Part shown: piece by piece, positions 1 through 64,000 of the stretch | How positions within the stretch are numbered: the stretch's first letter is position 1 | How the letters are laid out: the number at the start of each line of letters is the position of its first letter | Source: Oscillospiraceae bacterium | Lineage (GTDB): Bacteria > Bacillota > Clostridia > Oscillospirales > Butyricicoccaceae | Direction: 5' to 3' | DNA: 64,000 nt | Assembly (NCBI GenBank): GCA_015068445.1 | Contig: SVKN01000003.1 | Location: 3,088 to 67,087 of the forward strand | Program-made: the position numbers and the translations under genes | Notes under the pieces: generated by a model | Seen by the model: only the letters and a program-made list of their open reading frames with translations | What the model was told of the DNA's origin: nothing | Databases searched by the model: none

Positions 1-1
1 C

Positions 2-727
2 AACAGCAGTGCCTTCCGTCTCGATCCCGACATCCCCCTTGTGGTGCCGGAGATCAACCCGGAGGACGCTCTTCGCCACAACGGCATCATCGCCAACCCC
101 AACTGCTCCACGATCATCGCACTGATGGCGCTCTACCCCATCGCGGCGCTGAGCCCCATCAAGACCATCGTCGCCTCCACCTACCAGGCGGTGTCCGGCG
201 CGGGCGTGGGCGGCATCCGGGAGCTGGAGGAGCAAACGGCGGCATTGAGCCGCGGCGAGACCGTCAAGTGCGAGACGTTCCCCTATCAGATCGCCCAAAA
301 CCTGATCCCCCAGATCGGCGGGTTCAATGAGAACGGCTACACCACCGAGGAGATGAAGATGCAGAACGAGGGGCGCAAGATCCTGCATGCCCCCGAGATG
401 CTCGTCTCCTGCACCTGCGTGCGCGTGCCCGTGGTCCGCTCCCACTCCATCGCGCTGAACGTCGTCACGGAGCGCCCCGTCTCCCCTGCCGAGGCCGCCG
501 AGGTCATCGCAAAGGCCAAGGGCATCAAGCTGACCGACGACCCGCAGAACCTTGTCTACCCCATGCCGCTGGACACCAGCGACCAGGACCTCGTGTTCGT
601 CGGCCGCATCCGCAGGGATCTGACGAACGAGAACGGCCTGTGCCTGTGGTGCTGCGGCGACCAGATCCGCAAGGGCGCCGCCGGCAATGCCGTGCAGATC
701 GCCGAGCTGCTGATCGCGAACAGGTAA
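2..727 (+). CDS. asd: aspartate-semialdehyde dehydrogenase, C-terminal part (5' end outside window)
   Basis: Frame is open from base 2 (NSSAFRLDPDIPLVVPEINPEDA). Motifs IIANPNCSTI, YQAVSGAG and DQIRKGAAGNAVQIAE are typical of Asd. Confidence 0.9.
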   Translation, partial: NSSAFRLDPDIPLVVPEINPEDALRHNGIIANPNCSTIIALMALYPIAALSPIKTIVASTYQAVSGAGVGGIRELEEQTAALSRGETVKCETFPYQIAQNLIPQIGGFNENGYTTEEMKMQNEGRKILHAPEMLVSCTCVRVPVVRSHSIALNVVTERPVSPAEAAEVIAKAKGIKLTDDPQNLVYPMPLDTSDQDLVFVGRIRRDLTNENGLCLWCCGDQIRKGAAGNAVQIAELLIANR

Positions 728-741
728 GTTTTCAGTAAATC

Positions 742-770
742 AAAAAGGGACGCACTCGCGTCCCTTTTCT
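742..770. terminator. bidirectional intrinsic terminator between asd and the small membrane protein gene
   Basis: GGGACGC-ACTC-GCGTCCC stem flanked by an A-run and a T-run. Confidence 0.7.
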
Positions 771-778
771 TTTGTCTG

Positions 779-1009
779 TTATTCCTCCACGCCGGGATCC
801 TCGTCCTGATGCAGCGCCTTACGCCGTCTTTTGGCGGTGAGCGTATAGTTCAGCCACCAGATCGCGGCACATACCACGTTCAGAGAGAAGAAAAAGATGT
901 CTGTCTTGTATTCCTGATAGAACAGGCCCAGCACGACGCGGATCGTCCAGATGACGGCGCACAGCAAAAAAGCGATCATCTGAAACCGCGACGGTGATTT
1001 CTGCTTCAT
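779..1009 (-). CDS. small hypothetical membrane protein (76 aa, two hydrophobic helices)
   Basis: ORF has two hydrophobic segments (IAFLLCAVIWTIRVVLGLF and FFFSLNVVCAAIWWL). No family recognised. Confidence 0.45.
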   Translation of the reverse strand: MKQKSPSRFQMIAFLLCAVIWTIRVVLGLFYQEYKTDIFFFSLNVVCAAIWWLNYTLTAKRRRKALHQDEDPGVEE

Positions 1010-1087
1010 CGGTCATCGCTCCTTTATTCAAAGAGAAAAGCGGACCGCCGGATGGCGGTCCGCTTTCAAAAACTCAAGTAATCCTGA

Positions 1088-2038
1088 TTACTCGGTCAGG
1101 AAGCAGGCAACAAAGTGGCCGCTTTCGATCTCGCGCAGCTGAGGCTCCTCAGAACGGCACCGATCGGTGGCGTACTGGCAGCGGTTGGCGAAACGGCAGA
1201 TCGGCTCGGGGTTGATGGGGGAGGTGATCTCGCCCTTCAGCAGGATACGATCCTTCTTGCCGCCGACCTTGGGGATAGGAATAGCGGACAGCAGAGCCTG
1301 GGTGTACGGATGGACCGGGTTGGAGAACAGGACCTCAGAGGGAGCCTTCTCGATCAGACGGCCCAGGTACATAACGGCGATATCATCGGAGAAGTGGTTG
1401 ACGACCGACAGGTCATGGGTGATGAACATGTAGGTCAGGCCGCGCTGCTCCTGGATCTCGCCCATCAGGTTCAGGATCTGAGCCTGAATGGAAACGTCCA
1501 GAGCGGAAACCGGCTCGTCGCAGACGATGAACTTGGGGTCCAGCGCCAGGGCGCGGGCGATACCGATACGCTGACGGCGGCCGCCGTCCAGCTCGTGGGG
1601 ATACGTGTTGACGTAACGCTCGGCCAGGCCGACGGTCTCCATGATCTCCAGAACCTTCTGCGTGCGCTCCTGCTCATTGGGATACACGTTGTGCAGCTTC
1701 AGGGGCTCTTCGATGGTCTGGCTGACCGTTCTTCTGGGGTTCAGAGAGGAGAACGGGTCCTGGAAGATGATCTGCATCTCCTTGCGCTTGGCGCGGAGCT
1801 GAGCAGCGTTGAGCTTGGCGACGTCCTCGCCTTCAAACAGGACCTGGCCGCCGGTGGGCTCCAGCAGTCTCAGGATGGCACGGCCAGTGGTGGACTTGCC
1901 GCAGCCGGACTCACCGACGACGCCAAGGGTCTTGCCCTTTTCGATCGTGAAGGTGACGTCGTCAACGGCGTGCAGCAGACCGCGCTTCGTGGTAAAGTAT
2001 TTTTTTAAGCCCTTTACATCAAGTAATACTTCGCTCAT
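1088..2038 (-). CDS. oppF: oligopeptide/dipeptide-family ABC transporter ATP-binding protein
   Basis: Walker A GESGCGKST, signature LDGGRRQR, Walker B FIVCDEPVSALD, and an Opp-type C-terminal Cys-rich tail. Overlaps oppD by 4 nt. Confidence 0.85.
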   Translation of the reverse strand: MSEVLLDVKGLKKYFTTKRGLLHAVDDVTFTIEKGKTLGVVGESGCGKSTTGRAILRLLEPTGGQVLFEGEDVAKLNAAQLRAKRKEMQIIFQDPFSSLNPRRTVSQTIEEPLKLHNVYPNEQERTQKVLEIMETVGLAERYVNTYPHELDGGRRQRIGIARALALDPKFIVCDEPVSALDVSIQAQILNLMGEIQEQRGLTYMFITHDLSVVNHFSDDIAVMYLGRLIEKAPSEVLFSNPVHPYTQALLSAIPIPKVGGKKDRILLKGEITSPINPEPICRFANRCQYATDRCRSEEPQLREIESGHFVACFLTE

Positions 2039-3039
2039 TTGCCAATCTTCCCTCCATCTTTCACGCTCTGCTCATCATACAGATGGCATTCAACGTAATG
2101 TGTCTCGTTCCTGTAAACCCTCTTGGGCTTCACGGTCTTGCAGATCTCCATGGCGTAATCGCAGCGGGGATAGAAGACGCAGCCTTCAGGCAGGTTGGTC
2201 GGGTCAGGCATCAGGCCCTTGATCGGGCGGAGCTTGGCCGTTCTGTTATCCAGATCGGGCAGCGAACGGAACAGGCCTTCGGTGTAGGGATGCCTCGTGT
2301 AGTTGAAGACGTCCTCCAGGGAGCCATGCTCGATGACGTGGCCGCCGTAAACGACGGAGACGTCGTCGCAGATCTCGGCGACGATGCCGAGGTCGTGGGT
2401 GATCATCATCATGGAGGTCTTATACTTTTCCTTCAGACCCTTCATCATTTCCAGAACCTGCGCCTGGATCGTAACGTCCAGAGCGGTGGTGGGCTCGTCG
2501 GCGATCAGCAGGGCGGGCGAGCAGGCAAGCGCGATAGCGATAACGACGCGCTGCTTCATGCCGCCGGAGAACTGGTGCGGATACTCGGGGCCGCGCTCGC
2601 CGGGGATGCCGACCAGCTCGAGCATTTCCTTGGCTCTCTGGATGGCGCCGGCGTGGTTGACGTCCTCATGCAGCTCGATAACCTCGGCGATCTGCTCCTC
2701 GACGGTGATAACGGGGTTCAGCGAGGTCATGGGATCCTGGAAGATCATCGAAACAGCCTTGCCGCGGAGCTTCTGCATCTCGGCTTCGGAGATTTCGAAA
2801 ATGTTCTGGCCGTTCAGCTTGATCGTGCCCTTGGTGATGACGCCGGGAGGGCTGGGGATCAGGCGGAGGATGGACAGGCCGGTGGTGGTCTTGCCGGCGC
2901 CGGTCTCACCGACCAGGCCCAGCGTCTTGCCTTCTTCGATCTCAAGCTCCATGTCGTTCAGCGCCTTGACGACGCCGGCGTCGGTCTTGAACTCTACGCA
3001 AAGGTCTTTAATCTCAACAGAATATTTCTTTTCACTCAT
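2035..3039 (-). CDS. oppD: oligopeptide/dipeptide-family ABC transporter ATP-binding protein
   Basis: Walker A GETGAGKT, signature FSGGMKQR, Walker B LLIADEPTTALD, and an OppD-like C-terminal extension. Confidence 0.85.
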   Translation of the reverse strand: MSEKKYSVEIKDLCVEFKTDAGVVKALNDMELEIEEGKTLGLVGETGAGKTTTGLSILRLIPSPPGVITKGTIKLNGQNIFEISEAEMQKLRGKAVSMIFQDPMTSLNPVITVEEQIAEVIELHEDVNHAGAIQRAKEMLELVGIPGERGPEYPHQFSGGMKQRVVIAIALACSPALLIADEPTTALDVTIQAQVLEMMKGLKEKYKTSMMMITHDLGIVAEICDDVSVVYGGHVIEHGSLEDVFNYTRHPYTEGLFRSLPDLDNRTAKLRPIKGLMPDPTNLPEGCVFYPRCDYAMEICKTVKPKRVYRNETHYVECHLYDEQSVKDGGKIGK

Positions 3040-3054
3040 GTTTGTAGCGCCCCC

Positions 3055-3951
3055 TTATTTCAGCTTCGGGTCAAGAGCGTCACGCAAACCGTCGCCCAGC
3101 AGGTTCAGGCTGAGGATGGTGATCATGATCGCAAGGCCCGGGAATAAGCACATGTAGCTGTTGTCACGGATATAGGCACGGGCATTGGTCAGCAGAGCGC
3201 CCCATTCGGGATGAGGAGCGGGAACGCCGAGGCCCAGGAACGACAGACCGGCGGCCGACAGGATAACGCTGGCGACACGGAGGGTCGACTGGACGATGAT
3301 AGGAGCCATGCCGTTGGGCAGCACGTGCTTGAAGATGATCGTGCGGTCGTTGGCGCCGATGGCGCGGGCGGCCTCGACGTACTCCTGGTCTTTAACGGTC
3401 AGGACCGAGGAACGTACGATACGGGACATGCCCGGGATACCGGAGATCGAAAGGGCGATGATCAGGTTGCGGATGCTGGAGCCCAGGGAGGCGACGATGG
3501 CGATGGCCAGCAGCGTACCGGGGATAGCCAGCAGAACGTCCATGAAACGCATGATGATGTTATCGATCTTGCCGCCGTAGAAACCGGCCATAGCGCCCAG
3601 GACGATGCCGAGGACCAGGGAGGTCACGGCGCCTGTGAAGCCGATCAGCAGGGAGTACTTCGCGCCGTAGCAGACACGGGCGAAAATGTCGCGGCCCATC
3701 TCATCGGTGCCGAACCAATGCTCGGCGGAGGGGGACTGCAGACGGTTCATGATGTCCTGCTTGATGACCTGGGTCTCATAGTCATGCAGGGCGTCGGCGA
3801 AGATCGCCATGAACAGAAGCAGGATGACGACGATCGCGCCGGCCGTAGCGGACTTGTTGCGGAGCAGACGCTTGAAGATTTCCTTGAACTGACTCTGCTT
3901 TTTATATTTTTGTTTCAGATCAGCTACGTTTGTGTTCTTGTTCTCACTCAT
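3055..3951 (-). CDS. oppC: oligopeptide/dipeptide-family ABC transporter permease
   Basis: BPD-type permease with an EAA-like loop (YVEAARAIGANDRTIIFKHVLPN) and multiple TM segments. Confidence 0.85.
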   Translation of the reverse strand: MSENKNTNVADLKQKYKKQSQFKEIFKRLLRNKSATAGAIVVILLLFMAIFADALHDYETQVIKQDIMNRLQSPSAEHWFGTDEMGRDIFARVCYGAKYSLLIGFTGAVTSLVLGIVLGAMAGFYGGKIDNIIMRFMDVLLAIPGTLLAIAIVASLGSSIRNLIIALSISGIPGMSRIVRSSVLTVKDQEYVEAARAIGANDRTIIFKHVLPNGMAPIIVQSTLRVASVILSAAGLSFLGLGVPAPHPEWGALLTNARAYIRDNSYMCLFPGLAIMITILSLNLLGDGLRDALDPKLK

Positions 3952-3969
3952 CTTGTTAGCACCTCCCGA

Positions 3970-4896
3970 TTATTTGTACTGAGACTTGATTCGCGGATCG
4001 ATAAAGCCGTACAGGATATCGACGATCAGGTTGACGATCGAGAAGGAGACCGAGAACATGATAACACATCCGAGAACCATGGGGATGTCACGCTTGTTGA
4101 TGGACTGGACCATCAGACGGCCGATGCCGGGCCATGCGAAGACGGACTCGGTCATGACAGAGCCGCCGAGCATGCCGCCGAACTGAATACCGATGACCGT
4201 GACGGTGGGGATCAGGGCGTTCTTCAGAGCGTGCTTGGTGATGACCTTGTTCTCAGACACGCCCTTGGCGCGAGCCGTGCGGATATAGTCGGCACGAATG
4301 ACCTCGAGCATGGAGGAACGGGTGACACGGGCAATGGCGGCCATGTGCTGGAAGCCCAGGGTGACGCCGGGAAGGACAAGCGACTTGAAGCCCTCGGAGC
4401 CGGAGGAGGGCAGCCAACCCAATCTCAGGGAGAAGAGCAGAATCAGCAGCATGCCGAGCCAGAAAACAGGCATCGACAGACCGAGCAGAGCGACGAACAT
4501 GCTGACGCCGTCAAACACGGAGTTCTGATGAACGGCGGCCAGGATACCGATGGGCAGCGCCAGGATGATGGACAGGCTGACGGCCGTGACGGTCAGGCGC
4601 AGGGTGTTGGGGAAGCGGGCAAAGATCTCGGTCGCGCAGTTCAGACCGGAGTTGTAGGAAGTGCCCATATCGCCCCTCAGCAGATTGAGAATGTAGCGGG
4701 CGTACTGGATCAGAACGGGATCGTTGAGGTGCATTTCCTCACGCAGCGCCGCGATCTGCTCCGGGGTAGCCTGTTCACCAAGGATAACCTTGGCGGGATC
4801 GCCGGGCGCCATGTTCATGATCAGGTAAATGATCAGTGTGACGCCCAGAAGAACAGGAACCATTGCGATGAGTCGTTTAACGATGAATTTCCACAT
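3970..4896 (-). CDS. oppB: oligopeptide/dipeptide-family ABC transporter permease
   Basis: Typical OppB/DppB N-terminus MWKFIVKRLIAMVPVLLGVTLIIY and EAA loop DYIRTARAKGVSENKVITKHALKNA. SD AAGGAGGAAAC precedes the ATG. Confidence 0.85.
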   Translation of the reverse strand: MWKFIVKRLIAMVPVLLGVTLIIYLIMNMAPGDPAKVILGEQATPEQIAALREEMHLNDPVLIQYARYILNLLRGDMGTSYNSGLNCATEIFARFPNTLRLTVTAVSLSIILALPIGILAAVHQNSVFDGVSMFVALLGLSMPVFWLGMLLILLFSLRLGWLPSSGSEGFKSLVLPGVTLGFQHMAAIARVTRSSMLEVIRADYIRTARAKGVSENKVITKHALKNALIPTVTVIGIQFGGMLGGSVMTESVFAWPGIGRLMVQSINKRDIPMVLGCVIMFSVSFSIVNLIVDILYGFIDPRIKSQYK

Positions 4897-4984
4897 GTTT
4901 CCTCCTTGAGTTTTTCATTGTACCGGTTGCCCGATACAAGATGATACTTTGTCGATCGGCTCATATAAATATATTAGTCAGTCG

Positions 4985-5018
4985 GCAAAATAATCGCTGT
5001 CTGCCCCCGGCAAACAGC
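4985..5018 (-). terminator. intrinsic terminator inside the opp 5' leader (candidate attenuator)
   Basis: Minus strand reads GCTGTTTGCC-GGG-GGCAGACAGC followed by GAUUAUUUUG. It lies about 90 nt upstream of the oppB ATG. Confidence 0.45.
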
Positions 5019-5160
5019 ATTAAAAACCGGATCACGGCATCACTTTTGGCCATGTCGAACGGAAAAACCCACCATAGCCGACCCAACGTCCTGTCACGAC
5101 GCCAGGCCCCGCCGACATCACCGAAAAAGGATGACCGCTCGCCGATCTTTGAATAATGCT

Positions 5161-5189
5161 ATTATACACACATAAGCGTCTCTTTGCAA
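5161..5189 (-). promoter_or_regulatory. sigma-70-type promoter of the opp operon
   Basis: Minus strand reads TTGCAA - 17 nt - TATAAT. The predicted transcript has a leader of about 255 nt. Confidence 0.5.
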
Positions 5190-5456
5190 TGAAAATCTTC
5201 CAGCCGATTGCGCTTTCTTGCATTTTTGAGAAAAAAATATCTGATTTTTTGTGCAGCTTCACCATTTTTCGATTTTATTCATTAACAATATCCACAAACT
5301 GGATATTCATTTTGCACAGATTCTTCCTGTTACCGGTTTGTAATTTAGTACGAAATGACCAGAAACAGGCAGGGTCTGAGTGGGTATAATAACGGTTACA
5401 AAAGGTTGCAAAATGGTAACAAATCGTGTAAACTGAGCGGGTAAAGGAGTGAGTCC

Positions 5457-6431
5457 ATGAAAAAGCACCGATCTCTGGCGGCTTTTATTGTGATTTGTTC
5501 ACTGTTCGTTCTGCCGGTCAGCGCCGCCGAAGAAGCGCCGCGCATCGTATTTGCCGACGCGCCGGCCGCCGCGGCCGAGGCCGTGCAGACCATAACGAGA
5601 AAGCTGTTGATCCCCTACGGCGTCGGTCCCGGCGCGGGCGGTTCCGATCTGGACGCCGTCGCAGAGGGCTATTTCGCCGTCGAATCCATCGCCATCACCG
5701 CCGCGGCGCCCGTCTCCGGCGCGTCCGCCGCTATCCGCACCCGCCTGAAGGAGGCGGGGACCTACGTCTCGCTGGACGATTTTCTGGCCGAGGCCGCCGA
5801 GGACAGCCAGCTGGACTACGGCAAATACACTGTCACCGCCACGGCGGGCGGCCATCGCATGGAGTTCCCCAAGGGCGTCTGGTACTGCAAGATCGACGGC
5901 AGGGTCCTGCCCATGAGCGAATCCTGCTTCGAGGAGGACGGATGTCTTTTCGTCCCCATCCGCGTGCTGGCCCCCGTGTTTTCCTATGATATCGAATGGG
6001 ACGCGGAGACCCGCGCCGTCACGCTGACGGACAACGGTCAGCCGTTTTTGACCGGCGACCAGTTCTATAACCAGAGCGACTGCACGCTGCTGGCCAAGCT
6101 GATCCGCGCCGAGGCGGGCAACCAGTCCCTCACCGGCAAGATCGCCGTGGGCAACGTGGTGCTCAACCGCGTGCGCAGCAAGATGTTCCCCAACTCCATC
6201 AAATCCGTCATTTACGACCGCAGCAGCGGCATCCAGTTCACCACGGCCTACAACGGCGCCATCGACAAGAGCCCCACCGAGGAGTGCATCGTGGCCGCCA
6301 AGCTGTGCCTGGAGGGCTATTCGGTCACCGAAAGCAGCCTGTTCTTCTTCAATCCACGGTATCCGTCCAGATGGATCAAGAACAACAGGACCTACGTTAT
6401 GACCATCGGCGACCACGTCTTTTATAAATAA
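5457..6431 (+). CDS. secreted cell-wall hydrolase, SleB-like catalytic domain with copper-amine-oxidase-N-like domain
   Basis: Signal peptide MKKHRSLAAFIVICSLFVLPVSA. Central CLFVPIRVLAPVFSYDIEWDAETRAVTL stalk-type domain. C-terminal LIRAEAGNQSLTGKIAVGNVVLNRV...IQFTTAYNG matches SleB/Hydrolase_2. Confidence 0.8.
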   Translation: MKKHRSLAAFIVICSLFVLPVSAAEEAPRIVFADAPAAAAEAVQTITRKLLIPYGVGPGAGGSDLDAVAEGYFAVESIAITAAAPVSGASAAIRTRLKEAGTYVSLDDFLAEAAEDSQLDYGKYTVTATAGGHRMEFPKGVWYCKIDGRVLPMSESCFEEDGCLFVPIRVLAPVFSYDIEWDAETRAVTLTDNGQPFLTGDQFYNQSDCTLLAKLIRAEAGNQSLTGKIAVGNVVLNRVRSKMFPNSIKSVIYDRSSGIQFTTAYNGAIDKSPTEECIVAAKLCLEGYSVTESSLFFFNPRYPSRWIKNNRTYVMTIGDHVFYK

Positions 6432-6462
6432 GCAGCACACGAACAAATCACACGAACCGCAA

Positions 6463-6485
6463 GGGAGAGGCCAACGGCCTCTCCC
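6463..6485 (+). terminator. hairpin copy A (terminator of the SleB-like gene), identical to copy B
   Basis: GGGAGAGGCC-AAC-GGCCTCTCCC, a 10-bp perfect stem. The downstream sequence ATTATTG is only weakly T-rich. Confidence 0.55.
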
Positions 6486-6714
6486 ATTATTGTACTATTT
6501 GTATATTGTATGCATAACGTACTTTCACTGAGCAACAAATCTGTTTTTTTGCGGACATGCGCCGCCAAAAAAACACCTTTACCGTGAGCGCAGCGAACCC
6601 TCGCGCCGACCAACTGAGGCGAAGCCGAAGGCGATCAGCGCGAGTAACCTCGCAGGAAGACCCAGCGAAGCGGTCTTCCTGCGAAGCGTGTCGCATGGAT
6701 CGACACGCTCGCAC

Positions 6715-6746
6715 GGGAGAGGCCAACGGCCTCTCCCCTTTTTCTT
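6715..6746 (+). terminator. hairpin copy B with T-run (better intrinsic terminator)
   Basis: The same 23-nt GGGAGAGGCCAACGGCCTCTCCC sequence, followed by CTTTTTCTT. Confidence 0.6.
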
Positions 6747-6791
6747 GCGCATCGGGCAAGGATAGGTTATGATGGTAAGAGAGGTGAGCAC

Positions 6792-7655
6792 ATGGAGACC
6801 GGCAAAAAGCGCGGATATCTCAACGAGGACTTCCGCATCTTCCACCTGCGGGACCGGGAGGCGCCCCAGGTGGACTACCATTATCACGAGTTCGACAAGC
6901 TTGTGCTGCTGCTGTCCGGCGGCGTGACTTACAACATCGAGGGCCGCGCCTGGCTGATGAAGCCCGGTGACCTGCTGTTCGTGCCCCACGGGGCCATCCA
7001 CAAGCCTCTGATCGTCCCGGAGGAGGAGTACGAGCGGTACGTCATCTGGTGTACGCCGTCGTTTCTCGACCGCTGGGAGCGGCCCGAGGGGCGGCTGTCG
7101 GTGTGCTTCGACCGCGCGGAGGCGCCGGAGGGGCGGCTGTGCCCGCTGGATCTGGGCACCCGCGCCGAGCTGCTGCGGCAGCTGTCATCGATCCAGGAGG
7201 CGCAGCGGTCAGGGCAGTATCTGTCCGCGCTGGCGGCGGAAAGCCAGTTCGTTTCGTTCATGATCGCCGTATGCCGGATCTTCCTCTCCGCCGGCGACAC
7301 CAGCCGCGACGCCGCCGTGGACCCGAAGATCACGGGCGTCATGGAGTACATCGAGCGCAATCTGGACGGCGACCTGTCGGTGGAAAAGCTGTCGTCGGTG
7401 TTCTACATCAGCCGCTACCACCTCATGCGGCGCTTCAAGGCCCAGAGCGGCTACACCCTGCACCAGTACGTCACGCGCCGCCGCATCCTGACGGCGGCGG
7501 GCCTCATCGGCCGCGGCACGCCCGTGGCAAAGGCGGCGGAGCAGTGCGGGTACGAGGACTATTCCGCTTTCCTGCGCGCCTTCAAGTCGATCTTCAAGGT
7601 CAGCCCGCGGAGCTTCTCTTCCCTCTCCAGCAAAAAGGATATTTATAATGAATAG
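6792..7655 (+). CDS. AraC-family transcriptional regulator (cupin N-domain plus HTH_AraC)
   Basis: N-terminal cupin (HYHEFDKLVLLLSGGVTYNIEG...GDLLFVPHGAIH). C-terminal ISRYHLMRRFKAQSGYTLHQYVTRRRI...GYEDYSAFLRAFKSIFKVSP. Confidence 0.85.
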   Translation: METGKKRGYLNEDFRIFHLRDREAPQVDYHYHEFDKLVLLLSGGVTYNIEGRAWLMKPGDLLFVPHGAIHKPLIVPEEEYERYVIWCTPSFLDRWERPEGRLSVCFDRAEAPEGRLCPLDLGTRAELLRQLSSIQEAQRSGQYLSALAAESQFVSFMIAVCRIFLSAGDTSRDAAVDPKITGVMEYIERNLDGDLSVEKLSSVFYISRYHLMRRFKAQSGYTLHQYVTRRRILTAAGLIGRGTPVAKAAEQCGYEDYSAFLRAFKSIFKVSPRSFSSLSSKKDIYNE

Positions 7656-7658
7656 TTC

Positions 7659-7692
7659 AAGGGCCCGTGCCATCGGCACGGGCCCTCTTTCT
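7659..7692. terminator. bidirectional terminator between the AraC gene and yerC
   Basis: GGGCCCGTGCC-ATC-GGCACGGGCCC, an 11-bp stem followed by TCTTTCTTT. Confidence 0.7.
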
Positions 7693-7986
7693 TTACTTCT
7701 CTTTCAGTCTGTCAAATACGACCTTATACCCGTCCGCGCCGAACTGGAGGCTCCTGTTGACGCGCGAGATGGTCGCGGTGGAGGCCCCCGTTTTGTTTGC
7801 AATGGCAGTGTACGTCATCCCCTCACGGAGCATCCATGCGACTTCAAAGCGCTGTGAAATGGCCTTGAGCTCACTGACCGTACAGATGTCCTCGAAGAAC
7901 CGGTAGCACTCCTCCAGATCCTCCAGGGATAAGACAGCCTGAAACAGGCGGTCGGTCTCCGGACTTTGCAATTTGCTCTTATACAT
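7693..7986 (-). CDS. yerC: YerC/YecD-family Trp-repressor-like protein
   Basis: LFQAVLSLEDLEECYRFFEDICTVSELKAISQRFEVAWML..GMTYTAIANKTGASTATISRVNRSL is the YerC/YecD signature. The MYKSK start (97 aa) is preferred over the tracked start at 8049, which has no SD. Confidence 0.8.
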   Translation of the reverse strand: MYKSKLQSPETDRLFQAVLSLEDLEECYRFFEDICTVSELKAISQRFEVAWMLREGMTYTAIANKTGASTATISRVNRSLQFGADGYKVVFDRLKEK

Positions 7987-8184
7987 CACGCACCCGCTTT
8001 CGGATTTATTGAACAGTTCACATAATGTGTTATTATCATAGCACATCACCGCGCAAAAAGAAACGGATGATTTTCACCTTTTCATATTTTTGTCACAATT
8101 GCTGTTTCAAAGGCTATTTTTCGTCATTTTGCACAGCTCTTTTTCTCATTTGAGCCTTTTTTTGTATTGAGTGCTTGAAAGCTT

Positions 8185-9018
8185 TTACGTGCGATAGTGC
8201 TTCTTCAGCAGGGCGATCTCCCGGGCGTAGCCGTCCAGCTCATTGGGCGTCTCCAGATAAAAGGGCAGCTCGCGCAGGGACGGATGGTTGATGATCCGCT
8301 CCACGGCCGCCAGGCCCAGAGCGCCCTCGCCGATCTTTTCGTGACGGTCCTTGTGGGCGGACATAGGATTTTTGCTGTCGTTGAGGTGGATGGCCTTTAA
8401 ACGGTCCAGTCCGATGATCCGGTCGAACTGCTCCAGCACGCCGTCCAGGTCGTTGACGATATCGTAGCCGCCCTCCCAGACGTGGCAGGTGTCGAGGCAG
8501 ACGCCCATCTTGTCGCTGAGCTCCACGCGATCGAGGATCGCCTTCAGCTCTTCGAAGGTGCGGCCGATCTCGCTGCCCTTGCCCGCCATGGTCTCCAGCA
8601 GCACGGTGGTGTGCATCCCGGGCCAGAGGATGTCGTTGAGCATGGCAACGATGAAGTCGGTGCCGACCTCCACGCCCTGCTTGACATGGCTGCCGGGATG
8701 GAAGTTGTAGCAGTTGCCCGGCAGGTACTCCAGCCGCTGCAGGTCGTCCAGCATGGTGTTCCGGGCGAAATCGCGCAGGCCGGGATCGGCCGCGCAGGCG
8801 TTCAGCGTGTAAGGCGCGTGGCAGAGGATGTGCGCGATGTCATGCTCCGCGGCGAAATCGCGGTAGGCCGCCATGTCGTCGGGGTCCAGCGGCTTCGCCG
8901 AGCCGCCCCGGGGATTGCGGGAGAAAAACTGAAAGGTGTTGGCGCCGATGGAGGCCGCTTCCCTGCCCATGGCCAGATACCCTTTCGATACCGATAAATG
9001 ACAGCCGATCCTGAACAT
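8185..9018 (-). CDS. nfo: deoxyribonuclease IV (endonuclease IV)
   Basis: [13 protein letters not shown]...[44 protein letters not shown] and HLNDSK match the Nfo TIM-barrel metal-site motifs. Start placed at MFRIG, downstream of AAAGGAG. Confidence 0.85.
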
Positions 9019-9127
9019 GACCGATCCGCTCCTTTTCTGTTCGTATTCTGTGGACATCATACCACATCTCCCCCGCTTTCGTCCACGGAATCGGTGAAAT
9101 TACCCGAAAAGTTTTTTGAAAAAGGGC

Positions 9128-9156
9128 TTGCAATTTGCCGCTCGTCGTGCTATTAT
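9128..9156 (+). promoter_or_regulatory. promoter of tRNA-Pro
   Basis: TTGCAA - 17 nt - TATTAT, with the -10 ending 11 nt upstream of the tRNA 5' end. Confidence 0.6.
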
Positions 9157-9167
9157 AGTTGAGCCGA

Positions 9168-9244
9168 CCGGGTGTAGCGCAGTTTGGTAGCGCGCTTGAA
9201 TGGGGTTCAAGAGGCCGCAGGTTCGACTCCTGTCACTCGGACCA
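9168..9244 (+). tRNA. tRNA-Pro (anticodon GGG), CCA encoded
   Basis: Manual cloverleaf fold. Acceptor CCGGGTG/CACTCGG, D arm GCGC-AGTTTGGTA-GCGC, anticodon arm CTTGA-ATGGGGT-TCAAG, T arm GCAGG-TTCGACT-CCTGT, discriminator A plus CCA. Confidence 0.9.
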
Positions 9245-9248
9245 GATC

Positions 9249-9292
9249 GAGTGGTCATAACTGATTTGAGGTTATGACCACTCAATTTTTTT
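9249..9292 (+). terminator. intrinsic terminator after tRNA-Pro
   Basis: GAGTGGTCATAAC-(9 nt)-GTTATGACCACTC, a 13-bp stem followed by AATTTTTTT. Confidence 0.8.
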
Positions 9293-9374
9293 GTGCAGCA
9301 AAAAGAGCAGGCGCAGGGCCTGCTCTATTTTTATGCGTGGTCTGCGCGTCAACGGCGGGCCGCCGCGCTGGGAG

Positions 9375-10754
9375 CTAACGTCCGAGCATCGTGCTGTGGT
9401 ACAGCTCTGTCAGACCGGAGCGGGTCGTCGCGCCGGTTTTCCGGTAGAGCTGGGTCACGTATTTCTGCAGGGCCTTGACCTGGATGGAGAGCCGCCCGCT
9501 GATGACGGTCTGCTTGTCCTCGGTGAGCACCAGCTCCCGGAGCACCTCTGTCTCCCGGGGCGTCAGCGCGTATTTCTCGCGCATCCGGTCGAAGGTATCC
9601 TCCGCCGAGAGCAGCGCGGGCGCATGATGCGTCTCGTGAGAGGCGCTCAGATCGAAGCCGTCGCTGACGCTCAGCAGCACGATCATGCACGCCAGCGCGA
9701 AGATGTTCAGCGCCAGTACCGCGGCAGCGGGAAGCGCGGAGATGTGGAGCAGCCCGGCCAGCAGCACCATGGCACTGTCCAGGACCCTGCCCATAGATGC
9801 CCAGAGCGCCGGCTGCCTTGTCCGGAATGCCAGCCGCCAGAAGGTCAGGTTGTAGTAGGAAACGGCCGCGGCGATGGCGCAGTAGAACAGGCACATATTC
9901 AGCCAGTAAGCGCCCGGGCTGCCGTTGAGCACGGAATTGAGCATGGCGACCAGCGCGATGCACAGCGCCGCCATCGGCACTAGTCTCCCCTGCCGCCTGT
10001 CGCCGATGGCAGCAAAGAGCAGGTAGCCGGGGACCAAAAGCAGCCTCGGCCAGCTGTAGACGTTGTAGGCCGTGTAGCCGGACCGGATCTGCAGATGATG
10101 GATATAGCCGTTGTAAAAGCTGGTGAGCAGCAGGAAGGACGACGCGATCAGGCAGGCGAAGAGGAGCTGACGCGGCGCTGCCGCCTCCGGCGCGGGGCCC
10201 AGCTGAGACTCCGGCGAGCCCCGCAGCAGCAGGACCGCCAGCAGCGCCGCGGCGCCCAGCGCGAAAACGGGCAGGAGCGGCGTGACGCCCCACCGGAGCT
10301 GCAGGACGTATTGCAGCGCCACGGCCGCGGCGCTGCCGATCCCCATGCTCCGGGCGGTCTTCTCCCCCGCAGCTGATGCGCGGCTCATGCGGCGATAGAC
10401 CGCGCCGCCCAGACAGCCGAGGCAGGGCATGACCGCGTAGGTGACGGCCAGATAGAACCGCGACGCTCTGTCCGCAAACAGCATCGCCGCCGCTGCCGCG
10501 GCAAAGGCAGCCAACGCGGCGCCGAGCATCGTCCGGCGGGCGCGCTCCCCGCGGATCAGGCAGTCCGCGCCCGCATAGGCCAGAAAGCCGAGGATTACGT
10601 ATACCTGCAGGACGTAGTAGACCTGCTCCCGCCGCCCGGCGGAGAGGTAGCCCTCGCCTGCACGGTTCCCGAGTCCCAATACGGTGAACTGCAGAAACAT
10701 AAAGGCAGCGAACAGTCCGGTCAGAGACAGATCTCTTTTTGCTCTCTCGGACAT
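9375..10754 (-). CDS. polytopic membrane protein with C-terminal LuxR-type HTH
   Basis: About 10-12 hydrophobic helices followed by LTPRETEVLRELVLTEDKQTVISGRLSIQVKALQKYVTQLYRKTGATTRSGL (GerE/LuxR HTH). SD AAGGAGG lies 8 nt upstream. Confidence 0.75.
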   Translation of the reverse strand: MSERAKRDLSLTGLFAAFMFLQFTVLGLGNRAGEGYLSAGRREQVYYVLQVYVILGFLAYAGADCLIRGERARRTMLGAALAAFAAAAAAMLFADRASRFYLAVTYAVMPCLGCLGGAVYRRMSRASAAGEKTARSMGIGSAAAVALQYVLQLRWGVTPLLPVFALGAAALLAVLLLRGSPESQLGPAPEAAAPRQLLFACLIASSFLLLTSFYNGYIHHLQIRSGYTAYNVYSWPRLLLVPGYLLFAAIGDRRQGRLVPMAALCIALVAMLNSVLNGSPGAYWLNMCLFYCAIAAAVSYYNLTFWRLAFRTRQPALWASMGRVLDSAMVLLAGLLHISALPAAAVLALNIFALACMIVLLSVSDGFDLSASHETHHAPALLSAEDTFDRMREKYALTPRETEVLRELVLTEDKQTVISGRLSIQVKALQKYVTQLYRKTGATTRSGLTELYHSTMLGR

Positions 10755-10904
10755 GGCGCTCGCCTCCTTTTCGTGGATTGTTATATTATAGAAGAAACAG
10801 CAGTCTCATACAAGACGACAAATCGGAAAACAGGCTCCTTGCAGGCCTCCGCAGGCAGGCTTCTTCACCTTGGCAAGCCGCTTTGACGAAATAAAGGGAC
10901 TATC

Positions 10905-10933
10905 TTGAACCCGGCGGGTCGATGCTTTATAAT
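10905..10933 (+). promoter_or_regulatory. promoter of the hybrid kinase operon
   Basis: TTGAAC - 17 nt - TATAAT. Confidence 0.5.
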
Positions 10934-10983
10934 ATGGACAGAAGAAATATGATCCCGACGCGGGGCGCTCTTGTTTTTACGAG

Positions 10984-13900
10984 GTGATGATCTTGAACGG
11001 TCAAAAGAATACCACTACTCTCATCGTGGTCGCGGGCAGCATCGCGCTGGTGCTGATCCTTGTCTTCGGCACGATCTGGACGGGCCGCAGCGCCCGTGCG
11101 GACACGGAGTCCGCGGTGCGCTCGGTGAGCCTGCTGTATCTGGACGAGCTGGCGAGCCGCCGCGAGCAGGTGGTCGCCGGCAACATGAAGGAGAAGGAGG
11201 ACGTCATCGAGACGGCGCTGGAGCTGATGACCGAGGAGGACCTCAGCGATACGGCGCATCTGCAGGCGTACCAGGCGAAGATAAAGCGGCTGTTCAAGCT
11301 GGAGAAGTTCGCCTTCGTCGACGCGGACGGTGTCATTTACACCTCCATGGGCATGCAGACGGACATCGACCAGTACCGCTTCGACTATCTCCATATGGAG
11401 GGGCCGGAGATCTCCATCAAGAACCCGGAGAGCGCGGACAAGAAGGTCATCATCGCCGTGCCCGTGGAAATGACGTTCCAGGGCAAGGAGCTGACGGTCT
11501 GCTTCATGGAGATCGATATGGACGAGATGCTGTCCGGCGTCTCCATGGCCGCGCAGGCGGACGGCGCCACGTACTGCAACATGTACACCGGCGACGGCAT
11601 CGCCCTGACCAACACGGTCCTGGGCGGTCTGGCAGAGGAGGACAACCTGCTGGAGGCCCTTGAAAACGCGCAGTTCGACCCCGGCTACTCCCATGCGGGC
11701 TTCGTGCGCGACTTCACCGAGGGCAACAGCGGCGAGATCTGCTTCACCTACAACAACATCCGCGAGACGCTCAGCTACGTCCCCGTCACGGGCACCGACT
11801 GGTTCCTGACCTACCTGATCCGCGAGAGCGTCATCATCGACAACATCAGCGCCATTTCCTCCGGCATCATCCGGCGCAGCATGATCCAAACGGGCTTGAC
11901 GGTGCTGGTGCTGATCGGGATGTTCGGCTATATCTTCCGTCAGGCGCGCCGGAACGCGAAGCTGACGCTGGCCGACGCGGAGAACCGCGTCAAGCAGGAG
12001 GAGATGGCGCGGCAGCTGGCGCTGCAGGACGAGCTGCTGGCCCAGAAGCAGCAGCAGCAGGAGCAGAACCGCATGATCACGGCGCTGGCCTCGGACTACT
12101 GGAGCGTCTATTACCTCGATCTCGACACCGACGACGGCGTGTGCTATCAGTCTCACGAGGATCTGGACAGTGGCTTCCGTGTGGGCGACCGGTTCAAATA
12201 CCTCGCCTCCGTCACGGCCTATGCCAGGGCCAACATCAGGGAGGAATATCTGGACGAGTTCCTGCGCTTCATCCAGCCGGAGAACGTCCGGGCCGGACTG
12301 AAGGAGCAGCGCGTCATCGCCTATCGCTATATGGTCCGCCGCCACGGCCGCGACACCTGGGAGGAGGTCCGCTTCGCGGGCGTTCGTCACCCGGAGGACC
12401 GCAACGCCCACCTCGTACACGCGGTGGGCGCCTGCTTCGTCGACGTGGACCGCGAGACGCGCAAGAGCATGGAGCAGCAGCAGGCGCTGCAGGAGGCGCT
12501 GAAGGAGGCCGAGTCCGCCAACCGCGCCAAGACCGCGTTCCTCAGCAATATGTCCCATGAGATCCGCACGCCCATGAACGCCATCATCGGCCTTGACAGC
12601 ATCGCGCTGAACGACACGTCGATCTCCGCCCAGACGCGGGAGTATCTGGAGAAGATCGGCACCTCGGCCCATCACCTGCTGGGCATCATCAACGATATCC
12701 TCGACATGAGCCGCATCGAATCCGGCCGACTGACGATCAAGAACGAGGAGTTCTCGTTCTCCAAGGCGCTGGAGCAGGTGAACGCGATCATCAACGGCCA
12801 GTGCCGCGACAAGGGCCTTCGGTACGAGTGCCGCACCGTGGGACAGATCGACGAGTATTACATCGGCGACGACATGAAGCTGAGGCAGGTGATGATCAAC
12901 ATCCTCGGCAACGCCGTCAAGTTCACGCCGGAGGGCGGCACGGTGTCCTTCCTCATCGAGGACGTCGCCCGCATGGACAACAAGGCGACGCTGCGCTTTA
13001 CGATCCGCGACACGGGCATCGGCATGAGCAGGGAGTACCTGCCCCGGCTGTTCGACGCGTTCTCTCAGGAGGATTCCTCCAGCACCAACCGCTACGGCAG
13101 CGCAGGGCTCGGCATGCCCATCACCAAGAGCATCGTGGAGCTGATGAACGGCGCCATCGAGGTGGAGAGCGAAAAGGGCAAAGGCACGACGTTCACCGTG
13201 ACGGTCACGCTGACGCAGGCGAACCACCCCGGCGCGGAGCCGGGCGATATCGAGCTGCGGCCCCATGAGATGAGCGTCCTCGTCATCGACGACGACCGCA
13301 TCGCCTGCGAGCACGCGGAGGTCATCCTCGGCCAGGTGGGCATCAGCTGCGAAAGCGTGCTGTCGGGCCGGGAGGCCGTGGAGATGGTCAGGATGCGCCA
13401 CGCCCGCCGGGAGGATTACAACCTGATTCTCGTGGACTGGAAGATGCCGGAGATGGACGGTCTGGAGACCACCCGTCAGATCCGCACCATCGTAGGGCCC
13501 GATACGCCCATCATCATCCTGACCTCCTACAACTGGGAGGACATCGAGCAGGAGGCCCGGGAGGCCGGCGTGGACACCTTCGCCGCCAAGCCCCTGTTCG
13601 CCGGGACCGTCATGGACGAGTTCCGGGAGGCGTTCAAGCGCAAGAACGCACGGCTGGTGCGTGAGACCGTGGACCTCAAGGGCCGCCGCATCCTGCTGGC
13701 GGAGGACGTGATGGTCAACGCCGAGATCATGATGATGGTCCTCTCCATGCGGGAGATGGAGGTGGAGCACGCCGAAAACGGCAGGATCGCCGTAGACATG
13801 TTCCGCAGCCATGAGCCGGGCTATTACGACGCGATCCTCATGGATATGCGCATGCCGGAGATGGACGGTCTGGAGGCGACGCGGACCATCCGCGAGCTGG

Positions 13901-14058
13901 ACCGCCCGGACGCAAAATCCATCCCCATCATCGCGCTGACGGCCAATGCCTTCGACGAGGACGTCCAGCGGAGCATGCAGGCGGGCCTCGACGCGCATCT
14001 CAGCAAGCCCGTGGAGCCTGAGCTGCTGTTCGAGACGCTGGAAAACCTGATCCGATGA
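10984..14058 (+). CDS. hybrid sensor histidine kinase with two receiver domains
   Basis: N-terminal TM plus periplasmic sensor plus second TM. HisKA box SHEIRTPMNAIIG, HATPase (GNAVKFT, DTGIGM, GSAGLGM), then two REC domains (VLVIDDD...DWKMPEMDG and ILLAEDV...DMRMPEMDG...LTANAF). The exact start (GTG 10984 or ATG 10987) is uncertain. Confidence 0.9.
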   Translation: MMILNGQKNTTTLIVVAGSIALVLILVFGTIWTGRSARADTESAVRSVSLLYLDELASRREQVVAGNMKEKEDVIETALELMTEEDLSDTAHLQAYQAKIKRLFKLEKFAFVDADGVIYTSMGMQTDIDQYRFDYLHMEGPEISIKNPESADKKVIIAVPVEMTFQGKELTVCFMEIDMDEMLSGVSMAAQADGATYCNMYTGDGIALTNTVLGGLAEEDNLLEALENAQFDPGYSHAGFVRDFTEGNSGEICFTYNNIRETLSYVPVTGTDWFLTYLIRESVIIDNISAISSGIIRRSMIQTGLTVLVLIGMFGYIFRQARRNAKLTLADAENRVKQEEMARQLALQDELLAQKQQQQEQNRMITALASDYWSVYYLDLDTDDGVCYQSHEDLDSGFRVGDRFKYLASVTAYARANIREEYLDEFLRFIQPENVRAGLKEQRVIAYRYMVRRHGRDTWEEVRFAGVRHPEDRNAHLVHAVGACFVDVDRETRKSMEQQQALQEALKEAESANRAKTAFLSNMSHEIRTPMNAIIGLDSIALNDTSISAQTREYLEKIGTSAHHLLGIINDILDMSRIESGRLTIKNEEFSFSKALEQVNAIINGQCRDKGLRYECRTVGQIDEYYIGDDMKLRQVMINILGNAVKFTPEGGTVSFLIEDVARMDNKATLRFTIRDTGIGMSREYLPRLFDAFSQEDSSSTNRYGSAGLGMPITKSIVELMNGAIEVESEKGKGTTFTVTVTLTQANHPGAEPGDIELRPHEMSVLVIDDDRIACEHAEVILGQVGISCESVLSGREAVEMVRMRHARREDYNLILVDWKMPEMDGLETTRQIRTIVGPDTPIIILTSYNWEDIEQEAREAGVDTFAAKPLFAGTVMDEFREAFKRKNARLVRETVDLKGRRILLAEDVMVNAEIMMMVLSMREMEVEHAENGRIAVDMFRSHEPGYYDAILMDMRMPEMDGLEATRTIRELDRPDAKSIPIIALTANAFDEDVQRSMQAGLDAHLSKPVEPELLFETLENLIR

Positions 14059-14504
14059 AGCAGATCAATAAAACACCGGAGGAGCGCTTCGTGCGCGCCT
14101 TCGTGAAAAAAGGATACCGGGAGCGGCTGCTGCACGAGCTGACCTCGCCCAAAAAGCGGACCCGCGGCCTCAGCCGCTTCTGCCATCAGATGGGGGAGCT
14201 GCTCGACCCGGCGCGCATCGCGCTGCAGGGCGGCGATCTGGAGCGTCAGCCGTCGTTCCGGACGTTTCTCGCGGCCCGCCGGGAGAGCTGCGTGCTTCTC
14301 TCCCCGGACGGCGCCTTCGACGGGCTGACGCTCCCTGCGGAGGAGGCGGCGGATGCGGCGTTTTTCGCGCCGGACGCCGTCATCGTCCTCGGCGGCGATT
14401 TCGCCGTCGTCTGCGGCGAGCCGATGAAGGGCGGCCGCGAAAAGGCGCTGCTGACTGCGCCTGCCCCTCATTCATCGAAAGGAGACGCATCCGATGACAA
14501 ATAA
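14055..14504 (+). CDS. hypothetical protein (149 aa), translationally coupled to the kinase
   Basis: ATGA overlap with the kinase stop, and an 11-nt overlap with the next gene. No family recognised. Confidence 0.5.
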   Translation: MKQINKTPEERFVRAFVKKGYRERLLHELTSPKKRTRGLSRFCHQMGELLDPARIALQGGDLERQPSFRTFLAARRESCVLLSPDGAFDGLTLPAEEAADAAFFAPDAVIVLGGDFAVVCGEPMKGGREKALLTAPAPHSSKGDASDDK

Positions 14505-15486
14505 AACCGATCCGGCCGTGATGCAGCGCATCGCGGCAGAGCTTGCAAGGCGCGAGGGCTACCCTCAGCGGGACTACAGCGACAAACACGCGAAAGCCGC
14601 CGCGCTCATCGCCGTCGAGGGCCATCCCCTGCAGACGCTGGCGCGAGAGAACGACGCGCTGGAAGCGCTGCTGGCGCGGCTGCAGGAGACATGTGACGAA
14701 GCGCTTTTGGCCCAGCTGAGCGAGCTGGCGATCCACTATGCCAAGAAGGGCGACCTGCTCTATCCCCTGCTGAAGGTGCGCTACGGCGTCGCCGGCCCCT
14801 CGGACCTCATGTGGACGACAGACGACGAGATCCGCGCCGAGCTGAGCGCCCTGACGCGGGACGACAATCGCGGCGACGCCCGGCAAGCGCGGCTGGATGC
14901 GCTGCTCCGGCGCGTGGAGAACATGATCCTTCAGGAGCGGAACGTCCTGTTCCCCATCTGCGCGGTCAACTTCACCGAGGACGAGTGGCGCGGCATTTAC
15001 CGGGACGAGGCGGATTACGGCGTCTGCTTCGGCGTGGAGCGCGCGGTCTGGGACGGCGCGGCGCAGGTCTCCCCTGCCCCGGCAGCGGACGGTGAGATCG
15101 TCCTGCCCGGCGGGAGTCTGACGCTCCGGCAGCTGACAGCGCTGCTCAACGTGATCCCCATGGAGATCACGTTCGTGGACGATCAAAATATCAACCGGTT
15201 CTTCAACGAGGGCCCGAAGGTCTTCAAGCGGCCGCAGATGGCCCTGGGCCGGGAGGTGTTTTCCTGCCACCCGCCGAAGATCGAGCCCATGGTGCGTCAG
15301 ATCGTCGACGATTTCCGGGCTGGACGGCGCGACAGCGTTCCCGTGTGGATGGAAAAGGACGGCCGCCCGATGCTCGTGCGGTACATGTCCGTGCGGGACA
15401 GAGACGGCGCGTATTTGGGCACCGTGGAGCTGGTGCAGGACATGACGTTCGCCCGGGAGCATTTCTCCCATGCGAAAAACGGATAG
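14494..15486 (+). CDS. hemerythrin-like/PAS protein of the DUF438 (COG2461) family
   Basis: C-terminal NVIPMEITFVDDQNINRFFNEGPKVFKRPQMALGREVFSCHPPKIEPMV...VELVQDMT is the PAS_10 module of DUF438 proteins. The preceding helical region (HYAKKGDLLYPLL...NVLFPIC) is hemerythrin-like. Confidence 0.7.
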   Translation: MTNKTDPAVMQRIAAELARREGYPQRDYSDKHAKAAALIAVEGHPLQTLARENDALEALLARLQETCDEALLAQLSELAIHYAKKGDLLYPLLKVRYGVAGPSDLMWTTDDEIRAELSALTRDDNRGDARQARLDALLRRVENMILQERNVLFPICAVNFTEDEWRGIYRDEADYGVCFGVERAVWDGAAQVSPAPAADGEIVLPGGSLTLRQLTALLNVIPMEITFVDDQNINRFFNEGPKVFKRPQMALGREVFSCHPPKIEPMVRQIVDDFRAGRRDSVPVWMEKDGRPMLVRYMSVRDRDGAYLGTVELVQDMTFAREHFSHAKNG

Positions 15487-15570
15487 CAAGCTATCCGATA
15501 TTCCTATTGGCGCAGAGACACGATATCCGTTATAATTAAGATCAACATGGATCATCAAAGGAGGAAAACA

Positions 15571-16704
15571 ATGATCTACAGAGATTTCCAGGGGCTGAAG
15601 CTGTCGGCCCTGGGCTTCGGCGCCATGCGCCTGCCTGTGCTGGCCGGCAACGACGGCCAGATCGACGAGGCGTCCTCCCTGCGCATGGTGGACGTCGCCA
15701 TGAAGAACGGCATCAACTATTACGACACCGCCTGGGGCTACCACGGCGGCAACTCGGAGCTCGTCATGGGCAAGGCGCTGGCCCGCTATCCCCGCGACAG
15801 CTTCTATCTCGCCACAAAGTTCCCCGGCTATGACGCCTCCAACTGGGGCAAGGTCGAGGAGATCTTCGAGCGTCAGCTGGAAAAGCTGGGCGTGGATCAC
15901 TTCGATTTCTACCTGTTCCACAACGTGTGCGAGATGAACATCGACGCGTATCTGGACGATGAGAAATACGGCATCTACAGCTACCTGATGGAGCAGAAGA
16001 AAAACGGCCGCATCCGTCATCTGGGCTTCTCCTGCCACGGCGGCATGGACGTGCTGACGCGCTTCCTGGACGCCTACGGCAAGGATATGGAGTTCTGCCA
16101 GCTGCAGCTGAACTATCTGGACTGGACGTTCCAGAACGGCAAAGGCAAGGTGGCGCTGCTGAACGAGCGAAATATCCCCGTGTGGGTCATGGAGCCGCTG
16201 CGCGGCGGCAAGCTGGCGAAGCTGGCGCCCGAGTATGAGAGCGAGCTGCGCGCGCTGCGCCCCGACGAGGAGATCCCCGCCTGGGCCTTCCGGTTCCTGC
16301 AGACGATCCCCGGCGTGACGATGATCCTGTCCGGCATGTCGAACGAGGAGCAGCTGGAGAAGAACCTCAAAACATTCTCCGAGGATCGGAAGCTGTCCGA
16401 CGCCGAGCAGGGCGCCCTGCTGGGGATCGCGGACAGGATGCTGTCCGTGGGCACTGTGCCCTGCACGGCCTGCCATTACTGCGTCAGCCACTGTCCCATG
16501 GGGCTGGACATCCCTGCCCTGCTGGCCCTGTACAACGAACACGCCTACACCGGCGGCGGCTTCATCGCGCCCATGGCGCTGAGCGCCCTGCCCGACGACA
16601 AGAAGCCGCAGGCATGTCTCCAGTGCCGCAGCTGCGAGCAGGTCTGCCCTCAGCAGATCAAGATCTCTGAAGCTCTGGCCGATTTCTCGGCAAGGCTGCG
16701 GTAA
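15571..16704 (+). CDS. aldo/keto reductase with C-terminal 4Fe-4S domain (COG1453-like)
   Basis: MIYRDFQGLKLSALGFGAMRLP, NYYDTAWGYHGG and HLGFSCHG form an AKR fold. C-terminal CTACHYCVSHCP...CLQCRSCEQVCP are ferredoxin-type clusters. SD AGGAGG lies 7 nt before the ATG at 15571. Confidence 0.8.
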   Translation: MIYRDFQGLKLSALGFGAMRLPVLAGNDGQIDEASSLRMVDVAMKNGINYYDTAWGYHGGNSELVMGKALARYPRDSFYLATKFPGYDASNWGKVEEIFERQLEKLGVDHFDFYLFHNVCEMNIDAYLDDEKYGIYSYLMEQKKNGRIRHLGFSCHGGMDVLTRFLDAYGKDMEFCQLQLNYLDWTFQNGKGKVALLNERNIPVWVMEPLRGGKLAKLAPEYESELRALRPDEEIPAWAFRFLQTIPGVTMILSGMSNEEQLEKNLKTFSEDRKLSDAEQGALLGIADRMLSVGTVPCTACHYCVSHCPMGLDIPALLALYNEHAYTGGGFIAPMALSALPDDKKPQACLQCRSCEQVCPQQIKISEALADFSARLR

Positions 16705-16713
16705 AAGAAAGCA

Positions 16714-16747
16714 TAAAAAAGGAGCCCTGCGGGGCTCCTTTTTTTAA
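16714..16747. terminator. bidirectional terminator
   Basis: AAAAAAGGAGCCC-TGCG-GGGCTCCTTTTTTT. Confidence 0.75.
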
Positions 16748-16753
16748 TTATTA

Positions 16754-17572
16754 TCAGACAAGCGGATGCTTTTTCAGCCACTGGACGGCGTCGGGGACGA
16801 AGGTCGTGCCCTGGAGGGAGTGGTCGGCGCCGTCGTAGAGGATCAGCTCGCATTCCTTGCCGGCGGCGACCATGCGCTCGTGGAGCGTTTTGGACTGGCG
16901 GGGATTGACGCGCCAGTCGTCGGTGCCTTGGCAGATCAGCAGGGGCGGGATGATCTTCTCGGGCCAGTGGGTGGCGGAGCGGGCGACGAACGCGTCGTGC
17001 TTTTCCTCGGGGCCGCCGCCCACCAGCTCGTGGTAGACGTCCTTCATGCTCTGCTCGCGGTCCTCATACATCATGAAGCTGTCGGCGATGCCGGCGCCGA
17101 CGACGGCAGCCCTGATGCGCGCGTCGCGGGCGCAGGACAGGTACGTCATCATGCCGCCGCGGGAGTGGCCGATCATGTAAACGCCGCTCTTGACGGTGAT
17201 AGGCAGCTCCAGCGCGATGTCGATCAGCTTGATCACATCGTTGACGTCCGCGCCGCCGAACTCCTCGTGGCCGGTGCCGCCCTGATTGCCGCGGTACTGG
17301 CTGCCCAGGACCACATAGCCGTGCTTCGCGAAGCGGCAGACGCCCTCGGGGCGCAGGAAGCCGAACTCACGGTTGCCGCCGCGGTTGTAGACGATGGCGG
17401 GCAGCGGCGTCTCGAAGGATTTGGGGAACGCGGCGTAGCCCGTAACCTCGCAGTCGTCGCTCTTATAGCGGATGCCGTAAAGAACGGTATCGGGGAACAG
17501 CTCGGGCGCGGGCAGCTCCGTGACGGTGAGCATCTCGGGGACCGCCTCGAGCATCTGTTTCAGATCGATCAT
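16754..17572 (-). CDS. alpha/beta hydrolase (S9 / dienelactone-hydrolase-like)
   Basis: Nucleophile elbow GHSRGG, downstream QGTDDWRV and GADHSL (Asp/His). SD AAAGGAG. Confidence 0.8.
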   Translation of the reverse strand: MIDLKQMLEAVPEMLTVTELPAPELFPDTVLYGIRYKSDDCEVTGYAAFPKSFETPLPAIVYNRGGNREFGFLRPEGVCRFAKHGYVVLGSQYRGNQGGTGHEEFGGADVNDVIKLIDIALELPITVKSGVYMIGHSRGGMMTYLSCARDARIRAAVVGAGIADSFMMYEDREQSMKDVYHELVGGGPEEKHDAFVARSATHWPEKIIPPLLICQGTDDWRVNPRQSKTLHERMVAAGKECELILYDGADHSLQGTTFVPDAVQWLKKHPLV

Positions 17573-17626
17573 AACGTCTCCTTTCGGCAGTACAGGGATG
17601 TAATGTTGCGTAATATCTTTAGGTAT

Positions 17627-17655
17627 ATTATGGGGAACGGGCGGCGTTTTGTCAA
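17627..17655 (-). promoter_or_regulatory. promoter of the alpha/beta hydrolase gene
   Basis: Minus strand reads TTGACA - 17 nt - CATAAT. Confidence 0.45.
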
Positions 17656-17666
17656 GAGGGCGGCTG

Positions 17667-17699
17667 AAAAGGCCGGGCCCGCAGAGCGGACCCGGCCTT
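17667..17699 (-). terminator. intrinsic terminator of the giant secreted protein gene
   Basis: Minus strand reads AAGGCCGGGTCCGC-TCT-GCGGGCCCGGCCTT followed by TTC. Confidence 0.7.
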
Positions 17700-17707
17700 G
17701 CCGTATT

Positions 17708-20700
17708 CTATCGATCCTCGCTGGACCAGCTTTCGTGGATGGGGACGTCGTCCTCACCGATGAAGAAGACGCGGTATTCGTCGGCCCCGTCGACGGTCAT
17801 GGAGCCCTCGGTGCGGCCGTTCTGGGTGACAGCAGCGATCTCAACGCCCAGGAATCGGCCCTCGCCGTCGTACCGGGCCACCAGCATCCGGGCGCCGCGG
17901 CCGCTGCGGGGCAGCTCCACGTCATAGTCGACCGTGCCGGAATCGCCCTCCGGCGTGACCTCGATGGACTCCTCCACGGGGCGGATGACCACGTGCGTGG
18001 CCATCTTGCCGTCCTCCGTCTCGGGATACCACTGTTCGCTGATCATGGTGAACCGGCCGTTCCACGGCTCGTCGATCACGGCGTCCTCCAGCGTGATGCT
18101 GCCCGTGAAATAGGGAATGGCGTAGAAGTCGCCCGTGGTGGTGACGTCGGCGCTGGAGCGGCGGACGACGAGGCTCGCGGGAGCCGCGTAGCCGCTGCCG
18201 GCGATGGTGCCCCAATAAGCCACGGCGTCCATGGTCAGCTCGTCCAGCGTCACGGTGGTGCGGCCTTCAGTGGCGATGGCGAAGCCCGCCCAGCCCTCGG
18301 AGGCGTCCAGCGTCACGGGCCCGCCCGTCAGCCGCGCGTCGTCCAGCAGGTGGACGCAGTCGCCGACGCCGGTGGTGATGAGCTTCGACCCGGGCTTGAA
18401 GTCGATGATGAGATTGCGGACCGCGCTTTGGATGACGTGCACGTCCTCCGTCGTGCAGACGCCGCGCACGCTAAGCGTGCGGTCGCCGTCGAAGGAGAAG
18501 ACGCCGTCGCCCAGGATATCGGCGCAGTTGCGCTCGTCGACCTGCGTGCCCGCGATATACAGCGGATACGTGCCGTTGGGCTCGATCAGAAGCGTTGTGA
18601 CGTACTCGTCGCTTCCGCTGACGCGGATGGCGCCATTTTTGATCTGATAACTCTCAGGCTCCGTGACAAGGCAGTCTTTGAACTCGATGCGCTGCAGGCT
18701 GTCCACCGCACTGATGGCCGTCACAAGAGACACCCGGCAGTGGTCGAAGACGACGCCGTCGCCGTAACCGCCCCGGACGCCAAACTGGGCGCGGACCGTC
18801 AGATCGACGTCGCTGAGCGTCAGTGTATGGCCGTAGGCGATGTCGAGGGCCGTCTGGCAGTCCGGCGCGTCGATGGTCAGCTTGCCCGGACCGGTGAACG
18901 TCACGTCGCCGTCGGAGAAGAGGAACTTATAGAAGCTGCCGGAGATCGTGCAGTCCTTCGCAATGACGACCTGCAGACCGTCGATCTTATTGAAGAGCAC
19001 GAACTCGGAGCTGCTGTTCACATCGCCGCTGATCGTCAGCGTATGATTGCCGTCAAAGGAGAAAACGCCGTCGCCGAGGATATCATCCCGGATGTCCTCC
19101 GCCACGTATACGCCGTTGACTGTCAGGTCGTAGAGGCGGTAGGAGACGACGCGGACCTCTTTGGCCACCGCACCGGATCCGTTGCAGATCGCACCGCTGG
19201 AAACGTCGGCGTCCGCAGGCTCCTCGATGCGGGTGGTGAGCTCGTATTTGACGATGGAGGCGAAACCGCTCGCCGCAGCCTCAGCTGCGTGGAGGCTGAC
19301 GTTCGCGCCCTCGTCGAAGTACAGCGTCGTGCGCTTTCCGCCGCCGCTGAAGCAGCGCGGGGCCGTGACGTCCAGCGTCACATTTTTGAACTGCAGCTGA
19401 CCGTTGCCCGTCATCCCGACGGCCGTGCCGCCGGAGCGCAGCGTCAGCTCACCGCCGGTGAACGTCGTTCTGCCGCCCAGGCGGAACAGATCGCCGTCGT
19501 TTGCCAGCGTTGCGGCGTCGGAGCAGCGGACGGTGAGACCGTCGATCGCGCTCTCGACGAGGGGCATTTCGGTATGGTATTCCGAGGATCGGTCGATATA
19601 CAGGGTATTGCTCGCCGCGTCAAACCGGAAGACCCTGTCGCCCAGGATGTTGCCCGCATTCCTGTCCGTGACCGGGACGCCCGTGACCGTCAAGCCGTAT
19701 CTGACGTTGAAGGGCTTGATCTGCACTTCGTTTACAGGGCTGCCGTCGAGATAGAAGTTGTCGGAAACGACGGTGTTCAGCGGCTTCTCCACGGAGCAGT
19801 GGTCCAGCGTGACGGATGAAAGGTTCGTGACCGCCTCCTGTTCGCCTGTCAGCCTGTAATCGCCGCTGGACAGATAAAGCGTCTCGCGCCCGGAAACGCC
19901 GCGGACTGCATGAACGCCTTCGACGGAGAGGGATTCGCCTCCGTTCAGATACAGCTCCGCGCTGCCGCGGGTATCGCCCACCACGATTGCGTCGCTCTTA
20001 TTCGAACGGATCACAACAAAGCTGGTGTTTTGGATCACAAGATCCCTCTTTGCCGCGATGACGGGTTCATCCGAGGTGAGCGTGACGACGGTGGAGTCGC
20101 TTTTGCCGATGCGGATCGTCAGAGGGATCTCGCTCTCGATCAGCGGTCTGTCCTTCGCCAGGCGCGATTCACAGCTGGATGTGACCGACAGGGTGCGGAC
20201 GCCGTCGAAGCTGACCTTGCCGTCACCCAGAACGTTCTTCCTGTTGAGCGACGTCACCTTGACGCCGTCGACATAGACCAGCCACTCGCGATAGGTGGCG
20301 AACAGGATCGTTTTGGCGTAAGGCGCCGCCGCCGTCGTGGAGCCGTCCGGCGCCCAGTCAGCGCTGCCCGCGCCTTTGCCCAGCAGCGCCAGCGCCTCGT
20401 CGTTCAGCCGCAGCATGAAGTTGTTGCGCAGGGAGGTGGTTCTGAGCACCGAATAGGTGTAGCCGTCCACGAGATGCTCGATGGCCATGTCCCAGCTGCC
20501 GTTCTTGTCGAGGTCGACCACGGTCCAGAGGCCAGTCGTCCCGACGGGCGAGCCGATCTCGCCGTTGGCCTCCCGATCCTCCTCCATGGCGATCTGACCG
20601 ACCTGCGCCGCTGCCCGCAGAGAGGGCATCACGTGGCCGAAATGCGCCTCGTCGGACAGCGTCACGGGACTCAGGGAACAGTCGATCGAATACATCTCGA

Positions 20701-22948
20701 TGGGCTCTGCGCCGCCGATGACCGTCACATGGATCGTATGGGTGCAGACGACGCCGTTTTTCAGATAGATGCGGAAGGATACGTCATAAGTGCCGCTCTG
20801 AGACGGAATACCCGTCAGCACGGGCGGCTGGTCGATGGTCCAGCTCAGGAACATGCCGGGGATCGCGCCGTCGATATTCTCGACCTCCACCACAGGCTGC
20901 TGGAACGCGCCGCAATGGATGGCGCAGTCCTTCCGCGTGCCGTCGGCCAGGATCGTAATGTTCTGACTGGTCGTCGTCTCCCGGACGGGCGTGACGTTCA
21001 GCGTCAGCGTCAACTCGACCTCGCTGCCGTCGGTGAGGATCATATGATAGACCGTATCGTACTGCCTGGGCCGTTTCGGAGTGCCGATGAGCACAGGAGC
21101 GTTTTTGCCGTCATAGACGAGGGCCATGCCCTCGGGCTCGGCGCCGCTGACGCGCTCGACAGAGAAGACGTCCACGTCCTCCCCGGCGTCCGTGCGCAAT
21201 ACGATGCCGTTGTGCTCGTCAAAGGTCCTGCCAAAGGGGATCGCGGTAGACTGCTCCAGCTCTGCGACCTTTCTGTCCGCCTCCAGCAGCAGGATATCGA
21301 AGCGATAGCTATCCTTCGACCCATCACTCCGCTTCGCTTCCCACAATCCATCAAAGTGGTTGATCGGATGGGGGTCGGAGCCCTTCGATACGAACCCGGG
21401 ATTGTCCTTCAGATTCGCATACAAACGGTAGGCATTGTCCTCCCTGCTGACTTTGAAGTATTTTATGGCGTCCCTGGGACCCTGTGAAAAATAGGTCCAG
21501 GCAGAGGTGTAATCCCAGGTGCTGCAGACGACATCATTAGACAAGCTCCCCTGCTCGAAGACAAAGCGGCGGATGTACTCGCCCGCCTCATTCCGGCTGC
21601 GCTCCAGCGGCAGAGTCCAGTCTGAAACGGGATGCGACGCCTTGTCCACATTGCCGTGGCCAGGATAAGGCTCCTGAGGCGAGACGAGCAGCGGGAAAGC
21701 GTAGTGATGCTCCAGCGCCCAGTCCAGCGTGAACCATTCCGCTTCCTTTTGAAAGTGACTCATGACAAGGCTGTTTGGATTAGTGAGGTCCCAGCCATTT
21801 CCATAACACCTTGTTACATAATTGAAGGCATCGCCGGCATTGCTGCCGCTGCGCAGCGCGTCAAAAAAGTACCTGCTGTGAGCATCGGCATAGGCGGTAT
21901 AAACCGGCTGAGTGAAGCCAACGGCCGTGTGGACGCCGTACTCCAGCAGCGGGCCGATTGTCTTGTCTGTGGACATCAGCAGACAGCTGTAGAAGTACGC
22001 CAGACTGTTGGGCGCAGGCTTGGGCATATGGTTGCGGATGACGAAGCCGTCCACGCACAGGCGGTGGCGGGCGCTCTTGAAGCAGTGGGGGTAGGAGCCG
22101 AACTCGCCCTCGCCCTCCGAGCGGTCGAGGTCTGTGATGCCCTCCTCGGAGCGGATCGTGATATAGGAGCAGTTGGCGAACTCCGTCTGGCTGTTTTCGA
22201 TATGGCCGACGCTGTAGGGCTGGTAGCCGTAGTCCGTGTTGCCGTGGGTATAGACGAACACGACGCCGCAGTTGGAAAAGGCCTGACCGATGGCGTCGAT
22301 GGTGGCGTCAAGGCCCACCAGATGGTATGCCCTGCCCCCGGTGTCCACGGCTGTCGCCTGGGCCAGCGTGTAGGGCGAATCGTCAAAGAACTCTTCCTCT
22401 CCCGTGTCGGCGACATAGAAGCCCTTCCACGGGTTGATGACCGCGATGTCGCGGCTGGTGGCCGTTTCGCTCATCAGCTCCACCACCTGGGAGCCCGTGA
22501 CGGTCTCGCCGTCCACATAAGCCTCGCTGACGTCCTCCGTCAGCTGCTCGCCCTGGGCCATTTTGCGCTCGTAGGGCGAATAGCCGTTGAGCTCGCCGTC
22601 AGCGGTGCGCCAGTAGAAGAAGTCGCCGTTGCGGTGCAGGCTGCCCTCCACGAAATCCTCGCGAGCGCGGACAAAGGCCTCCACCTGCTCGGAGATGGCG
22701 GCGTAATCCTCCTCTGCGGGCGCTTCGTCGCCCATCAGGCGAGGCATGGCCGCGAAGGTCTCCTCCTCAAAGCGGTCGATGGCCTCCCAGACGTCGCCCT
22801 CGCCGGACGACGCCCCGCTCCCGGGGGACGACGTCTCGCGCACTGGGACGTCAGTCTCCTCCAGCGCCAGCGCCGGCAGCATCCCCGCCGCCATCACCAG
22901 CGCCAAAAGCGCCGTCAGTACCCGCTTCCCGATCGTATATCCGTTCAT
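17708..22948 (-). CDS. giant secreted multidomain protein (1746 aa)
   Basis: SD GAAGGAGG lies 6 nt before ATG at 22948 (MNGYTIGKRVLTALLALVMAAGMLPALA signal peptide). Domains: N-terminal His/Cys peptidase-like region, two putative-Ig (He_PIG-like) segments, four tandem modules of about 190 aa, and a C-terminal beta-sandwich-like tail. Confidence 0.8.
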   Translation of the reverse strand: MNGYTIGKRVLTALLALVMAAGMLPALALEETDVPVRETSSPGSGASSGEGDVWEAIDRFEEETFAAMPRLMGDEAPAEEDYAAISEQVEAFVRAREDFVEGSLHRNGDFFYWRTADGELNGYSPYERKMAQGEQLTEDVSEAYVDGETVTGSQVVELMSETATSRDIAVINPWKGFYVADTGEEEFFDDSPYTLAQATAVDTGGRAYHLVGLDATIDAIGQAFSNCGVVFVYTHGNTDYGYQPYSVGHIENSQTEFANCSYITIRSEEGITDLDRSEGEGEFGSYPHCFKSARHRLCVDGFVIRNHMPKPAPNSLAYFYSCLLMSTDKTIGPLLEYGVHTAVGFTQPVYTAYADAHSRYFFDALRSGSNAGDAFNYVTRCYGNGWDLTNPNSLVMSHFQKEAEWFTLDWALEHHYAFPLLVSPQEPYPGHGNVDKASHPVSDWTLPLERSRNEAGEYIRRFVFEQGSLSNDVVCSTWDYTSAWTYFSQGPRDAIKYFKVSREDNAYRLYANLKDNPGFVSKGSDPHPINHFDGLWEAKRSDGSKDSYRFDILLLEADRKVAELEQSTAIPFGRTFDEHNGIVLRTDAGEDVDVFSVERVSGAEPEGMALVYDGKNAPVLIGTPKRPRQYDTVYHMILTDGSEVELTLTLNVTPVRETTTSQNITILADGTRKDCAIHCGAFQQPVVEVENIDGAIPGMFLSWTIDQPPVLTGIPSQSGTYDVSFRIYLKNGVVCTHTIHVTVIGGAEPIEMYSIDCSLSPVTLSDEAHFGHVMPSLRAAAQVGQIAMEEDREANGEIGSPVGTTGLWTVVDLDKNGSWDMAIEHLVDGYTYSVLRTTSLRNNFMLRLNDEALALLGKGAGSADWAPDGSTTAAAPYAKTILFATYREWLVYVDGVKVTSLNRKNVLGDGKVSFDGVRTLSVTSSCESRLAKDRPLIESEIPLTIRIGKSDSTVVTLTSDEPVIAAKRDLVIQNTSFVVIRSNKSDAIVVGDTRGSAELYLNGGESLSVEGVHAVRGVSGRETLYLSSGDYRLTGEQEAVTNLSSVTLDHCSVEKPLNTVVSDNFYLDGSPVNEVQIKPFNVRYGLTVTGVPVTDRNAGNILGDRVFRFDAASNTLYIDRSSEYHTEMPLVESAIDGLTVRCSDAATLANDGDLFRLGGRTTFTGGELTLRSGGTAVGMTGNGQLQFKNVTLDVTAPRCFSGGGKRTTLYFDEGANVSLHAAEAAASGFASIVKYELTTRIEEPADADVSSGAICNGSGAVAKEVRVVSYRLYDLTVNGVYVAEDIRDDILGDGVFSFDGNHTLTISGDVNSSSEFVLFNKIDGLQVVIAKDCTISGSFYKFLFSDGDVTFTGPGKLTIDAPDCQTALDIAYGHTLTLSDVDLTVRAQFGVRGGYGDGVVFDHCRVSLVTAISAVDSLQRIEFKDCLVTEPESYQIKNGAIRVSGSDEYVTTLLIEPNGTYPLYIAGTQVDERNCADILGDGVFSFDGDRTLSVRGVCTTEDVHVIQSAVRNLIIDFKPGSKLITTGVGDCVHLLDDARLTGGPVTLDASEGWAGFAIATEGRTTVTLDELTMDAVAYWGTIAGSGYAAPASLVVRRSSADVTTTGDFYAIPYFTGSITLEDAVIDEPWNGRFTMISEQWYPETEDGKMATHVVIRPVEESIEVTPEGDSGTVDYDVELPRSGRGARMLVARYDGEGRFLGVEIAAVTQNGRTEGSMTVDGADEYRVFFIGEDDVPIHESWSSEDR
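18040..20290 (-). repeat. four tandem protein-level repeats of about 190 aa inside the giant gene (approximate bounds)
   Basis: The motif V.G..V...N...ILGDG..SFDG...L recurs as NVLGDGKVSFDG, NILGDRVFRFDA, DILGDGVFSFDGNHTL and DILGDGVFSFDGDRTL. On the forward strand these lie at about 20228, 19640, 19075 and 18520, a period of 555-590 nt. Confidence 0.7.
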
Positions 22949-23062
22949 AACGCCCCTCCTTCTGACACTCAGGGTATAGTATTCCATTTACAGTATACAG
23001 CACCCCGCACCCCCGGGCAACACCCGTTTGGGTAGGGATGGCAAAAACGCCCGTATTCGACG

Positions 23063-23086
23063 ACAACTGTACAGACAACTGTACAG
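23063..23086. promoter_or_regulatory. tandem perfect 12-mers ACAACTGTACAG x2 (candidate operator)
   Basis: Two abutting copies, each containing the palindrome CTGTACAG. They lie in the divergent region between the giant gene and cas3. Confidence 0.4.
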
Positions 23087-23130
23087 TCATCATGTCATTA
23101 TCAGATCACAGTAGTCTGAAATGCCATACT

Positions 23131-23139
23131 ATGGTATGA
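23131..23139 (+). promoter_or_regulatory. extended -10 element upstream of cas3
   Basis: TGGTATGAT (TGnTATGAT) lies 20 nt upstream of the cas3 ATG. No good -35 is present. Confidence 0.35.
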
Positions 23140-23158
23140 TTGGAACGGAGGGATCCTT

Positions 23159-25309
23159 ATGACAAAAGAGTATTACGCACATATTTCGGAGGACGGCAGA
23201 AAACAAACGGTCCTCGCTCACCTTGAAGGTACCGCTGCACTGAGCGGCAATTTTGCCGCCGCTTTCGGTGAAAGGGCCGCCGGACAGCTGCTGGGGCTCG
23301 CGCACGACGTCGGCAAGTGTTCAAACGCCTTTCAAAAGCGTCTGCAGGGCGGCATGACCGTCGATCACGCGTCCGCAGGCGCCTACGAAAGCATTCGGGC
23401 AGATCCGCAAATGGGATATTGGGCCGCCTGCTGTATCGCCGGACATCACGGCGGCTTGCCCGATCTCGGCAATCCTATCACCGATCAGCCCGGTGATGGG
23501 ACCATGTTCGGGCGTATCCGAAAGGTACACGAAAAGCAGGTTCCGCCGTATGAGATGATCCTGTCCCTGCCGAAGACTGTCCGGCCGGATAAGGTCGGCG
23601 CCAGCCATCTTTCCGATTCATTTTTGATCCGGATGCTGTATTCCTGTCTCGTTGATGCAGACTATCTCGACACCGAGCAGTTCATGAAGCCGCAGAATGA
23701 CGCAGCCCTCCCTCACAGCTCTCTGCGGGAGTTGTGGGATCGGCTGGAAGAACAGGATCGACGGTTTCAGGACAAAGGAGGAGAGCTGAACCTGCTGCGC
23801 AGGCAGATCCGCGCCTCATGCCTGAAAAAGGCATTCCTACCAAAAGGGTTTTTTACTCTGACCGTTCCCACAGGCGGCGGCAAAACGCTGACTTCTATCG
23901 CTTTTGCGCTGCGTCACGCCATTGAGCACGGCATGGACCGCATCATTTACGTGATCCCGTATACTTCGATCATTGAGCAGACAGCCAAGGTCTTTCGCGG
24001 CATATTCGGCGAGGAGAATGTCCTTGAGCACCATTCCAACGCCGTTTATGAGGTCCCTGAAAACGGAAGCACCGGTCAGTACGAAAAGGTCAGGGCGACA
24101 GAAAACTGGGACGCGCCCATCATCGTCACCACTGCCGTCCAGTTTTTCGAATCGATATACAGCAACCGGCCGTCAAAATGCAGGAAACTGCACAGCATCG
24201 CCAACAGTGTAGTCGTTTTTGATGAGGCACAGATGCTGCCGATCAGCCATCTGCGGCCTTGTACGGCCGCCATCGCGTCACTGGTGGATCGGTTCGGTGT
24301 CAGCGCCGTCCTCTGCACGGCGACGCAGCCGAAGCTGGACGACCTGCTGAGCGAATATGCAGGCAGCCGCACGGTCACGGAGTTGTGTCCCGAACAGATC
24401 CGCCAGGCTGACGTCTTTCGCCGTGTCACATTTCGGGATATAGGCAAGACAGACGCCGGTCAGCTCGCGCGACAGCTTGCTGCTCATCGGCAGGTCCTCT
24501 GTGTCGTCAATACGCGGCAGTCGGCCCGGACGCTTTTCGATCTGCTGCCGGAGGAGGGACGCTGTCACCTTACGACCCTGATGACCCCTCACGACAGGCG
24601 ATTGGCATTTGAGGATATCCGGCGCCGTCTGGAGGCAGGTCTTCCCTGCCGCGTCGTTTCCACCTCCCTGATTGAAGCCGGGGTCGACGTGGATTTCCCC
24701 GCCGTATATCGGGAGCTTGCGGGGCTCGACTCGATCCTGCAGGCTGCAGGGCGCTGCAACCGTGAGGGAAAGCGCAGGGCTGAAGAAAGCGTCGTGACGA
24801 TCTTTCACGGTGTATCCGCTGTCCCGATGCTCCAGCGCATCAACGTTTCTGCAGCTGAGGAGGCGCTCGCTGCGTTCGGCAGCCCGGCGTCGCCAGAGGC
24901 GATCCGGCGGTATTTTTCCATTCTGCGCTCGCTGCGTGCCAATGAGATCGACCAAAGCGAGACAATCTCTTCACTGGAGCATGGAATTGATGGCTGCAAT
25001 ATACCCTTCCGGACTGTTGCGGAACGGTTCCACCTGATCGACAGCAATACGCGCACCGTCTATATTCCTCTCGGCGCCGGTGAGGCGCTCTGTGAGCGTC
25101 TTCTTGCCGGAAAGCTCGACCGCGCGGGCTTCCGCACGATCGGGCAGTACGGCGTCAGCGTATATGAACATCAGTTCCGGGCTCTTTACGCCGCCGGTTT
25201 GTTGGCGCAAGCGGACGAGGAGAGCGCTGTCCTGACAGACGTCAGCCGCTACGACGCTGCGACCGGTCTCTGTCTCGATGAACCGCAAGGCCAGGCAAAC
25301 TTTGTCTGA
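23159..25309 (+). CDS. cas3: CRISPR-associated nuclease/helicase Cas3 (HD plus DEAH-type helicase)
   Basis: HD motifs (LAHDVGKCS, AGHHGGLPD), helicase motif I PTGGGKT and motif II VVVFDEAQ. First gene of a I-C-type cas operon. Confidence 0.95.
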   Translation: MTKEYYAHISEDGRKQTVLAHLEGTAALSGNFAAAFGERAAGQLLGLAHDVGKCSNAFQKRLQGGMTVDHASAGAYESIRADPQMGYWAACCIAGHHGGLPDLGNPITDQPGDGTMFGRIRKVHEKQVPPYEMILSLPKTVRPDKVGASHLSDSFLIRMLYSCLVDADYLDTEQFMKPQNDAALPHSSLRELWDRLEEQDRRFQDKGGELNLLRRQIRASCLKKAFLPKGFFTLTVPTGGGKTLTSIAFALRHAIEHGMDRIIYVIPYTSIIEQTAKVFRGIFGEENVLEHHSNAVYEVPENGSTGQYEKVRATENWDAPIIVTTAVQFFESIYSNRPSKCRKLHSIANSVVVFDEAQMLPISHLRPCTAAIASLVDRFGVSAVLCTATQPKLDDLLSEYAGSRTVTELCPEQIRQADVFRRVTFRDIGKTDAGQLARQLAAHRQVLCVVNTRQSARTLFDLLPEEGRCHLTTLMTPHDRRLAFEDIRRRLEAGLPCRVVSTSLIEAGVDVDFPAVYRELAGLDSILQAAGRCNREGKRRAEESVVTIFHGVSAVPMLQRINVSAAEEALAAFGSPASPEAIRRYFSILRSLRANEIDQSETISSLEHGIDGCNIPFRTVAERFHLIDSNTRTVYIPLGAGEALCERLLAGKLDRAGFRTIGQYGVSVYEHQFRALYAAGLLAQADEESAVLTDVSRYDAATGLCLDEPQGQANFV

Positions 25310-25464
25310 ACGCAAAGGGCCAGAGCGTAAGCCCCGGCCCATTTGCCTCGTGATAGACATAATCACAATTTCAACCCGCAAACGCGTAAAAGCGTTCGAC
25401 AAGAATAGTATATCACTTTTGTCAACCGCAAATCTTTTATAAACATAATCACAAAAAGTTGATA

Positions 25465-25493
25465 TTGACATGTATTATCTGCTTATATATAAT
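25465..25493 (+). promoter_or_regulatory. internal consensus promoter in front of cas5
   Basis: TTGACA - 17 nt - TATAAT in an AT-rich 215-bp cas3-cas5 spacer. Confidence 0.55.
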
Positions 25494-25532
25494 TGAATTA
25501 ATCCAATTCACAAGAGAAAGGAGTTGTTCGAT

Positions 25533-26192
25533 ATGATCTCGCTCGAAGTATGGGGAGACTATGCGGCCTTCAACCGTCCGGAAATGAAGACGGAACGCGT
25601 TACCTATGACGTCATGACGCCGTCGGCGGCACGTGGCATCCTGGATGCGATCTTCTACCACCCGGGCCTGCGGTGGGTGGTAGACCGCATCACGGTCTGC
25701 TCGCCCATTCGTTTTACCAACATCCGGCGCAACGAGGTCAAGGATGTGATCTCTGCCAGCAAGGTCAAAACGGCGCTCAGGCGCGGTCCCGGCGATCTGT
25801 GCCTGGTCACCTCGGAAAGCATCCAGCAGCGAGCCGCCATGGTTCTCAAGGACGTACGGTACATCATAGACGCTCATTTTGAAATGACCGAGCGCGCCGC
25901 CGCAAGCGACAATCCGGGCAAGTTTCAGGAAATGATGCGCAGGAGAGTTGAGAAGGGCCAGTTTTATCATGCGCCCTATCTCGGCGTCCGTGAGTTCCCT
26001 GCCGCCTTTGCGCCCTGTTCCAACCGCCCTCCCTGCCCCGAGGAGCTCCGCGGCGAACGCGATCTGGGGTGGATGCTGCTGGACATGGATTACTCAGATC
26101 GGGAGAATATCCGCCCCATCTTTTTCCGCGCGTCCATGAAGGACGGCGTCATCGAGGTCCCGGATCCCCGGAAGGAAGGTGTTGCCGGATGA
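25533..26192 (+). CDS. cas5: Cas5c (Cas5d) pre-crRNA endoribonuclease, type I-C
   Basis: ISLEVWGDYAAFNRPEMKTERVTYDVMTPSAARGILDAIFYHPGLRW is the Cas5d signature. SD AAAGGAG lies 9 nt before ATG 25533. Confidence 0.9.
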   Translation: MISLEVWGDYAAFNRPEMKTERVTYDVMTPSAARGILDAIFYHPGLRWVVDRITVCSPIRFTNIRRNEVKDVISASKVKTALRRGPGDLCLVTSESIQQRAAMVLKDVRYIIDAHFEMTERAAASDNPGKFQEMMRRRVEKGQFYHAPYLGVREFPAAFAPCSNRPPCPEELRGERDLGWMLLDMDYSDRENIRPIFFRASMKDGVIEVPDPRKEGVAG

Positions 26193-27931
26193 TCCTGCAG
26201 GCTCTGACGAGCTATTATGAATCGCTGGCTGAAAAGGGTCAGATCGCGCGGCCGGGATGGTCAAGCGCCCGAATCGCGTGGGCAATCATGCTGGATCGCG
26301 ACGGAGTGCTCCGCCGCATCGCTCCGCTGCAGACACAGGCAGAGGGGCGCAAACCACAGGCCATGTCCTTTGTTCTGCCTGCTCCCGTCAAGCGTACGGT
26401 CGCCATCGATCCAAACTTCCTGTGGGATAACGCCTCTTATCTGCTGGGGATCGACAGCAAGGGCAAACCGGAGCGCAGCCGCCGCTGCTTTGAGGCAGCC
26501 GCCGCACTGCATCACAAGCTGCTGGACGATCTGGACAGCGCCGCTGCCCGCGCCATATGCCGCTTCTTCGACAGCTGGGAGCCCGCGGAAGCATCGGCTC
26601 ATCCCGCGCTGAACGGTATTCTGGATCAGGTCACCGCAGGAGGCAATCTCCTGTTCATGGCAGACGGCAGCTACGCTCACGACGATCCTCAGATCAAACG
26701 CGCCTGGCAATCATTCTATGACGGCAGCGGCTTCGGTGAGATCGCTCAATGCCTCGTCACCGGCAAGGCAGAGCTGGTCGCGCCCGTCCATCCGGCGATC
26801 AAAGGCGTGATGGGCGCGCAGTCAAGCGGGGCGGCGCTCGTCTCCTTCAACGCGCCGGCCTTCAACTCCTATGGCAAGGAGCAGGGCTACAACGCCCCTA
26901 TCGGCAAGTCCGCCGCCTTTGCCTACACGGCGGCGCTCAATCACCTTCTGTCCGAAAAGAACAGCCATAAACAAATCGGCGACACTACGATCGTCTATTG
27001 GGCAGAGGGCGGCGAGACGCAGTATCAGGGCTTCTCAGCAGCCGCTATGTTTGAGGATGCGCCGCCGGAGGGCATGGACGAGGACGCGTTCCGATCGGCT
27101 GTCGCCAAGCTGGCCAAGGGCCTGCCTTGCCCGGAGCAGGGGCTTGATCCCGACAGGACCTTTTATATCCTCGGCCTCACTCCCAATGCAGCGCGCCTTT
27201 CCGTTCGCTTCTTTTACCGCGATTCCTTCGGGCGGCTGATGAAAAATGTCAACGACCATCACGAACGTATGGCGATCGTTCGGCCGTCCTATGACCCGCA
27301 TCCGACGATCCCTCTCTGGGCGCTACTGCGCGAAACTGTCAACCAGAACGCTCGGACAAAGACACCGAGTCCGGTCATGGCAGGCGCCGTGGCCCGTGCG
27401 GTCTTCTCCGGCGGGCTCTATCCCGCGTCACTGCTGCAGGCCGTAATGCTGCGCATCCGCGCCGAGCACGAGGTCACCCGCGGCCGTGCCGCGATCATCA
27501 AGGCGTATTATTTGAGGCTGTATGCGAATATGCCCGAATCCACGCTTTTGGAGGTAATGCAAATGCAACTCAACGAATCCTGTACGTATCTACCCTATGT
27601 GTTAGGTCGGCTTTTTGCGATCATGGAAAAGATTCAAATCGAATCTGTCAATGGTCCTCTAAATCGAACAATTAAGGATAGTCTCTTTAATGCCGCAGCA
27701 ACAACACCCAATTCGGCCTTTGCAAGGCTTTTCCCACTGAATGAGTATCATTTGAAAAAACTGTTGCGCGACAAAAAAGGACTTGGCATCATTTACGATA
27801 ACATGAAAAGCCACATTGCAGCTATGATCAACTCCCCCATTCCTTCGCGCTTTTCCAATGAAGAAACGAATTGCTTCTATATTGGATACTATCATCAAAG
27901 ACATCAGCTTTATGAAAAGAAAGAGGGTTAA
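26189..27931 (+). CDS. cas8c: Cas8c (Csd1) large subunit, type I-C
   Basis: MILQALTSYYESLAEKGQIARPGW is a typical Csd1 N-terminus. ATGA overlap with the cas5 stop; the tracked ORF start at 26069 is an upstream artefact. Confidence 0.9.
   Translation: MILQALTSYYESLAEKGQIARPGWSSARIAWAIMLDRDGVLRRIAPLQTQAEGRKPQAMSFVLPAPVKRTVAIDPNFLWDNASYLLGIDSKGKPERSRRCFEAAAALHHKLLDDLDSAAARAICRFFDSWEPAEASAHPALNGILDQVTAGGNLLFMADGSYAHDDPQIKRAWQSFYDGSGFGEIAQCLVTGKAELVAPVHPAIKGVMGAQSSGAALVSFNAPAFNSYGKEQGYNAPIGKSAAFAYTAALNHLLSEKNSHKQIGDTTIVYWAEGGETQYQGFSAAAMFEDAPPEGMDEDAFRSAVAKLAKGLPCPEQGLDPDRTFYILGLTPNAARLSVRFFYRDSFGRLMKNVNDHHERMAIVRPSYDPHPTIPLWALLRETVNQNARTKTPSPVMAGAVARAVFSGGLYPASLLQAVMLRIRAEHEVTRGRAAIIKAYYLRLYANMPESTLLEVMQMQLNESCTYLPYVLGRLFAIMEKIQIESVNGPLNRTIKDSLFNAAATTPNSAFARLFPLNEYHLKKLLRDKKGLGIIYDNMKSHIAAMINSPIPSRFSNEETNCFYIGYYHQRHQLYEKKEG
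27563..27931 (+). CDS. cas11: putative Cas11c small subunit from an internal start within cas8c (122 aa)
   Basis: In-frame GGAGG-TAATGCA-ATG at 27551-27565. The location and size match the internally translated small subunit reported for type I-C cas8c. Confidence 0.5.
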   Translation: MQLNESCTYLPYVLGRLFAIMEKIQIESVNGPLNRTIKDSLFNAAATTPNSAFARLFPLNEYHLKKLLRDKKGLGIIYDNMKSHIAAMINSPIPSRFSNEETNCFYIGYYHQRHQLYEKKEG

Positions 27932-27934
27932 ATC

Positions 27935-28822
27935 ATGGAGACCATCAAAAACCGCTATGAGTTCGTGATCCTGTTCGACGTTGAAAACGGCAATCCCAAC
28001 GGCGACCCCGACGCCGGCAACATGCCCCGGATCGATCCCGAGACCGGTTACGGCCTCGTGACAGACGTCTGTCTCAAGCGCAAGATCCGTAATTATGTCG
28101 AGACCGTCAAAGAAGATGCGCCCGGTTACCGCATCTACGTCAAGGACGGCGTTCCCCTCAATCGCAGCGACAAGGAAGCCTGCGACGCCATCGGCGTCAA
28201 GGCGGACAAGCTGAAAGAGGAGAAAAAGAAAGACGATCAGCTGGATGCCAAACTGCGCGACTACATGTGCCTGAACTTCTTCGATATCCGCACCTTCGGC
28301 GCGGTGATGACCACCTTTGTCAAGGGCGCGCTCAACTGTGGGCAGGTCCGCGGTCCCGTCCAGCTCGGTTTTGCCCGCAGCATCGACCCCATCATGCCCC
28401 AGGAGGTCACGATCACCCGCCTGGCCATCACAACGGAGGAGGACGCCGAAAAGAAAGGCACCGAGATGGGGCGCAAATATATCGTACCTTATGGTCTCTA
28501 CCGCTGTGAGGGCTATGTCTCGGCCAATTTGGCCCGCAAGACGACCGGCTTCTCCGAAGAGGACCTCGAGCTGCTGTGGCAGGCCATCATCAATATGTTT
28601 GAATACGATCATTCCGCCGCCCGCGGCAAAATGTCCGTGCGTGAGCTGATCGTGTTCAAGCACGATACCGAGCTTGGCTGTGCTCCCGCATACAAGCTGT
28701 TTGACGCCGTCCATGTCGAGAAGAACGGGGACGTCGTTTATCCCCGCGCATATACCGATTATAAAGTGACCGTGGACTCAGCGTCTCTCCCCGCAGGGGT
28801 CACCTGCCAGCGGAAGATATGA
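27935..28822 (+). CDS. cas7: Cas7c (Csd2) backbone subunit, type I-C
   Basis: YEFVILFDVENGNPNGDPDAGNMPRIDPETGYGLVTDVCLKRKIRNY is the Csd2 signature. Confidence 0.95.
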   Translation: METIKNRYEFVILFDVENGNPNGDPDAGNMPRIDPETGYGLVTDVCLKRKIRNYVETVKEDAPGYRIYVKDGVPLNRSDKEACDAIGVKADKLKEEKKKDDQLDAKLRDYMCLNFFDIRTFGAVMTTFVKGALNCGQVRGPVQLGFARSIDPIMPQEVTITRLAITTEEDAEKKGTEMGRKYIVPYGLYRCEGYVSANLARKTTGFSEEDLELLWQAIINMFEYDHSAARGKMSVRELIVFKHDTELGCAPAYKLFDAVHVEKNGDVVYPRAYTDYKVTVDSASLPAGVTCQRKI

Positions 28823-29484
28823 TCTATCGGGAGGAGGACTACCTCCAGCTGTCCGGGCTGCAGCATTTTGCGTTTTGTCGGCGGCAGTGGGCTTTGATCC
28901 ATGTGGAGGGGCTCTGGGCAGAGAATCTGCGCACGACGGAGGGGGCGCTGCTGCATGAGCGGGCCCATGACCGTTCCCAGCGGGAGCGGCGCGGTGATCT
29001 GCTTACGATCCGCGGCGCAGCTGTCAGCTCTCCCTCGCTCGGCATTTCCGGCCAATGCGATGTGCTGGAGTACCGAGGCGACCCGAACGGCGTGACGCTT
29101 ACCGGGCTGGATGGTCTGTGGGTCCCCTACCCCGTCGAATACAAGCGTGGCTCCTCCAAGGAGGGCCCCGCCGACCGTCTGCAGCTGTGCGCCCAGGCGA
29201 TGTGTTTGGAGGAGATGCACTGCTGCGCCGTCCCCGAGGGCGCGCTGTTCTACGGCGAGACCCGCCGGCGGGAGATCGTCCGCTTCACAGATGAGCTTCG
29301 CGCCCAGGTCAGCAGCATGCTCAGCGAAATGCACGTGCTTTACGAGCGCGGTCACACGCCGAGAGTCAAGCCGACGGCCTCCTGCCGCGCCTGTTCCCTG
29401 AAGGAGCTGTGCCTGCCGAAGCTGATGCGCATCGTCTCGGCCAGCGCCTATATCGCGGCCGCAAGCCGGGAGGAGGAACCATGA
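28819..29484 (+). CDS. cas4: Cas4 RecB-like exonuclease
   Basis: N-terminal FAFCRRQW plus C-terminal CRACSLKELC four-Cys cluster. RecB motifs (EYKRG, QLCAQAMCLEE). ATGA overlap on both sides. Confidence 0.9.
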   Translation: MIYREEDYLQLSGLQHFAFCRRQWALIHVEGLWAENLRTTEGALLHERAHDRSQRERRGDLLTIRGAAVSSPSLGISGQCDVLEYRGDPNGVTLTGLDGLWVPYPVEYKRGSSKEGPADRLQLCAQAMCLEEMHCCAVPEGALFYGETRRREIVRFTDELRAQVSSMLSEMHVLYERGHTPRVKPTASCRACSLKELCLPKLMRIVSASAYIAAASREEEP

Positions 29485-30512
29485 GACATCTGCTCAACAC
29501 CCTGTTCGTCACCTCCGAGGACGTCTATCTCTCGCTGGACGGCGAAAACGTCGTGGCCAACCGCGATAAACAGGTCGCGGCGCGGTACCCGCTCCACACA
29601 CTGCAAGCCATCGTCACCTTCTCCTACGCGGGCGCATCCCCTGCCCTCATGGGCGCCTGCGCCCGGCGTGACGTCACGCTGGCCTTCTGCACGCCCTCCG
29701 GCCGTTTTCTGGCGCGGACATCCGGGCTCGAGGGCGGCAACGTGCTGCTGCGCCGCACCCAATACCGTATCGCCGACGATCCACCGCAGAGCTGCCGTAT
29801 CGCCCGGAGCATGGTCTTCGGCAAGCTCTACAACGCGCGCTGGAGCATGGAGCGCACAGCCCGCGACCACGCGCCCAGGATCGACAGTGACGTCTTCCGC
29901 GGCAGCATCGATGTGATCAAGGGTCTCCTGCCGCAGGTCGCCGAGGAAACGGACGAGGATTCGCTTCGCGGGCTGGAGGGCGTCGGCGCCAAGGCGTACT
30001 TTGACGCCTTTGACCAGATGATCCTGCGGGACAAGGAGCATTTCTTCTTTCGTGGGCGAAATCGAAGGCCGCCGCTGGACAACGTCAACGCGATGCTCTC
30101 CTTCGCCTATTCGCTGCTGACGAACGACTGCGCCTCCGCGTTGGAAAGCGTCGGGCTCGACTCCTATGTAGGGTTCCTCCACACCGACCGCCCGGGGCGG
30201 CAGTCTCTTGCGCTCGACCTGATGGAGGAGCTGCGGCCGTGCTTTGCCGATCGCTTCGTCCTGACGCTGATCAATAACCGTGTTTTGTCGTCAGACGATT
30301 TCCTGCAGGAGGAAAGCGGCGGCGTACGGCTGACGGACGACGGCCGCAGGACTTTTATCAAAACCTGGCAGGAGCGGAAGCAGGATGTCATCACGCATCC
30401 GTTCCTGCAGGAAAAGCTGCCCTGGGGCCTTGTGCCCTATGTCCAGGCGCTGCTGCTGGCGCGCTATATGCGAGGAGATCTGGATGCATATCCGCCGTTT
30501 TTGTGGAAGTGA
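29481..30512 (+). CDS. cas1: Cas1 integrase, type I-C
   Basis: MRHLLNTLFVTSEDVYLSLDGENV...GVGAKAYF...NAMLSFAYSLL...GFLHTDRPGRQSLALDLMEELRP matches Cas1c. SD GGAGGAACC precedes the ATG. Confidence 0.95.
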   Translation: MRHLLNTLFVTSEDVYLSLDGENVVANRDKQVAARYPLHTLQAIVTFSYAGASPALMGACARRDVTLAFCTPSGRFLARTSGLEGGNVLLRRTQYRIADDPPQSCRIARSMVFGKLYNARWSMERTARDHAPRIDSDVFRGSIDVIKGLLPQVAEETDEDSLRGLEGVGAKAYFDAFDQMILRDKEHFFFRGRNRRPPLDNVNAMLSFAYSLLTNDCASALESVGLDSYVGFLHTDRPGRQSLALDLMEELRPCFADRFVLTLINNRVLSSDDFLQEESGGVRLTDDGRRTFIKTWQERKQDVITHPFLQEKLPWGLVPYVQALLLARYMRGDLDAYPPFLWK

Positions 30513-30520
30513 GGTGCAGG

Positions 30521-30811
30521 ATGCTCGTTTTGATCACCTATGACGTCAATACGGAGACGCCCGCCGGGCGAAAGCGTCTGCGCCAGATCGCCAAGCAGTG
30601 CGTCAACTACGGTCAGCGTGTGCAGAACTCCGTTTTCGAATGCCTTCTGGATCCGTCTCAGTGCAAGACGCTCCAGCATAAGCTGGTCAGCATCATGGAT
30701 GAATCGACTGACAGCCTGCGGTTTTATTATCTCGGAGATCGCTATCAGTCAAAGATCGAGCATTTCGGGGCAAAAAAGAGTTACGAGCCCGAAGGCGTGC
30801 TGATGATCTGA
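30521..30811 (+). CDS. cas2: Cas2 endoribonuclease
   Basis: MLVLITYDVNTETPAGRKRLRQIAKQCVNYGQRVQNSVFEC, 96 aa. Confidence 0.95.
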   Translation: MLVLITYDVNTETPAGRKRLRQIAKQCVNYGQRVQNSVFECLLDPSQCKTLQHKLVSIMDESTDSLRFYYLGDRYQSKIEHFGAKKSYEPEGVLMI

Positions 30812-30981
30812 CGCGAAGTGCAAGCGATCATCCCTGACCGCGGCGGTTCGCACCGTGAAATATCACAACGAGTCCGCGCAGTGTCCGGAAATGTGACCCC
30901 GGGTGTCGGGCGTTCCGGTGTGTTTTGGAATTATTGTTTTGTTTTTTGTCAAAAGCGGGCGAAGAATTGTCTGCTTTTGCT
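30812..30981 (+). promoter_or_regulatory. CRISPR leader
   Basis: A 170-bp non-coding stretch between cas2 and repeat 1 becomes AT-rich (TTGGAATTATTGTTTTGTTTTTTGTCAAAAG) next to the array. The degenerate repeat is at the opposite end of the array. Confidence 0.6.
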
Positions 30982-32093
30982 GTCCCGCTCCCCACGGAGC
31001 GGGTGGATTGAAATTACCCCTTATCATAATATCTTGTTGCTTATCCGCGTCCCGCTCCCCACGGAGCGGGTGGATTGAAATCAGACACGTTTCACACCCC
31101 CAGATGGACGGTCAACGTCCCGCTCCCCACGGAGCGGGTGGATTGAAATTTTAATCGGTCAGTCGCGCGGCTCGCGCGGACTATGTCCCGCTCCCCACGG
31201 AGCGGGTGGATTGAAATTTCCCGTTATACAGCGTTCCGTAAGTTCGCATGGAGTCCCGCTCCCCACGGAGCGGGTGGATTGAAATAACCACAGCGGGAGT
31301 CAGCGTCAGGAAGGTTCCGGTCCCGCTCCCCACGGAGCGGGTGGATTGAAATATTTTGAAGCAGAGACACTTTCGGATCTGCTTGGTCCCGCTCCCCACG
31401 GAGCGGGTGGATTGAAATTCTTCAGAATGACCAGTATTTCCGCATAGTGGGTTGTCCCGCTCCCCACGGAGCGGGTGGATTGAAATTTCTCAGCGGATGA
31501 GCGACGAAGACGACACTATCCGTCCCGCTCCCCACGGAGCGGGTGGATTGAAATGTCCTCCGTCCAATACGCATGGCCCGTTGTGGTGTCCCGCTCCCCA
31601 CGGAGCGGGTGGATTGAAATGGCAAGCGAAGCGCGCCAGTAGCGTATCACTAAACGTCCCGCTCCCCACGGAGCGGGTGGATTGAAATCAACATCCTCAC
31701 CCTTGAAAGCTTTGAAAACAAAAGTCCCGCTCCCCACGGAGCGGGTGGATTGAAATGCTGATGAGTGTAATCATGAGGCTGAATTGATTGAGTCCCGCTC
31801 CCCACGGAGCGGGTGGATTGAAATGATGCGGGAGCGAGCGGCACGGACTCCCAGCCTGGTCCCGCTCCCCACGGAGCGGGTGGATTGAAATTGATGTATG
31901 AGCTCTATATGCAGCTGATCAAAGCGTCCCGCTCCCCACGGAGCGGGTGGATTGAAATTCCAGGACCTTGTACTCCTTGAGCCCGGCGGGCGGGTCCCGC
32001 TCCCCACGGAGCGGGTGGATTGAAATGCACCTGGGTTATCGTTGCCGTAGCCTTCGAGTGTTCCGCTTCCGCGCGAAGCGGGACACTCGAAGG
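30982..32093 (+). CRISPR. type I-C CRISPR array: 16 identical 33-nt repeats plus 1 degenerate terminal repeat, 16 spacers of 33-35 nt
   Basis: The repeat GTCCCGCTCCCCACGGAGCGGGTGGATTGAAAT starts at 30982, 31049, 31117, 31185, 31253, 31320, 31386, 31454, 31522, 31588, 31656, 31724, 31792, 31859, 31926 and 31994. The degenerate copy is at 32060-32093. The ...GGATTGAAAT 3' end is typical of I-C repeats and reads in the same direction as the cas genes. Confidence 0.97.
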
Positions 32094-32276
32094 TTGTGCT
32101 GTCTGCCGGTTTATCACAGCAAGTACGGTCCCCCGTTTATTCAACAGCCGTCGGAGGGCCCGGAATTTGGTGTGGGACACAACACGGGCAACGAAAGCAT
32201 CTGCATCTCTGTGCTGTGATTGTCAGTCATGAAATGGTGAGCCGCACCGGACGCGCTTGCATCTTTAACGAGAATC

Positions 32277-35200
32277 ATGCCGCAGGAGGCAGTGCGGGAC
32301 ATCGAGTGGCAGCAGTACGCCTATGCCAAGGCCGGCGTGGACGAGAAGCTCGAGAGCGCGGCGGAGGAGGCTGCGGCCAACTACGTGGCCGACCTGCTGG
32401 AAGGCGGCCAGGTGCTGGACGAGTTTATCGCACGGCAGACGAGCGCCGGCAACAGGAACCTGCTGCAGAAGATCGGGGACGCGATCCGCAATGTGTACCG
32501 CGACGTCAAGGCGTACCTGTCCGGCGACGAGGCGAGGGCGATCCGCCAGAGCATCAGAAAGCTGGAGGCGGCGCTGGACGCGGCGGCGGAGCAGGCGAAG
32601 GAGAATGCGAAGAACGGCGTGACCGCGGAGGCGCGGGAGGCAAATAAAAACGCCGCACAGGGCGGCGTGAAATACAGCACTAAGCAGGAAGTTCTGGCGC
32701 TACCTGGTGTTGACTAATTCAAGCATCAAGGAGCAGCTCAGAACGCATGCAGGGGAAATCAATCAGATGGAGCCTGTTGCTGTTGTAGTGTACAATCACA
32801 ATCTTCGTGAGGATCTTGTTGACATCATGATGAGCCAGCTTCCCAAAATGGGCGGTGGATATATCAGAAACAGTGGTGTTGACTTTGTTTTTGATCTTCC
32901 GGGAGCAAAACGGATAAATGGACATGCAACAGGGGCGGAGATGAGAGCGGCTGCTATGGCTGCGCCATATGTCGCCAAGTATGGCAAACTAATTGCTGGG
33001 CAAAAAAACCACGAGAATACCGGATTGACGACACTAACCTTTGCTGCGCCCGTTATTATCAATGAGCAGCCAGTTAATGTAGGGGTGGTCATTCAGTTCC
33101 AAAACAATGGCAGCCCAAGAGCTGTGAATGTTGGGCTTCAGGGCGGAGAAAAATTTGTCATAGATACAAAAAAAGCACTCCGAGGAACCGATAGCCGTGT
33201 TGACCGTTTTGGTCAAGGGACGTCGCTACCCACAAGGAATGCTTCTAAAGACAATGTACCACATCCCGACGAGTCTGTCAAGAGCGAGGGGAAGTTCTCG
33301 CTCCAAATGCCGGTGGAGGAGACGAAGGACCTGCTGGCGCTGCACAATCTGACGGCGGACAAGCTGTCTAAGGCGCTGGCGCTGGGAGGGTTCCCGATGC
33401 CGAGCATCGCGGTGACGAGGGACAGCATCCCGCACACCAACTTCGGCGACATTACCCTCGTAATGAACAAATCCACGGTCGATCCGAAGGCCGACAGGCG
33501 AAATACGGTATACTCCGCCGACGCCTGGACGCCGACGTTCCCGAGTATCGAGTATGAAGCAGACCCGAAGGCGTAGAGCCGTCTGCGCAGCAGGTACTAC
33601 GAGATGCGCAACAAGTTCGGCGATGAAGCGACGCGCCCGCTGTATCCGTGGGGCAACTATGCCGAGGATCAGCTGAACCGCAGCGGCGGCGTGGATGGGG
33701 TGATCGAAAGAGCCATGGACGACACGGACATGATGAAGCTGTTCCTGATGGACCGTGGGCTCGACGTGCCCGGGCCGGTGACGGAGGAGAGCGTGACGCG
33801 GATCGATGACGGGACGCGCCAGTTCTACGATCACTTCATCAATGCCCTTGGCAAAGACGTCTTTGCGGAGCTTTCAACGGCAGACGGGAAGAACCCGGTC
33901 GAGGTGCGGCGCGAATGGTGGGGCAAGCACGGCGAGGCGTTTGAAACGGCCTATAAGGATTACATGACGAAGCTGGGTTTCTCCGAGGAGGAGATCGGCA
34001 ACGTCCTGGAGCACGAGACGGTGGCCGCACAGACGCGCAAGGCGCTGGAGATGCGCAACTACATCAGAAACGGCCCGGAGACGCGGAAGACGACCACCAA
34101 CATCACCAAGACCCAGGACGCGATCAGGGCGGCGGTCGATCAGGCGGCGTACAGCGAATGGCTGCACGAGCTTTTTGACGGACTGGAAAAGAGGCAAGGG
34201 ATCTACAACGGTCGGGATCGGTATACGTCCAGTGGCAACCAGCGCAGCTTCAAGGCGACGCATTATGAGGTGACGCTGGAGAATATCGCAAAGGCGATGG
34301 CAGCGGAGAACAACGGCAACAGCCGCAACGTGTCGGGATTCCACGGTGTAAAGAGTCTGCGCGCCGGCATGGCCGAGCGCTTTTCGAGCATCGCGCAGAT
34401 GCACGAGCGGGAAGGCCGGCTGCAGCATTTGACGCAGAAGCAGGCCGACCAGATCAGCGACGCGCTGGCCGAGCGGCTTAACGATATCCTGGTCCGCATT
34501 TACGACAGCGGTGCGCACGGGAGCAGCGATAATTCATTCATCGAAATGGACAACATCGGCGAGACGCTGATGGAGGTCACGGAGCAGAGGAGCATCACGC
34601 CGGAGACGATCAAGCGCGTGTTTAAGAAGTATCGGTATAATCTGGACAATGCGCTGGCCGAGGACGTGCGGGAGCTGCTGTTCGACGTGTCGCAGATGCC
34701 GGTGAACATCTTTGAAGCGAAGCCGGAGAGGGCCGTGCGATTTGACGAGGTCCTTGCGGCGATCGTTCCGACAGGGACGGACCCGAAACTGATCCAGCAG
34801 CTGCGCGACGCAGGCGTCCAGAACATCACCGAGTACGAAAAGGACAACGACGCGGAGCGCGTGGAGAAGGTCAACCAGGTCGAGGGCGCGAAGTTCAGCC
34901 TGAAAGCCTTTGAAGACGGCCGGAGATTTGTTGACGTTGAAACGGATCAGAAGCAGTTTGACGGACTGACGCCGCGGGAAATGGGCACGCTTGCGACCAA
35001 AATCATCAAGGATAAGTTTGCGGGGAAGGTCGTCGGCATAGATAACCGCGTGTTTGTCAACGGACGGGCAGCGGGAGAATACGGATTTCCGATGAAAAAG
35101 CTGGACGCTGATCTGCACGAGGCCAAAATGCGGGCGGCGCCAGAACTGGATAATTTGCTCGACGCAGGGACTAATTTCAGAACGGAACCTGACGGCAGAG

Positions 35201-35550
35201 ACGGTCATAAGCATACCCAGATGGTCGGGGATTTCAGGTATTTCGATACTGTTTTCAAGGTTGGGAACGAGTATTATTCGGGTGTAGTTAATGTCATGCC
35301 TGTCAAGAAGGGGCTGCTGCTCAAGGACGTGACGCAAATAAAAAACATCACACAGGACATCAGTAGCTCATACGGGGAAAACCCGAAGTCTACATTCCTG
35401 CGTGATGCTTCTATGGCTACTGTACCACAGGGCGATGGAAATGTCAACTACTCCCTCAAGGGTACGGACGTCACCGGGAAGCCGAAAAGCTCGTATGGCT
35501 TTATCTTCTGCGTCAACTTGAAAGGCAGCGGAGAACGGATTCGCATATAA
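32277..35550 (+). pseudogene. decayed fragment of a mobile-element large polyvalent-protein-like gene
   Basis: Three consecutive ORF pieces: 32277-32717, 32707-33576 and 33577/33604-35550. Piece 1 to piece 2 needs a frameshift. Pieces 2 and 3 share a frame and are split only by TAG at 33574-33576. There is no SD at 32277 and both ends are abrupt. The family assignment rests on memory of similar modular proteins, not on a search. Confidence 0.5.
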
Positions 35551-35828
35551 AAAAAGACCCCATCTGGGATCAAGGGGGCCGTACGTAAGCACGGGCGCCA
35601 AGTTCCGAGAGGGATCGTTCATAGTATACACGAAGAGGGGTCTCCTGTCAAATCAGACTTGCGCGGCGTTCTGTTTTCCGCGGCAGTGCAAAAGATCCTT
35701 CGACTCCGCTTCGCGACCCTCAGGATGACAGGGGAGATGGAATGGCAGAGCTGGCCGGAATGGCAGGGATGAATGGTTGGCAGGGTCGGCCGTAATGGAT
35801 CGTGCCTGCGAAGAGATCGCGTGTACAG

Positions 35829-35866
35829 AAGAGCACCCGCCGGGGTTGACCGGCGGGTGCTGTTTT
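35829..35866. terminator. terminator hairpin downstream of the transglutaminase-like gene
   Basis: GAGCACCCGCCGG-GGTTGA-CCGGCGGGTGCT followed by GTTTT. Confidence 0.6.
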
Positions 35867-35880
35867 ATACGTTTGCTGAC

Positions 35881-37752
35881 TTATGCCCCAAAGACCAAGG
35901 CGGCGCAGAGGGGGGCGCTGTGGGCGTCGAGGGAGAAGATGCTCAAGGTGCGGTCCATGCTGAAGGCGTTGATGCCGCTGTCGAGGAAGGTGACGTCCTC
36001 CAGGCAGCCGTCGGAGCCGTAGGCGGCGACGATGACGTTGGCGCCTTCATCGGCCTGGACGTAGAGCTGGGCGCCGTAGACGCGATAGGTGTAGCGGCCG
36101 GAGGCGACGCGGGTGCCGCTTACGACCTCACGGTAGACGGCCTGATACGTCGCGTCGCCGTAGGCAGGCTCCACCGCGGGGGTCCAGTGGTCAAATACGT
36201 AGGCGATGGGCCCCGACGAGACCTTCTGGGGAGGGTAATGGGAGGGCACCAGGCTGGGCATCACGGACGTCACGTCGATCACCGAGCCGTCGTCGTCCAG
36301 CCACGTGATACTGTACATGGCCTCCATGCGCATGTAGGTCGCCTTGTACGTGGCGTCCGCATAAGCGGCCGTGACCTGGGGCGTCCAGCCCGTGAAGACG
36401 TACTCGAACACGCCGTCACCGGGCTTCTGCGGCGCGCTGCGGGTCGGGATCTCCCCTTCCGGCACCCGCGTGACGCCCAGCAGAGAACCGTCGTCATCCT
36501 CCCAGGTGATGGTGTACATCTTCTGCTGGGGCAGATCGAGCTTATAATGATCATTGCCGCTCTGGAAGACGAGCGAATCGCCCTCAATCCAGCAGGAATG
36601 GATATTCTTCCCCGCGTCCAGCAGCGAGGCCAGGCACGTCGTTTTGCCCGTGTAGATATCGTAGCACAGCACGTCGTACCAGGAGTTGAAATAGATCTTG
36701 CCGCTGCGTACCGCAAGGCCCGAGCGCCAGACGTAGCTGCCAAAGGTGTAGCCGGAGTGGATCTCAGAAAAGATGGATCCGTAATCCGCAAGTAGCGTCC
36801 GACTGTCATGATCCGCGTCCCAGCGGACGAGGCCATCCGCGCTGACATAGAGCCAGCCGTCGCCGTAGGGAACGAAGGGCGAAACGCTGCTTTGCCAGAA
36901 GGCGCTGTCGTAGCGGGTATCGCTGCACGTGACGTCGCGGCCGAAGCGCCAGTCGTCCTGCTCAAAGTGGTCGCGGGCGGCCTTCATGGCGTTCGTGGAC
37001 AGGAGGAAATACTCGTGGTTCGCCTGATGCTCCGGGACCATGCTGGGATCGTTCCAGGTGACGTCGATGTGGTACCAGCGGCCGCCCACCTGCACGATGT
37101 TCCAGGTGTGGTTCAAGCTGTCGCTGTCGACGAAGGAGCTGCGGATGTTCAGCGCGTCCATGACGCCCTGAAACACACGGGTGTAAGCCTGGCAGACGCC
37201 GACGCCGTACTGGAAGAAGCCGTAGGCGTCGTAGATCTGGTAGGAATTGTCGTAGGCGAAGTTGAGGCAGAGGTAATCGTTGACGTACAGGACCTTATCC
37301 AGATCGGACCAACCCGGGTCGATCCCGGCAGTGATCGCGGCGATGCCGTCCAGATAGACCTGCCGGGCGGAATCGTAATCGTTGATCAGGTTCGAGTAGT
37401 ACACCGGGCGGACGGTGGCGTAGGTGCCGTAGTTGGAGGAATAATAGTTATCCACGGCGAAGGTCTCCGGGGCGTAGTACAGGCGGTTCAGCGCCTCGCG
37501 GAGCTCCTGATAGGTGATGCCGTAGGTATCATAATCAATCGTGAAGGTCTGCTTGCCCTCCCAGACGGCCTGCCGCATGGCATGCTCCAGGGCCTCCAGC
37601 TGACTGTCGGAGGCGCTCATCAGGCGCGGCGCGGAGGCGGCGAACCAGGAATCCTCCGCCGTGGTGACGTCCCAGACGGGCTCGGCGGCGCGGGCGGGCA
37701 GGAGCATCAGCGCCAGCAGCAGGGGGATCAGAACGTATTTGAATCGTTTCAT
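35881..37752 (-). CDS. secreted transglutaminase-like cysteine protease-fold protein with Listeria-Bacteroides-type repeats
   Basis: Start at MKRFKYVLIPLLLALMLLPARA (signal peptide, SD GAGGTG). Cys-His-Asp core GVGVCQAYTRVF...NHTWNIVQ...YHIDVTWND. Two repeats read ITW.DDDGS...F.GWTP.V..AYGDATY.A.Y. Confidence 0.8.
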   Translation of the reverse strand: MKRFKYVLIPLLLALMLLPARAAEPVWDVTTAEDSWFAASAPRLMSASDSQLEALEHAMRQAVWEGKQTFTIDYDTYGITYQELREALNRLYYAPETFAVDNYYSSNYGTYATVRPVYYSNLINDYDSARQVYLDGIAAITAGIDPGWSDLDKVLYVNDYLCLNFAYDNSYQIYDAYGFFQYGVGVCQAYTRVFQGVMDALNIRSSFVDSDSLNHTWNIVQVGGRWYHIDVTWNDPSMVPEHQANHEYFLLSTNAMKAARDHFEQDDWRFGRDVTCSDTRYDSAFWQSSVSPFVPYGDGWLYVSADGLVRWDADHDSRTLLADYGSIFSEIHSGYTFGSYVWRSGLAVRSGKIYFNSWYDVLCYDIYTGKTTCLASLLDAGKNIHSCWIEGDSLVFQSGNDHYKLDLPQQKMYTITWEDDDGSLLGVTRVPEGEIPTRSAPQKPGDGVFEYVFTGWTPQVTAAYADATYKATYMRMEAMYSITWLDDDGSVIDVTSVMPSLVPSHYPPQKVSSGPIAYVFDHWTPAVEPAYGDATYQAVYREVVSGTRVASGRYTYRVYGAQLYVQADEGANVIVAAYGSDGCLEDVTFLDSGINAFSMDRTLSIFSLDAHSAPLCAALVFGA

Positions 37753-37880
37753 AGCACACCTCGATTCTGCAATGGGGAAACCGGACAAGAACAGTATACC
37801 ACGATCCTCGCGGCGATACAAGAATTGGAAGCATCCTCTGTTAATATGTTCGCCGGAGAGCGCCGCAAAACCGCGGTCGA

Positions 37881-37909
37881 TTGACTTTCCCCCGCCGATT
37901 GTCTATAAT
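37881..37909 (+). promoter_or_regulatory. promoter of mnmA
   Basis: TTGACT - 17 nt - TATAAT. Confidence 0.55.
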
Positions 37910-37941
37910 GGCCTTGTATTTTTGCGAAGGGAGGGGCGCCC

Positions 37942-39003
37942 GTGAAGGCTCTGATCGCCATGAGCGGCGGCGTCGACTCGGCCATGGCCGCGCTGCTGCT
38001 GCAGCAGCAGGGGTACGACTGCGTCGGCTGCACCATGAAGCTCTACAACAACGAGGACGCCGGGGTCGACCGCAGCAAGACCTGCTGCGCCGCGGACGAC
38101 GTGCAGGACGCCCGGGCCATGTGCCTGCGCATGGGCATCCCCTATTACGTCTTCAATTTCACTTATGATTTCCGGCGGGAGATCATCGACCGCTTCGTGC
38201 GGTGCTACGAGTGCGGGCAGACGCCCAATCCGTGCATCGACTGCAACAAATACATGAAGTTCGGCAAGCTGTACGAGCGAGCGGCTCTGCTGGACTGCGA
38301 CGTGATCGCCACGGGCCATTACGCCCGCATCGAGGAGCGCGGCGGCGTCTATCTGCTGAAAAAGGCCGTGGACGAGACGAAGGACCAGAGCTACGTGCTG
38401 TACAGCCTGACCCAGGCGCAGCTGCGGCGCACGGTGTTCCCGCTGGGCTCGCTGCGCAAGAGCGAGGTCCGCGTCATGGCCGCGGAGGCGGGGCTGGAGG
38501 CGGCGCAGAAGCCCGACAGCCAGGACATCTGCTTCGTCCCCGACGGCGATTACGCGAAGATCGTCACGCTGCACAGCGGCCGGGAGCCGGAGCCAGGGCC
38601 CTTCGTCAACATGAAGGGCGAGCGCATCGGCACCCACCGGGGCATCATCCACTATACGATCGGCCAGCGGCGCGGTCTCGGCATCGCGGCGGAGCGGCCG
38701 CTTTACGTCGTATCCGTGGAGCCTGAGACGAACACGGTGGTGCTGGGGTACAACGAGGACCTGTTCCGCCGGGAGGTGCTGGTGCGCGATTTCAACTGGT
38801 GCGCCGGGATCGCGCCGGAGGGTGCGTTCCGCTGCAGCGCGAAGATCCGCTACCGCCACCCGGAGCAGCCCGCGGTATGCGTGGCGCTGCCGGACGGGCG
38901 CGTGCGCATCGTCTTTGACGAGGGGCAGCGGGCCGTGACGCCGGGCCAGTCCGCCGTGGTGTACGACGGCGACGTGGTGCTGGGCGGCGGTATAATAGAA
39001 TAG
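37942..39003 (+). CDS. mnmA: tRNA 2-thiouridine(34) synthase
   Basis: GTG start after GAAGGGAGGGG. PP-loop IAMSGGVDS, then CTMKLY...KTCC...DSQDICF and HYTIGQRRGLG. Confidence 0.92.
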   Translation: MKALIAMSGGVDSAMAALLLQQQGYDCVGCTMKLYNNEDAGVDRSKTCCAADDVQDARAMCLRMGIPYYVFNFTYDFRREIIDRFVRCYECGQTPNPCIDCNKYMKFGKLYERAALLDCDVIATGHYARIEERGGVYLLKKAVDETKDQSYVLYSLTQAQLRRTVFPLGSLRKSEVRVMAAEAGLEAAQKPDSQDICFVPDGDYAKIVTLHSGREPEPGPFVNMKGERIGTHRGIIHYTIGQRRGLGIAAERPLYVVSVEPETNTVVLGYNEDLFRREVLVRDFNWCAGIAPEGAFRCSAKIRYRHPEQPAVCVALPDGRVRIVFDEGQRAVTPGQSAVVYDGDVVLGGGIIE

Positions 39004-39015
39004 ATAGGCAAAAGC

Positions 39016-39046
39016 AAAGCGCCTGACGCGTGTCAGGCGCTTTTTT
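39016..39046. terminator. bidirectional terminator
   Basis: AAAGCGCCTGAC-GCGT-GTCAGGCGCTTTTTT. Confidence 0.8.
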
Positions 39047-39471
39047 CATTTATTGATGATCACGAGGCCGAGGAGGCAGATCGCAACGCCCAGGAGCTTG
39101 TGCCACGTGAGCGCCTCGTGGTAGAACAGGTAACCCACGAAGATCAGCGCCACGGCGAGGAACGCGCTCTGGACCGTGGAGGCGGTACTGACCTGCCAGC
39201 CCGCCTTGTAGGCATAGATGAAGCCCACCTCCAGCCCCACCAGCACGAAGCCGAAGGCAAAGGATGTCCAGTTGAGCTTGTGGTACTCGCGCAGCAGGCC
39301 GCCGCCGCGATTGAGCAGGAAGTACAGCGCGAAGCAGGACAGGGCGCTGACGAGATACGTGACGGTCAGGGATGCCAGCGGGTCGACGTTTTTCGGCATC
39401 GACTTGGCGCAGACGTGATAGACGGCATTGCAGAAGACGGTCAGAGCCAGCGGCCAGAGGTAGGCGATCAT
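39046..39471 (-). CDS. small EamA/DMT-like membrane protein (141 aa)
   Basis: Four to five TM helices with an EamA half-domain-like pattern (NAVYHVCAKSMP...). Overlaps the MATE gene stop by 4 nt. Confidence 0.65.
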   Translation of the reverse strand: MIAYLWPLALTVFCNAVYHVCAKSMPKNVDPLASLTVTYLVSALSCFALYFLLNRGGGLLREYHKLNWTSFAFGFVLVGLEVGFIYAYKAGWQVSTASTVQSAFLAVALIFVGYLFYHEALTWHKLLGVAICLLGLVIINK

Positions 39472-40877
39472 ACTTCCTCCTCCGCGGGCTTGACGCGGGC
39501 GAACTTCTTCCAGCGGCCCGTGACGTAGAAGACGACGCCGATGAAGAAGGGCGTAAAGCCCGCCAGCGCGTCGCCCAGCCAGAAGCCGTAGTGCTTCATG
39601 TCGAGAACGAGGCCGAAGAGGACGGCCAGGCCGATGCGCATGATGAAGCCGTCGAGGATGGCGGTGACGAAGTTCATCTTGTAGTCGCCGCTGCCGTTGA
39701 TCAGCGCGTTGGCAACAGCGCGCAGGGCGCTACCGAAGAAGAGCAGCACGGCGATGGGCACGTAGCCGTCCGCGATGGCGAGGACGTCGGCGTCGTTGCT
39801 GGTGGTGAACAGGCCGAAGATCTGCTGGTTGAACAGGACGATGACGAGGCTCATCACCGTGGCGACGGTGAGCGTGATGGCCGCCAGCGTCTTGAGGATG
39901 CTGTTGACACGGCTGAACTTGGCGGCGGCGATATTCTGGCCCGCCATGGTGGAGCCGGCGGTGTTCATGGCGTTGGAGATCAGGTTGGCGATGGACGCGA
40001 CCTTGTTGGCGATGCCGGCGAAGGCCGAGACGGCCACACCGTAGGAGTTGATCCAGGAGTTGACGAAGAGCTTCGACACCTGGATGGAGGCGGACTTGAT
40101 GGCCATGGGCACGCCCAGGCGGACCAGGGCGCCCAGCATGGAGCCATCCCAATGGATGAACTCACGGAAGGTGATGTTCAGCTCGAAGCTCCGGCGGTTT
40201 TTGCCCAGGAAGACGGCGCAGGCGATGAAGCTGACGGCCTGGCCGATGACGGTGGCCAGCGCGGCGCCGCCGGGGCCCATGTGCAGGAACGCCACGAAGA
40301 CGATGTCGAGGACAAGGTTCAGCACGGCGGCGATAGAGATGAAGATGAACGGGTGCTTCGAGTCGCCCATGCCGCGGAGGATGGCGCTGACGGCGTTGTA
40401 GCCGTAGATGAAGATCAGACCGGCCATGCAGACCGTGGAATAGGCCACCGCGCCCTCCAGCGCCTGGGGCGGGGTGTTCATCACGTCGAGGATGCGGCTC
40501 TGGAGCGTCAGGCCCACGGTGCTGAGCACTGCGGCGCACACCACGAGGAAGCCGCCCATGGTGCCCACGAAGCGTCCGATCTTGTGCCGCTCCCCCGCAC
40601 CGATGTACCGGGCGATCAGCACCTGCCCGGCGCTGGAAAAGCCCATGGCGATGAACGTGAGGAAGTTGGTCACGTCGCCGCCCACGGCCACGGCCGACAG
40701 TCCGGCCTTGCCCAGCACGTTGCCGACGACGAGCATGTCCACCATATTGTACACCACCTGCAGCAGGTTCGACAGGAACAGCGGCAGAGCGAACCGGAAC
40801 AGCTGGCTGGTGATGTTGCCCTTCGTAAAGTCGTTGATATGCGTCTTGTTCTCGCTCAAGAGGATCCCTTCTTTCAT
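39468..40877 (-). CDS. MATE-family efflux transporter
   Basis: NDFTKGNITSQLFRFALPLFLSNLLQVVYNMVDMLVVGN is a typical MATE N-terminus, with 12 TM. The ATG at 40877 is preferred to the TTG at 40913, although its SD is weak. Confidence 0.85.
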   Translation of the reverse strand: MKEGILLSENKTHINDFTKGNITSQLFRFALPLFLSNLLQVVYNMVDMLVVGNVLGKAGLSAVAVGGDVTNFLTFIAMGFSSAGQVLIARYIGAGERHKIGRFVGTMGGFLVVCAAVLSTVGLTLQSRILDVMNTPPQALEGAVAYSTVCMAGLIFIYGYNAVSAILRGMGDSKHPFIFISIAAVLNLVLDIVFVAFLHMGPGGAALATVIGQAVSFIACAVFLGKNRRSFELNITFREFIHWDGSMLGALVRLGVPMAIKSASIQVSKLFVNSWINSYGVAVSAFAGIANKVASIANLISNAMNTAGSTMAGQNIAAAKFSRVNSILKTLAAITLTVATVMSLVIVLFNQQIFGLFTTSNDADVLAIADGYVPIAVLLFFGSALRAVANALINGSGDYKMNFVTAILDGFIMRIGLAVLFGLVLDMKHYGFWLGDALAGFTPFFIGVVFYVTGRWKKFARVKPAEEEV

Positions 40878-40942
40878 TAAACGATAAATAGTATAGCACC
40901 TTTCCAACCCCAATGCAAAATCTTTTTACGAAACCGGACAGC

Positions 40943-40970
40943 AAAAAGACCGCCTCGAAGGAGGCGGTCT
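40943..40970 (-). terminator. intrinsic terminator of the deacetylase gene
   Basis: Minus strand reads AGACCGCCTC-CTTC-GAGGCGGTCT followed by TTTTT. Confidence 0.75.
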
Positions 40971-40986
40971 CTTGTGTGATCCGATT

Positions 40987-42396
40987 TTAGTCCATCGGGG
41001 GACGGGCGGGGTCGAGGACCAGCTTGGGATCGAAGAAGTACTTGCTGATGCGCTCGGGGTGCTTCATCATCGTGTAGCCGTCGAGGTTCAGGCGCTCCAT
41101 GAACATGACGTCGCCGGCGAAGCGGACGTTCATGGGCGAGCCAACGGGGCAGTAGATGTTGAACTTGCCCTTTTCGATCAGGTAGCGGAAGACGGGCGCG
41201 TTGTCGTCGAACTGGACGCCGAAGGGCGAGATGAAGATGTTGGTATCGCCGACGTAGGGCTCGATCTCGTTCTGCCAGCGGCCGGTGTCATACTGCATCT
41301 GCTCCATGGTGATGGTCTTCTTGTTCCAGTACTGGTTGTGGGTGTAGCTGTGGCTGGAGATCTGCCAGCCGGTATTGCGCAGAGCCTGGGCGACCTCCTT
41401 GACCTTCTCCAGCATGGCCTTGCCCTCGGCCTCGGAGAACAGCTCAAGGTCGGTGATGCGGTAGCCGAAAGCGCCGGCATAGCCGGTCTCGGCCACGATG
41501 CCCTTGGCGCCGCGGAAGGAGAACTCGGGATGCTCGTCGACGAAGGTGTCGAGGATCGGCATGACGTCGCCGTCGTAAGTGACGTGCTCCACGCCGTCGT
41601 GATCCTTGACGATCGTGACGACGCGGCCGTTCTCGTCCACGTCAAGGCGATCGGCAAAGCCGTCGGGCTTCATGTAGTCATAATAGTTGACGTCATCGAT
41701 GGAGATGACGAGGGGCTTCTTGCCGGCGGGCAGATAGATGGGCTTGGGCTGCGCGTTGCCATCGGCGTCCAGCTCCATCATCTCGGTGATGTCGTACAGC
41801 ACGAAGTCGTTCTCCAGGAACAGCGGCAGCATCTTCTGGAACTCGCTGACCGTGGTCATCCACTCGTTGTAGCCCTGGGCGGGATGGCCCTTGTTGTCGA
41901 AGGCCAGATCGGGATAGACGATCAGGCTGTGGAAGAAGACGTGGTAATACTTGCCCTCATACAGCACCAGCTTGCTCTTGAGGTCCTGGATCTCGGCGAT
42001 CTTCGCCTTGGCGGCGTCGGTGTCGACGCCCTGCAGGGCTTCGATGGCCTCGTCGTAGAAATAGCCGCGGGCCAGTGTGTCGGCCTTCAGGATGGCCTCG
42101 TCCTCGGGCAGCGGCTCCGCCGTCACGACGGGCGCGCCGTCATTTGTCTTCGCGGCGTCGTCGGTCTTCGTGCCGTCGGCGGCGACGGTGGTCGCCTCCG
42201 CGGTCTTCCCGGCGTTCTTCGTCACATCGGCGGGCGTATCGCCGCCGCGGCCGGTGACCAGCTTCACCAGACCCGTGACGGCCATCAGCGCGGCCAGCAG
42301 CGCCAGACCGTACAGAACGACGGTGGGACGGCGGCGGCGACGGCGTCTCTGGGTGCGGGCGGGCGTTCCGGCGTCATGTTTGTATTGCATGCTCAC
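40987..42396 (-). CDS. membrane-anchored polysaccharide deacetylase (NodB-homology) family protein
   Basis: N-terminal basic stretch plus TM. ISIDDVNYYD (Asp-Asp motif) and SSHSYTHNQ (HxxxH) are NodB-like. Confidence 0.7.
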   Translation of the reverse strand: MSMQYKHDAGTPARTQRRRRRRRPTVVLYGLALLAALMAVTGLVKLVTGRGGDTPADVTKNAGKTAEATTVAADGTKTDDAAKTNDGAPVVTAEPLPEDEAILKADTLARGYFYDEAIEALQGVDTDAAKAKIAEIQDLKSKLVLYEGKYYHVFFHSLIVYPDLAFDNKGHPAQGYNEWMTTVSEFQKMLPLFLENDFVLYDITEMMELDADGNAQPKPIYLPAGKKPLVISIDDVNYYDYMKPDGFADRLDVDENGRVVTIVKDHDGVEHVTYDGDVMPILDTFVDEHPEFSFRGAKGIVAETGYAGAFGYRITDLELFSEAEGKAMLEKVKEVAQALRNTGWQISSHSYTHNQYWNKKTITMEQMQYDTGRWQNEIEPYVGDTNIFISPFGVQFDDNAPVFRYLIEKGKFNIYCPVGSPMNVRFAGDVMFMERLNLDGYTMMKHPERISKYFFDPKLVLDPARPPMD

Positions 42397-42515
42397 ATAC
42401 CCCCTGTTCAGGTTTTTCTGTCTCTTTGACCGGTCCGAAGGCCGGATTGTTCCTTATACAGATTATATTTTAGCGCATTTCGTTATATAATACAAGAGGA
42501 TTTCGACAGTTTTGA

Positions 42516-42531
42516 CCACAAGATGTTGTTT
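42516..42531. promoter_or_regulatory. NrdR-box-like 16-mer (box 1)
   Basis: CCACAAGATGTTGTTT matches acaCwAtATaTwGtgt at 12/16 positions, including all six strongly conserved ones. A weaker copy CTTCAAGATGTTGGGA lies 41 bp downstream (42557-42572). Confidence 0.35.
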
Positions 42532-42644
42532 TCTCTTCCCCGTCTCCCCTCTCTCGCTTCAAGATGTTGGGAATCCGCCGCGTCAAAGAGCAGCGCCGGC
42601 GGAGCGGTTCTTTTGGGTATTCCGACGAAAATGAAAAAGAGGGC

Positions 42645-42672
42645 TTGCGTTCGCACATTTTGTGTGTATAAT
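42645..42672 (+). promoter_or_regulatory. promoter of the NrdD-like mini-protein gene
   Basis: TTGCGT - 16 nt - TATAAT. Confidence 0.5.
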
Positions 42673-42681
42673 AAAGATAGA

Positions 42682-42697
42682 CCACAAAATGTTGTAT
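42682..42697. promoter_or_regulatory. NrdR-box-like 16-mer (box 3), overlapping the transcription start / SD region
   Basis: CCACAAAATGTTGTAT matches the NrdR consensus at 12/16 positions with all conserved positions intact. It sits between the -10 and the SD. Confidence 0.35.
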
Positions 42698-42710
42698 GGA
42701 GGATCCTATC

Positions 42711-42971
42711 ATGACGATAAACGTAGAAGGCGGCGAGCTCTCCAAGAAGGAGATCCAGGCCTACATCGATTACATTCAGGACAAGAACCATCAGGTCGTG
42801 GACGAGCTGACCATCACCGTGGACGGCGAATACGTCGATCTGAACTACACCCTCGTCCCCGTCCCCTTCGAGCGCATCCGCCGCATCACCGGCTATCTGG
42901 TGGGCACCATGGACCGCTGGAACGACGCCAAGAAGGCCGAGGAGCGCGACAGGGTCAAGCACAGCCTGTAA
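42711..42971 (+). CDS. stand-alone NrdD-type glycyl-radical loop protein (86 aa)
   Basis: The C-terminal FERIRRITGYLVGTMDRWNDAKKAEERDRVKH matches the RxxGY...N.(G/A)K..E...R..H C-terminus of class III ribonucleotide reductase. The SD GGAGGA lies 7 nt before ATG 42711 and itself overlaps the tracked ATG at 42696. Confidence 0.6.
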   Translation: MTINVEGGELSKKEIQAYIDYIQDKNHQVVDELTITVDGEYVDLNYTLVPVPFERIRRITGYLVGTMDRWNDAKKAEERDRVKHSL

Positions 42972-42989
42972 GCTGTAAACCAGCAAATG

Positions 42990-43024
42990 AAAAGGGTTCC
43001 GCAGTCATGCGGAGCCCTTTTATT
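42990..43024 (+). terminator. intrinsic terminator
   Basis: AAAAGGGTTCCGC-AGTCAT-GCGGAGCCCTTTTATT. Confidence 0.75.
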
Positions 43025-43097
43025 CTGTATGGACTTTTCCCCATTAAAGGTGTAAAATGAGTAAGTTATGACCTTTACGAACGGAGCGTGACCGCTT

Positions 43098-44009
43098 ATG
43101 TCTACCTTTCAGACCATGCTGAACATGCAGCTGAGCCTGTTCGCCATCATGCTGGTGGGGTTCTTCTGCCGCAGGAAGAACATGATCGACACGAAGACCC
43201 GGGGCGTGCTGAGCGACCTGCTGATCAACGTGATCCTGCCCTGCAACATCATCAACTCCTTCCGCATCGAGGTGACGGAGCAGCTTTTAAGATCGATGGG
43301 GCTGGTGTTCGCTATTTTCATGGGCATTCAGTTCTTCTCCTGGGCGCTGAGCAAGGTGGCCTATACGAAGGTGCCCATGGACCAGCAGGTGATCCTGCGC
43401 CACGGCACCATCACCTCCAACGCGGGCTTTCTGGGCAACCCCATCGCCCAGGGCGTCTTCGGCTCTGAGGGACTGCTGTACGCCTCCATCGCGCTGATCC
43501 CTGTACGCATCTTCCTGTGGTCCGCGGGTCTGAGCCTGTACACCAAGACAGACAGCCGCTCCGTCATCAAAAACCTTCTGACCCACCCCTGCGTCATCGC
43601 CGTGTTCATCGGCTTCGGCTACATGTTCCTGCCCTTCGACCTGCCCGGCTTCATCCCCCGGACGCTCAGCTCCATCGGCGGCTGCACCACGGCCGTGTCC
43701 ATGCTGGTCATCGGCGGCATCCTGGCGGAGATCGACTTAAAGCGCATCCGCATGGGCCTGCTGAGCTACTACAGCTTCATCCGTCTGATCTTCATCCCCG
43801 CCTGTGTGTTCATCGTTCTGAAGCTGCTGCACGTGGACCCGCTGCTGACGGGCGTCAGCACGCTGCTGTCCGGCATGCCCTCGGCCTCCATGACCGCCGT
43901 GCTGGCGGCCAAGTACGGCCGCGACGCCGAGTTCGGCGCCCAGGTGGTGTTCGTCTCCACGGTGCTGAGCATGGTGACGATCCCGCTGATGACGCTGTTT
44001 TTTGATTAA
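43098..44009 (+). CDS. AEC (auxin efflux carrier) family transporter
   Basis: The N-terminus (LSLFAIMLVGFFCRRKNMIDTKTRGVLSDLLINVILPCNIINSF) is typical of the AEC / malate-permease-like family, with 10 TM. Confidence 0.85.
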   Translation: MSTFQTMLNMQLSLFAIMLVGFFCRRKNMIDTKTRGVLSDLLINVILPCNIINSFRIEVTEQLLRSMGLVFAIFMGIQFFSWALSKVAYTKVPMDQQVILRHGTITSNAGFLGNPIAQGVFGSEGLLYASIALIPVRIFLWSAGLSLYTKTDSRSVIKNLLTHPCVIAVFIGFGYMFLPFDLPGFIPRTLSSIGGCTTAVSMLVIGGILAEIDLKRIRMGLLSYYSFIRLIFIPACVFIVLKLLHVDPLLTGVSTLLSGMPSASMTAVLAAKYGRDAEFGAQVVFVSTVLSMVTIPLMTLFFD

Positions 44010-44206
44010 GTCAATATATTGCGGTCTGTAATCATTTTGCCCGCACATCTTGTGTTTCAGCGGGGCAAATCATCATTTTGACTAAATCTGAATCACAAAT
44101 TATTACGCGGAGTTTTAAAAAAATCCTTTACGGCAGGCCGATTTGGCGTTATACTGTTTTCGAGGCGTTTCGCCCTTTTACATACATCACACAACGGAGA
44201 AGCATC

Positions 44207-44887
44207 ATGGTCAACGATTTTCCACGGACCCTCTCACTGCTGAGGAAGGAAAAGAAAATAAGCCAGCGCAAGGCGGCGGGCGATCTGGGCGTGTCGCAGG
44301 CGCTGCTGTCTCACTACGAAAACGGCATGCGCGAGCCGGGCCTGGAGTTCCTCGTCAAGGTGGCCAATTACTACGGCGTGTCGGCCGACTATCTGCTGGG
44401 GCGCACCATGAGCCGCGACGGCAGCGCGCTGATCCCGGAGCAGCTTCCCGACGTGATGGAGCAGCGGGACCACACTCTGAAGGGCAGCGCCATGGCGCTG
44501 TTCACCCGCAAGGTGCTGACCAACAGCCTCTCCCTGTTTTTCGATATCCTCGGCCGGTGCGGCGACCGCACGCTGATCGCCGAATGCGGCCTTTACCTCT
44601 ACACCTCCATTTACAAGGTCTATCGCCATGTGTACGCCTACGGGCGCACGAACCCCGATTCAGCCTTCCCCATCCCCTACGACTATGTGGACGCCATGTG
44701 CGACATGCAGCTGAAAAAGTGCGAGCTGTCCCTGACCCGCGGCACGGAGCTGCGGCGCGAGGACGAGGCCGTGGCCGACCTGACCATCGACGCCCTGCAG
44801 TCGCGGTACCCGCAGCTGGCGCCCTCGATGCTCAACCTGCTGCACACGGTCTCCGACAACTTAGAGGGGAAAAAGAACGGGCTTTAA
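44207..44887 (+). CDS. XRE-family HTH regulator with an uncharacterised C-terminal domain
   Basis: LSLLRKEKKISQRKAAGDLGVSQALLSHYENGMREPGLEFLVKVANYYGVSADYLLGRT is an HTH_3 domain. Start moved to MVNDF; the upstream 43 codons have no support. Confidence 0.8.
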   Translation: MVNDFPRTLSLLRKEKKISQRKAAGDLGVSQALLSHYENGMREPGLEFLVKVANYYGVSADYLLGRTMSRDGSALIPEQLPDVMEQRDHTLKGSAMALFTRKVLTNSLSLFFDILGRCGDRTLIAECGLYLYTSIYKVYRHVYAYGRTNPDSAFPIPYDYVDAMCDMQLKKCELSLTRGTELRREDEAVADLTIDALQSRYPQLAPSMLNLLHTVSDNLEGKKNGL

Positions 44888-44904
44888 AAGCAAATGACGT
44901 GGAT

Positions 44905-44933
44905 AAAGCGTTCCCTGTGAGGAACGCTTTTTT
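44905..44933 (+). terminator. intrinsic terminator
   Basis: AAAGCGTTCC-CTGTGA-GGAACGCTTTTTT. Confidence 0.75.
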
Positions 44934-44951
44934 CGTGAAAGGAGAGCTTTG

Positions 44952-46562
44952 ATGAAGCAGCGCGCCATCCTGAAAAACAAAACGTATCTTTATCTGACCG
45001 AGTTCTTCTCCGGTATGTCGGTCATGGCCGTGGAGCTGGGGGCCAGCAGGCTGCTGGCGCCGTATTTCAGCTCGTCCCAGATCGTGTGGACCATCATCAT
45101 CGGCACGATCATGATCGCCATGGCGCTGGGAAACATCTACGGCGGCCGCTCAGCGGACAAAAACCCCGATCCCGACCGGCTGTACACGCGCATCCTCATC
45201 GCCGCGCTGTGGATCGGGCTGATCCCGGTGGCGGGCAAGTATATCATCATCGGCATCACGGGCGTGATGATCTTCGCCATCGACACGAACCTGCTGATCG
45301 CCGCGGCCTTCGCCGCGTGCATGGTGATCTTCGTCTTCCCGCTGTTCCTGCTGGGCACGGTGACGCCGTCCCTGGCCAAGTACACCATGGACAGTCTGGG
45401 TGACAGCGGCAAGGTGGTGGGCATGCTGAACGCCGCCAACACCATTGGCTCGATCATCGGCACATTCGTGCCCACCTTCGTCACGATCCCCGCCGTGGGG
45501 ACGGCCGTGACGTTTCTGATCTTCGCCGGGATCCTGCTGGCGCTGGCCGCCGCCTATTTCCTCTCTGCCGGGATCGGCAAGGGGAAGACGATCGTCTCCT
45601 GCGTGATCCTGGCGCTGTGCTGCGTCTTCGGCAGCGGCAGCAGCTTCGCCTTCTGGGAGACCGATCTGACCGTGGAGGACGAGTCGATCTACAACTACCT
45701 GCGCGTCTATGAGGACGACCGGGCCGTGGCGCTGAGCACCAACGTGCTGTTCGGCGTCCAGTCGGTGTATCAGAAGGACGGCGGGCTGACGGGGATGTAT
45801 TACGACTACGCCATGGCGGCGCCCTATATGGCGGGCGTCCGGGAGGCCGGGCGGCCCCTGGACGTGCTGATCCTCGGCATGGGCACGGGCACCTACGCCA
45901 CCCAGTGCAGCCGGTACTTCGGCGAGATGAACGTGGAGGGCGTGGAGATCGACGAGAAGATCACCGCGCTGGCCCGGGACTATTTCCAGCTGCCCGACAG
46001 CGTGCCCGTGGTCACCTACGACGGCCGGGCGTACCTGCAGGCGCTGGAGAGCGACAGGCTCTACGACGTCATTCTGGTGGACGCCTTTCAGGACATCACG
46101 ATCCCCTTTCAGATGGCGTCCCGGGAGTTTTTCACGCTGGTGCATGACCATCTGCGGGACAGCGGCGTCATGGTGGTGAACATGAACATGCGCGGCCAGA
46201 CCGAGGACAGCATCAACGACTGGCTCAGCGACACCATCGCGTCCGTGTTCCCCGTCGTCTGTACCGCCGACGTCCGCGGCTCCACCAACCGGGAGCTGTT
46301 CGCCGGGCGCGGCGACCTGATCGGGACCTTTGACGAAAACCTGCTGGAGGAGACGAATGTGGCCATGGTGGACCTGATGGCCAGAGTCCGGGAGGGTCTG
46401 ACGGTCTACGATGCGGGCGGCCGGGTCATGACCGACGACCGCGCCCCCGTGGAGCTGCTGAGCATGCGCGCCATGGACGAGCTGATCTCCGACGAGGTGT
46501 CGTATTACAAGGGCCAGGTCCAGGGCATGAGCATCGGCGAGATACTGGACATGCTGCAATAA
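44952..46562 (+). CDS. fused polytopic membrane domain / spermidine-synthase-like methyltransferase-fold protein
   Basis: Seven to eight N-terminal TM helices, then VLILGMGTGTYA...VEGVEIDEKI...DVILVDAF...SREFF...GVMVVN (SAM-dependent aminopropyltransferase fold). SD AAAGGAGAG. Confidence 0.75.
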   Translation: MKQRAILKNKTYLYLTEFFSGMSVMAVELGASRLLAPYFSSSQIVWTIIIGTIMIAMALGNIYGGRSADKNPDPDRLYTRILIAALWIGLIPVAGKYIIIGITGVMIFAIDTNLLIAAAFAACMVIFVFPLFLLGTVTPSLAKYTMDSLGDSGKVVGMLNAANTIGSIIGTFVPTFVTIPAVGTAVTFLIFAGILLALAAAYFLSAGIGKGKTIVSCVILALCCVFGSGSSFAFWETDLTVEDESIYNYLRVYEDDRAVALSTNVLFGVQSVYQKDGGLTGMYYDYAMAAPYMAGVREAGRPLDVLILGMGTGTYATQCSRYFGEMNVEGVEIDEKITALARDYFQLPDSVPVVTYDGRAYLQALESDRLYDVILVDAFQDITIPFQMASREFFTLVHDHLRDSGVMVVNMNMRGQTEDSINDWLSDTIASVFPVVCTADVRGSTNRELFAGRGDLIGTFDENLLEETNVAMVDLMARVREGLTVYDAGGRVMTDDRAPVELLSMRAMDELISDEVSYYKGQVQGMSIGEILDMLQ

Positions 46563-46573
46563 AGAAATAATGG

Positions 46574-46607
46574 AAAAGCCCTGCGGGTCCTGCCCGCAGG
46601 GCTTTTT
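46574..46607. terminator. bidirectional terminator
   Basis: AAAAGCCCTGCGGG-TCCTG-CCCGCAGGGCTTTTT. Confidence 0.8.
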
Positions 46608-46620
46608 GCGTGGTCAAGGT

Positions 46621-47451
46621 TTACTTCTTCGTCCAGACGGGGATGGACGAGCCCTTGGAGACCTCCTCGATGACCTTGATCACCTCGTCGGTCTGGTAGG
46701 CGGCGACGACCTTCTTGAAGGCCTCGTTGTCCTTGTCCTCGGTGCGGGCGACGATGACGTTGATGTAAGGGTTGTCCGCGCCTTCGGCCACAGGCTCCAG
46801 ATAGACGGCGTCCTGGGAGGGGATCAGGCCGTTGTCCACGGCGTGGCCGCTGTTGATCATGGCAGCCGTCACATCGGGCAAGAGCCCGGCGGTCAGAGAG
46901 GCCTCCACCTCGATGAACTCGATGTTCAGCGGGTTAGAGGTGATGTCGGTGACGAAGGGCGTGTACCCGGCGGCGGGATCGACCTCGATGACGCCCGCGC
47001 CCTCCAGGACCTTCAGAGAGCGGCCGCCGTTCGTCACGTCGCTGGGAATGGCGATCTTGTCGCCTTCCTTGAGCTCGGAAATATCGCTGATTTTCTGGCT
47101 GAACAGGCCCAGGGGCGCGATGACCGTCTCGCCGATGACCGTCAGGTCATAGCCGTTCTTCTCGCAGTCGTTGCGCAGGTAGGCGTAATGCTGGAAGGCG
47201 TTGAGGTCGATCTCGCCGTCGCTGAGGGCCTGATTGGGCAGGGTGTAGTCGGAAAACGAGACGATCTGCAGGTCGATGTTCTGGTCGGCCAGCGTCTTTT
47301 TTGCCACCTGCCAGGCTTCGTTGGATTCGCCGACGACGCCCAGCTTGATGACTGTGGGCTCGCCGTTCGCTGCGGGCGCTTCCTCGCTGCCGCAGGCGGC
47401 GAGAGTGAACAGAAGGGCCAGAAGGCTCAGGATCGCAAGTGTCTTTTTCAT
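46621..47451 (-). CDS. metQ: methionine ABC transporter substrate-binding lipoprotein
   Basis: Lipobox LFTLAAC. NlpA/MetQ motifs IKLGVVG, LNAFQH, IAIPSD.TNGGR and YINVIVAR. SD TAAGGAGAA. The tracked upstream extension to 47943 overlaps metI and is an artefact. Confidence 0.9.
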   Translation of the reverse strand: MKKTLAILSLLALLFTLAACGSEEAPAANGEPTVIKLGVVGESNEAWQVAKKTLADQNIDLQIVSFSDYTLPNQALSDGEIDLNAFQHYAYLRNDCEKNGYDLTVIGETVIAPLGLFSQKISDISELKEGDKIAIPSDVTNGGRSLKVLEGAGVIEVDPAAGYTPFVTDITSNPLNIEFIEVEASLTAGLLPDVTAAMINSGHAVDNGLIPSQDAVYLEPVAEGADNPYINVIVARTEDKDNEAFKKVVAAYQTDEVIKVIEEVSKGSSIPVWTKK

Positions 47452-47465
47452 GGTGATTCTCCTTA

Positions 47466-48143
47466 TCAGTGAGTCGTTTTTTTGATGATGAAATTGCCAA
47501 GGGCCTGCACCGAGAACACCAGGGCCAGGATGATGATCATGGCGGCGTAGGTGCAGTCGGTCTGCTGGCGCTGGTGGCCCCACATGATGGCGAAGTTGCC
47601 GAGACCGCCGCCGCCCACGGCGCCGGCCATGGCCGTCAGGCCGATGAGGCTGATCAGCGTGATGGTGGTGCCACGGACGATGGCCGGGATGCTCTCCCGC
47701 AGGTAGACCTTGAAGAGGATCTCCAGCGGGCTGTCGCCCATGCTCTGGGCAGCCTCCACGAGACCGTGGTCCAGCTGGGCCAGCGCGGCCTCGATCTGGC
47801 GGGAGAAGAAGGGCACTGTGCCGAAGATCAGCGGCAGGATCGCGCCCCGGGTGCCGATGGCCGTGCCCATGACCGCGCGGGTCAGCGGCACGAGGGCCGT
47901 GAGCAGGATGACGAAGGGGATCGAACGGAAGATGTTGATGCACTTGTCCAGCACGGCGTAGAGCTTCGGATGCTCCATCACGCCGCCCCGGCGGGTGGCC
48001 GTCAGCACGACGCCGACGAACAGGCCGATGCAGAAGGACACCAGACCCGACACCGCCACCATAGACAGCGTCTGCAGGATGGCACTGAGGAACTGAGGGC
48101 CCTTGTCGGCCATATTGGGGAAAAGCGAGGACAGGATGGTCAT
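47466..48143 (-). CDS. metI: methionine ABC transporter permease
   Basis: MetI-like permease (EAAQSMGDSPLEILFKVYLRESIPAIV), five TM. Confidence 0.9.
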   Translation of the reverse strand: MTILSSLFPNMADKGPQFLSAILQTLSMVAVSGLVSFCIGLFVGVVLTATRRGGVMEHPKLYAVLDKCINIFRSIPFVILLTALVPLTRAVMGTAIGTRGAILPLIFGTVPFFSRQIEAALAQLDHGLVEAAQSMGDSPLEILFKVYLRESIPAIVRGTTITLISLIGLTAMAGAVGGGGLGNFAIMWGHQRQQTDCTYAAMIIILALVFSVQALGNFIIKKTTH

Positions 48144-49171
48144 CGGTCGATCACCTCGATCTGTACGTTGTTTTCGCTGAGATATTTGACGGCGTCGCGG
48201 ACGTTGTCCGGCTCGCCGGAGAAGATGAGGCCCAGGTTGCCAATGGTGGCGTCCCGGATGACCTCCATGCTGCCGAAGATGATGTTGCAGTCCACGTCGA
48301 ACTGCCGGGAGACCCGGGAGATCAGCGCCTGATCGGCGCTGCGGCCCAGGTATTTGAGCCGCGCCAGCACCTCGCCGGGCTTGAGGGCCACCACGGGGGA
48401 CTGCTCCTCCACCATCTCCGTGAGCTTGCTGAGGTTGCCCGTGCTGTCCACGAAGGACTTCGTCACCGTGGCCTGCGGGGCGGAGAAGACGTCGAGGACG
48501 TCGCCCTGCTCCACGATGAAGCCGTTTTCCATGACGGCCACGCGATCGCAGATCTCCTTGACCACGGCCATCTCATGGGTGATGACGACGATGGTCAGCC
48601 CCAGCGTGCGGTTGATCTTTTTCAAAAGCGCGAGGATCGAGCGCGTGGTGGCGGGGTCCAGAGCCGAGGTGGCCTCGTCGCACAACAGGACCTTGGGCGA
48701 GGAGGCGATGGCGCGGGCGATGGCCACGCGCTGCTTCTGGCCGCCGGACAGCTGGGAGGGGTAGGCGTTTTCCTTATCGGTCAGGTCCACCAGCTCCAGC
48801 AGCTCCCGCACCCGGGCGGCGATCTGCTCCGCGGGCAGCTTCTGCTTTTTCAGCGGCCATGCGATGTTGTGGAACACGGTGCGGGAGGGCATGAGGTTGA
48901 ACTGCTGGAAGATCATGCCCATGGACGTGCGGGCGTGGCGCAGGGCCTTGTCGTCCAGCGCCGTCAGCGTCCTGCCGTCCACGGTGACCGTACCGCTGTC
49001 GGGCCGCTCCAGCAGATTGATGCAGCGGACCAGCGTCGACTTGCCCGCGCCGGACAAGCCGATGATGCCGAAAATCTCCCCCGCATGGATATGCAGGGTG
49101 ACGTTTTTGACGGCCGCCACCGCGCCGGACTCTGTGTGAAATGTCTTTGAAACGTTTTCCAGACGGATCAT
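48140..49171 (-). CDS. metN: methionine ABC transporter ATP-binding protein
   Basis: GLSGAGKST, LSGGQKQRVAIARA, LLCDEATSALD, plus a C-terminal NIL/ACT-like domain (ISRVSRQFDVDCNIIFGSME...). Confidence 0.92.
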   Translation of the reverse strand: MIRLENVSKTFHTESGAVAAVKNVTLHIHAGEIFGIIGLSGAGKSTLVRCINLLERPDSGTVTVDGRTLTALDDKALRHARTSMGMIFQQFNLMPSRTVFHNIAWPLKKQKLPAEQIAARVRELLELVDLTDKENAYPSQLSGGQKQRVAIARAIASSPKVLLCDEATSALDPATTRSILALLKKINRTLGLTIVVITHEMAVVKEICDRVAVMENGFIVEQGDVLDVFSAPQATVTKSFVDSTGNLSKLTEMVEEQSPVVALKPGEVLARLKYLGRSADQALISRVSRQFDVDCNIIFGSMEVIRDATIGNLGLIFSGEPDNVRDAVKYLSENNVQIEVIDR

Positions 49172-49266
49172 GATAAGCTCCTTTTATCGGTTATTTTGTA
49201 TCAGGAGCGTCACATTCGTTCCTTCAGGACAGGTCTTTTGCTCATCCCTTCTCACCCTTTCCGCAC

Positions 49267-49305
49267 AAAAGAAAAAACCGGCCATCGCTGAAAGCGACGA
49301 CCGGT
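49267..49305 (-). terminator. intrinsic terminator within the metNIQ leader (attenuator)
   Basis: Minus strand reads ACCGGTCGTCGC-TTTCA-GCGATGGCCGGT followed by TTTTTTCTTTT. It lies about 100 nt upstream of the metN ATG. Confidence 0.6.
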
Positions 49306-49337
49306 CGTATGATAAAACTGCTGTTTCTCCGGCGGTT

Positions 49338-49448
49338 TTACGACGTTTTTCTGCGGTCATCGCTGAAAATGGGCATGCACATGCACATGGTACGCATAGC
49401 GCGCATCATGGAGCACATGCTGCAGCTGTTCAGACGAATACCGTTCAT
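49338..49448 (-). CDS. putative Met/Cys-rich leader peptide (36 aa)
   Basis: Minus-strand ORF MNGIRLNSCSMCSMMRAMRTMCMCMPIFSDDRRKTS, too short for the ORF track. An SD-like GAAAGGAAAGG lies 10-14 nt upstream. The ORF sits between the promoter and the attenuator terminator. Confidence 0.4.
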   Translation of the reverse strand: MNGIRLNSCSMCSMMRAMRTMCMCMPIFSDDRRKTS

Positions 49449-49485
49449 TCTGTCGGAGCCTTTCCTTTCAAGAAACATTGAAGCC

Positions 49486-49514
49486 ATTATAATCTACTTT
49501 GGCGAGTTTGTCAA
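49486..49514 (-). promoter_or_regulatory. consensus promoter of metNIQ
   Basis: Minus strand reads TTGACA - 17 nt - TATAAT (perfect hexamers). Confidence 0.65.
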
Positions 49515-49534
49515 CACTTTTCAGCGATAAAGTG

Positions 49535-49580
49535 AAAAAGAATGAAAACAACGGGGCGCCGGCCTGCAGACCGGCGCCCC
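49535..49580 (-). terminator. intrinsic terminator of the pur operon (after purL)
   Basis: GGGGCGCCGG-(8 nt)-CCGGCGCCCC, followed on the minus strand by GTTGTTTTCATTCTTTTT. Confidence 0.7.
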
Positions 49581-49617
49581 GCAATGATTCGGACAGTTTT
49601 ACGCGACTGAAGCGACG

Positions 49618-52600
49618 TTATTTGAAATACTCGACGCCGCCCTCGAACAGAGGCTGGAACTTGTTGCCGGCGATGTTCTTCGCAACGTTCGCGCCCGTGC
49701 GCTCGGAATGGCCCATCTTGCCCAGCACGCGGCCGTCGGGGCTGGTGATGCCCTCGATGGCGGCCACCGATCCGTTGATGTTGATATCGATGTCCATGTT
49801 GGGTCTGCCCTTCTCGTCGCAGTACTGGAAGGCGATCTGACCGTTCTTCGCCAGCTCGGTCAGCGTCTTGGGGTCAGCCATGAAGCGGCCCTCGCCGTGG
49901 GAGAACGGGATGTTGTACACCTCGCCCACGCGGCACTTGAGCAGCCAGGGAGACTTGACGGAGGAGACGCGGGTGTAGGAGTAGATCGACTGGTGGCGGC
50001 CGATGGTGTTGAACGTCAGCGTGGGGCTGTGGGCGTCCAGCTCGGTGACTCTGCCGTAGGGCAGCAGGCCCAGCTTGATCAGCGCCTGGAAGCCGTTGCA
50101 GATGCCCAGTGCCAGACCGTCGCGGTTGTACAGCAGCTCGTGGATCTGCTCCGTGACGGCGGGATTGCGGAAGAAGGCCTGGATGAACTTGCCGGAGCCG
50201 TCGGGCTCGTCGCCGCCAGAGAAGCCGCCGGGGATGATGAGCATCTGGCTGGACTTGAGGGCCTCGATCAGCTCGCTGGCCGATTCCTCCAGCGCGGCGG
50301 GGGACATGTTGCGGATCAGGACGATCCTGCCCTTGCCGCCGGCGCGCTCCACGGCGCGGAGGGTGTCGAACTCGCAGTTGGTGCCCGGGAAGACGGGGAT
50401 CACGGCCTGCGGCGCGGCGACCTTCGTCATGGCGTGAGAGGCGCGGACCTTGTAGCTGAAGGCCGGGACGTCGCGGGCGATCTGGGACGTCTTCGTGGGG
50501 AAGATGGGCTCCAGCGTGCCCGTCAGCGCCGATTTGACCATGTCGAGAGACAGGTCGGCGGAGCGGAGGGCGATGGACTTGCCGCCCGTGCGGCCCAGCA
50601 GGACGCCCTCGCCGCACTCCTCGCTGAGCTCGGCGATGATCCCGCCAACGTTGCCGCCGAACAGGCGCGTTTCATCGAAGCCGTCCTCGAGGATGAAGCC
50701 GATATCGTTGCCCACGGCCATCTTGCACAGGCCCTCGATGATGCCGCCGCCCGTGACGGACCAGGCCGACAGGACAGTGCCGCCCTCGGTGAGGCAGTGG
50801 ATCTTCTTGAGGAAGGGCAGGACCTGCTCCAGCTCGCGGGGGCACTCGAAGTAATAGACATAGCTGCCCTTCTGCTTGAACTCCGGGGACAGGACCTTGT
50901 CGGCCCCCAGGGTGGTGATGGCGAAGGAGATCAGCGTGGGCGGCACGTCGATGTCGTTGAAGGTGCCGCTCATGGAGTCCTTGCCGCCGATGGCGGCCAT
51001 TTTCAGCGCGCGCTGTGCCTCGTAGGCGCCCAGGAGCGCGGCGAAGGGCTTGCCCAGACGGTCGGGCTCGCGGTTTGGCTTTTCAAAGAACTCCTGCAGG
51101 CTGAGATAGACGCCCTCGGGGTCGCAGCCCGCGGCCGCCAGCTTGGAGGCCGAGGAGACCACCGACAGCATGGCACCGTGGTAGGGGCTCTCGGCCATCA
51201 GGTAGGGATCGAAGCCGTAGGACATGACGGAGGCCGTGTTCGTCTCCCCCTGGATCAGCGGGAGCTTGGCGGCCATGACCTGGGTGGGGGTCAGCTGGTT
51301 CTTGCCGCCGTAGGGCATCAGCACGGAGGACGCGCCGATGGAGCCGTCGAAGCGAGTGCCCAGGCCCTTCTGCAGGCAGAAGCGCTCGGAGGACAGCAGG
51401 TCCGTCACCGCCTCGGCGATGTTGCCGTGGGGCAGGTCGCGCACGGCCAGGGACTGGACAGGCACGTGGACGGCGGCGTGCTTCTCCGCGCCGTTGGAAT
51501 TGAGGAACTCGCGGGAGATGTCGCACACGACGTCGCCGCGCCAGGTCATGCGGAGCCGGGGCTCCTCGGTGACCTTGGCCACCAGGGCGACTTCAAGGTT
51601 CTCGCCGTGGGCCAGGGCCGTGAAGGTCTCCACATCCTTGGGGGCCAGCACGACGGCCATGCGCTCCTGGGATTCGGAGATGGCCAGCTCGGTGCCGTCG
51701 AGGCCGTCGTACTTCTTGGGGACCTTGTCGAGGTCGATCTCAAGGCCGTCCGCCAGCTCGCCGATGGCGACGGAGACGCCGCCCGCGCCGAAGTCGTTGC
51801 AGCGCTTGATCAGCCGGGTGGCCCGGGGATCGCGGAACAGGCGCTGGAGCTTGCGCTCCTCGGGGGCGTTGCCCTTCTGGACCTCGGCGCCGCAGGTCTC
51901 GAGAGACTGGCTGCTGTGGCTCTTGGAGGAGCCGGTGGCGCCGCCGATGCCGTCGCGGCCGGTCTTGCCGCCCAGCAGGACGATCACATCGCCGGGGGCG
52001 GGGCGCTCACGCACGACGTTGGAGGCAGGGGCCGCCGCCACCACCGCGCCGGTCTCAAGGCGCTTGGCGACGTAGCCGGGATGGTACAGCTCGGAGACGA
52101 GGCCCGTGGACAGACCGATCTGGTTGCCGTAGGAGCTGTAGCCCTGAGAGGCCTTGCGGCAGATGGTGCGCTGAGGCAGCTTGCCCGGCAGCGTCTGATC
52201 CAGCGGAAGGTTGGGGTCCGCCGCGCCCGTGACGCGCATGGCCTGATAGACGTAGGCTCTGCCCGACAGCGGGTCGCGGATAGCGCCGCCCAGACAGGTG
52301 GCCGCGCCGCCGAAGGGCTCGATCTCCGTGGGATGGTTGTGGGTCTCGTTCTTGTACATCAGGAGCCAGGGCTCCTTGACGCCGTCCACGTCCGCCTCGA
52401 TGCGGATGGAGCAGGCGTTGATCTCCTCGCTCTCGTCGAGATTCGTCAGCACGCCCTCGTGCTTGAGGACCTTTGCGCCCGCGGTGGCGATGTCCATCAG
52501 CGTCACGGGGCGGGCGGCGGCTTTCTCGGGACCGTAGACCTCTTCCCTGCCCTGCAGGTAGTGGTCGTAGGCGGCCCTGACCGTGTCGTCGTCGATGGCG

Positions 52601-53304
52601 ACGTCGTCGAGACGGGTGAGGAAGGTGGTATGGCGGCAGTGATCGGACCAGTAGGTGTCGATCATGCGCAGCTCGGTCATGGTGGGGGCGCGGCCCTCGG
52701 AGCGGAAATAGTCGCGGAGAAAGGCCAGGTCGTGCTCGTCCATGGCGAGGCCGTAGCGCGCGATGTAAGCGTTCAGGTCAGCCTCGTCCATCAGGTCGTC
52801 CAGCACGGCGACCTTGTCGGGATGGGGATAGTTGTCCTCCAGGCTCTCGGGCTTTTCGGGGGACGCCTCGCGGCACTCCACGGGGTTGATGAGGCTCTTG
52901 CGGATCCTGTCCTTGTCCTGCTCGGTCAGCTCGCCCTCGAAGACGTAGACGACGGCGTTCTTGACCAGCGGGCGCTCGCCGCGGGTCATCAGAGCGATGC
53001 ACTGGCGGCAGGAGTCGGCGCGCATGTCGAACTGACCGGGCAGCGCCTCGACGATCAGCGTCCAGTCGCCCTCGGCGGGCATGGTCTCGTGATAGACGTC
53101 GTCGCAGGCAGGCTCGGAAAAGACGCCCCTGCAGGCCAGCTCGTAGGTGGGCTCGTCGATACCCTGACAGTCGTAGCGGTTGAGGATGCGCACGCGGCGG
53201 AGGCCGCCGATGCCCTCCTCGGCCGTCAGGCGCTCCAGCAGGGCCTTCGCCTCGGTATCAAAGCCGCGGCGCTTTTCGGTGAAGCATCTGAATACCTGAG
53301 CCAT
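49618..53304 (-). CDS. purL: phosphoribosylformylglycinamidine synthase, single-chain large form
   Basis: 1228 aa. The N-terminal PurS-like, central FGAM synthetase (HNHPTEIEPFGGAATC) and C-terminal glutaminase (ICNGFQAL, FSHGEGRF) domains lie in one polypeptide. Confidence 0.95.
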   Translation of the reverse strand: MAQVFRCFTEKRRGFDTEAKALLERLTAEEGIGGLRRVRILNRYDCQGIDEPTYELACRGVFSEPACDDVYHETMPAEGDWTLIVEALPGQFDMRADSCRQCIALMTRGERPLVKNAVVYVFEGELTEQDKDRIRKSLINPVECREASPEKPESLEDNYPHPDKVAVLDDLMDEADLNAYIARYGLAMDEHDLAFLRDYFRSEGRAPTMTELRMIDTYWSDHCRHTTFLTRLDDVAIDDDTVRAAYDHYLQGREEVYGPEKAAARPVTLMDIATAGAKVLKHEGVLTNLDESEEINACSIRIEADVDGVKEPWLLMYKNETHNHPTEIEPFGGAATCLGGAIRDPLSGRAYVYQAMRVTGAADPNLPLDQTLPGKLPQRTICRKASQGYSSYGNQIGLSTGLVSELYHPGYVAKRLETGAVVAAAPASNVVRERPAPGDVIVLLGGKTGRDGIGGATGSSKSHSSQSLETCGAEVQKGNAPEERKLQRLFRDPRATRLIKRCNDFGAGGVSVAIGELADGLEIDLDKVPKKYDGLDGTELAISESQERMAVVLAPKDVETFTALAHGENLEVALVAKVTEEPRLRMTWRGDVVCDISREFLNSNGAEKHAAVHVPVQSLAVRDLPHGNIAEAVTDLLSSERFCLQKGLGTRFDGSIGASSVLMPYGGKNQLTPTQVMAAKLPLIQGETNTASVMSYGFDPYLMAESPYHGAMLSVVSSASKLAAAGCDPEGVYLSLQEFFEKPNREPDRLGKPFAALLGAYEAQRALKMAAIGGKDSMSGTFNDIDVPPTLISFAITTLGADKVLSPEFKQKGSYVYYFECPRELEQVLPFLKKIHCLTEGGTVLSAWSVTGGGIIEGLCKMAVGNDIGFILEDGFDETRLFGGNVGGIIAELSEECGEGVLLGRTGGKSIALRSADLSLDMVKSALTGTLEPIFPTKTSQIARDVPAFSYKVRASHAMTKVAAPQAVIPVFPGTNCEFDTLRAVERAGGKGRIVLIRNMSPAALEESASELIEALKSSQMLIIPGGFSGGDEPDGSGKFIQAFFRNPAVTEQIHELLYNRDGLALGICNGFQALIKLGLLPYGRVTELDAHSPTLTFNTIGRHQSIYSYTRVSSVKSPWLLKCRVGEVYNIPFSHGEGRFMADPKTLTELAKNGQIAFQYCDEKGRPNMDIDININGSVAAIEGITSPDGRVLGKMGHSERTGANVAKNIAGNKFQPLFEGGVEYFK

Positions 53305-53307
53305 GTC

Positions 53308-54576
53308 TCAGTCCTCCTTGCTGATGGAGGCGTCCTTGCTGCCGATGTCCTTGCGGTAGAAGGCGCCGTCGAAGCTGATATACTCCACGCCCTTGTAGCA
53401 GTTCTTCAGCGCCTGGCGCAGGCTCCTGCCAAGGGAGGAGACGCACAGCACGCGCCCGCCCGAGGTGACGAAGGTGCCGTCGGGGCGGCGCTGGGTGCCG
53501 GCGTGGTAGATGGTGCCGTATTTGGCGGCCTCGTCGAGGCCGCGGATGACCTTGCCCTTTTCATAGGAGCCAGGATAGCCGCCGCTGGCCATGACGACAC
53601 AGGCGGAGCTGGTGTCCAGGAACTTGACTCTGGCCCGGGCGAGACGGCCGGCGCGGCAGGCGATCATGATGTTCAGCAGGTCGCTGGTCAGCAGGGGCAG
53701 CACCACCTGGGTCTCGGGGTCGCCGAAGCGGGCGTTGTACTCGATGACCTTGGGGCCGTCCACGGTGAGCATCAGGCTGACGTACAGCACGCCCTTGAAG
53801 GGGTGGCCCTCCTGCTGCATGCCCTGGATGGTGGGCAGGAAGATCTCATGCATGCACACGTCCGCCATGGCGGGGGTGTAGTCGGACACGGGCGAATAGG
53901 CGCCCATACCACCGGTGTTGGGACCCTCGTCGCCGTCGAAGGCGCGCTTGTGGTCCTGGGCGGCGGGCATGGGGACGATGGTCTCGCCGTCCGTGAAGCA
54001 CAGGACAGAGACCTCAGGGCCCGTGAGCATCTCCTCAAAGAGGACCTGCTGGTCTTCCTTACCCTTGCAGAGCGTCTTCTGGGCCTTGACGGCCTCCTCG
54101 CGGGTCTTGCAGACGACGACGCCCTTGCCGGCGGCAAGGCCGTCCATCTTCAGCACCACGGGGACCGGGCAGGTCTTGACATATTCTGCCGCCTCGGCGG
54201 CGTTTAAGCACAGATGATAGGAGGCCGTGGGAATGTGGTACTTCGCCATGAACTCCTTGGCGTAGTTTTTCGACCACTCCAGCCGCGCGGCGGCCTTTGT
54301 GGGGCCGAAGCACTGGAAGCCGTTGTCCTCCAGCAGATCGACCATGCCCAGGGCCAGAGGATCGTCGGGGGTGACGACGACGAAATCGGGCTGGTTTTCG
54401 AGGCAGAACTTCAGGATACCCTGCAGGTCGGTGGCGGCGATGGGGACGTTCTCACAGAAGTTCTCCGTGCCGCCGTTGCCGGGGGCCATCCAGATCTGCT
54501 CGACGGCAACGTTTTTTGTAAGGGCTTTGGCGATGGCGTGCTCGCGCCCGCCGCCGCCGATCACTAATATACGCAT
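53308..54576 (-). CDS. purD: phosphoribosylamine-glycine ligase
   Basis: MRILVIGGGGREHAIAKAL with an ATP-grasp body. The tracked upstream extension to 54732 overlaps purH and is discarded. Confidence 0.93.
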   Translation of the reverse strand: MRILVIGGGGREHAIAKALTKNVAVEQIWMAPGNGGTENFCENVPIAATDLQGILKFCLENQPDFVVVTPDDPLALGMVDLLEDNGFQCFGPTKAAARLEWSKNYAKEFMAKYHIPTASYHLCLNAAEAAEYVKTCPVPVVLKMDGLAAGKGVVVCKTREEAVKAQKTLCKGKEDQQVLFEEMLTGPEVSVLCFTDGETIVPMPAAQDHKRAFDGDEGPNTGGMGAYSPVSDYTPAMADVCMHEIFLPTIQGMQQEGHPFKGVLYVSLMLTVDGPKVIEYNARFGDPETQVVLPLLTSDLLNIMIACRAGRLARARVKFLDTSSACVVMASGGYPGSYEKGKVIRGLDEAAKYGTIYHAGTQRRPDGTFVTSGGRVLCVSSLGRSLRQALKNCYKGVEYISFDGAFYRKDIGSKDASISKED

Positions 54577-54595
54577 AGACTCTTCTTTCTCAGTA

Positions 54596-55768
54596 TCAAT
54601 GGTGGAACAGACGGATGCCCGTGAACGACATGACGATGCCGTATTTGTCGCAGACGTCGATGACGTTGTCGTCGCGGATGGAGCCGCCGGGCTGGACGAT
54701 ATATTTAGCGCCGGACTTGTGGGCGCGCTCAACGTTGTCGCCGAAGGGGAAGAAGGCGTCGGAGCCGACGGTGACGTCGGTGTTCTTGGCGATCCATTCC
54801 TTCTTCATCTCGGCCGTCAGCACGGGAGGCTTGACCTTGAAGATCGTCTGCCAGGTGCCCTCGCGCAGAACGTCGTCATACTCGTCGGAGATGTAGACGT
54901 CGATGGCGTTGTCGCGGTCGGGGCGCTTGATCTTGTCAACGAACTGCAGGTCCAGCACGTAGGGATGCTGGCGCAGGAACCAGTTGTCGGCCTTGTTGCC
55001 CGCCAGACGCGTGCAGTGGACGCGGGACTGCTGGCCGGCGCCGACGCCGATGGTCTGGCCGTCCTTGACGTAGCAGACAGAGTTGGACTGGGTGTATTTC
55101 AGCGTGATCAGGCTGACGAGCATGTCGCGCACGGCCTCGGGCGGCAGCTCCTTGTTCTTCGTCACGACGTTCTGCAGGATGCTCTCGTCCAGCTTGAGGG
55201 CGTTGTAGCCCTGCTCGAAGGTGATGCCGAAGATGTTGCGGCGCTCCACGGGCGCGGGAGTGTAGTCGGGGTCGATCTGCACGACGTTGTAGCCGCCCTT
55301 GCGCTTGTTTTTGAGGATCTCCAGCGCCGCGTCGGTATAGCCGGGGGCGATGACGCCGTCGGACACCTCGCGGGAGATGAGCTTCGCCGTGTCCTCGTCG
55401 CAGACGTCGGACAGGGCGGCCCAGTCGCCGTAGGAGCTCAGGCGGTCCGCGCCGCGGGCGCGGGCGTAGGCGTTGGCCAGCGGGGACAGGCCGTCGCGGA
55501 CGAAGTAGATCTTGCGCTCCACCTCGGTCAGATGCTCCTTGGCCAGCGCGGCGCCGGCGGGGCTGACGTGCTTGAAGGACGCGGCGGCGGGCAGGCCGGT
55601 GGCCTCCTTGAGGGCCTTGACCAGCTGCCAGCTGTTCAGTGCGTCCATGAAGTTGATATAGCCGGGCCGGCCGCTGAGGACCTGCAGGGGCAGCTCGCCC
55701 TCGGCCATGAAGATGCGGGCCGGCTTCTGGTTGGGATTACAGCCGTACTTGAGTTCGAGTTCGGTCAT
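54596..55768 (-). CDS. purH: AICAR formyltransferase (PurH transformylase domain only)
   Basis: MTELELKYGCNPNQKPA...FKHVSPAGAA...VIAPGY...VQPGGSIRD, about 390 aa, lacking the MGS-like cyclohydrolase domain. SD TAAGGAGAG. Confidence 0.88.
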   Translation of the reverse strand: MTELELKYGCNPNQKPARIFMAEGELPLQVLSGRPGYINFMDALNSWQLVKALKEATGLPAAASFKHVSPAGAALAKEHLTEVERKIYFVRDGLSPLANAYARARGADRLSSYGDWAALSDVCDEDTAKLISREVSDGVIAPGYTDAALEILKNKRKGGYNVVQIDPDYTPAPVERRNIFGITFEQGYNALKLDESILQNVVTKNKELPPEAVRDMLVSLITLKYTQSNSVCYVKDGQTIGVGAGQQSRVHCTRLAGNKADNWFLRQHPYVLDLQFVDKIKRPDRDNAIDVYISDEYDDVLREGTWQTIFKVKPPVLTAEMKKEWIAKNTDVTVGSDAFFPFGDNVERAHKSGAKYIVQPGGSIRDDNVIDVCDKYGIVMSFTGIRLFHH

Positions 55769-55778
55769 GATGCTCTCC

Positions 55779-56480
55779 TTACCGGTTCTTGTTGATGATG
55801 ACGGTCTCGGTCTGCTTCGTCTCTCGGTCGACGGTGCGGACAAACAGGGAGACCTTGTTGTCCTCGTTGAGGTACGTCCACACCTCGTCCGCGATCTCCT
55901 GCGCCGTGCCGTGCAGGCGCACGGTCTCGGGCTCGCCCTCGAAGGAGGGCGGGGTCTGGGCGTTCATCTTGTAGGTGTGGATGAAGTGGCCGATCCCGGC
56001 CAGAGGCTTGTCGTACTCGAAGAAAAAGCGCTTATTGCAGGTGGGGTCGCCGTCGAAGCTCTTGAGGATCGACAGGACGTAGGAGCCGTCGGCGCAGGCA
56101 ACGCCCGAGACGCGGGGGGTGTAGATGGGGGGATCGGGCTCGAAGCAGCGGGTGCGCAGCGCCTCGATATAGCTCTTGCCCTCGGCCATGGCGTCCCGGA
56201 TGGTGTCGGTCTGGTCGCCGTTGGTGACGATCAGATCGTCGCCCAGCACGCGCACGGGGTGGTAGATGACCAGGGACGGGTCGCCCAGCAGCGAGGGGTC
56301 GAAGGCCTGGGTGCGGATGCCGTCCTCGGTCTCGACGAAGACGCGGTTGCGGCTGTTCTGACTGCGGCCCATGATGAAGTAGACGATGACCGTCTGATCC
56401 TTCTCGTTATGGCCGAGAATGATGCCGCGGCCGGGGTAGGTGTTTTCAGAAAGAAGCTGTTTCAGTTCAAATACTTCCAT
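55779..56480 (-). CDS. IMP cyclohydrolase, PurO-like (archaeal type)
   Basis: NTYPGRGIILG...VIVYFIMGRSQNSRNRVF resembles the PurO/IMP_cyclohyd family. It lies directly upstream of the cyclohydrolase-less purH. Confidence 0.75.
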   Translation of the reverse strand: MEVFELKQLLSENTYPGRGIILGHNEKDQTVIVYFIMGRSQNSRNRVFVETEDGIRTQAFDPSLLGDPSLVIYHPVRVLGDDLIVTNGDQTDTIRDAMAEGKSYIEALRTRCFEPDPPIYTPRVSGVACADGSYVLSILKSFDGDPTCNKRFFFEYDKPLAGIGHFIHTYKMNAQTPPSFEGEPETVRLHGTAQEIADEVWTYLNEDNKVSLFVRTVDRETKQTETVIINKNR

Positions 56481-56489
56481 GGCTTGCTC

Positions 56490-57113
56490 CTATTCGATGA
56501 TGACGCGGTCGTTTTCGATGTGCAGGCGGCCCTGGCAGAACAGCGTGACGGCCCGGGGCAGCAGCACGTGCTCCGCCTGGCGCATGATGCGCTGCTGCAG
56601 CGTCTCCGGCGTGTCGGAGGGCAGGATCTCCACGGCCTTCTGCAGGATGATGGGGCCGCCGTCGGTGATGGCGTCGACGAAGTGGACGGTGGCGCCGCTG
56701 ACGCGGACGCCCTTTTTCAGCGCGGCCTCATGGACGTGCAGGCCGTACATGCCGTCGCCGCAGAAAGCGGGGATCAGGGACGGATGGACGTTGATGATCT
56801 TCCCGCGATACTTTTCGCAGAAGGCGGCGCTGAAGATCTTGAGGAAGCCCGCCAGCACGATCAGGTCGGGCTTGACCTCGCGCTCCAGCAGCTCGTCCAG
56901 CGCCTGACTGTACTCCTCGACGCTCAGGCCCCTGGAGGAGACGAAGTAACCGGGGATCCCGGCGTTTTTCGCCCGCTCCAGCGCATAGGCGTTTTTGGCG
57001 GAGGAGATCACGGCCGTGATCTCGCCGCCGCCCAGACCGGATGACTGCTGCCGGTCGATCAGCGCCTGCAGGTTGGTGCCGCCGCCGGAAACGAAGACGG
57101 CGATGCTCAGCAT
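56490..57113 (-). CDS. purN: phosphoribosylglycinamide formyltransferase
   Basis: MLSIAVFVSGGGTNLQALID...INVHPSLIPAFCG...SGATVHFVD. The tracked extension to 57872 is antisense-free overlap with purM and is an artefact. Confidence 0.9.
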   Translation of the reverse strand: MLSIAVFVSGGGTNLQALIDRQQSSGLGGGEITAVISSAKNAYALERAKNAGIPGYFVSSRGLSVEEYSQALDELLEREVKPDLIVLAGFLKIFSAAFCEKYRGKIINVHPSLIPAFCGDGMYGLHVHEAALKKGVRVSGATVHFVDAITDGGPIILQKAVEILPSDTPETLQQRIMRQAEHVLLPRAVTLFCQGRLHIENDRVIIE

Positions 57114-58150
57114 AGCTCCACCTTGTCCTCGCCCCTGACGACCTCGCCCAGCACATAGGCGCCGACGCCCTGGGCCTTCAGGACCTCGAGGGCCTTGTCG
57201 GCGGTGTCTTTGGAGGTGATCATCGTCATGCCGACGCCCATGTTGTAGGTGTTGAACATGTCGCGCTCGGGGATATCCCCGGTGCGCTGCAGCAGGGAGA
57301 AGACGGCGGGCGTCCTGACGGCCGCCTTTTCGATGCGGGCGCAGAGACCGTCGGGGATGGAGCGGGGGATGTTCTCGTAGAAGCCGCCGCCCGTGATGTG
57401 GCTGACTCCCTTGACGTCGGCGGCTGCGATGGCGGCCAGCACGGGCTTGACGTAGATGACCGTAGGGGTCAGCAGCGCGTCGCCCAGGGTCGTGCCCAGC
57501 TCGTCGTAATACCTGCCCAGATCGGCGTGCTCCACATCGAAGACCTTGCGGACCAGGGAGTAGCCGTTTGAGTGGATGCCCGAGGAGGGCAGCGCCAGGA
57601 TGACGTCGCCCGCCTGCATGCGCTTGTTGTCCAGCACCTTTTCCCGGTCGACGATGCCGACGGAGAAGCCCGCCAGATCGTAGTCGTCGGCGGTCATGGT
57701 GCCGGGATGCTCGGCGGTCTCGCCGCCGATGAGGGCGCAGCCGGCCTGCACGCAGCCCTCGGCCACGCCGGCGACCAGCGCAGCCACCTTTTCGGGGATA
57801 TTCTTGCCGATGGCGATGTAGTCCAGGAAGAAGATGGGCTTCGCGCCGCAGCAGATGATGTCGTTGACGCACATGGCGACACAGTCGATGCCCACCGTGT
57901 CATGGCGGTCCATCAGCTGAGCGATGCGCTGCTTTGTCCCGACGCCGTCGGTGCCGGAGACGAGAACGGGGCTCTTCATGCCCGTGAGATCGGGCGCGAA
58001 CAGGCCGCCGAAGCCGCCGATATCGGACACGACGCCGGGGATGAAGGTCCTCTCGACGTGCTTTTTCATCAGTCGGACGCCCTCATAGCCGGCGCGGATA
58101 TCGACGCCGGCTTTGGCGTAGCTCTCGCTGTGACTGTCGTTGTGGCTCAT
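57107..58150 (-). CDS. purM: phosphoribosylformylglycinamidine cyclo-ligase (AIR synthetase)
   Basis: YAKAGVDIRAG...DGVGTK...DCVAMCVNDI...GGETAEHPG. Confidence 0.95.
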   Translation of the reverse strand: MSHNDSHSESYAKAGVDIRAGYEGVRLMKKHVERTFIPGVVSDIGGFGGLFAPDLTGMKSPVLVSGTDGVGTKQRIAQLMDRHDTVGIDCVAMCVNDIICCGAKPIFFLDYIAIGKNIPEKVAALVAGVAEGCVQAGCALIGGETAEHPGTMTADDYDLAGFSVGIVDREKVLDNKRMQAGDVILALPSSGIHSNGYSLVRKVFDVEHADLGRYYDELGTTLGDALLTPTVIYVKPVLAAIAAADVKGVSHITGGGFYENIPRSIPDGLCARIEKAAVRTPAVFSLLQRTGDIPERDMFNTYNMGVGMTMITSKDTADKALEVLKAQGVGAYVLGEVVRGEDKVELC

Positions 58151-58153
58151 GAT

Positions 58154-59572
58154 TTATTCCTTTCCTGTCCAGCAGTAGGTGCAGATGTTTTCAGGGTCGA
58201 TGCCGATGGCGTCCAGCTCGCCCTTGAGCGTCTGGAAGCGCAGGCTCGTGAAGTTCAGCTCGCGGCCGATCTCCTCGATCATGGCCTTGCCGCGGTCCGT
58301 CATGATGTCGGAATACTCGTCCATGTGTCTGAAGCCGTCCTCGCCCTCCAGCTTCATGACCACCCGGCGGGCGATCAGCTCCATCTCGGAGCTGGAGCGG
58401 GAGAAGTTGAGGTACTTGCAGCCGTAGGTGATGGGCGGGCAGCCCGAGCGGATGTGGACCGCCTTGGCGCCGCTTTCATAGAGAAACTGGACGGTCTCGC
58501 GGGTCTGGGTGCCGCGGACGATGGAGTCGTCCACCATCAGCAGGCTCTTGCCCTCGATCAGCTCGCGCACGGGCACCAGCTTCATCCGCGCCACCAGGTT
58601 GCGCATGCTCTGGCGGGTGGGCATGAAGGAGCGGGGCCACGTGGGGGTGTATTTGATGAAGGGGCGGGCGAAAGGCACGCGGGAGCGGTTGGCGTAGCCG
58701 ATGGCGTGGGCCGTTCCGCTGTCCGGGATGCCGGCCACGTAGTCGATGTCGAGATCGAGGCCCTCGTTCATGTCGTTCTGGGCCATGATCTCGCCGCAGC
58801 GGGTGCGCATGGTCTCTACCGTGACGCCCTCATAGTGGGAGTTGGGGTAGCCGTAATACGTCCAGAGGAAGGCGCAGATGCGCATTTTCTTCTGCGGCTC
58901 CTGGACCACCTCGACGCCCTCGGGGGTGATGCGGACGATCTCACCGGGGCCCAGATCGCGCATGTCCACATAGCCCACCTTCTGATAGGCGAAGGACTCG
59001 AAGGACACGGCGTAACCGTCGTCACGCCGGCCCAGCATCACGGGCAGGCGGCCGTAGCGGTCGCGGGCGGCGTAGATGCAGTCAGGCGTCAGGATCATGA
59101 TGGACATGGAGCCCTCGATCTTCTCCTGGGCGTGACGGATGCCCTCGGGGATCGTCCAGCCCTCGTTGACCAGGGCGGCGACGAGCTCGGTGGCGTTGAT
59201 GCGCCCGCCGCTCATCTCGAGGAAGTGGCGGTTCTGGTTCAGGACGCGGGTGACCAGCTCCTCCTCGTTGTTGATCTTGCCCACGGTGGTGATGGCGTAG
59301 TTGCCCAGGTGGGAGCGGATCAGCAGGGGCTGGGGCTCGTAGTCCGAGATGCAGGCGATACCGGCGTTGCCGACCATATCGTCGGCCTCATGCTCGAACT
59401 TCGTGCGGAAGGGGGAGCTTTCGATATTGTGGATGGCGCGCTGGAAGCCCGCCTCGCGGTCGTACATGACCATGCCGCCGCGGCGGGTGCCCAGATGCGA
59501 GTGATAGTCTACGCCGAAGAACAGGTCGTAATGACAGGGGTTCTTGGAGGTGATGCCGAAGAAGCCGCCCAT
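58154..59572 (-). CDS. purF: amidophosphoribosyltransferase-like protein lacking the N-terminal Cys nucleophile
   Basis: The PRT-type C-terminal domain (VDDSIVRGTQ) and Ntn-fold N-domain are present, but the protein starts MGGFFGI instead of MCG(I/V)FG. A stop lies 2 codons upstream, so no extension is possible. Confidence 0.85.
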   Translation of the reverse strand: MGGFFGITSKNPCHYDLFFGVDYHSHLGTRRGGMVMYDREAGFQRAIHNIESSPFRTKFEHEADDMVGNAGIACISDYEPQPLLIRSHLGNYAITTVGKINNEEELVTRVLNQNRHFLEMSGGRINATELVAALVNEGWTIPEGIRHAQEKIEGSMSIMILTPDCIYAARDRYGRLPVMLGRRDDGYAVSFESFAYQKVGYVDMRDLGPGEIVRITPEGVEVVQEPQKKMRICAFLWTYYGYPNSHYEGVTVETMRTRCGEIMAQNDMNEGLDLDIDYVAGIPDSGTAHAIGYANRSRVPFARPFIKYTPTWPRSFMPTRQSMRNLVARMKLVPVRELIEGKSLLMVDDSIVRGTQTRETVQFLYESGAKAVHIRSGCPPITYGCKYLNFSRSSSEMELIARRVVMKLEGEDGFRHMDEYSDIMTDRGKAMIEEIGRELNFTSLRFQTLKGELDAIGIDPENICTYCWTGKE

Positions 59573-59575
59573 CGG

Positions 59576-60286
59576 TTATTCACCCATCAGCCTGCGCAGG
59601 ATCTCCTGGTAAGCATCCTCCACATGGCCCAGATCGCGGCGGAAGCGGTCTTTGTCCAGCTTTTCATGGGTCTTGCTGTCCCAGAAGCGGCAGGTGTCGG
59701 GGGAGATCTCGTCGGCCAGGACGATGGTGCCGTCGCTGAGGCGGCCGAACTCCAGCTTGAAGTCCACCAGGTCGATGCCGTTTTCCTTCATGAAGGCCTT
59801 GAGGAACTCGTTGACCTTGAAGGCGTACTTCTTGATGGTCTCGATCTCTTCGGCGGTGGCCAGCTTCAGGGCCAGGGCGTGATAATCGTTGATCAGGGGA
59901 TCGCCCAGATCGTCGTTCTTGTAGGAGAACTCGATGGTGGGCTGGTCGAAGACGATGCCCTCCTCGACGCCGTAGCGCTTGGAGAAGGAGCCGGCGGAGA
60001 TGTTGCGGATGATGACCTCCAGCGGGACGATGGAAACCTTCTTGACCAGCGTCTCACGGTCGCTGAGCTGCTCGACGAAGTGGGTGGGGACGCCCTCCTT
60101 CTCCAGCTTCTGCATGAGGAAGTTGGTCACCTTGTTGTTGATGACGCCCTTGCCGACGATGGTGCCGCGCTTCTCGCCGTTGAAGGCGGTGGCGTCGTCC
60201 TTGTAATCGACGATGAAGAGCTCGGGATCGTCGGTGGCGAATACTTTCTTGGCTTTTCCTTCGTAGAGCTGTTCCAGCTTTTTCAT
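59576..60286 (-). CDS. purC: SAICAR synthetase
   Basis: [10 protein letters not shown]...[10 protein letters not shown]...LVDFKLEFG...[12 protein letters not shown]. Confidence 0.95.
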
Positions 60287-60792
60287 AATGTTACCTCCGT
60301 TACGCTGTATTGATTTCTGATGTTTTCGTCCTTTTCGATGATCTTGCGTTCCATGTCCTTCTTGTACTGGCGCATGGCCTCGCGCAGCGAGGGCTCGCTG
60401 CCCGAGAGGATCTGCACGGCCAGCAGCGCGGCGTTCTCCGCGCCGTTGATGGCCACGGTGGCCACGGGGATGCCCGAGGGCATCTGCACGGTGGACAGCA
60501 GGCTGTCGAGGCCGTCCATGGTGCTGGATTTGACGGGGACGCCGATGACGGGCAGCACGGTGTTGGCGGCCAGCACGCCGGCCAGATGCGCGGCCTTGCC
60601 CGCGGCGGCGATGATGACGCCCGCGCCCTGTTCCTCGGCGGTCTTGCTGAGCTCCTCCGCGGCGGCGGGGGTGCGGTGAGCCGAGACGATGCGCACGTCA
60701 AAGGGAACGCCGAAGCTGCGCAGCACCCGGATGGACCCCTCCATGACCTGCAAATCGGAATCGGAGCCCATGACGACGATTACCTTTTTCAT
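60283..60792 (-). CDS. purE: 5-(carboxyamino)imidazole ribonucleotide mutase / AIR carboxylase catalytic subunit
   Basis: [11 protein letters not shown]...VSAHRTP...[11 protein letters not shown]...PVIGVPV. Confidence 0.95.
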
Positions 60793-60818
60793 GATCCCAT
60801 CCTTTCCTTTTGCTGAGA

Positions 60819-60852
60819 TAAAAAGCTAAAAGCACCCGTTTTCGGGTGCTTT
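60819..60852 (-). terminator. intrinsic terminator within the pur leader
   Basis: Minus strand reads AAAGCACCCG-AAAA-CGGGTGCTTT followed by TAGCTTTTT. It lies about 30 nt upstream of the purE SD. Confidence 0.6.
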
Positions 60853-60978
60853 TCAAGACAGCGCGGTGCGGCCGGGCGCAGAGATGCCCGCGGAACGATC
60901 AAGCTCGCGTTTCACCGTCCGTACAAGCATTTCCAGCATCTTCCCGTCCCCTTCCGCGAAAACTAAAAATACATTGTA

Positions 60979-61007
60979 ATTATACAATTAAATCCTTTTT
61001 TTCGCAA
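60979..61007 (-). promoter_or_regulatory. promoter of the pur operon
   Basis: Minus strand reads TTGCGA - 17 nt - TATAAT. Confidence 0.6.
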
Positions 61008-61106
61008 CAGTTTGATAGCGCTAACTTATCATTTTGGCGATTTGTCCATAAAACAGTCCTGCGCGCGGGCAAAAGATAGCGCTTTTGCCGCCAGTGCAAG
61101 ATGCTC

Positions 61107-61135
61107 TTGAAACGGGAGGCAAAGCCGTATATAAT
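61107..61135 (+). promoter_or_regulatory. promoter of the C_GCAxxG_C_C gene
   Basis: TTGAAA - 17 nt - TATAAT. Confidence 0.55.
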
Positions 61136-61167
61136 AGGTATCAAACAGAAATTGGGAGGATCACATC

Positions 61168-61602
61168 ATGGATAAACTGAGCGGAAGCGAGCTGATGAAA
61201 AACGGCTGCAACTGCGCCCAGGCGGTGCTGTGCAGTCTCTGCGAGGAGACCGGCCTCACCGAGGAGCAGGCCATGCGTCTGGCATGTCCCTTCGGCGGCG
61301 GCGCGCGCAGCGGCGAGCTGTGCGGCGCGGCCAGCGGCGCACTAATGGCGCTGGGCTACGTGACCGGCAACACCGACCGCACCGACAAGGAGGCCCAGAA
61401 GAAGGCCTACGCCTACTACATCGAGTTCACGAAGCGCTATAAAGAGAAGTTCGGCTGTCTGGCCTGCCGCGAGCTGCTGGGCGTCGAGACCTCCACCCCC
61501 GAGGGCCATGCCTACATGCAGGCGCACCCCGAGCTGCGGCAGAAGTGCTGGGCCATGGTGGACTGGTCCGTGGAGACCGTCAGGGAACTGCTGGCGAAAT
61601 AA
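61168..61602 (+). CDS. C_GCAxxG_C_C-family putative redox protein
   Basis: [13 protein letters not shown]...CPFGGG...LCGAASGA...FGCLACREL is the Cys pattern of the family. Confidence 0.8.
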
Positions 61603-61642
61603 ATCGAGTCCGACGGATCATCATTGAGGTAAGCAATCAGTT

Positions 61643-62923
61643 ATGGGATTAATGAAAGAACTGCGCCGCACCGCGCAGGAGCGTCTGGCCTTTGAGGATC
61701 GGAACACGCTGATGATCATGGGCGAGGCGCTGTTTGCCGGGATGGTGCTGCAGCTGACGAACCCGTTTTATCAGCTGTTCGCCTCGGCCATGGGCGCGGA
61801 CGACGTGGCCATCGGCCTGATCAGCTCGCTGCCCGCCTTCTGCGCGCTGTTCGTGCTGCTGCCCGCTTCCCTGTACATCGACCGCGTCAGGGACAAGAAA
61901 AAGTTCCTCGCCACGGCCATCACGGTCTGCGGCGTGATTTTGCCGATCGTGGCACTGTCGCCGTTTCTGGGCGACCGGGGCTACTGGTTCTTCATCATCG
62001 GCATCTCGCTGTGGAACATCCCCTATATCTGCTACACCGTTTCGTGGCAGAGCTATTTCTCCGACCTCTATCCCCCCTCGAAGCGCGCCATCCCCTACGC
62101 CCGGCGTCAGATGACCACCTACGCCGTGCCCATCGTGACGATCATGGCCGGCGGATTGATCCTCAGCTACGTCTGCAAGACGCAGGAGAGCAAGATCCTG
62201 GCCTATCAGATCTTCTTCACGCTGGCGTTCGTGGCGTCGATCTTCCAGCGCCGGTGCATCCAGAAGACCGAGATGCTCTACGAGGTGTCGAAGCAGGATC
62301 ACTCCGGCAACCCGCTGAAGGAGTTCATCCAGGCGATCAAAAACCTGCGGCAGCACCCGCAGTTCTGCCTGTTCCTGGGCCTGCTGTTCGTCTTCTACTT
62401 CTCGTGGCAGATGGCGTGGCCCATGTTCTTCCTGTTCCTCGTCAAGGACGTCGGGTTCAATGAGGCGACCAAGAGCCTGTTCGACGTCACGTCGTACCTG
62501 TCCCAGACGCTGATGTCCAACTGGTGGGGCCGCCGGATCGACAAGTACGGCCCCCGGGGCTCCACGATCCTGGGTCTGCTGGGCTCGGCTCTCGTCCCCG
62601 CGTGGACCGTGTTCACCCGCAGCTTCCCCATCATCCTGACGAGCTACATTTTCAGCGGCGGCACGGGCCCGGGCTTCCAGCTGGGCCTGTTCAACGACAT
62701 GCTGGACAACCTGCCGGAGGAGAACAAGTCGCTGTACATCGGCATCTACAACATGGTCATGCAGATCTCCAATTTCGTGGCGCCGCTGTTCGGCGTGGCA
62801 CTTTACACGCGCATCGGCGCGCGGAACACCATGTACGTCTCGTCCGTGGCGCGATTCTTCGCTGCCGGATGCTTCTTCATCCGCTATCTGTGGCTGAAGA
62901 AGAGAGAGACGAAGGCCGCTTGA
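61643..62923 (+). CDS. MFS transporter
   Basis: 12 predicted TM helices with an MFS-like loop 2-3 (YIDRVRDKKKF). Confidence 0.8.
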   Translation: MGLMKELRRTAQERLAFEDRNTLMIMGEALFAGMVLQLTNPFYQLFASAMGADDVAIGLISSLPAFCALFVLLPASLYIDRVRDKKKFLATAITVCGVILPIVALSPFLGDRGYWFFIIGISLWNIPYICYTVSWQSYFSDLYPPSKRAIPYARRQMTTYAVPIVTIMAGGLILSYVCKTQESKILAYQIFFTLAFVASIFQRRCIQKTEMLYEVSKQDHSGNPLKEFIQAIKNLRQHPQFCLFLGLLFVFYFSWQMAWPMFFLFLVKDVGFNEATKSLFDVTSYLSQTLMSNWWGRRIDKYGPRGSTILGLLGSALVPAWTVFTRSFPIILTSYIFSGGTGPGFQLGLFNDMLDNLPEENKSLYIGIYNMVMQISNFVAPLFGVALYTRIGARNTMYVSSVARFFAAGCFFIRYLWLKKRETKAA

Positions 62924-62931
62924 TGACACAT

Positions 62932-62962
62932 AAAAAAGACGCCCCGGAGGGCGTCTTTTTTT
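62932..62962. terminator. bidirectional terminator
   Basis: AAAAAAGACGCCC-CGGA-GGGCGTCTTTTTTT. Confidence 0.85.
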
Positions 62963-62966
62963 ACGC

Positions 62967-64000
62967 TTAGAATCCCTGCTTTTCGAGGAAATCGACGGCG
63001 AACTGGGAGAAGACCGAGGCGACCTTGGCCAGCATGGACTCCTCCAGGATGAACTGGTTGGAGTGCAGGCCGAACTTGCCTCTCGTCTCGTCGGTGGCGA
63101 TGCCGGCGAAGATGTACGCGCCGGGGACGCGGGTGATGTACTCGCTGAAGTCCTCGCCGCCCAGGTGGGGCATGTTGTCGATCTTGACGTTCTCGGCGCC
63201 CAGTACCTTGGAGGCGGCCTCCACGCAGAAGGGAATGGCCTCGGGGCTGTTGATGACGGCCTCGCCGGAGCGGGTGGTGACCTCGGCCGTCGCGCCGTTG
63301 GCCTCCGCGATGCCCTTGGTGACCAGCTCGATCTGCTTCTTCATCTCCTCCATGACGTCGCGGCGGTCGGAGCGGATGGTGCCGGTCATGGTGCAGCAAT
63401 CGGGGATGACGTTGCTCTTGTCCTGGGGGCCGGAGTGGATCGTGCAGACGCTCAGCACGCGGGCCGCGGTCTCGTTGAGCCTGCGGGAGACGATCTGCTG
63501 CAGGCCGTTGTAGACCTGATTGGCCACGGCGATGGGATCGATGCACTGATGGGGCCAGGAGCCGTGGCCGCCCTTGCCGGTGATCTTGATGGTGAAGCCG
63601 CCGGCAAAGCCGAAGGCGCTGCGGGCCGCGATGTGCACCTGCCCGGCGTCGATCTCGGGCCAGGCGTGGGCTGCAAAGACGGCGTCCACCGTCGGGTTCT
63701 CCAGGACCTTGGACTCCTGGACCATCTTGCGTCCGCCGCCGCCGCCCTCTTCGCCCGGCTGGAAGACGAACTTGACGCTGCCCTTCAGATGCTCGCGCAG
63801 CTGTGACAGGATCATGGCGCTGCCCAGCAGCCAGGTGGCGTGGCCGTCGTGGCCGCAGGCGTGCATGACGTTTTCATTGCAGGAGCGGAACTCCACGCCG
63901 CTCTCCTCCTCGATGGGCAGCGCGTCGATGTCGGCGCGCAGCAGGACGGTCTTGCCCTCCCCTGCGCCGCCTCTCAGCAGACCGACGACGCCGGTGCCGC
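62967..64000 (-). CDS. M20D-family amidohydrolase (N-acyl-amino-acid / hippurate hydrolase-like), N-terminus outside window
   Basis: The frame stays open to base 64000 (GTGVVGLLRGGAGEGKTVLLRADIDALPIEEESGVEF...MHACGHDGH...FQPGEEGGGG...GGEDF). Confidence 0.88.
   Translation of the reverse strand, partial: GTGVVGLLRGGAGEGKTVLLRADIDALPIEEESGVEFRSCNENVMHACGHDGHATWLLGSAMILSQLREHLKGSVKFVFQPGEEGGGGGRKMVQESKVLENPTVDAVFAAHAWPEIDAGQVHIAARSAFGFAGGFTIKITGKGGHGSWPHQCIDPIAVANQVYNGLQQIVSRRLNETAARVLSVCTIHSGPQDKSNVIPDCCTMTGTIRSDRRDVMEEMKKQIELVTKGIAEANGATAEVTTRSGEAVINSPEAIPFCVEAASKVLGAENVKIDNMPHLGGEDFSEYITRVPGAYIFAGIATDETRGKFGLHSNQFILEESMLAKVASVFSQFAVDFLEKQGF

Follow-up and report, generated by a model that had tools for sequence, protein, structure and literature searches.

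We propose that the cas8c gene of the type I-C CRISPR-Cas locus in the window (the whole stretch of 64,000 nucleotides analyzed here) is a recombinant, in which a cassette carrying one class of Cas11 module, termed type A, is combined with a GC-rich backbone whose relatives carry the common class, termed type B, with swaps bounded by conserved motifs and a low-GC origin for the type-A clade; we put the probability of this explanation as a whole at roughly 0.78. Both labels were coined here, type A being the class to which the window's module belongs. Under this explanation, the last ∼440 nt of the gene (positions 27494 to 27931) would be the type-A cassette, and the remainder would share its ancestry with carriers of the type-B cassette. 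Exchange of cassettes would proceed by homologous recombination, with two short and highly conserved coding motifs (...AAIIKAY at the left end and GYYHQ at the right end) as its borders, and a single swap would change the Cas8c C-terminal domain and all Cas11c subunits together, leaving cas5, the Cas8c body, and cas7 unchanged. The type-A clade most likely evolved in low-GC genomes, and type A may have entered GC-rich Oscillospirales loci repeatedly and been ameliorated only partly. The evidence comprises a composition break within the gene, a conserved internal start, conflicting trees, and breakpoints in three A/B pairs of relatives.

The cas genes at the locus were named with Pfam and NCBIfam models, in each case above the curated cutoffs. 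The features of the locus are as follows.

23159 to 25309, + strand: cas3, 716 aa, DEAD/ResIII helicase plus Cas3 C-terminal domain (Pfam PF00270, PF22590, PF04851)
25524 to 26192, + strand: cas5c (PF09704, 3.8e-42; TIGR01876, 1.1e-48)
26189 to 27931, + strand: cas8c/csd1, 580 aa, conserved MILQAL start (PF09709, TIGR01863)
26189 to 27493, + strand: Cas8c N-terminal, wedge, and adaptor part; GC 0.62, GC3 0.74, host-like composition
27494 to 27931, + strand: type-A cassette, i.e., linker plus Cas8c C-terminal domain, the latter being the Cas11c coding sequence; AT-rich, GC 0.404, GC3 0.45
27494 to 27509, + strand: left junction motif ATCATCAAGGCGTATT, codons I436-I437-K438-A439-Y440
27550 to 27555, + strand: internal Shine-Dalgarno (SD) sequence GGAGGT, within codons L454-E455-V456
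27563 to 27931, + strand: nested cas11c ORF, 122 aa, ATG start (M459)
27884 to 27898, + strand: GYYHQ motif (G566 to Q570), columns invariant; right-hand crossover site in relatives
27935 to 28822, + strand: cas7c, 295 aa (PF05107, 5.7e-110; TIGR02589); GC3 0.76, host-like composition
28819 to 30811, + strand: adaptation genes cas4, cas1, and cas2 (PF01930, PF01867, PF09827)
about 30981 to 32036, + strand: CRISPR array, 16 repeats with core GTCCCGCTCCCCACGGAGCGGGTGGATTGAAAT at 66- to 68-nt spacing

Judged by its predicted gene content, the locus is a type I-C CRISPR-Cas system that is complete and of the usual kind: the gene order cas3-cas5c-cas8c-cas7c-cas4-cas1-cas2, the adjoining 16-repeat array, and the Cas8c/Csd1 signature protein are those of type I-C. 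The signature protein matched PF09709 over its full length (1e-173; 579.5 bits against a cutoff of 27) and the TIGR01863 equivalog with 436 bits (cutoff, 218.65), which bears out the initial annotation in its identification of the gene as a type I-C cas8c. Type I-C systems have no cas6, and Cas5c is their crRNA endonuclease; among the ORFs of the window, no extra ORF was found between cas3 and cas2, and the Cas5c model was matched. The longest cas5c ORF begins with a TTG at 25524, and gene callers on identical metagenome contigs give a 219-aa protein, which places the start at 25533.

An abrupt fall in GC content within cas8c had been reported in the initial annotation, whose G+C counts proved exact (37/60 at 27001 to 27060 and 25/60 at both 27601 to 27660 and 27661 to 27720). 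The drop is real: GC content was 62.2% over positions 26189 to 27499, 40.5% over 27500 to 27931, and 57.4% over cas7 (27935 to 28822). The edges were located with a two-change-point likelihood fit, which placed the drop at 27494, and the segment from there to 27931 has a GC content of 40.4%. We rejected the nominal right change point of the fit, 27988, as an artefact of the AT-rich codons for the conserved Cas7 N terminus; because cas7 GC3 is high already from its ATG, the true right edge is the cas8c stop/cas7 start. The 432-nt block is the lowest-GC block in the 64-kb window, with 0.07% of such segments equally low. In the source genome as a whole (2.28 Mb, 62.2% GC), only 0.09% of 441-nt in-ORF segments have a GC content this low, and only 0.43% reach so low a GC3. 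Within cas8c, GC3 was 0.736 in the N-part and 0.455 in the C-part (Fisher P = 1.3e-9); since GC3 itself falls, the drop is more than an amino-acid effect. The discontinuity in GC3 is seen against both flanks (0.74 in the N-part, 0.45 in the cassette, and 0.76 in cas7), as in a recombinant segment.

Shortly downstream of the break, in ttGGAGGTaatgcaaATGcaa, the SD sequence GGAGGT at 27550 to 27555 is followed by a 7-nt spacer and an in-frame ATG at 27563 to 27565 (M459), a start that gives a 122-aa product. The initial annotation had the product, beginning MQLNES, right; the GGAGG that it placed at 27551 lies at 27550 to 27554, 8 nt before the ATG. We compared this start with 83 homologous cas8c genes for which aligned DNA was available. 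The codon aligned with M459 was GTG in 70 and ATG in 12, i.e., GTG or ATG in 82 of the 83, and an SD-like core (GGAG, GAGG, or AGGA; most commonly AGGAGGT) was found at the same place in 82/83. The most frequent arrangement was (A/G)GGAGGT-N7 ahead of GTG or ATG, and the residues E455 and V456, whose codons host the internal SD sequence, are nearly invariant. Internal translation of Cas11c from cas8c is established, and the N terminus of the Desulfovibrio vulgaris protein was mapped experimentally (McBride et al., bioRxiv 10.1101/2020.04.18.045682); M459 aligns with residue 1 of D. vulgaris Cas11c in the solved Cascade (chain 7kha_K). The proposal that the in-frame SD-ATG is a conserved internal Cas11c start thus held in 82/83 homologues and in the alignment to Met1 of 7kha_K. 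Because the start and SD sequence are conserved and M459 matches the mapped N terminus, the nested cas11c is as well supported as sequence allows, and the prediction is that translation initiated at the internal SD/ATG (27550 to 27565) yields the small subunit Cas11c as a separate product of the 3′ end of cas8c.

We then searched the N-part (residues 1 to 434) and the C-part (residues 436 to 580) of Cas8c separately against 5.8 billion proteins. Among the best 120 matches for each part, there was no overlap save the query itself: the best N-part relatives were 62% identical in the N-part and 40% in the C-part, and the best C-part relatives were 58% identical in the C-part and 38 to 61% in the N-part. 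The two halves of the protein therefore do not have the same closest relatives, a comparison that the initial annotation had called for. The nearest relatives of the N-part are type-B carriers of 572 to 580 aa, with 62 to 63% identity, and type-A and type-B modules are about 40% identical to each other. In a sliding-window comparison, the affinity of the window's protein moved from type-B carriers to type A at residues 421 to 460, where the GC content breaks.

The trees conflict in the same way. In the C-part tree, type A formed one clade (SH-aLRT 99 with 9 members and 100/99 with 19 members), divided by a long branch from all others. In the N-part tree, the type-A genes were dispersed among type-B carriers such that the label needs 7 changes, and type-A monophyly was rejected (AU test, delta lnL 735, P = 1.3e-110). 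The Cas7 tree required 10 changes of the label and likewise rejected monophyly (AU P = 8.6e-93). The phylogenetic incongruence check that had been called for thus found the Cas11-part tree at odds with those of both the Cas8c N-part and Cas7.

Pairs of closely related loci that carry different classes allowed the exchanged segment to be delimited. The DNA of the type-A locus L084 and the type-B locus L003 was 85 to 95% identical over cas5 and cas8c nt 1 to 1290, 32 to 58% identical over cas8c nt 1290 to 1700, and 90 to 100% identical from nt 1720 through cas7. The A/B sister pairs L118/L126 and L082/L002 lost similarity over the same stretch, which brings the number of such pairs to three. On the left, the window, L084, and L003 all have ATCATCAAGGCGTATT (IIKAY) unchanged, similarity and GC content break right after it, and in the window the motif (27494 to 27509) coincides with the GC change point. 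On the right, L084 and L003 regain identity from the GYYHQ motif onward. With junctions at IIKAY and GYYHQ, the unit exchanged consists of the linker and the Cas8c C-terminal domain, the latter also being Cas11c, and this agrees with the domain boundary (residues 458 to 582) in Neisseria lactamica Cas8. These pairs indicate that, in nature, two very different small subunits can replace each other in CRISPR operons that otherwise hardly differ.

For the window's own backbone, the best N-part relative was 63% identical and no near-identical type-B partner was found, so that the case for its own swap rests on composition, phylogeny, the junction motif that it has in common with L084 and L003, and analogy. 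By analogy with the swaps in relatives, the window's cassette probably came by the same route. The initial annotation had read the segment as a cassette replacement in this genome; the exchangeable segment stands, given the tree conflict and the clean breakpoints in relatives, but the event was not a one-off in this genome, as a whole clade carries such cassettes. To our knowledge, the modularity known in CRISPR systems is that of whole genes or operon modules, and in the literature we found no paper describing sub-genic exchange of a nested cas11c. Unlike the shuffling of operons, the exchange unit here is sub-genic and bounded by two conserved motifs.

An AT-rich cassette was present in 17 of the 19 type-A carriers with DNA (GC 0.37 to 0.46, GC3 0.38 to 0.60), and the operons of these 17 are GC-rich, with cas7 GC3 of 0.60 to 0.84. 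Cassette GC3 was 0.38 to 0.49 in most carriers and 0.54 to 0.60 in three (L017, L243, and L246). Type-A carriers include Flavonifractor plautii-like loci, Oscillibacter-like loci, a 580-aa human-gut lineage, and others. These data support a view in which the window carries one of many Cas11c/C-terminal domain cassettes of a class that is AT-rich for the most part, circulates, and recombines into diverse I-C backbones at the two conserved motifs.

The lower-GC donor postulated in the initial annotation did not emerge from any of our searches. The cassette, searched both within Cas8c and alone against 5.8 billion proteins, had a best match of 62% amino-acid identity, and nothing above 62% was found among 1.84 billion representative proteins. 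Phage and plasmid records and IMG/VR viral contigs yielded no cassette source and no viral copy, and metagenome contigs and 399 Clostridia genomes yielded no closer cassette. None of these protein, phage/plasmid, IMG/VR, metagenome, and Clostridia searches turned up a cas11c donor that stands alone, and the proteins, metagenome contigs, and 399 Clostridia genomes yielded no true type-A cassette native to a low-GC carrier. Synonymous sites are saturated between type-A cassettes, yet 17/19 are AT-rich in GC-rich hosts, and pure neutrality would therefore require an unsampled low-GC reservoir; either the type-A reservoir is unsampled or the composition is maintained.

The latter alternative, that the AT-richness of type A is kept by selection on the nucleic acid and is not a foreign leftover, is one we consider unlikely, and cassette exchange may still occur under it. 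Possible reasons for such maintenance would be tuning of nested cas11c translation, mRNA stability, or binding of a regulator. The saturated synonymous sites, with GC3 low in most carriers inside operons whose cas7 GC3 is 0.60 to 0.84, speak for it, as does the lack of a native low-GC carrier in the searches described above, and they leave some probability to the different compositional constraint that the initial annotation had offered as its alternative. Against it, L244 and L245, which are nested within type A, have a host-like GC3 of 0.61 to 0.62, which means that AT-richness is not obligatory for type A, and GC3 in type A tends to be higher where that of the host is higher (slope 0.42, r = 0.64), which resembles partial amelioration. 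Nor did the block offer an obvious target for selection: predicted mRNA folding in the 80 nt around the internal start was not weaker in type A, at −11.1 kcal/mol in types A and B alike (P = 0.91), and no promoter-like site, as for an internal promoter, was found in the AT-rich block. In the type-A clade, the bias toward AT extends to all three codon positions, and GC1 and the share of FYMINK residues are also AT-shifted, which fits long residence in AT-rich genomes.

A low-GC origin of the type-A cassette is plausible, and low-GC ancestry with partial amelioration is favored by L244 and L245, by the trend of GC3 with that of the host, and by L251, the nearest outgroup found, whose I-C operon has a GC content of 33% throughout, although its long branch (1.51) makes the placement weak. 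Close variants of the window's gene gave no signal on amelioration, as the four other assemblies are identical and cluster variants differ by 1 or 2 residues in the N-part. The L160 population has 14 segregating sites in the cassette, too few for a polarised SNP test.

It is very improbable that the GC drop is intrinsic to a Cas11-coding sequence rich in Lys, Asn, Ile, and Tyr and involves no recombination. The C-part does average 7.3 GC points under the N-part among 64 homologues (SD 3.5) and contains more FYMINK residues, but the window's drop of 21.7 points is the most extreme of 65 and lies 4 SD from the mean. The third positions carry the fall (GC3 from 0.74 to 0.45), while in type B the GC3 barely changes and that of the C-part tracks that of the N-part (r = 0.90); type A lies 2.5 to 6.3 SD below the type-B line, with the window at −5.6 SD. 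The tree conflict and the breakpoints are likewise contrary to such an origin, and a reading by amino-acid composition only is refuted by the GC3 and AU-test results. That the block is an assembly or binning chimera, with the reads of two organisms fused at conserved motifs, is scarcely credible: the genome is a draft of 103 contigs, and conserved motifs such as those at the junctions are places at which assemblers may join reads wrongly, but four independent assemblies of metagenomes (ENA, Logan, and two JGI samples) carry 3.3 kb of cas5-cas8c-cas7 without a single base difference, the exact Cas8c protein occurs on at least 10 contigs, and the same architecture is repeated in many unrelated assemblies, so that a chimera is excluded as far as assemblies can show.

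Of the known systems, the D. vulgaris (Nitratidesulfovibrio) I-C Cas8c/Cas11c (McBride et al. 2020; PDB 7KHA, 8DEJ) belongs to the same family (PF09709/TIGR01863) and has an internal in-frame start at the homologous codon, M459 of the window corresponding to D. vulgaris M489, which is Cas11c Met1. Its Cas11c is also about 122 to 124 aa and identical to the Cas8c C-terminal domain. It differs in that its Cas11c shares only about 41% identity with that of the window and that no composition break or exchange of the nested gene has been reported for it, whereas the window's nested gene falls in a separate AT-rich clade. The Cas8 of N. lactamica consists of an N-terminal domain, a wedge, an adaptor, and a C-terminal domain (residues 458 to 582) that equals Cas11, and in the Cascade of this organism the non-target strand lies in a groove formed by Cas11 (PDB 8G9S and related entries; bioRxiv 10.1101/2023.08.05.552134). 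The window's protein has the same domain plan, with the cassette (residues 436 to 580) corresponding to the linker plus the C-terminal domain, but sequence similarity is remote (phmmer E about 1e-14 against the Cas11 chain), and nothing points to an exchange of cassettes in the N. lactamica system. The type-B cas8c genes of gut Oscillospirales (L003, L002, and L126; the 572- to 580-aa family, P0005 to P0123) are the closest relatives of the window in cas5 (64 to 74% identity), the Cas8c N-part (60 to 63%), and cas7 (81 to 84%), and they have the operon order and the internal SD-start in common with it. They are unlike it in their Cas11 module, which shares only 37 to 45% identity with that of the window and does not differ in GC3 from the remainder of its gene.

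Cas11c is encoded by a hidden gene inside cas8c that was recognized only recently, and it is needed for the type I-C genome-editing tool. Our findings indicate that this nested gene is swapped in nature as a unit, and because the two share the same DNA, the Cas8c C-terminal domain moves with it. Pairs such as L084/L003 amount to natural domain-swap experiments, in which modules that are about 40% identical are combined with Cascade backbones that are 85 to 100% identical in DNA, and they set the limits of the exchangeable module (IIKAY to GYYHQ). From these sequences we predict that diverged Cas11c/C-terminal domain modules would be compatible with the same Cas7, Cas5, and Cas8 body. They also raise an evolutionary puzzle in that one class is AT-rich inside GC-rich genomes.

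The exchange may have a selective driver, for example, escape from inhibitors, and the results suggest that diversifying pressure may act on the belly of Cascade formed by the small subunits, as on the hypervariable N terminus of Cas8c. A wider reading, speculative and on balance doubtful, would be that gut Oscillospirales I-C systems keep at least two deeply diverged, interchangeable allelic classes of nested small subunit, which are shuffled between the bounding motifs, with the AT-rich class actively maintained or repeatedly re-imported and an arms race as the driver. The arms race in that wider reading could be, e.g., escape from anti-CRISPRs or inhibitors that bind the Cas11/Cas8c C-terminal domain belly, and if it were true, the gene-within-gene would be a dedicated diversification module of Cascade. 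Among genes within genes that have variable C-terminal modules, Rpn_S inside rpn provides a partial parallel (bioRxiv 10.1101/2023.05.02.539157): Rpn is unrelated to Cas8c/Cas11c in sequence and function, but there too the internally started small protein of a larger defense gene is the variable, exchangeable part.

The 580-aa 'LAKNYERGSDHSMF' lineage comprises 36 of the homologous loci L150 to L215, with L160 as its representative. Within these 36 loci, the mean difference in the type-A cassette, the AT-rich Cas11c/C-terminal domain class found in the window, was 0.5%, compared with 2 to 4% in cas5, the cas8c N-part, and cas7. The low divergence of the cassette fits one that spread recently. 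The first ∼500 nt of cas8c were hypervariable in the same lineage; here, 60-nt segments of its most divergent pair differed by 15 to 42%.

The cas8c N-terminal 700 to 800 nt were also AT-rich (GC, 0.32 to 0.46) in some type-A carriers with GC-rich operons, as follows.

L241:3001-3720, AT-rich cas8c 5′ part of a type-A carrier
L246:3001-3800, AT-rich cas8c 5′ part of a type-A carrier
L083 and L136, AT-rich cas8c 5′ parts of type-A carriers

The PAM-recognition domain may be covered by a second exchangeable cassette. In the window, the cas8c frame is open upstream of ATG 26189 as far as GTG 26069 (26069-26188), overlapping cas5c. GTG 26069 was rejected as the cas8c start; the real start in all homologues is the conserved MILQAL N terminus, which lies at ATG 26189 in the window.

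Outside the window, tandem Cas11c-like modules were seen within single Cas8c-like polypeptides, four in each of P0254 (1003 aa) and P0255 (858 aa) and two in P0258 (724 aa), and every module spans from ...LGRLF... to ...GYY(H/Q)Q. These three proteins suggest that tandem duplication inside cas8c can be a further source of small-subunit copies.

The Cas8c C-part had no matches in the genomes of eight other species of the same genus (G117 to G124). Within the genus, the entire I-C locus thus has a sporadic distribution, and it may itself have been acquired horizontally.

Other stretches of the window are also low in GC. The cas3-cas5 intergenic spacer (25380-25560) is strongly AT-rich (GC, 0.28 to 0.32 in 120-nt windows), and further troughs, with 432-nt GC of 0.41 to 0.47, lie at ∼4800-5630, 7745-8300, 32700-33220, and 42356-42850, the one at 32.7 kb being directly beyond the CRISPR array.

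Follow-up and report, generated by a model that had tools for sequence, protein, structure and literature searches.

A small protein carrying an NrdD-type glycyl-radical loop as a candidate autonomous module of class III ribonucleotide reductase

Results

An 86-aa protein shares only its C-terminal segment with NrdD

The window, that is, the whole 64,000-nucleotide stretch of DNA that was analysed, contains a short gene on the forward strand at 42711–42971 (stop codon included). Open reading frame analysis and profile matches identified its product as a glycyl-radical mini-protein of 86 aa. The ATG at 42711 was taken as the start codon: a ribosome-binding site read from the sequence (GGAGG, 42699–42703, forward strand) lies 7 nt upstream of it, the N-termini of homologues coincide with it in the family alignment, and no ribosome-binding site precedes the upstream in-frame ATG at 42696. 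The gene is monocistronic and is followed on the same strand by a strong intrinsic terminator consisting of a 14-bp stem and a T-rich tail (42990–43021). The exact 86-aa protein (P0001) was found on at least 19 contigs.

Two parts were distinguished in the protein. Residues 1–48 (42711–42854, forward strand) form an N-terminal domain with a predicted β-α-β-β fold, as indicated by two family alignments (A1 and A2) and an AlphaFold2 model. Residues 53–85 (FERIRRITGYLVGTMDRWNDAKKAEERDRVKHS; 42867–42965, forward strand) form an NrdD-type glycyl-radical loop, for which Pfam, NCBIfam and PDB returned matches to the NrdD C-terminus only. The predicted radical site within this loop is Gly61 (codon 42891–42893, forward strand), which aligns with G681 of Escherichia coli NrdD.

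A preliminary description of this DNA had proposed that only the last ~35 residues resemble NrdD, and the profile searches agreed, aligning ~33 C-terminal residues with the NrdD C-terminus alone. The sole significant Pfam match was NRDD (PF13597), in which residues 53–84 matched profile positions 533–562 of 562 with an E value of 4e-8, above the gathering score; Gly_radical (PF01228) gave no match to the 86-aa protein even at E ≤ 10. The three NCBIfam NrdD equivalogs, with cut-offs of 736, 764 and 326 bits, returned scores of 52.6, 45.0 and 32.1 bits, respectively, and aligned over their last ~32 profile positions only. In addition, the sole PDB sequence match was the NrdD structure 8p23_A, at residues 708–738 of 743. 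The homologous segment of ~33 residues includes the RITGY motif and the N..(A/G)K..E...R..H tail of the NrdD C-terminal domain (PF13597; PDB 8p23). In contrast to NrdD (TIGR02487/PF13597), the mini-protein has no Zn-ribbon, no catalytic barrel and no ATP-cone, and carries an unrelated 48-residue domain ahead of the loop. It is not an NrdD enzyme, since the barrel and the Zn-ribbon are absent. The translation of 42711–42971 contains no cysteine, and the equivalog cut-offs are far from reached, which bears out the earlier view of a Cys-free protein lacking Zn-ribbon and barrel. Proteins of this kind are labelled "hypothetical" or "anaerobic ribonucleoside-triphosphate reductase" in databases.

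The absence of nrdD and nrdG from the window, also claimed earlier, was reproduced: tblastn with the E. coli sequences detected no NrdD, NrdG or NrdR in the 64 kb, and no nrd genes were found in the ~9 kb and ~6 kb past its two ends.

The mini-gene has its own promoter with predicted NrdR boxes

A forward-strand promoter was read from the sequence at 42645–42672, with a -35 hexamer TTGCGT (42645–42650), a 16-nt spacer and a -10 hexamer TATAAT (42667–42672). The -10 is a perfect match and the -35 agrees with the consensus at 3 of 6 positions, because of which the automatic promoter scan omitted this pair. The promoter named in the preliminary description was thus confirmed by reading, with a weak -35.

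Candidate NrdR boxes, to which no strand was assigned, were scored with a position weight matrix (PWM) trained on 34 boxes from related loci, each a member of a spaced pair in a genuine nrdD promoter. The distal box 1 (CCACAAGATGTTGTTT, 42516–42531) ranked 1st of 63,985 positions with 19.2 bits and matched 20 of 24 in a consensus scan. It is separated by a 25-bp spacer from the distal box 2 (CTTCAAGATGTTGGGA, 42557–42572), which ranked 7th with 10.5 bits. The proximal box 2 (CCACAAAATGTTGTAT, 42682–42697) lies between the -10 hexamer and the ribosome-binding site and ranked 2nd of 63,985 with 17.1 bits. These three boxes had been quoted earlier as fitting the NrdR box, and their ranks of 1st, 7th and 2nd support that assignment. 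A further, weak proximal box 1 (TTCGCACATTTTGTGT, 42650–42665; rank 33, 6.5 bits) overlaps the -35 hexamer and the promoter spacer. Across the whole window, 42516 and 42557 formed the best spaced pair under the nrdD-promoter PWM (25-bp spacer, sum 29.7 bits), and 42650 and 42682 the second best (distance 32, 16-bp spacer, sum 23.6 bits); the latter pair shares positions with the -35 hexamer and promoter spacer as well as with the 5' UTR. The two highest box scores at the mini-gene (19.2 and 17.1 bits) are close to those at the probable cognate nrdD promoter at locus L134 (18.9 and 16.6 bits), where two boxes lie 43 bp apart.

A spaced box pair within 300 bp upstream was present for 43 of 73 orphan mini-genes (59%) versus 1 of 833 control windows, and the same upstream scan found no mini-gene within an nrdD operon that had a box pair of its own. 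Box-to-box distances across the family peaked at 31–32 bp and 41–43 bp against a flat background, which corresponds to the published functional NrdR spacer classes of 15–16 bp and 25–26 bp (PMC12051234). The region upstream of the mini-gene is 98–100% identical within the species. The co-regulation through NrdR that had been suggested earlier held in part: the predicted box pairs match those of the probable nrdD promoter, whereas 41% of the orphan copies have no clear box pair and no recognisable NrdR boxes occur upstream of the mini-gene in L005, the nearest other species. The predicted control of mini-genes by NrdR is frequent, not universal, and co-regulation through NrdR is no specific response to oxygen. 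The nrdR gene itself was observed in one relative only (L016), beside nrdG.

The mini-protein belongs to a large family with a conserved N-terminal domain

Full-length relatives 86–99 aa long numbered in the thousands in a word-indexed search. Species-representative genomes contained at least 596 matching stretches, including Oscillospiraceae, Ruminococcus, Anaerovoracaceae and Christensenellaceae; Negativicutes were also among the stretches listed, and the cultured organisms named there were Selenomonas, Anaerovibrio slackiae and Zhenpiania hominis. An exhaustive profile search at E ≤ 1e-10 identified 1,652 clusters (50% identity), and all of the 150 best cluster representatives were small proteins; a long NrdD with the N-terminal domain inserted, as expected for an unsplit ancestor, was not among them. 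The glycine of TGY was kept in 150 of 150 diverse representatives and RITGY in all 26 aligned members, within the family pattern FERxRRITGYLVGT..N..K.AEE.DR..H, and a CxxC ahead of the loop occurred in only 3 of the 150. The family is large, previously undescribed and real, not a stray fragment. The homologue survey called for earlier thus returned an invariant glycine in 150 of 150 representatives and, as described below, neighbours that include nrdD and nrdG.

The conserved, folded character of the N-terminal half had been overlooked in the preliminary description. Modelled alone with AlphaFold2, this half gave a confident β-α-β-β structure (pLDDT 93.9), and the glycine segment was poorly modelled in isolation (pLDDT about 55). 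Five N-domain residues (E14, Y18, D38, G39 and Y46) are invariant across alignments A1 and A2. Scans of Pfam, NCBIfam and PHROG gave no significant match to the N-domain residues, and at E ≤ 0.001 no fold relatives were found for the whole model or the N-domain against the PDB, or for the N-domain against BFVD. The best structural matches, a splicing endonuclease and YfiA/HPF, reached E values of only ~0.03–0.06 and were rejected as fold relatives.

Mini-genes lie beside nrdD and nrdG in several genomes

At 9 of 80 genome loci the mini-gene is flanked by nrdD and nrdG or adjoins nrdG, and no conserved neighbours other than nrd genes were found across the family. None of the MatE, EamA, MnmA, Mem_trans and spermine-synthase-like genes that flank it in the window recurs beside it in other species; an HTH gene that also flanks it there recurs in the closest relative, L005, only. 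At L016 the order is nrdD (full-length), mini-gene, nrdG, nrdR. The 32-aa loop at this locus is identical between the full-length NrdD and the mini-protein and the DNA differences are synonymous only, which indicates that both copies are held to one sequence by selection. The mini-gene accompanies nrdG, with nrdD located elsewhere, at L068, L076 and L054 of Selenomonas and Mitsuokella.

Naturally split NrdDs lack the loop that the mini-protein carries

At four bacterial loci, L053 (Clostridia), L063 (Anaerovibrio), L041 (Megamonas) and L067, NrdD ends just past the CPxCG Zn-ribbon, and the RITGY loop is missing. Directly 3' of nrdD at all four lies the mini-gene, which is followed by nrdG except at L067, where nrdG is elsewhere on the locus. 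In total, a loop-less catalytic subunit accompanied by a mini-gene was found at L041, L053, L063, L067 and L090–92 and at phage loci. That the module is the only glycine loop of a split NrdD in many bacteria and phages had been overlooked in the preliminary description.

The prevalence of this arrangement was assessed in the 120 clusters of NrdD that most resemble the Anaerovibrio protein (at least 76% identity). Among these Selenomonadaceae NrdDs, 94 end after the Zn-ribbon without a glycine loop and share a common conserved tail, and 26 are full-length with the loop. The split layout reads MS-channel, nrdD (752 aa), mini-gene (94 aa), nrdG; the syntenic slot in the intact layout reads MS-channel, nrdD (778 aa), nrdG, and the mini-gene is absent. 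The loop-less NrdDs keep the catalytic-Cys motifs (equivalents of E. coli C175 and C384), so that the glycine loop alone is missing. They stop several residues before the glycine and have conserved tails of their own, and are therefore not exact mimics of oxygen-cleaved NrdD.

Class III ribonucleotide reductase is inactive without a glycyl radical. Because of this requirement, the mini-protein must supply the radical in trans where NrdD is loop-less, and it is predicted to be the obligate radical subunit of these enzymes. The natural split systems are the strongest evidence for the predicted function of the family.

Candidates for a second type of split, with the break before the Zn-ribbon, were rejected: P0311 consists mostly of contig-end fragments, and P0275 (one contig, L096) and L093 appear to be broken gene calls. 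A chimeric query with a masked Zn-ribbon and the window loop likewise returned short C-terminal NrdD fragments from contig ends only.

Relatives of the mini-gene are abundant on viral contigs

At least 476 IMG/VR loci carry a relative of the mini-gene, and PHROG matches support their phage context. In 80 of these viral loci the mini-gene adjoins nrdD in 21, of which 18 also contain nrdG, and the remaining 59 are orphans. The NrdDs at the 21 nrdD-linked loci have no ATP-cone. All 15 phage-contig NrdDs that were read end after the Zn-ribbon, and several finish with a vestigial ...EKVRRIK. At L162, genes for a virion protein, an exonuclease and a polymerase surround the nrd cassette; at L166, an orphan mini-gene sits between tail-fibre and endolysin genes. 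The presence of the module on phages points to an auxiliary role in dNTP supply that would be new.

The probable NrdD of the organism is full-length

Metagenome contigs were scanned for a Zn-ribbon followed by a window-type loop, which yielded 32 full-length NrdDs, among them that of L116. Locus L134 (13.7 kb, GC 0.619), of which L116 is a near-identical copy, carries nrdD (778 aa) and nrdG. The L134 NrdD ends in ...CPRCGRRERDNGPKFERIRRITGYLVGTMDRWNDAKQAEERDRVKHSV, which is identical to the mini-protein loop at 32 of 34 residues. Moreover, L134 nrdD and the mini-gene do not differ at any of the first 66 nt that encode the loop. This match, for which P = 1.4e-4 under codon bias alone, points to gene conversion or recent duplication.

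Several lines of evidence connect L134 with the window. The tetranucleotide correlation between them was r = 0.979, as compared with 0.975–0.990 for confirmed same-genome loci. The exact NrdG of L134 was present in ERZ27247018 and SRR7110574, the two samples that contain the exact PurC of the window. The window itself lies on the JGI contig Ga0208297_1000012 (566.7 kb), and a copy of L134 with 99.5% identity (L116) lies on Ga0208297_1000025 (420 kb) from the same sample. Furthermore, MBE6994964.1, from a Ruminococcaceae MAG, belongs to the same cluster as the NrdG of L116, and a mini-protein identical to that of the window is deposited as MBE6993310.1 (E7423_01490), with an accession number lower by 1,654 and the same organism name. 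Near-identical loops were also found in full-length NrdDs of relatives with similar GC. L134 is thus very probably the source of the organism's NrdD, a conclusion drawn from converging circumstantial evidence and not from a single assembly. Absence of nrdD and nrdG from the rest of the genome had been named earlier as an argument against an NrdD-related role; both genes are very probably present in it, at L134. The combination of a loop-less NrdD with a mini-gene is not what the organism appears to have, and with a probable NrdD of full length its module would be supplementary.

Discussion

A candidate mechanism

The conserved family, its invariant glycine and its linkage to nrdD and nrdG favour the idea, put forward in the preliminary description, of an autonomous NrdD-type glycyl-radical module. 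Our preferred reading, with a probability of roughly 0.6, is that the 86-aa protein is such a module for class III ribonucleotide reductase and that in this organism it is supplementary, able to re-arm an NrdD that has lost its C-terminus. The C-terminal 33 residues would serve as a copy of the radical loop of the organism's own NrdD, and the N-terminal 48 residues, a small α/β domain, may dock the module on NrdD near the Zn-ribbon. The NrdG activase would abstract hydrogen from Gly61, and the loop would then enter the NrdD barrel in trans and hand the radical to the catalytic cysteine.

Oxygen destroys glycyl-radical enzymes by cleavage at the radical glycine. The module could replace NrdD C-termini lost, for example, in this manner, at a cost of 86 residues as compared with 778 for a new NrdD. 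Since an NrdD without its loop evidently works in nature together with a mini-protein, and oxygen cleavage yields a loop-less NrdD, a spare part in the sense of GrcA/YfiD is the best reading for organisms with an intact NrdD, such as this one and L016; the rescue of oxygen-cleaved NrdD would follow by analogy. A shortage of dNTPs would lift NrdR repression and co-induce the module with nrdDG, and if NrdR co-represses the mini-gene and nrdDG, the module would be made whenever dNTP supply drops.

Alternative explanations

The split systems raise the question of whether the module is an obligate radical subunit in this organism as well, with a working NrdD that is loop-less and a mini-gene at an unlinked site. 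Such systems are common, unlinked arrangements exist (L068, L076 and L054, where the mini-gene accompanies nrdG and nrdD is elsewhere), and the genome link between L134 and the window is circumstantial. We nevertheless regard this as unlikely, because the best-fitting nrdD–nrdG locus, as judged by composition, shared samples, accession proximity and the 66-nt identity, encodes a full-length NrdD, and relatives of similar GC have full-length NrdDs with near-identical loops. The same full-length enzyme lends some appeal to a regulator or decoy that competes with the NrdD C-terminus for NrdG or fills the NrdD barrel, and so buffers, limits or stores the radical: where a complete NrdD coexists, the module is not strictly required for activity, NrdR co-expression would suit a stoichiometric modulator, and the N-domain has no assigned function. 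Against a decoy stands the fact that the family must provide the radical where NrdD is loop-less, in enzymes that are well conserved and keep their catalytic residues, and the strict loop identity between mini-protein and NrdD is what functional substitution predicts. A decoy is slightly less plausible still than an obligate subunit.

The abundance of the family on predicted viral contigs (at least 476 loci), the recent recombination suggested by the 66-nt identity with nrdD and the lack of conserved neighbours apart from nrd genes would also suit a gene fragment or mobile-element relic without function for the host, whether left over from a duplicated 3' end of nrdD or from a phage cassette. 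A relic is very improbable given that the whole length, including the N-domain foreign to NrdD, is conserved across hundreds of species with an invariant glycine, that the gene is equipped with a promoter, ribosome-binding site, terminator and predicted NrdR operators of its own, and that its upstream region is nearly invariant within the species. A supplementary radical module for NrdD remains the reading that we prefer.

Comparison with known systems

The closest parallels are GrcA/YfiD of E. coli and Y06I of phage T4, which are small stand-alone copies of the C-terminal glycyl-radical segment of a large enzyme (PMC8683613, PMC13450708). Like the window module, they are encoded away from the enzyme under their own promoter; they also share an RxxGY-type motif with the conserved radical glycine in a small protein, and phage-borne versions are known for both. 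The expected logic is likewise the same, in that the cognate activase would install the radical and the module would replace the lost C-terminus. The differences are as clear: the loop is PFL-type in GrcA/YfiD (IPR011140) and NrdD-type here, the length is 127 aa versus 86 aa, and the N-terminal half of YfiD is disordered (PMC8683613), whereas here it is a folded domain and the glycine segment is the part modelled with low confidence. The module falls outside the GrcA/YfiD family because it has no homology to PF01228. Furthermore, it is the only glycine loop in many lineages, which has not been reported for GrcA.

Ribonucleotide reductase genes in two ORFs are frequent in phages. In Aeromonas phage Aeh1, the class Ia nrdA is reportedly in pieces, split by a homing-endonuclease gene, and the products of the two ORFs must reassemble. 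The present case resembles it in that the catalytic gene is divided between two ORFs, but it concerns a class III enzyme, with a break immediately ahead of the radical loop and no endonuclease gene in the gap. In addition, the small piece here has gained a domain of its own and is also found unlinked, as an additional copy in the presence of an intact NrdD.

According to a 2026 review, formate lyases are the sole class of glycyl-radical enzymes with identified spare-part proteins (PMC13450708), and a 2021 study of YfiD only speculates on the existence of other such modules (PMC8683613). Full-text literature searches returned no account of an NrdD glycyl-radical domain that is split off or acts in trans, in line with the earlier remark that no described NrdD-specific counterpart was known.

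Implications

A wider proposal, for which we see about even odds, is that class III ribonucleotide reductase has an unrecognised, dissociable small subunit that carries the radical. It would form a two-component enzyme of truncated NrdD and module, armed by NrdG, in many Firmicutes and phages, and would act as an exchangeable cartridge where NrdD is intact; orphan phage copies could re-arm or take over the NrdD of the host.

The naturally split NrdDs offer a ready system for the study of radical transfer in trans and of substrate recognition by NrdG. For annotation, thousands of NrdD genes that seemingly lack the essential glycine would not be broken, and short ORFs called "anaerobic RNR" or "hypothetical" would gain a defined role. 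The family would be the spare-part counterpart for the DNA-precursor enzyme of anaerobes, including the abundant gut and rumen Oscillospiraceae and Selenomonadaceae.

Shared loop sequence and NrdR-like boxes

The probable cognate nrdD of the window organism, which lies together with nrdG at a separate metagenome locus (L134), and the mini-gene for the 86-aa NrdD-type glycyl-radical module (window 42711–42971, forward strand) showed 100% identity over the 66 nt encoding FERIRRITGYLVGTMDRWNDAK (L134:7904–7969 and window 42864–42929), followed by 36 nt with 8 mismatches. Because codon bias alone would yield the 66-nt identity with P ~1e-4, the nrdD and mini-gene loci may have undergone gene conversion with each other.

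In addition, the probable nrdD promoter carries a NrdR box pair with a long spacer (L134:5487–5545; box starts 43 bp apart, 27 bp between the boxes), resembling the distal pair of the mini-gene at 42516 and 42557 (41 bp), which is likewise of the long-spacer type. Long NrdR box spacers have been described chiefly in Streptococcus (PMC12051234). Using a PWM built from boxes in genuine nrdD promoters, a further NrdR-like pair, AGTCAATATATTGCGG and CCCGCACATCTTGTGT, was found at window 44009–44055 (31 bp apart; sum 21.8 bits), ranking third among box pairs in the 64-kb window, with the following pair reaching just 12.1 bits. It is located between the end of a Mem_trans gene (43098–44009) and an XRE/HTH_3 regulator gene (~44207–44887), downstream of which lies a gene for a spermine-synthase-like membrane protein. 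This putative pair may extend the NrdR regulon. Beyond the window, conservation of the HTH gene reaches only to L005, the closest relative.

Arrangement of nrdD and mini-genes in other genomes

In three cultured or MAG genomes of Mitsuokella and Selenomonas (L054, L068, and L076), the syntenic slot consists of an MS-channel-like gene, so labelled from C-terminal sequence similarity, the mini-gene, and nrdG. Since nrdD is absent from this slot, it must be located elsewhere in these genomes. At two other loci, gene calling divided NrdD into two ORFs, with the break upstream of the Zn-ribbon and nrdG following the second ORF (L093:2926–5237, 692 + 78 aa; L096:2820–5117, 646 + 107 aa). These broken calls are probably assembly frameshifts; a second type of NrdD split is a possible alternative.

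The truncated NrdDs, which lack the Gly loop, have a conserved tail beyond the Zn-ribbon, ...GR[TS]EAxHxxRxVxPRxxCC... (Selenomonadaceae P0121–P0240; L041, L063, and L067), containing a His and C-terminal cysteines. Cys-rich tails after ...VKH also occur in some minis and NrdDs, as at L016 (NrdD ...FMSECNCD; mini ...SLECSCAEF). The NrdD and mini tails could serve as a metal, redox or docking site.

Moreover, two arrangements were found in predicted phages (IMG/VR, L137–L216): an nrdD'-mini-nrdG cassette (e.g., L162:4181–6751), whose nrdD' lacks both the ATP-cone and the Gly loop, or an orphan mini-gene placed like a moron, with a tail-fibre gene on one side and an endolysin gene on the other (e.g., L166:6001–6273). 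Both arrangements have a parallel in T4 Y06I, the phage-borne counterpart for PFL.

Follow-up and report, generated by a model that had tools for sequence, protein, structure and literature searches.

A Met/Cys-rich leader ORF and a predicted ribosome-mediated attenuator upstream of metNIQ in Clostridia

The metNIQ locus and its leader

The window, i.e. the whole 64-kb stretch of DNA that was analysed, carries a predicted regulated operon consisting of metN, metI and metQ. Every feature of the metNIQ leader is on the minus strand, and positions follow the numbering of the window (Table 1). Comparison with NCBIfam models matched the metN product to MetN (TIGR02314) with 415 bits, which is under the equivalog cut-off of 499.7, and the metI and metQ products to MetI (PRK10782) and the MetQ/NlpA lipoprotein (TIGR00363), respectively. 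Sequence scans identified a terminator 3' of metQ (46606-46574) and, 5' of metN, a sigma-70 type promoter matching the consensus at 12 of 12 positions, just as the original prediction of a perfect promoter had it. Transcription is expected to start near 49479. Measured from the -10 box to the metN ATG, the leader is about 300 nt long, in agreement with the length proposed earlier.

Table 1. Features of the metNIQ leader and operon, in window coordinates
Feature	Coordinates	Strand	Description
Sigma-70 type promoter	49486..49514	minus	TTGACA 49514-49509, 17-nt spacer, TATAAT 49491-49486
Shine-Dalgarno-like sequence GAAAGGAAAGG	49459..49469	minus	Read from sequence, 10 nt 5' of leader ATG
Leader ORF uORF1	49338..49448	minus	36 codons plus TAA (49340-49338); ATG at 49448; peptide MNGIRLNSCSMCSMMRAMRTMCMCMPIFSDDRRKTS
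Segment 1, CGGTATTCGTCTGAA	49429..49443	minus	Leader codons 2-7; pairs with segment 2
Met/Cys-run hairpin	49373..49423	minus	Conserved core 49418-49379; formed by the Met/Cys codons themselves
Segment 2, TTCAGCGATGACCG	49354..49367	minus	Leader codons 28-32; 5' strand of antiterminator; near-copy of terminator segment 4
Antiterminator inner helix	49304..49346	minus	ACGTCGT with ACGAC plus apical stem; TAA 49340-49338 on its 5' strand
Intrinsic terminator	49267..49306	minus	Segment 3 49305-49294, loop TTTCA, segment 4 49288-49277, then TTTTTTCTTTT
uORF2	49210..49245	minus	11 codons plus TGA, MSKRPVLKERM; purine-rich GGGTGAGAAGGG just 5'
Helix sequestering metN ribosome-binding site	49171..49215	minus	In minimum-free-energy fold
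Predicted regulated operon metNIQ	46621..49171	minus	metN 49171-48140, metI 48143-47466, metQ 47451-46621

The leader contains a small ORF, uORF1, which encodes 8 Met and 4 Cys residues, every Cys codon being TGC. Codons 9-25 hold 7 of the Met and all 4 Cys codons, and both the counts and this clustering are as originally described. When ORFs were scored by the number of Met plus half the number of Cys over 12 residues, uORF1 was the sole stop-to-stop frame on either strand of the window to score 7; three others reached a score of 5, all within or antisense to long genes.

Several segments of the leader can form alternative helices. The sequence GCGATGACCG (49363-49354), within segment 2, pairs with CGGTCGTCGC (49303-49294) over the 10 bp that had been predicted, one of which is a G-U pair. 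The duplex of segments 2 and 3 (2:3) has an energy of -25.4 kcal/mol, with z = -5.4 relative to dinucleotide shuffles. The motif TTTCAGCGATG[A/G]CCG is present twice, at 49368-49354 and at 49292-49278. A terminator scan returned a stem at 49306-49276 with 14 pairs (8 G-C) and a 3-nt loop, followed by a T-run reaching 49267, which coincides with the intrinsic terminator proposed from the sequence. Folding reproduced both alternatives: a transcript ending before the 3' arm of the terminator forms a single long antiterminator (-27.7 kcal/mol, z = -4.15, 40% of the ensemble), and the fold of the full-length leader is dominated by the terminator (-37.8 kcal/mol). Beyond the original prediction, segment 1 completes an architecture of 1:2, 2:3 and 3:4 helices. 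The 1:2 helix is seen in the minimum-free-energy fold with a duplex energy of -16.3 kcal/mol, and is weak in single sequences (z = -1.5 for the window; -0.6 to -1.5 for the window, L082 and L092).

Segment 2 starts about 11 nt past the last Met codon of uORF1 and ends 14 nt ahead of the stop codon. A ribosome at the UAA had been suggested to cover this segment. The inner antiterminator helix ends right at the UAA, which would explain how a terminating ribosome disables the antiterminator; segment 2 itself, however, ends too early to be fully covered and would only be abutted.

The assertion that neither an S-box nor a T-box precedes metN was borne out by covariance-model searches. Over the window, no SAM riboswitch, T-box or other riboswitch matched at Rfam gathering thresholds, and over 49100-49650 there was no riboswitch match at E<=10 either, the best score in the leader being 14 bits against a threshold of 52 bits. 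The leader is thus unmatched by SAM-I/S-box (RF00162), other SAM classes and T-box (RF00230) at either of these cut-offs, as well as by the Rfam amino-acid leaders (Trp, His, Leu, Thr and leu/phe), even at E<=10. Weak matches near the leader (BjrC68, ctRNA and similar) lie on the purL terminator or far below threshold, and were taken as chance. The same search does detect T-boxes and SAM-I elements at other metN loci (e.g. SAM-I at L012 and L066).

Conservation in close relatives and across metN loci

Scanning metagenomes with the C-terminal domain of MetN yielded only two loci, and closer relatives were gathered singly through MetN homologues. Six relatives (L082, L083, L085, L088, L092 and L098) were compared with the window (WIN), making seven sequences; their MetN proteins are 64-76% identical, L098 having been included via its leader peptide. 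Uninformative for this comparison were L084 (short contig), L086 and L087 (no leader), L090 and L091 (S-box-like sequence) and L094-L097 (near-copies of L088). One relative (L098-L102) carries this module, including a promoter, Shine-Dalgarno (SD) sequence, leader MKICRSAMNMCSVMRMMRTMCMCMPKTRGGPGGAV and terminator of its own, ahead of an M20 amidohydrolase gene. A TTGACA -35 box and a -10 box are found at the same relative position as in the window in L082, L083, L088, L092 and L098.

In the six relatives, the start, frame and stop of the leader ORF are kept, its Met run is conserved codon for codon, and the tail of the peptide diverges. In-frame homology runs up to a Met-Pro (MCMCMP, or MCMAMP in L088), and the close subfamily shares this motif and an N-terminal MTG(Y/F/H)xF. 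Only ATGAACGGT / ATGACAGGT is conserved as the start of the ORF. Two upstream in-frame ATGs were rejected as the true start or as that of a leaderless transcript, the one at 49487 as it overlaps the -10 box, and the one at 49478 as its equivalent in L082 meets a TGA after 7 codons. A GAAAGG located 7-13 nt 5' of the leader ATG is kept in L082, L083, L085, L088 and L092. The SD sequence had been considered weak or distant; its long spacing is real, but the sequence is conserved in close relatives, and nearly all distant family members have AGGAGG at a normal spacing of 6-10 nt from the ATG.

The antiterminator segment and both arms of the terminator vary together across the close relatives. The pairs of segment 2 and terminator arm are GCGATGACCG / CGGTCGTCGC in WIN, GCGGCGGCCG / CGGCCTCCGC in L082, GATGACCG / CGGTCATC in L085, AAGGATGACC / GGTCATCCTT in L092, and GCGATGACC / GGTTATCGC in L088. 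When segments were swapped between the seven sequences, pairing was at least as good as the cognate pairing in 6 of 5000 permutations for 1:2 and in none of 5000 for 2:3 and 3:4. The compensatory changes looked for in both mutually exclusive helices are present, with cognate combinations better than swapped ones in all 5000 permutations. Each of the seven sequences also has a significant 2:3 duplex (z from -2.5 to -5.5), and the antiterminator is the minimum-free-energy fold of the shortened transcript in five of the seven. The Met/Cys-run hairpin is part of the minimum-free-energy fold in all seven. The 15 pairs of its core (alignment columns 31-48 with 54-70) form in every sequence except for one cell, and two pairs show compensatory changes (CG/UA and GC/GU/AU), with a covariation score above that of 497 of 500 shuffles.

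A survey of 80 metN loci from distinct other species, of which the upstream regions were scored for Met-rich ORFs, revealed such an ORF at 32 loci (40%) at a score of at least 5 and at 33 loci at a score of at least 4.5. Control frequencies at a score of at least 5 were 0.3% of 1292 stretches of 600 nt and 1.25% of antisense strands. All 33 ORF-bearing loci are from Clostridia, including Agathobaculum, Butyricicoccus, Oscillospiraceae and Lachnospiraceae. Agathobaculum hominis M2 (L025), A. ammoniilyticum (L029) and Butyricicoccus sp. Marseille-Q5471 (L040) are carriers available in culture. The Met/Cys run is kept in frame in six close relatives as well as at 33 distant metN loci. The leader peptides are 22-48 residues long, with sequences that are unrelated outside the Met run. 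Family-wide, 22% of the residues are Met and 10% are Cys (91 TGC and 28 TGT codons). Among 39 distinct leader ORFs, the internal ATGs are distributed over the three frames as 267, 21 and 10, i.e. 267 of 298 (90%) are in frame. A strong terminator separates the leader ORF from metN in 31 of 34 family members. Several of the ORFs have already been annotated by gene callers as genes of 35-39 aa, and a protein-database search with a profile built from 11 leader peptides returned only 12 called small proteins.

A second subfamily, from Agathobaculum and Butyricicoccus (n = 12), has its own antiterminator, in which GCTCGTTTTTC (encoding FARFS) pairs with GGAAAACGAGC, overlapping the terminator arm. 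When the terminator 5' arm alone was paired with the ORF region throughout the family, only WIN and L082 yielded a significant best duplex. In other subfamilies the pairing is mostly just 5' of the terminator arm, with an overlap of about 4 nt, and therefore the arm-only test is too narrow.

Among 40 ORF-less loci scanned, a T-box lies directly 5' of metN or the operon start in five (L004, L005, L010, L044 and L057), and SAM-I is present at metN in two (L012 and L066). Neither element was found at any of the 28 ORF-bearing metN loci scanned. The leader ORF thus holds the genomic position that a T-box or SAM-I occupies elsewhere, which suggests functional equivalence. Separately, an S-box-like sequence was seen by eye at L090/L091.

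Predicted mechanism and alternative explanations

We propose that the leader is a ribosome-mediated transcription attenuator, controlling metNIQ in response to the supply of charged elongator tRNA-Met, perhaps also of tRNA-Cys, and on the sequence evidence we consider this quite probable. Attenuation in the style of trp and his, applied to sulfur amino acids as originally envisaged, is supported by the lack of Rfam matches, the conservation of the reading frame and the co-variation of the helices. We infer that uORF1 is translated, that ribosomes stall on its Met codons, and that the response has the direction described here. Transcription would begin about 30 nt 5' of the 36-codon ORF, and codons 9-25, with their 7 Met and 4 Cys, could also fold as a hairpin. 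Segment 2 would pair with either segment 1 or segment 3, and segment 3 alternatively with segment 4 to give the terminator. At low levels of Met-tRNA, a ribosome stalled in the Met run would keep segment 1 and the hairpin off segment 2; the emerging segment 3 would then be captured by segment 2, and RNA polymerase would continue into metNIQ. With plentiful Met, the ribosome would reach the UAA, where it may melt the inner antiterminator helix and abut segment 2, or it may depart and allow 1:2 to re-form; by either route 3:4 would form and transcription would end at 49267. If the ORF were not translated, both 1:2 and 3:4 would form, and transcription would end as well. The Cys codons might partly be there for the sake of the hairpin, as AUG-UGC repeats are self-complementary.

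Some considerations count against an attenuator. The distance of 10-13 nt between GAAAGG and ATG in the subfamily of the window is longer than optimal, and a lack of Met limits initiator tRNA too, an effect that would oppose induction. In many Bacillota, RNA polymerase reportedly outruns the ribosome; in that case attenuation needs a pause site, and none was identified in the leader.

Part of the evidence could also be read as pointing to a riboswitch of an unrecognised kind or an RNA to which a protein binds, with the CAUG-rich hairpin as the sensor and the ORF as incidental. Such an element would fit the occurrence of the hairpin, with its two compensatory pairs, in all seven close sequences, and the finding that the whole leader folds better than its shuffles (z = -4.5); in addition, the changes within the run (Arg/Cys and Arg/Tyr) look driven by base pairing. 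Distant family members, however, have no common primary sequence or hairpin and yet keep the SD sequence, ATG, stop and in-frame Met codons, and the enrichment of ATGs is specific to strand and frame (267 in frame, 31 in the other two frames). Together with the unmatched Rfam models, and with a run of cognate codons ahead of the corresponding transporter, as a translation sensor predicts, this makes a ligand- or protein-binding RNA distinctly unlikely.

The frame-specific enrichment also bears on the possibility, originally raised as a caveat, that the CATG-rich tract might act as a DNA operator, where a repressor bound to the palindromes blocks elongation or initiation. CATG and GCATGC are indeed palindromic, and the tract is 55-105 bp 3' of the promoter, but Met enrichment on the antisense strand is at background level and the family has only in-frame ATGs in common, not a DNA palindrome. 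An operator moreover has no need of an SD sequence, a stop codon, a downstream terminator and a co-varying antiterminator, and we regard it as extremely unlikely. Alternatively, uORF1 might encode a functional Met/Cys-rich micro-protein, e.g. a peptide with metal or redox activity, the precursor of a modified peptide or an accessory of the transporter, and simply be co-transcribed with metNIQ. Members of 35-39 aa are called as genes and recur on many contigs, and the close subfamily conserves both the MTG(Y/F/H)xF N-terminus and MCMCMP. Against this, a strong terminator parts the ORF from the transporter genes in nearly all family members, the peptides vary across the family in length (22-48 aa) and, apart from the Met run, in sequence, and in close relatives the C-terminal tail changes freely as protein but follows the terminator sequence as RNA. 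None of the members has a recorded Pfam domain, and such a micro-protein appears very unlikely.

Downstream of the predicted attenuator, a second mini-ORF, uORF2, precedes metN. It is found with identical length and an identical ending (...L(K/R)ERM-stop) in L082, L083, L084 and L085, and ends in RRM-stop in L092; it is the amino-acid sequence that is kept, with Leu encoded by CTG, CTC, CTG, TTG and CTT, and Glu by GAA or GAG. It was absent from the 33 distant family members in which it was sought, and is hence confined to the close subfamily. In the minimum-free-energy fold, the last codons of uORF2 and an anti-SD sequence, CGCTCC (49209-49204), pair with the metN SD sequence GGAGC (49181-49177) and the start region. 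Equivalent helices of different sequence, e.g. TTCTCACCTTT with AAAGGAGAGAA, are present in L082, L083, L084 and L092. uORF2 invariably has AUG as its last sense codon, and the stop codon lies directly on the anti-SD sequence that masks the metN ribosome-binding site. This arrangement may add a translational layer to the control. Rather doubtful is a more elaborate reading, according to which the leader is a two-tier Met sensor, with the Met/Cys transcription attenuator followed by uORF2 gating metN translation. At low Met-tRNA, a ribosome pausing on the final Met codon of uORF2 would hold the masking helix open; alternatively, the nascent uORF2 peptide would stall termination in response to a metabolite (e.g. 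Met or SAM), again leaving the helix open. If true, the mixed Met and Cys run would in addition allow the first tier to integrate signals from both sulfur amino acids.

Relation to known control systems

Classical leader-peptide attenuators respond to Trp, His, Leu, Thr, Ile/Val or Phe, and in Actinobacteria to Cys. Accounts of methionine gene control in Gram-positive bacteria usually invoke S-box riboswitches and Met T-boxes, along with a small number of transcription factors. No prior description of a methionine-specific leader peptide was found in a literature search, most subscription journals being outside its reach.

Like trpL, hisL, leuL, thrL, ilvL and pheL of Proteobacteria, the metNIQ leader has a short ORF with codons for the regulated amino acid, and it shares with them the 1:2 helix, 2:3 antiterminator and 3:4 terminator, the position of the ribosome being decisive (as predicted here). 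Unlike in these systems, the regulatory codons are AUG mixed with UGC/UGU and fold into a conserved hairpin of their own, the host is a Gram-positive of the Clostridium class, and the predicted target is not a biosynthetic operon but an importer or, in L098, an amidohydrolase. Furthermore, segment 2 is upstream of the stop codon, and downstream of it in the Proteobacterial attenuators. The Rfam models Trp_leader, His_leader, Leu_leader and Thr_leader do not match the metNIQ leader.

Leader-peptide attenuators of Bacillota include the His leader of hisZ/hisS (Naville and Gautheret 2010, PMC2965389), the Lactococcus leu/phe leader and the leucine-rich attenuator peptide of Staphylococcus aureus ilv (PMC5794164). 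These are from the same phylum and follow the same logic as the metNIQ leader, and they show that attenuation can replace T-boxes. The metNIQ leader differs from them in its amino acid, has unrelated sequences and genes, and is broadly distributed in Clostridia (33 of 80 metN loci). Small ORFs for a sulfur amino acid, located 5' of sulfur metabolism genes, are also known from Actinobacteria as Cys-codon leader ORFs (Seliverstov et al. 2005, PMC1262725) and from mycobacteria as polycysteine leaderless ORFs (bioRxiv 10.1101/834739). Cys is enriched in the present family too (10%), but the Actinobacterial ORFs are Cys-only and often leaderless, whereas the metNIQ leader is Met-dominated (22%) and has a canonical SD sequence and an intrinsic terminator. 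SAM-I and Met T-box leaders are found at the same place ahead of metNIQ and use the same platform of terminator and antiterminator. The sensor differs: SAM is sensed by SAM-I and uncharged tRNA is bound by the T-box RNA, whereas a translating ribosome is the sensor proposed for the metNIQ leader.

The metNIQ leader points to a third, translation-based type of methionine control, shared by a considerable part of the gut Clostridia. The leader represents a testable case of sensing via AUG codons, which are rare and decode an amino acid that initiation requires as well. It bears as well on ribosome-dependent attenuation in Bacillota, where the coupling of transcription and translation is thought to be loose. 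Many tiny Met-rich "genes" in metagenome catalogues would be explained as regulatory leaders and not micro-proteins, and a Met-rich leader ORF followed by a terminator may serve as a simple marker for genes of methionine supply, such as that of the M20 amidohydrolase.

The metNIQ leader in the window

The original prediction had placed a promoter, a leader ORF with a run of Met and Cys codons, two complementary segments and an intrinsic terminator upstream of metNIQ, and all of these were recovered at the coordinates listed in the table. Codons 9–25 of the leader ORF hold seven of its eight Met and all four of its Cys codons, and a Met/Cys density score of 7 is reached by this ORF alone among the frames of the 64-kb window. 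The predicted lack of an S-box or T-box was also correct: at gathering thresholds the sole Rfam match in the whole window is a tRNA gene (9168–9241, plus strand), with no riboswitch or leader family, and at E<=10 the best match inside the leader reaches 14 bits.

Features of the metNIQ leader region in the window and leader peptides of close relatives
Feature	Coordinates	Strand	Remark
Promoter TTGACA-17-TATAAT	49514-49486	minus	12/12 consensus positions
Leader ORF MNGIRLNSCSMCSMMRAMRTMCMCMPIFSDDRRKTS	ATG 49448 to TAA 49338	minus	8 Met + 4 Cys
GCGATGACCG, pairing partner of CGGTCGTCGC	49363-49354	minus	base complementarity
CGGTCGTCGC, 5' arm of intrinsic terminator	49303-49294	minus	base complementarity
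Intrinsic terminator, 14 pairs, then TTTTTTCTTTT	49306-49276	minus	terminator scan
uORF2, MSKRPVLKERM-stop, 11 codons	49245-49210	minus	between attenuator terminator and metN
metN	49171-48140	minus	first gene 3' of leader
metI	48143-47466	minus	second gene 3' of leader
metQ	47451-46621	minus	third gene 3' of leader
L082 leader peptide MNGHRLCSMNMCSVMRSMRTMCMCMPKKRGGRPAV			
L083 leader peptide MTGYVFGMMMMCSMMCAMYTMCMCMPKNNGNLVKSLS			
L085 leader peptide MTGFVFGMMMMCGMMCEMYTMCMCMPENKDDRVISSLI			
L088 leader peptide MTGYRFNMAIMCVMMCSMYTMCMAMPKKAMTLGPVTAWG			
L092 leader peptide MTGHSFGMMIMCGMMHEMCTMCMCMPKNKDDHTALALE			
L098 leader peptide MKICRSAMNMCSVMRMMRTMCMCMPKTRGGPGGAV			

Upstream of the leader lies a gene of 1228 residues (49618–53304) that looks like purL, followed by a very strong terminator (49551–49582, minus strand; 14 pairs, 12 of them G-C); the equivalent hairpin of locus L081 contains changes. 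The purL-metNIQ neighbourhood is common to L083, L088 and L092, as judged from matching C-terminal protein sequences. At the other end, a perfect hairpin of 14 pairs with T-runs on both sides (46574–46606) separates the end of metQ (minus strand) from that of a convergent 537-residue ORF (44949–46562, plus strand), and looks like a bidirectional terminator. Directly 3' of the -10 box, GGCTTCAATGTTTCTTGAAAGGAA is identical in the window (49476–49485) and in L082 (about 2010–2040), whose MetN proteins are 76% identical, and is kept better than most of the leader. It includes an ATG that in the window shares the reading frame of the leader ORF; in L082 that frame is closed by TGA.

Met-rich leader ORFs upstream of metN

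For each of 80 metN loci, taken from representative genomes (MetN 44–59% identical), the 600-nt upstream region was scored for stop-to-stop frames with a high Met and Cys content. At a cut-off of 4.5 such an ORF was found at 33 of the 80 loci, and 32 (40%) scored at least 5. Among 1292 control stretches of these loci the share scoring at least 5 was 0.3%, and on the antisense strands it was 1.25%. Examples are MLSIRMNMCMMCGFARFSAMQR (Agathobaculum), MVVRCSMAMMTMCMCMCENMYNFCRAVR, MFAANTMDNCMMMDMCGMMMVMCRMFEYAK... (Lachnoclostridium) and MSNRTNLQMDMAMMSGMMMDMCRMFVCLNI (Lachnospiraceae). The carriers are all Clostridia (Agathobaculum, Butyricicoccus, Intestinibacillus, Oscillospiraceae, Lachnospiraceae and unclassified Clostridiales). 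Nearly all family ORFs have AGGAGG 6–10 nt 5' of the ATG, and a strong hairpin with a T-run separates ORF and metN in 31 of 34 members. The ORFs are 22 to 48 codons long, with 22% Met and 10% Cys residues and both Cys codons in use, and outside the Met run their sequences are unrelated between members. Among 39 distinct leader ORFs, 267 internal ATGs are in frame versus 21 and 10 in the other two frames. This is the pattern predicted by selection on the translation of Met codons, rather than on a peptide or RNA motif. An independent subfamily of 12 Agathobaculum and Butyricicoccus sequences has an antiterminator of its own, in which GCTCGTTTTTC, coding for FARFS, is one strand and GGAAAACGAGC, overlapping the terminator arm, is the other.

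Co-varying helices and the proposed attenuation mechanism

Six informative close relatives were found via a metagenome scan, MetN homologues and contig look-ups. They keep the Met/Cys codon run in frame: codons 1–26 line up gap-free in all but L098, where one codon is missing (a 3-nt gap). The peptide tails diverge at the protein level, and the RNA of every tail contains a segment (segment 2) complementary to the terminator 5' arm (segment 3) of its own sequence. A partner of segment 2 (segment 1, codons 2–7) is present in each of the sequences. The window carries segment 2 (TTTCAGCGATGACCG) and the terminator 3' arm, segment 4 (TTTCAGCGATGGCCG), as direct repeats that are almost identical, and L088 has GGTTATCGCTTT as both segment 1 and segment 3. 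The 2:3 duplex is stronger than dinucleotide shuffles in all seven sequences (z -2.5 to -5.5), and the 1:2 duplex has a mean z of -2.1, though it is not better in every sequence. When cognate partners were compared with those from other relatives (5000 permutations), mean energies were -20.9 versus -14.3 kcal/mol for 1:2 (6 permutations as good), -24.9 versus -15.9 for 2:3 and -25.7 versus -17.1 for 3:4 (none as good for either), so that the mutually exclusive helices co-vary.

Transcripts cut before the 3' arm adopt the predicted antiterminator fold in five of seven sequences. The truncated window transcript forms an 11-bp outer helix and an inner helix (-27.7 kcal/mol, z = -4.15) and the complete transcript the terminator, in line with the alternative folds originally proposed. 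The Met/Cys run itself folds into a hairpin kept in all seven sequences, with two compensatory pairs; this hairpin might be a pause or timing element.

The best-supported reading, as in the original prediction, is trp-type attenuation that senses Met and perhaps also Cys. The data show the parts and their conservation, the codon enrichment specific to one frame, and mutually exclusive helices that co-vary; that the ORF is translated, that ribosomes stall at AUG and which way the system responds are what we infer. Three other roles for the region, as an RNA sensor independent of translation, as a functional micro-protein or as a DNA operator, are together regarded as unlikely. The frame- and strand-specific signal, the family-wide absence of sequence conservation, the obligatory terminator and a peptide tail that is tracked at the RNA level contradict each of the three. 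Explanations that we have not thought of are given a very small share.

Under Met-codon attenuation, termination in Met-replete cells would follow from ribosome occlusion at the UAA or from re-forming of 1:2. In the predicted fold the inner antiterminator helix has the leader stop codon on its 5' strand, so a terminating ribosome would open this helix and sit directly next to segment 2. Low charging of initiator tRNA may work against induction during Met starvation, and the SD spacing is long in the subfamily of the window. The Cys codons may be sensors or structural filler of the AUG-UGC hairpin.

A second mini-ORF, uORF2, is 11 codons long in all five relatives that have the spacer region (L082–L085, L092). 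Its ending L(K/R)ERM-stop is kept in L082 to L085 and is RRM-stop in L092; codon changes are synonymous or conservative, with Leu and Glu codons varying synonymously. An anti-SD, CGCTCC (49209–49204), adjoins its stop codon. Folding predicts a helix (49171–49215) between this anti-SD and the metN SD, and equivalent helices of different sequence occur in relatives. On this model, a ribosome translating uORF2 would expose the metN ribosome-binding site, and uORF2 may be a translational control layer; any response of this step to Met is speculative. uORF2 was not found in the distant subfamilies. In two distant members of the family, L048 (about 2819–2910) and L070 (about 2832–2871), small ORFs between attenuator terminator and metN end in Met-stop (...ISQM*, ...KAGM*, ...PDWM*), recalling uORF2, which could be coincidence.

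Relation to known systems and to methionine supply

The metNIQ leader would work like classical leader-peptide attenuators, all of whose defining features that can be tested in silico were found in it, and belongs to none of the Rfam leader, SAM and T-box families. Leader peptides are known for His (PMC2965389) and branched-chain amino acids (PMC5794164) in Bacillota, and for Cys in Actinobacteria (PMC1262725; bioRxiv 10.1101/834739). A full-text literature search of incomplete coverage found no earlier description of a methionine-codon attenuator.

Among 40 scanned metN loci lacking the ORF, a T-box was found in five (four directly upstream of metN, one further up) and a SAM-I riboswitch in two; L090 has an S-box-like sequence, read by eye. 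Neither element occurs in the 28 ORF-bearing loci scanned, indicating that the leader ORF takes the place of the known Met/SAM sensors. In one relative, with MetN 64% identical (L086, 750–1200, and L087, 375–823), metN is preceded by 450 nt that are A/C-rich and G-poor, with degenerate repeats (...CAACAGTAACCAATACCAAACAGTAACC...), and contain no leader ORF, riboswitch or terminator.

A leader-peptide profile search retrieved 12 small proteins already annotated as genes. Two lie upstream of metN-metI operons, and another, P0128, which has a TTGACA promoter, GGAG and terminator of its own, lies upstream of an M20-family amidohydrolase (TIGR01891) instead of metN. This arrangement, with a near-identical Met/Cys leader (MKICRSAMNMCSVMRMMRTMCMCMPKTRGGPGGAV), is that of L098 (2430–2700) and also of L099–L102. 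The Met leader element is widespread and not a one-off, and its second setting suggests that the amidohydrolase is a member of a methionine-supply regulon, for example by freeing Met that is acylated or held in peptides.
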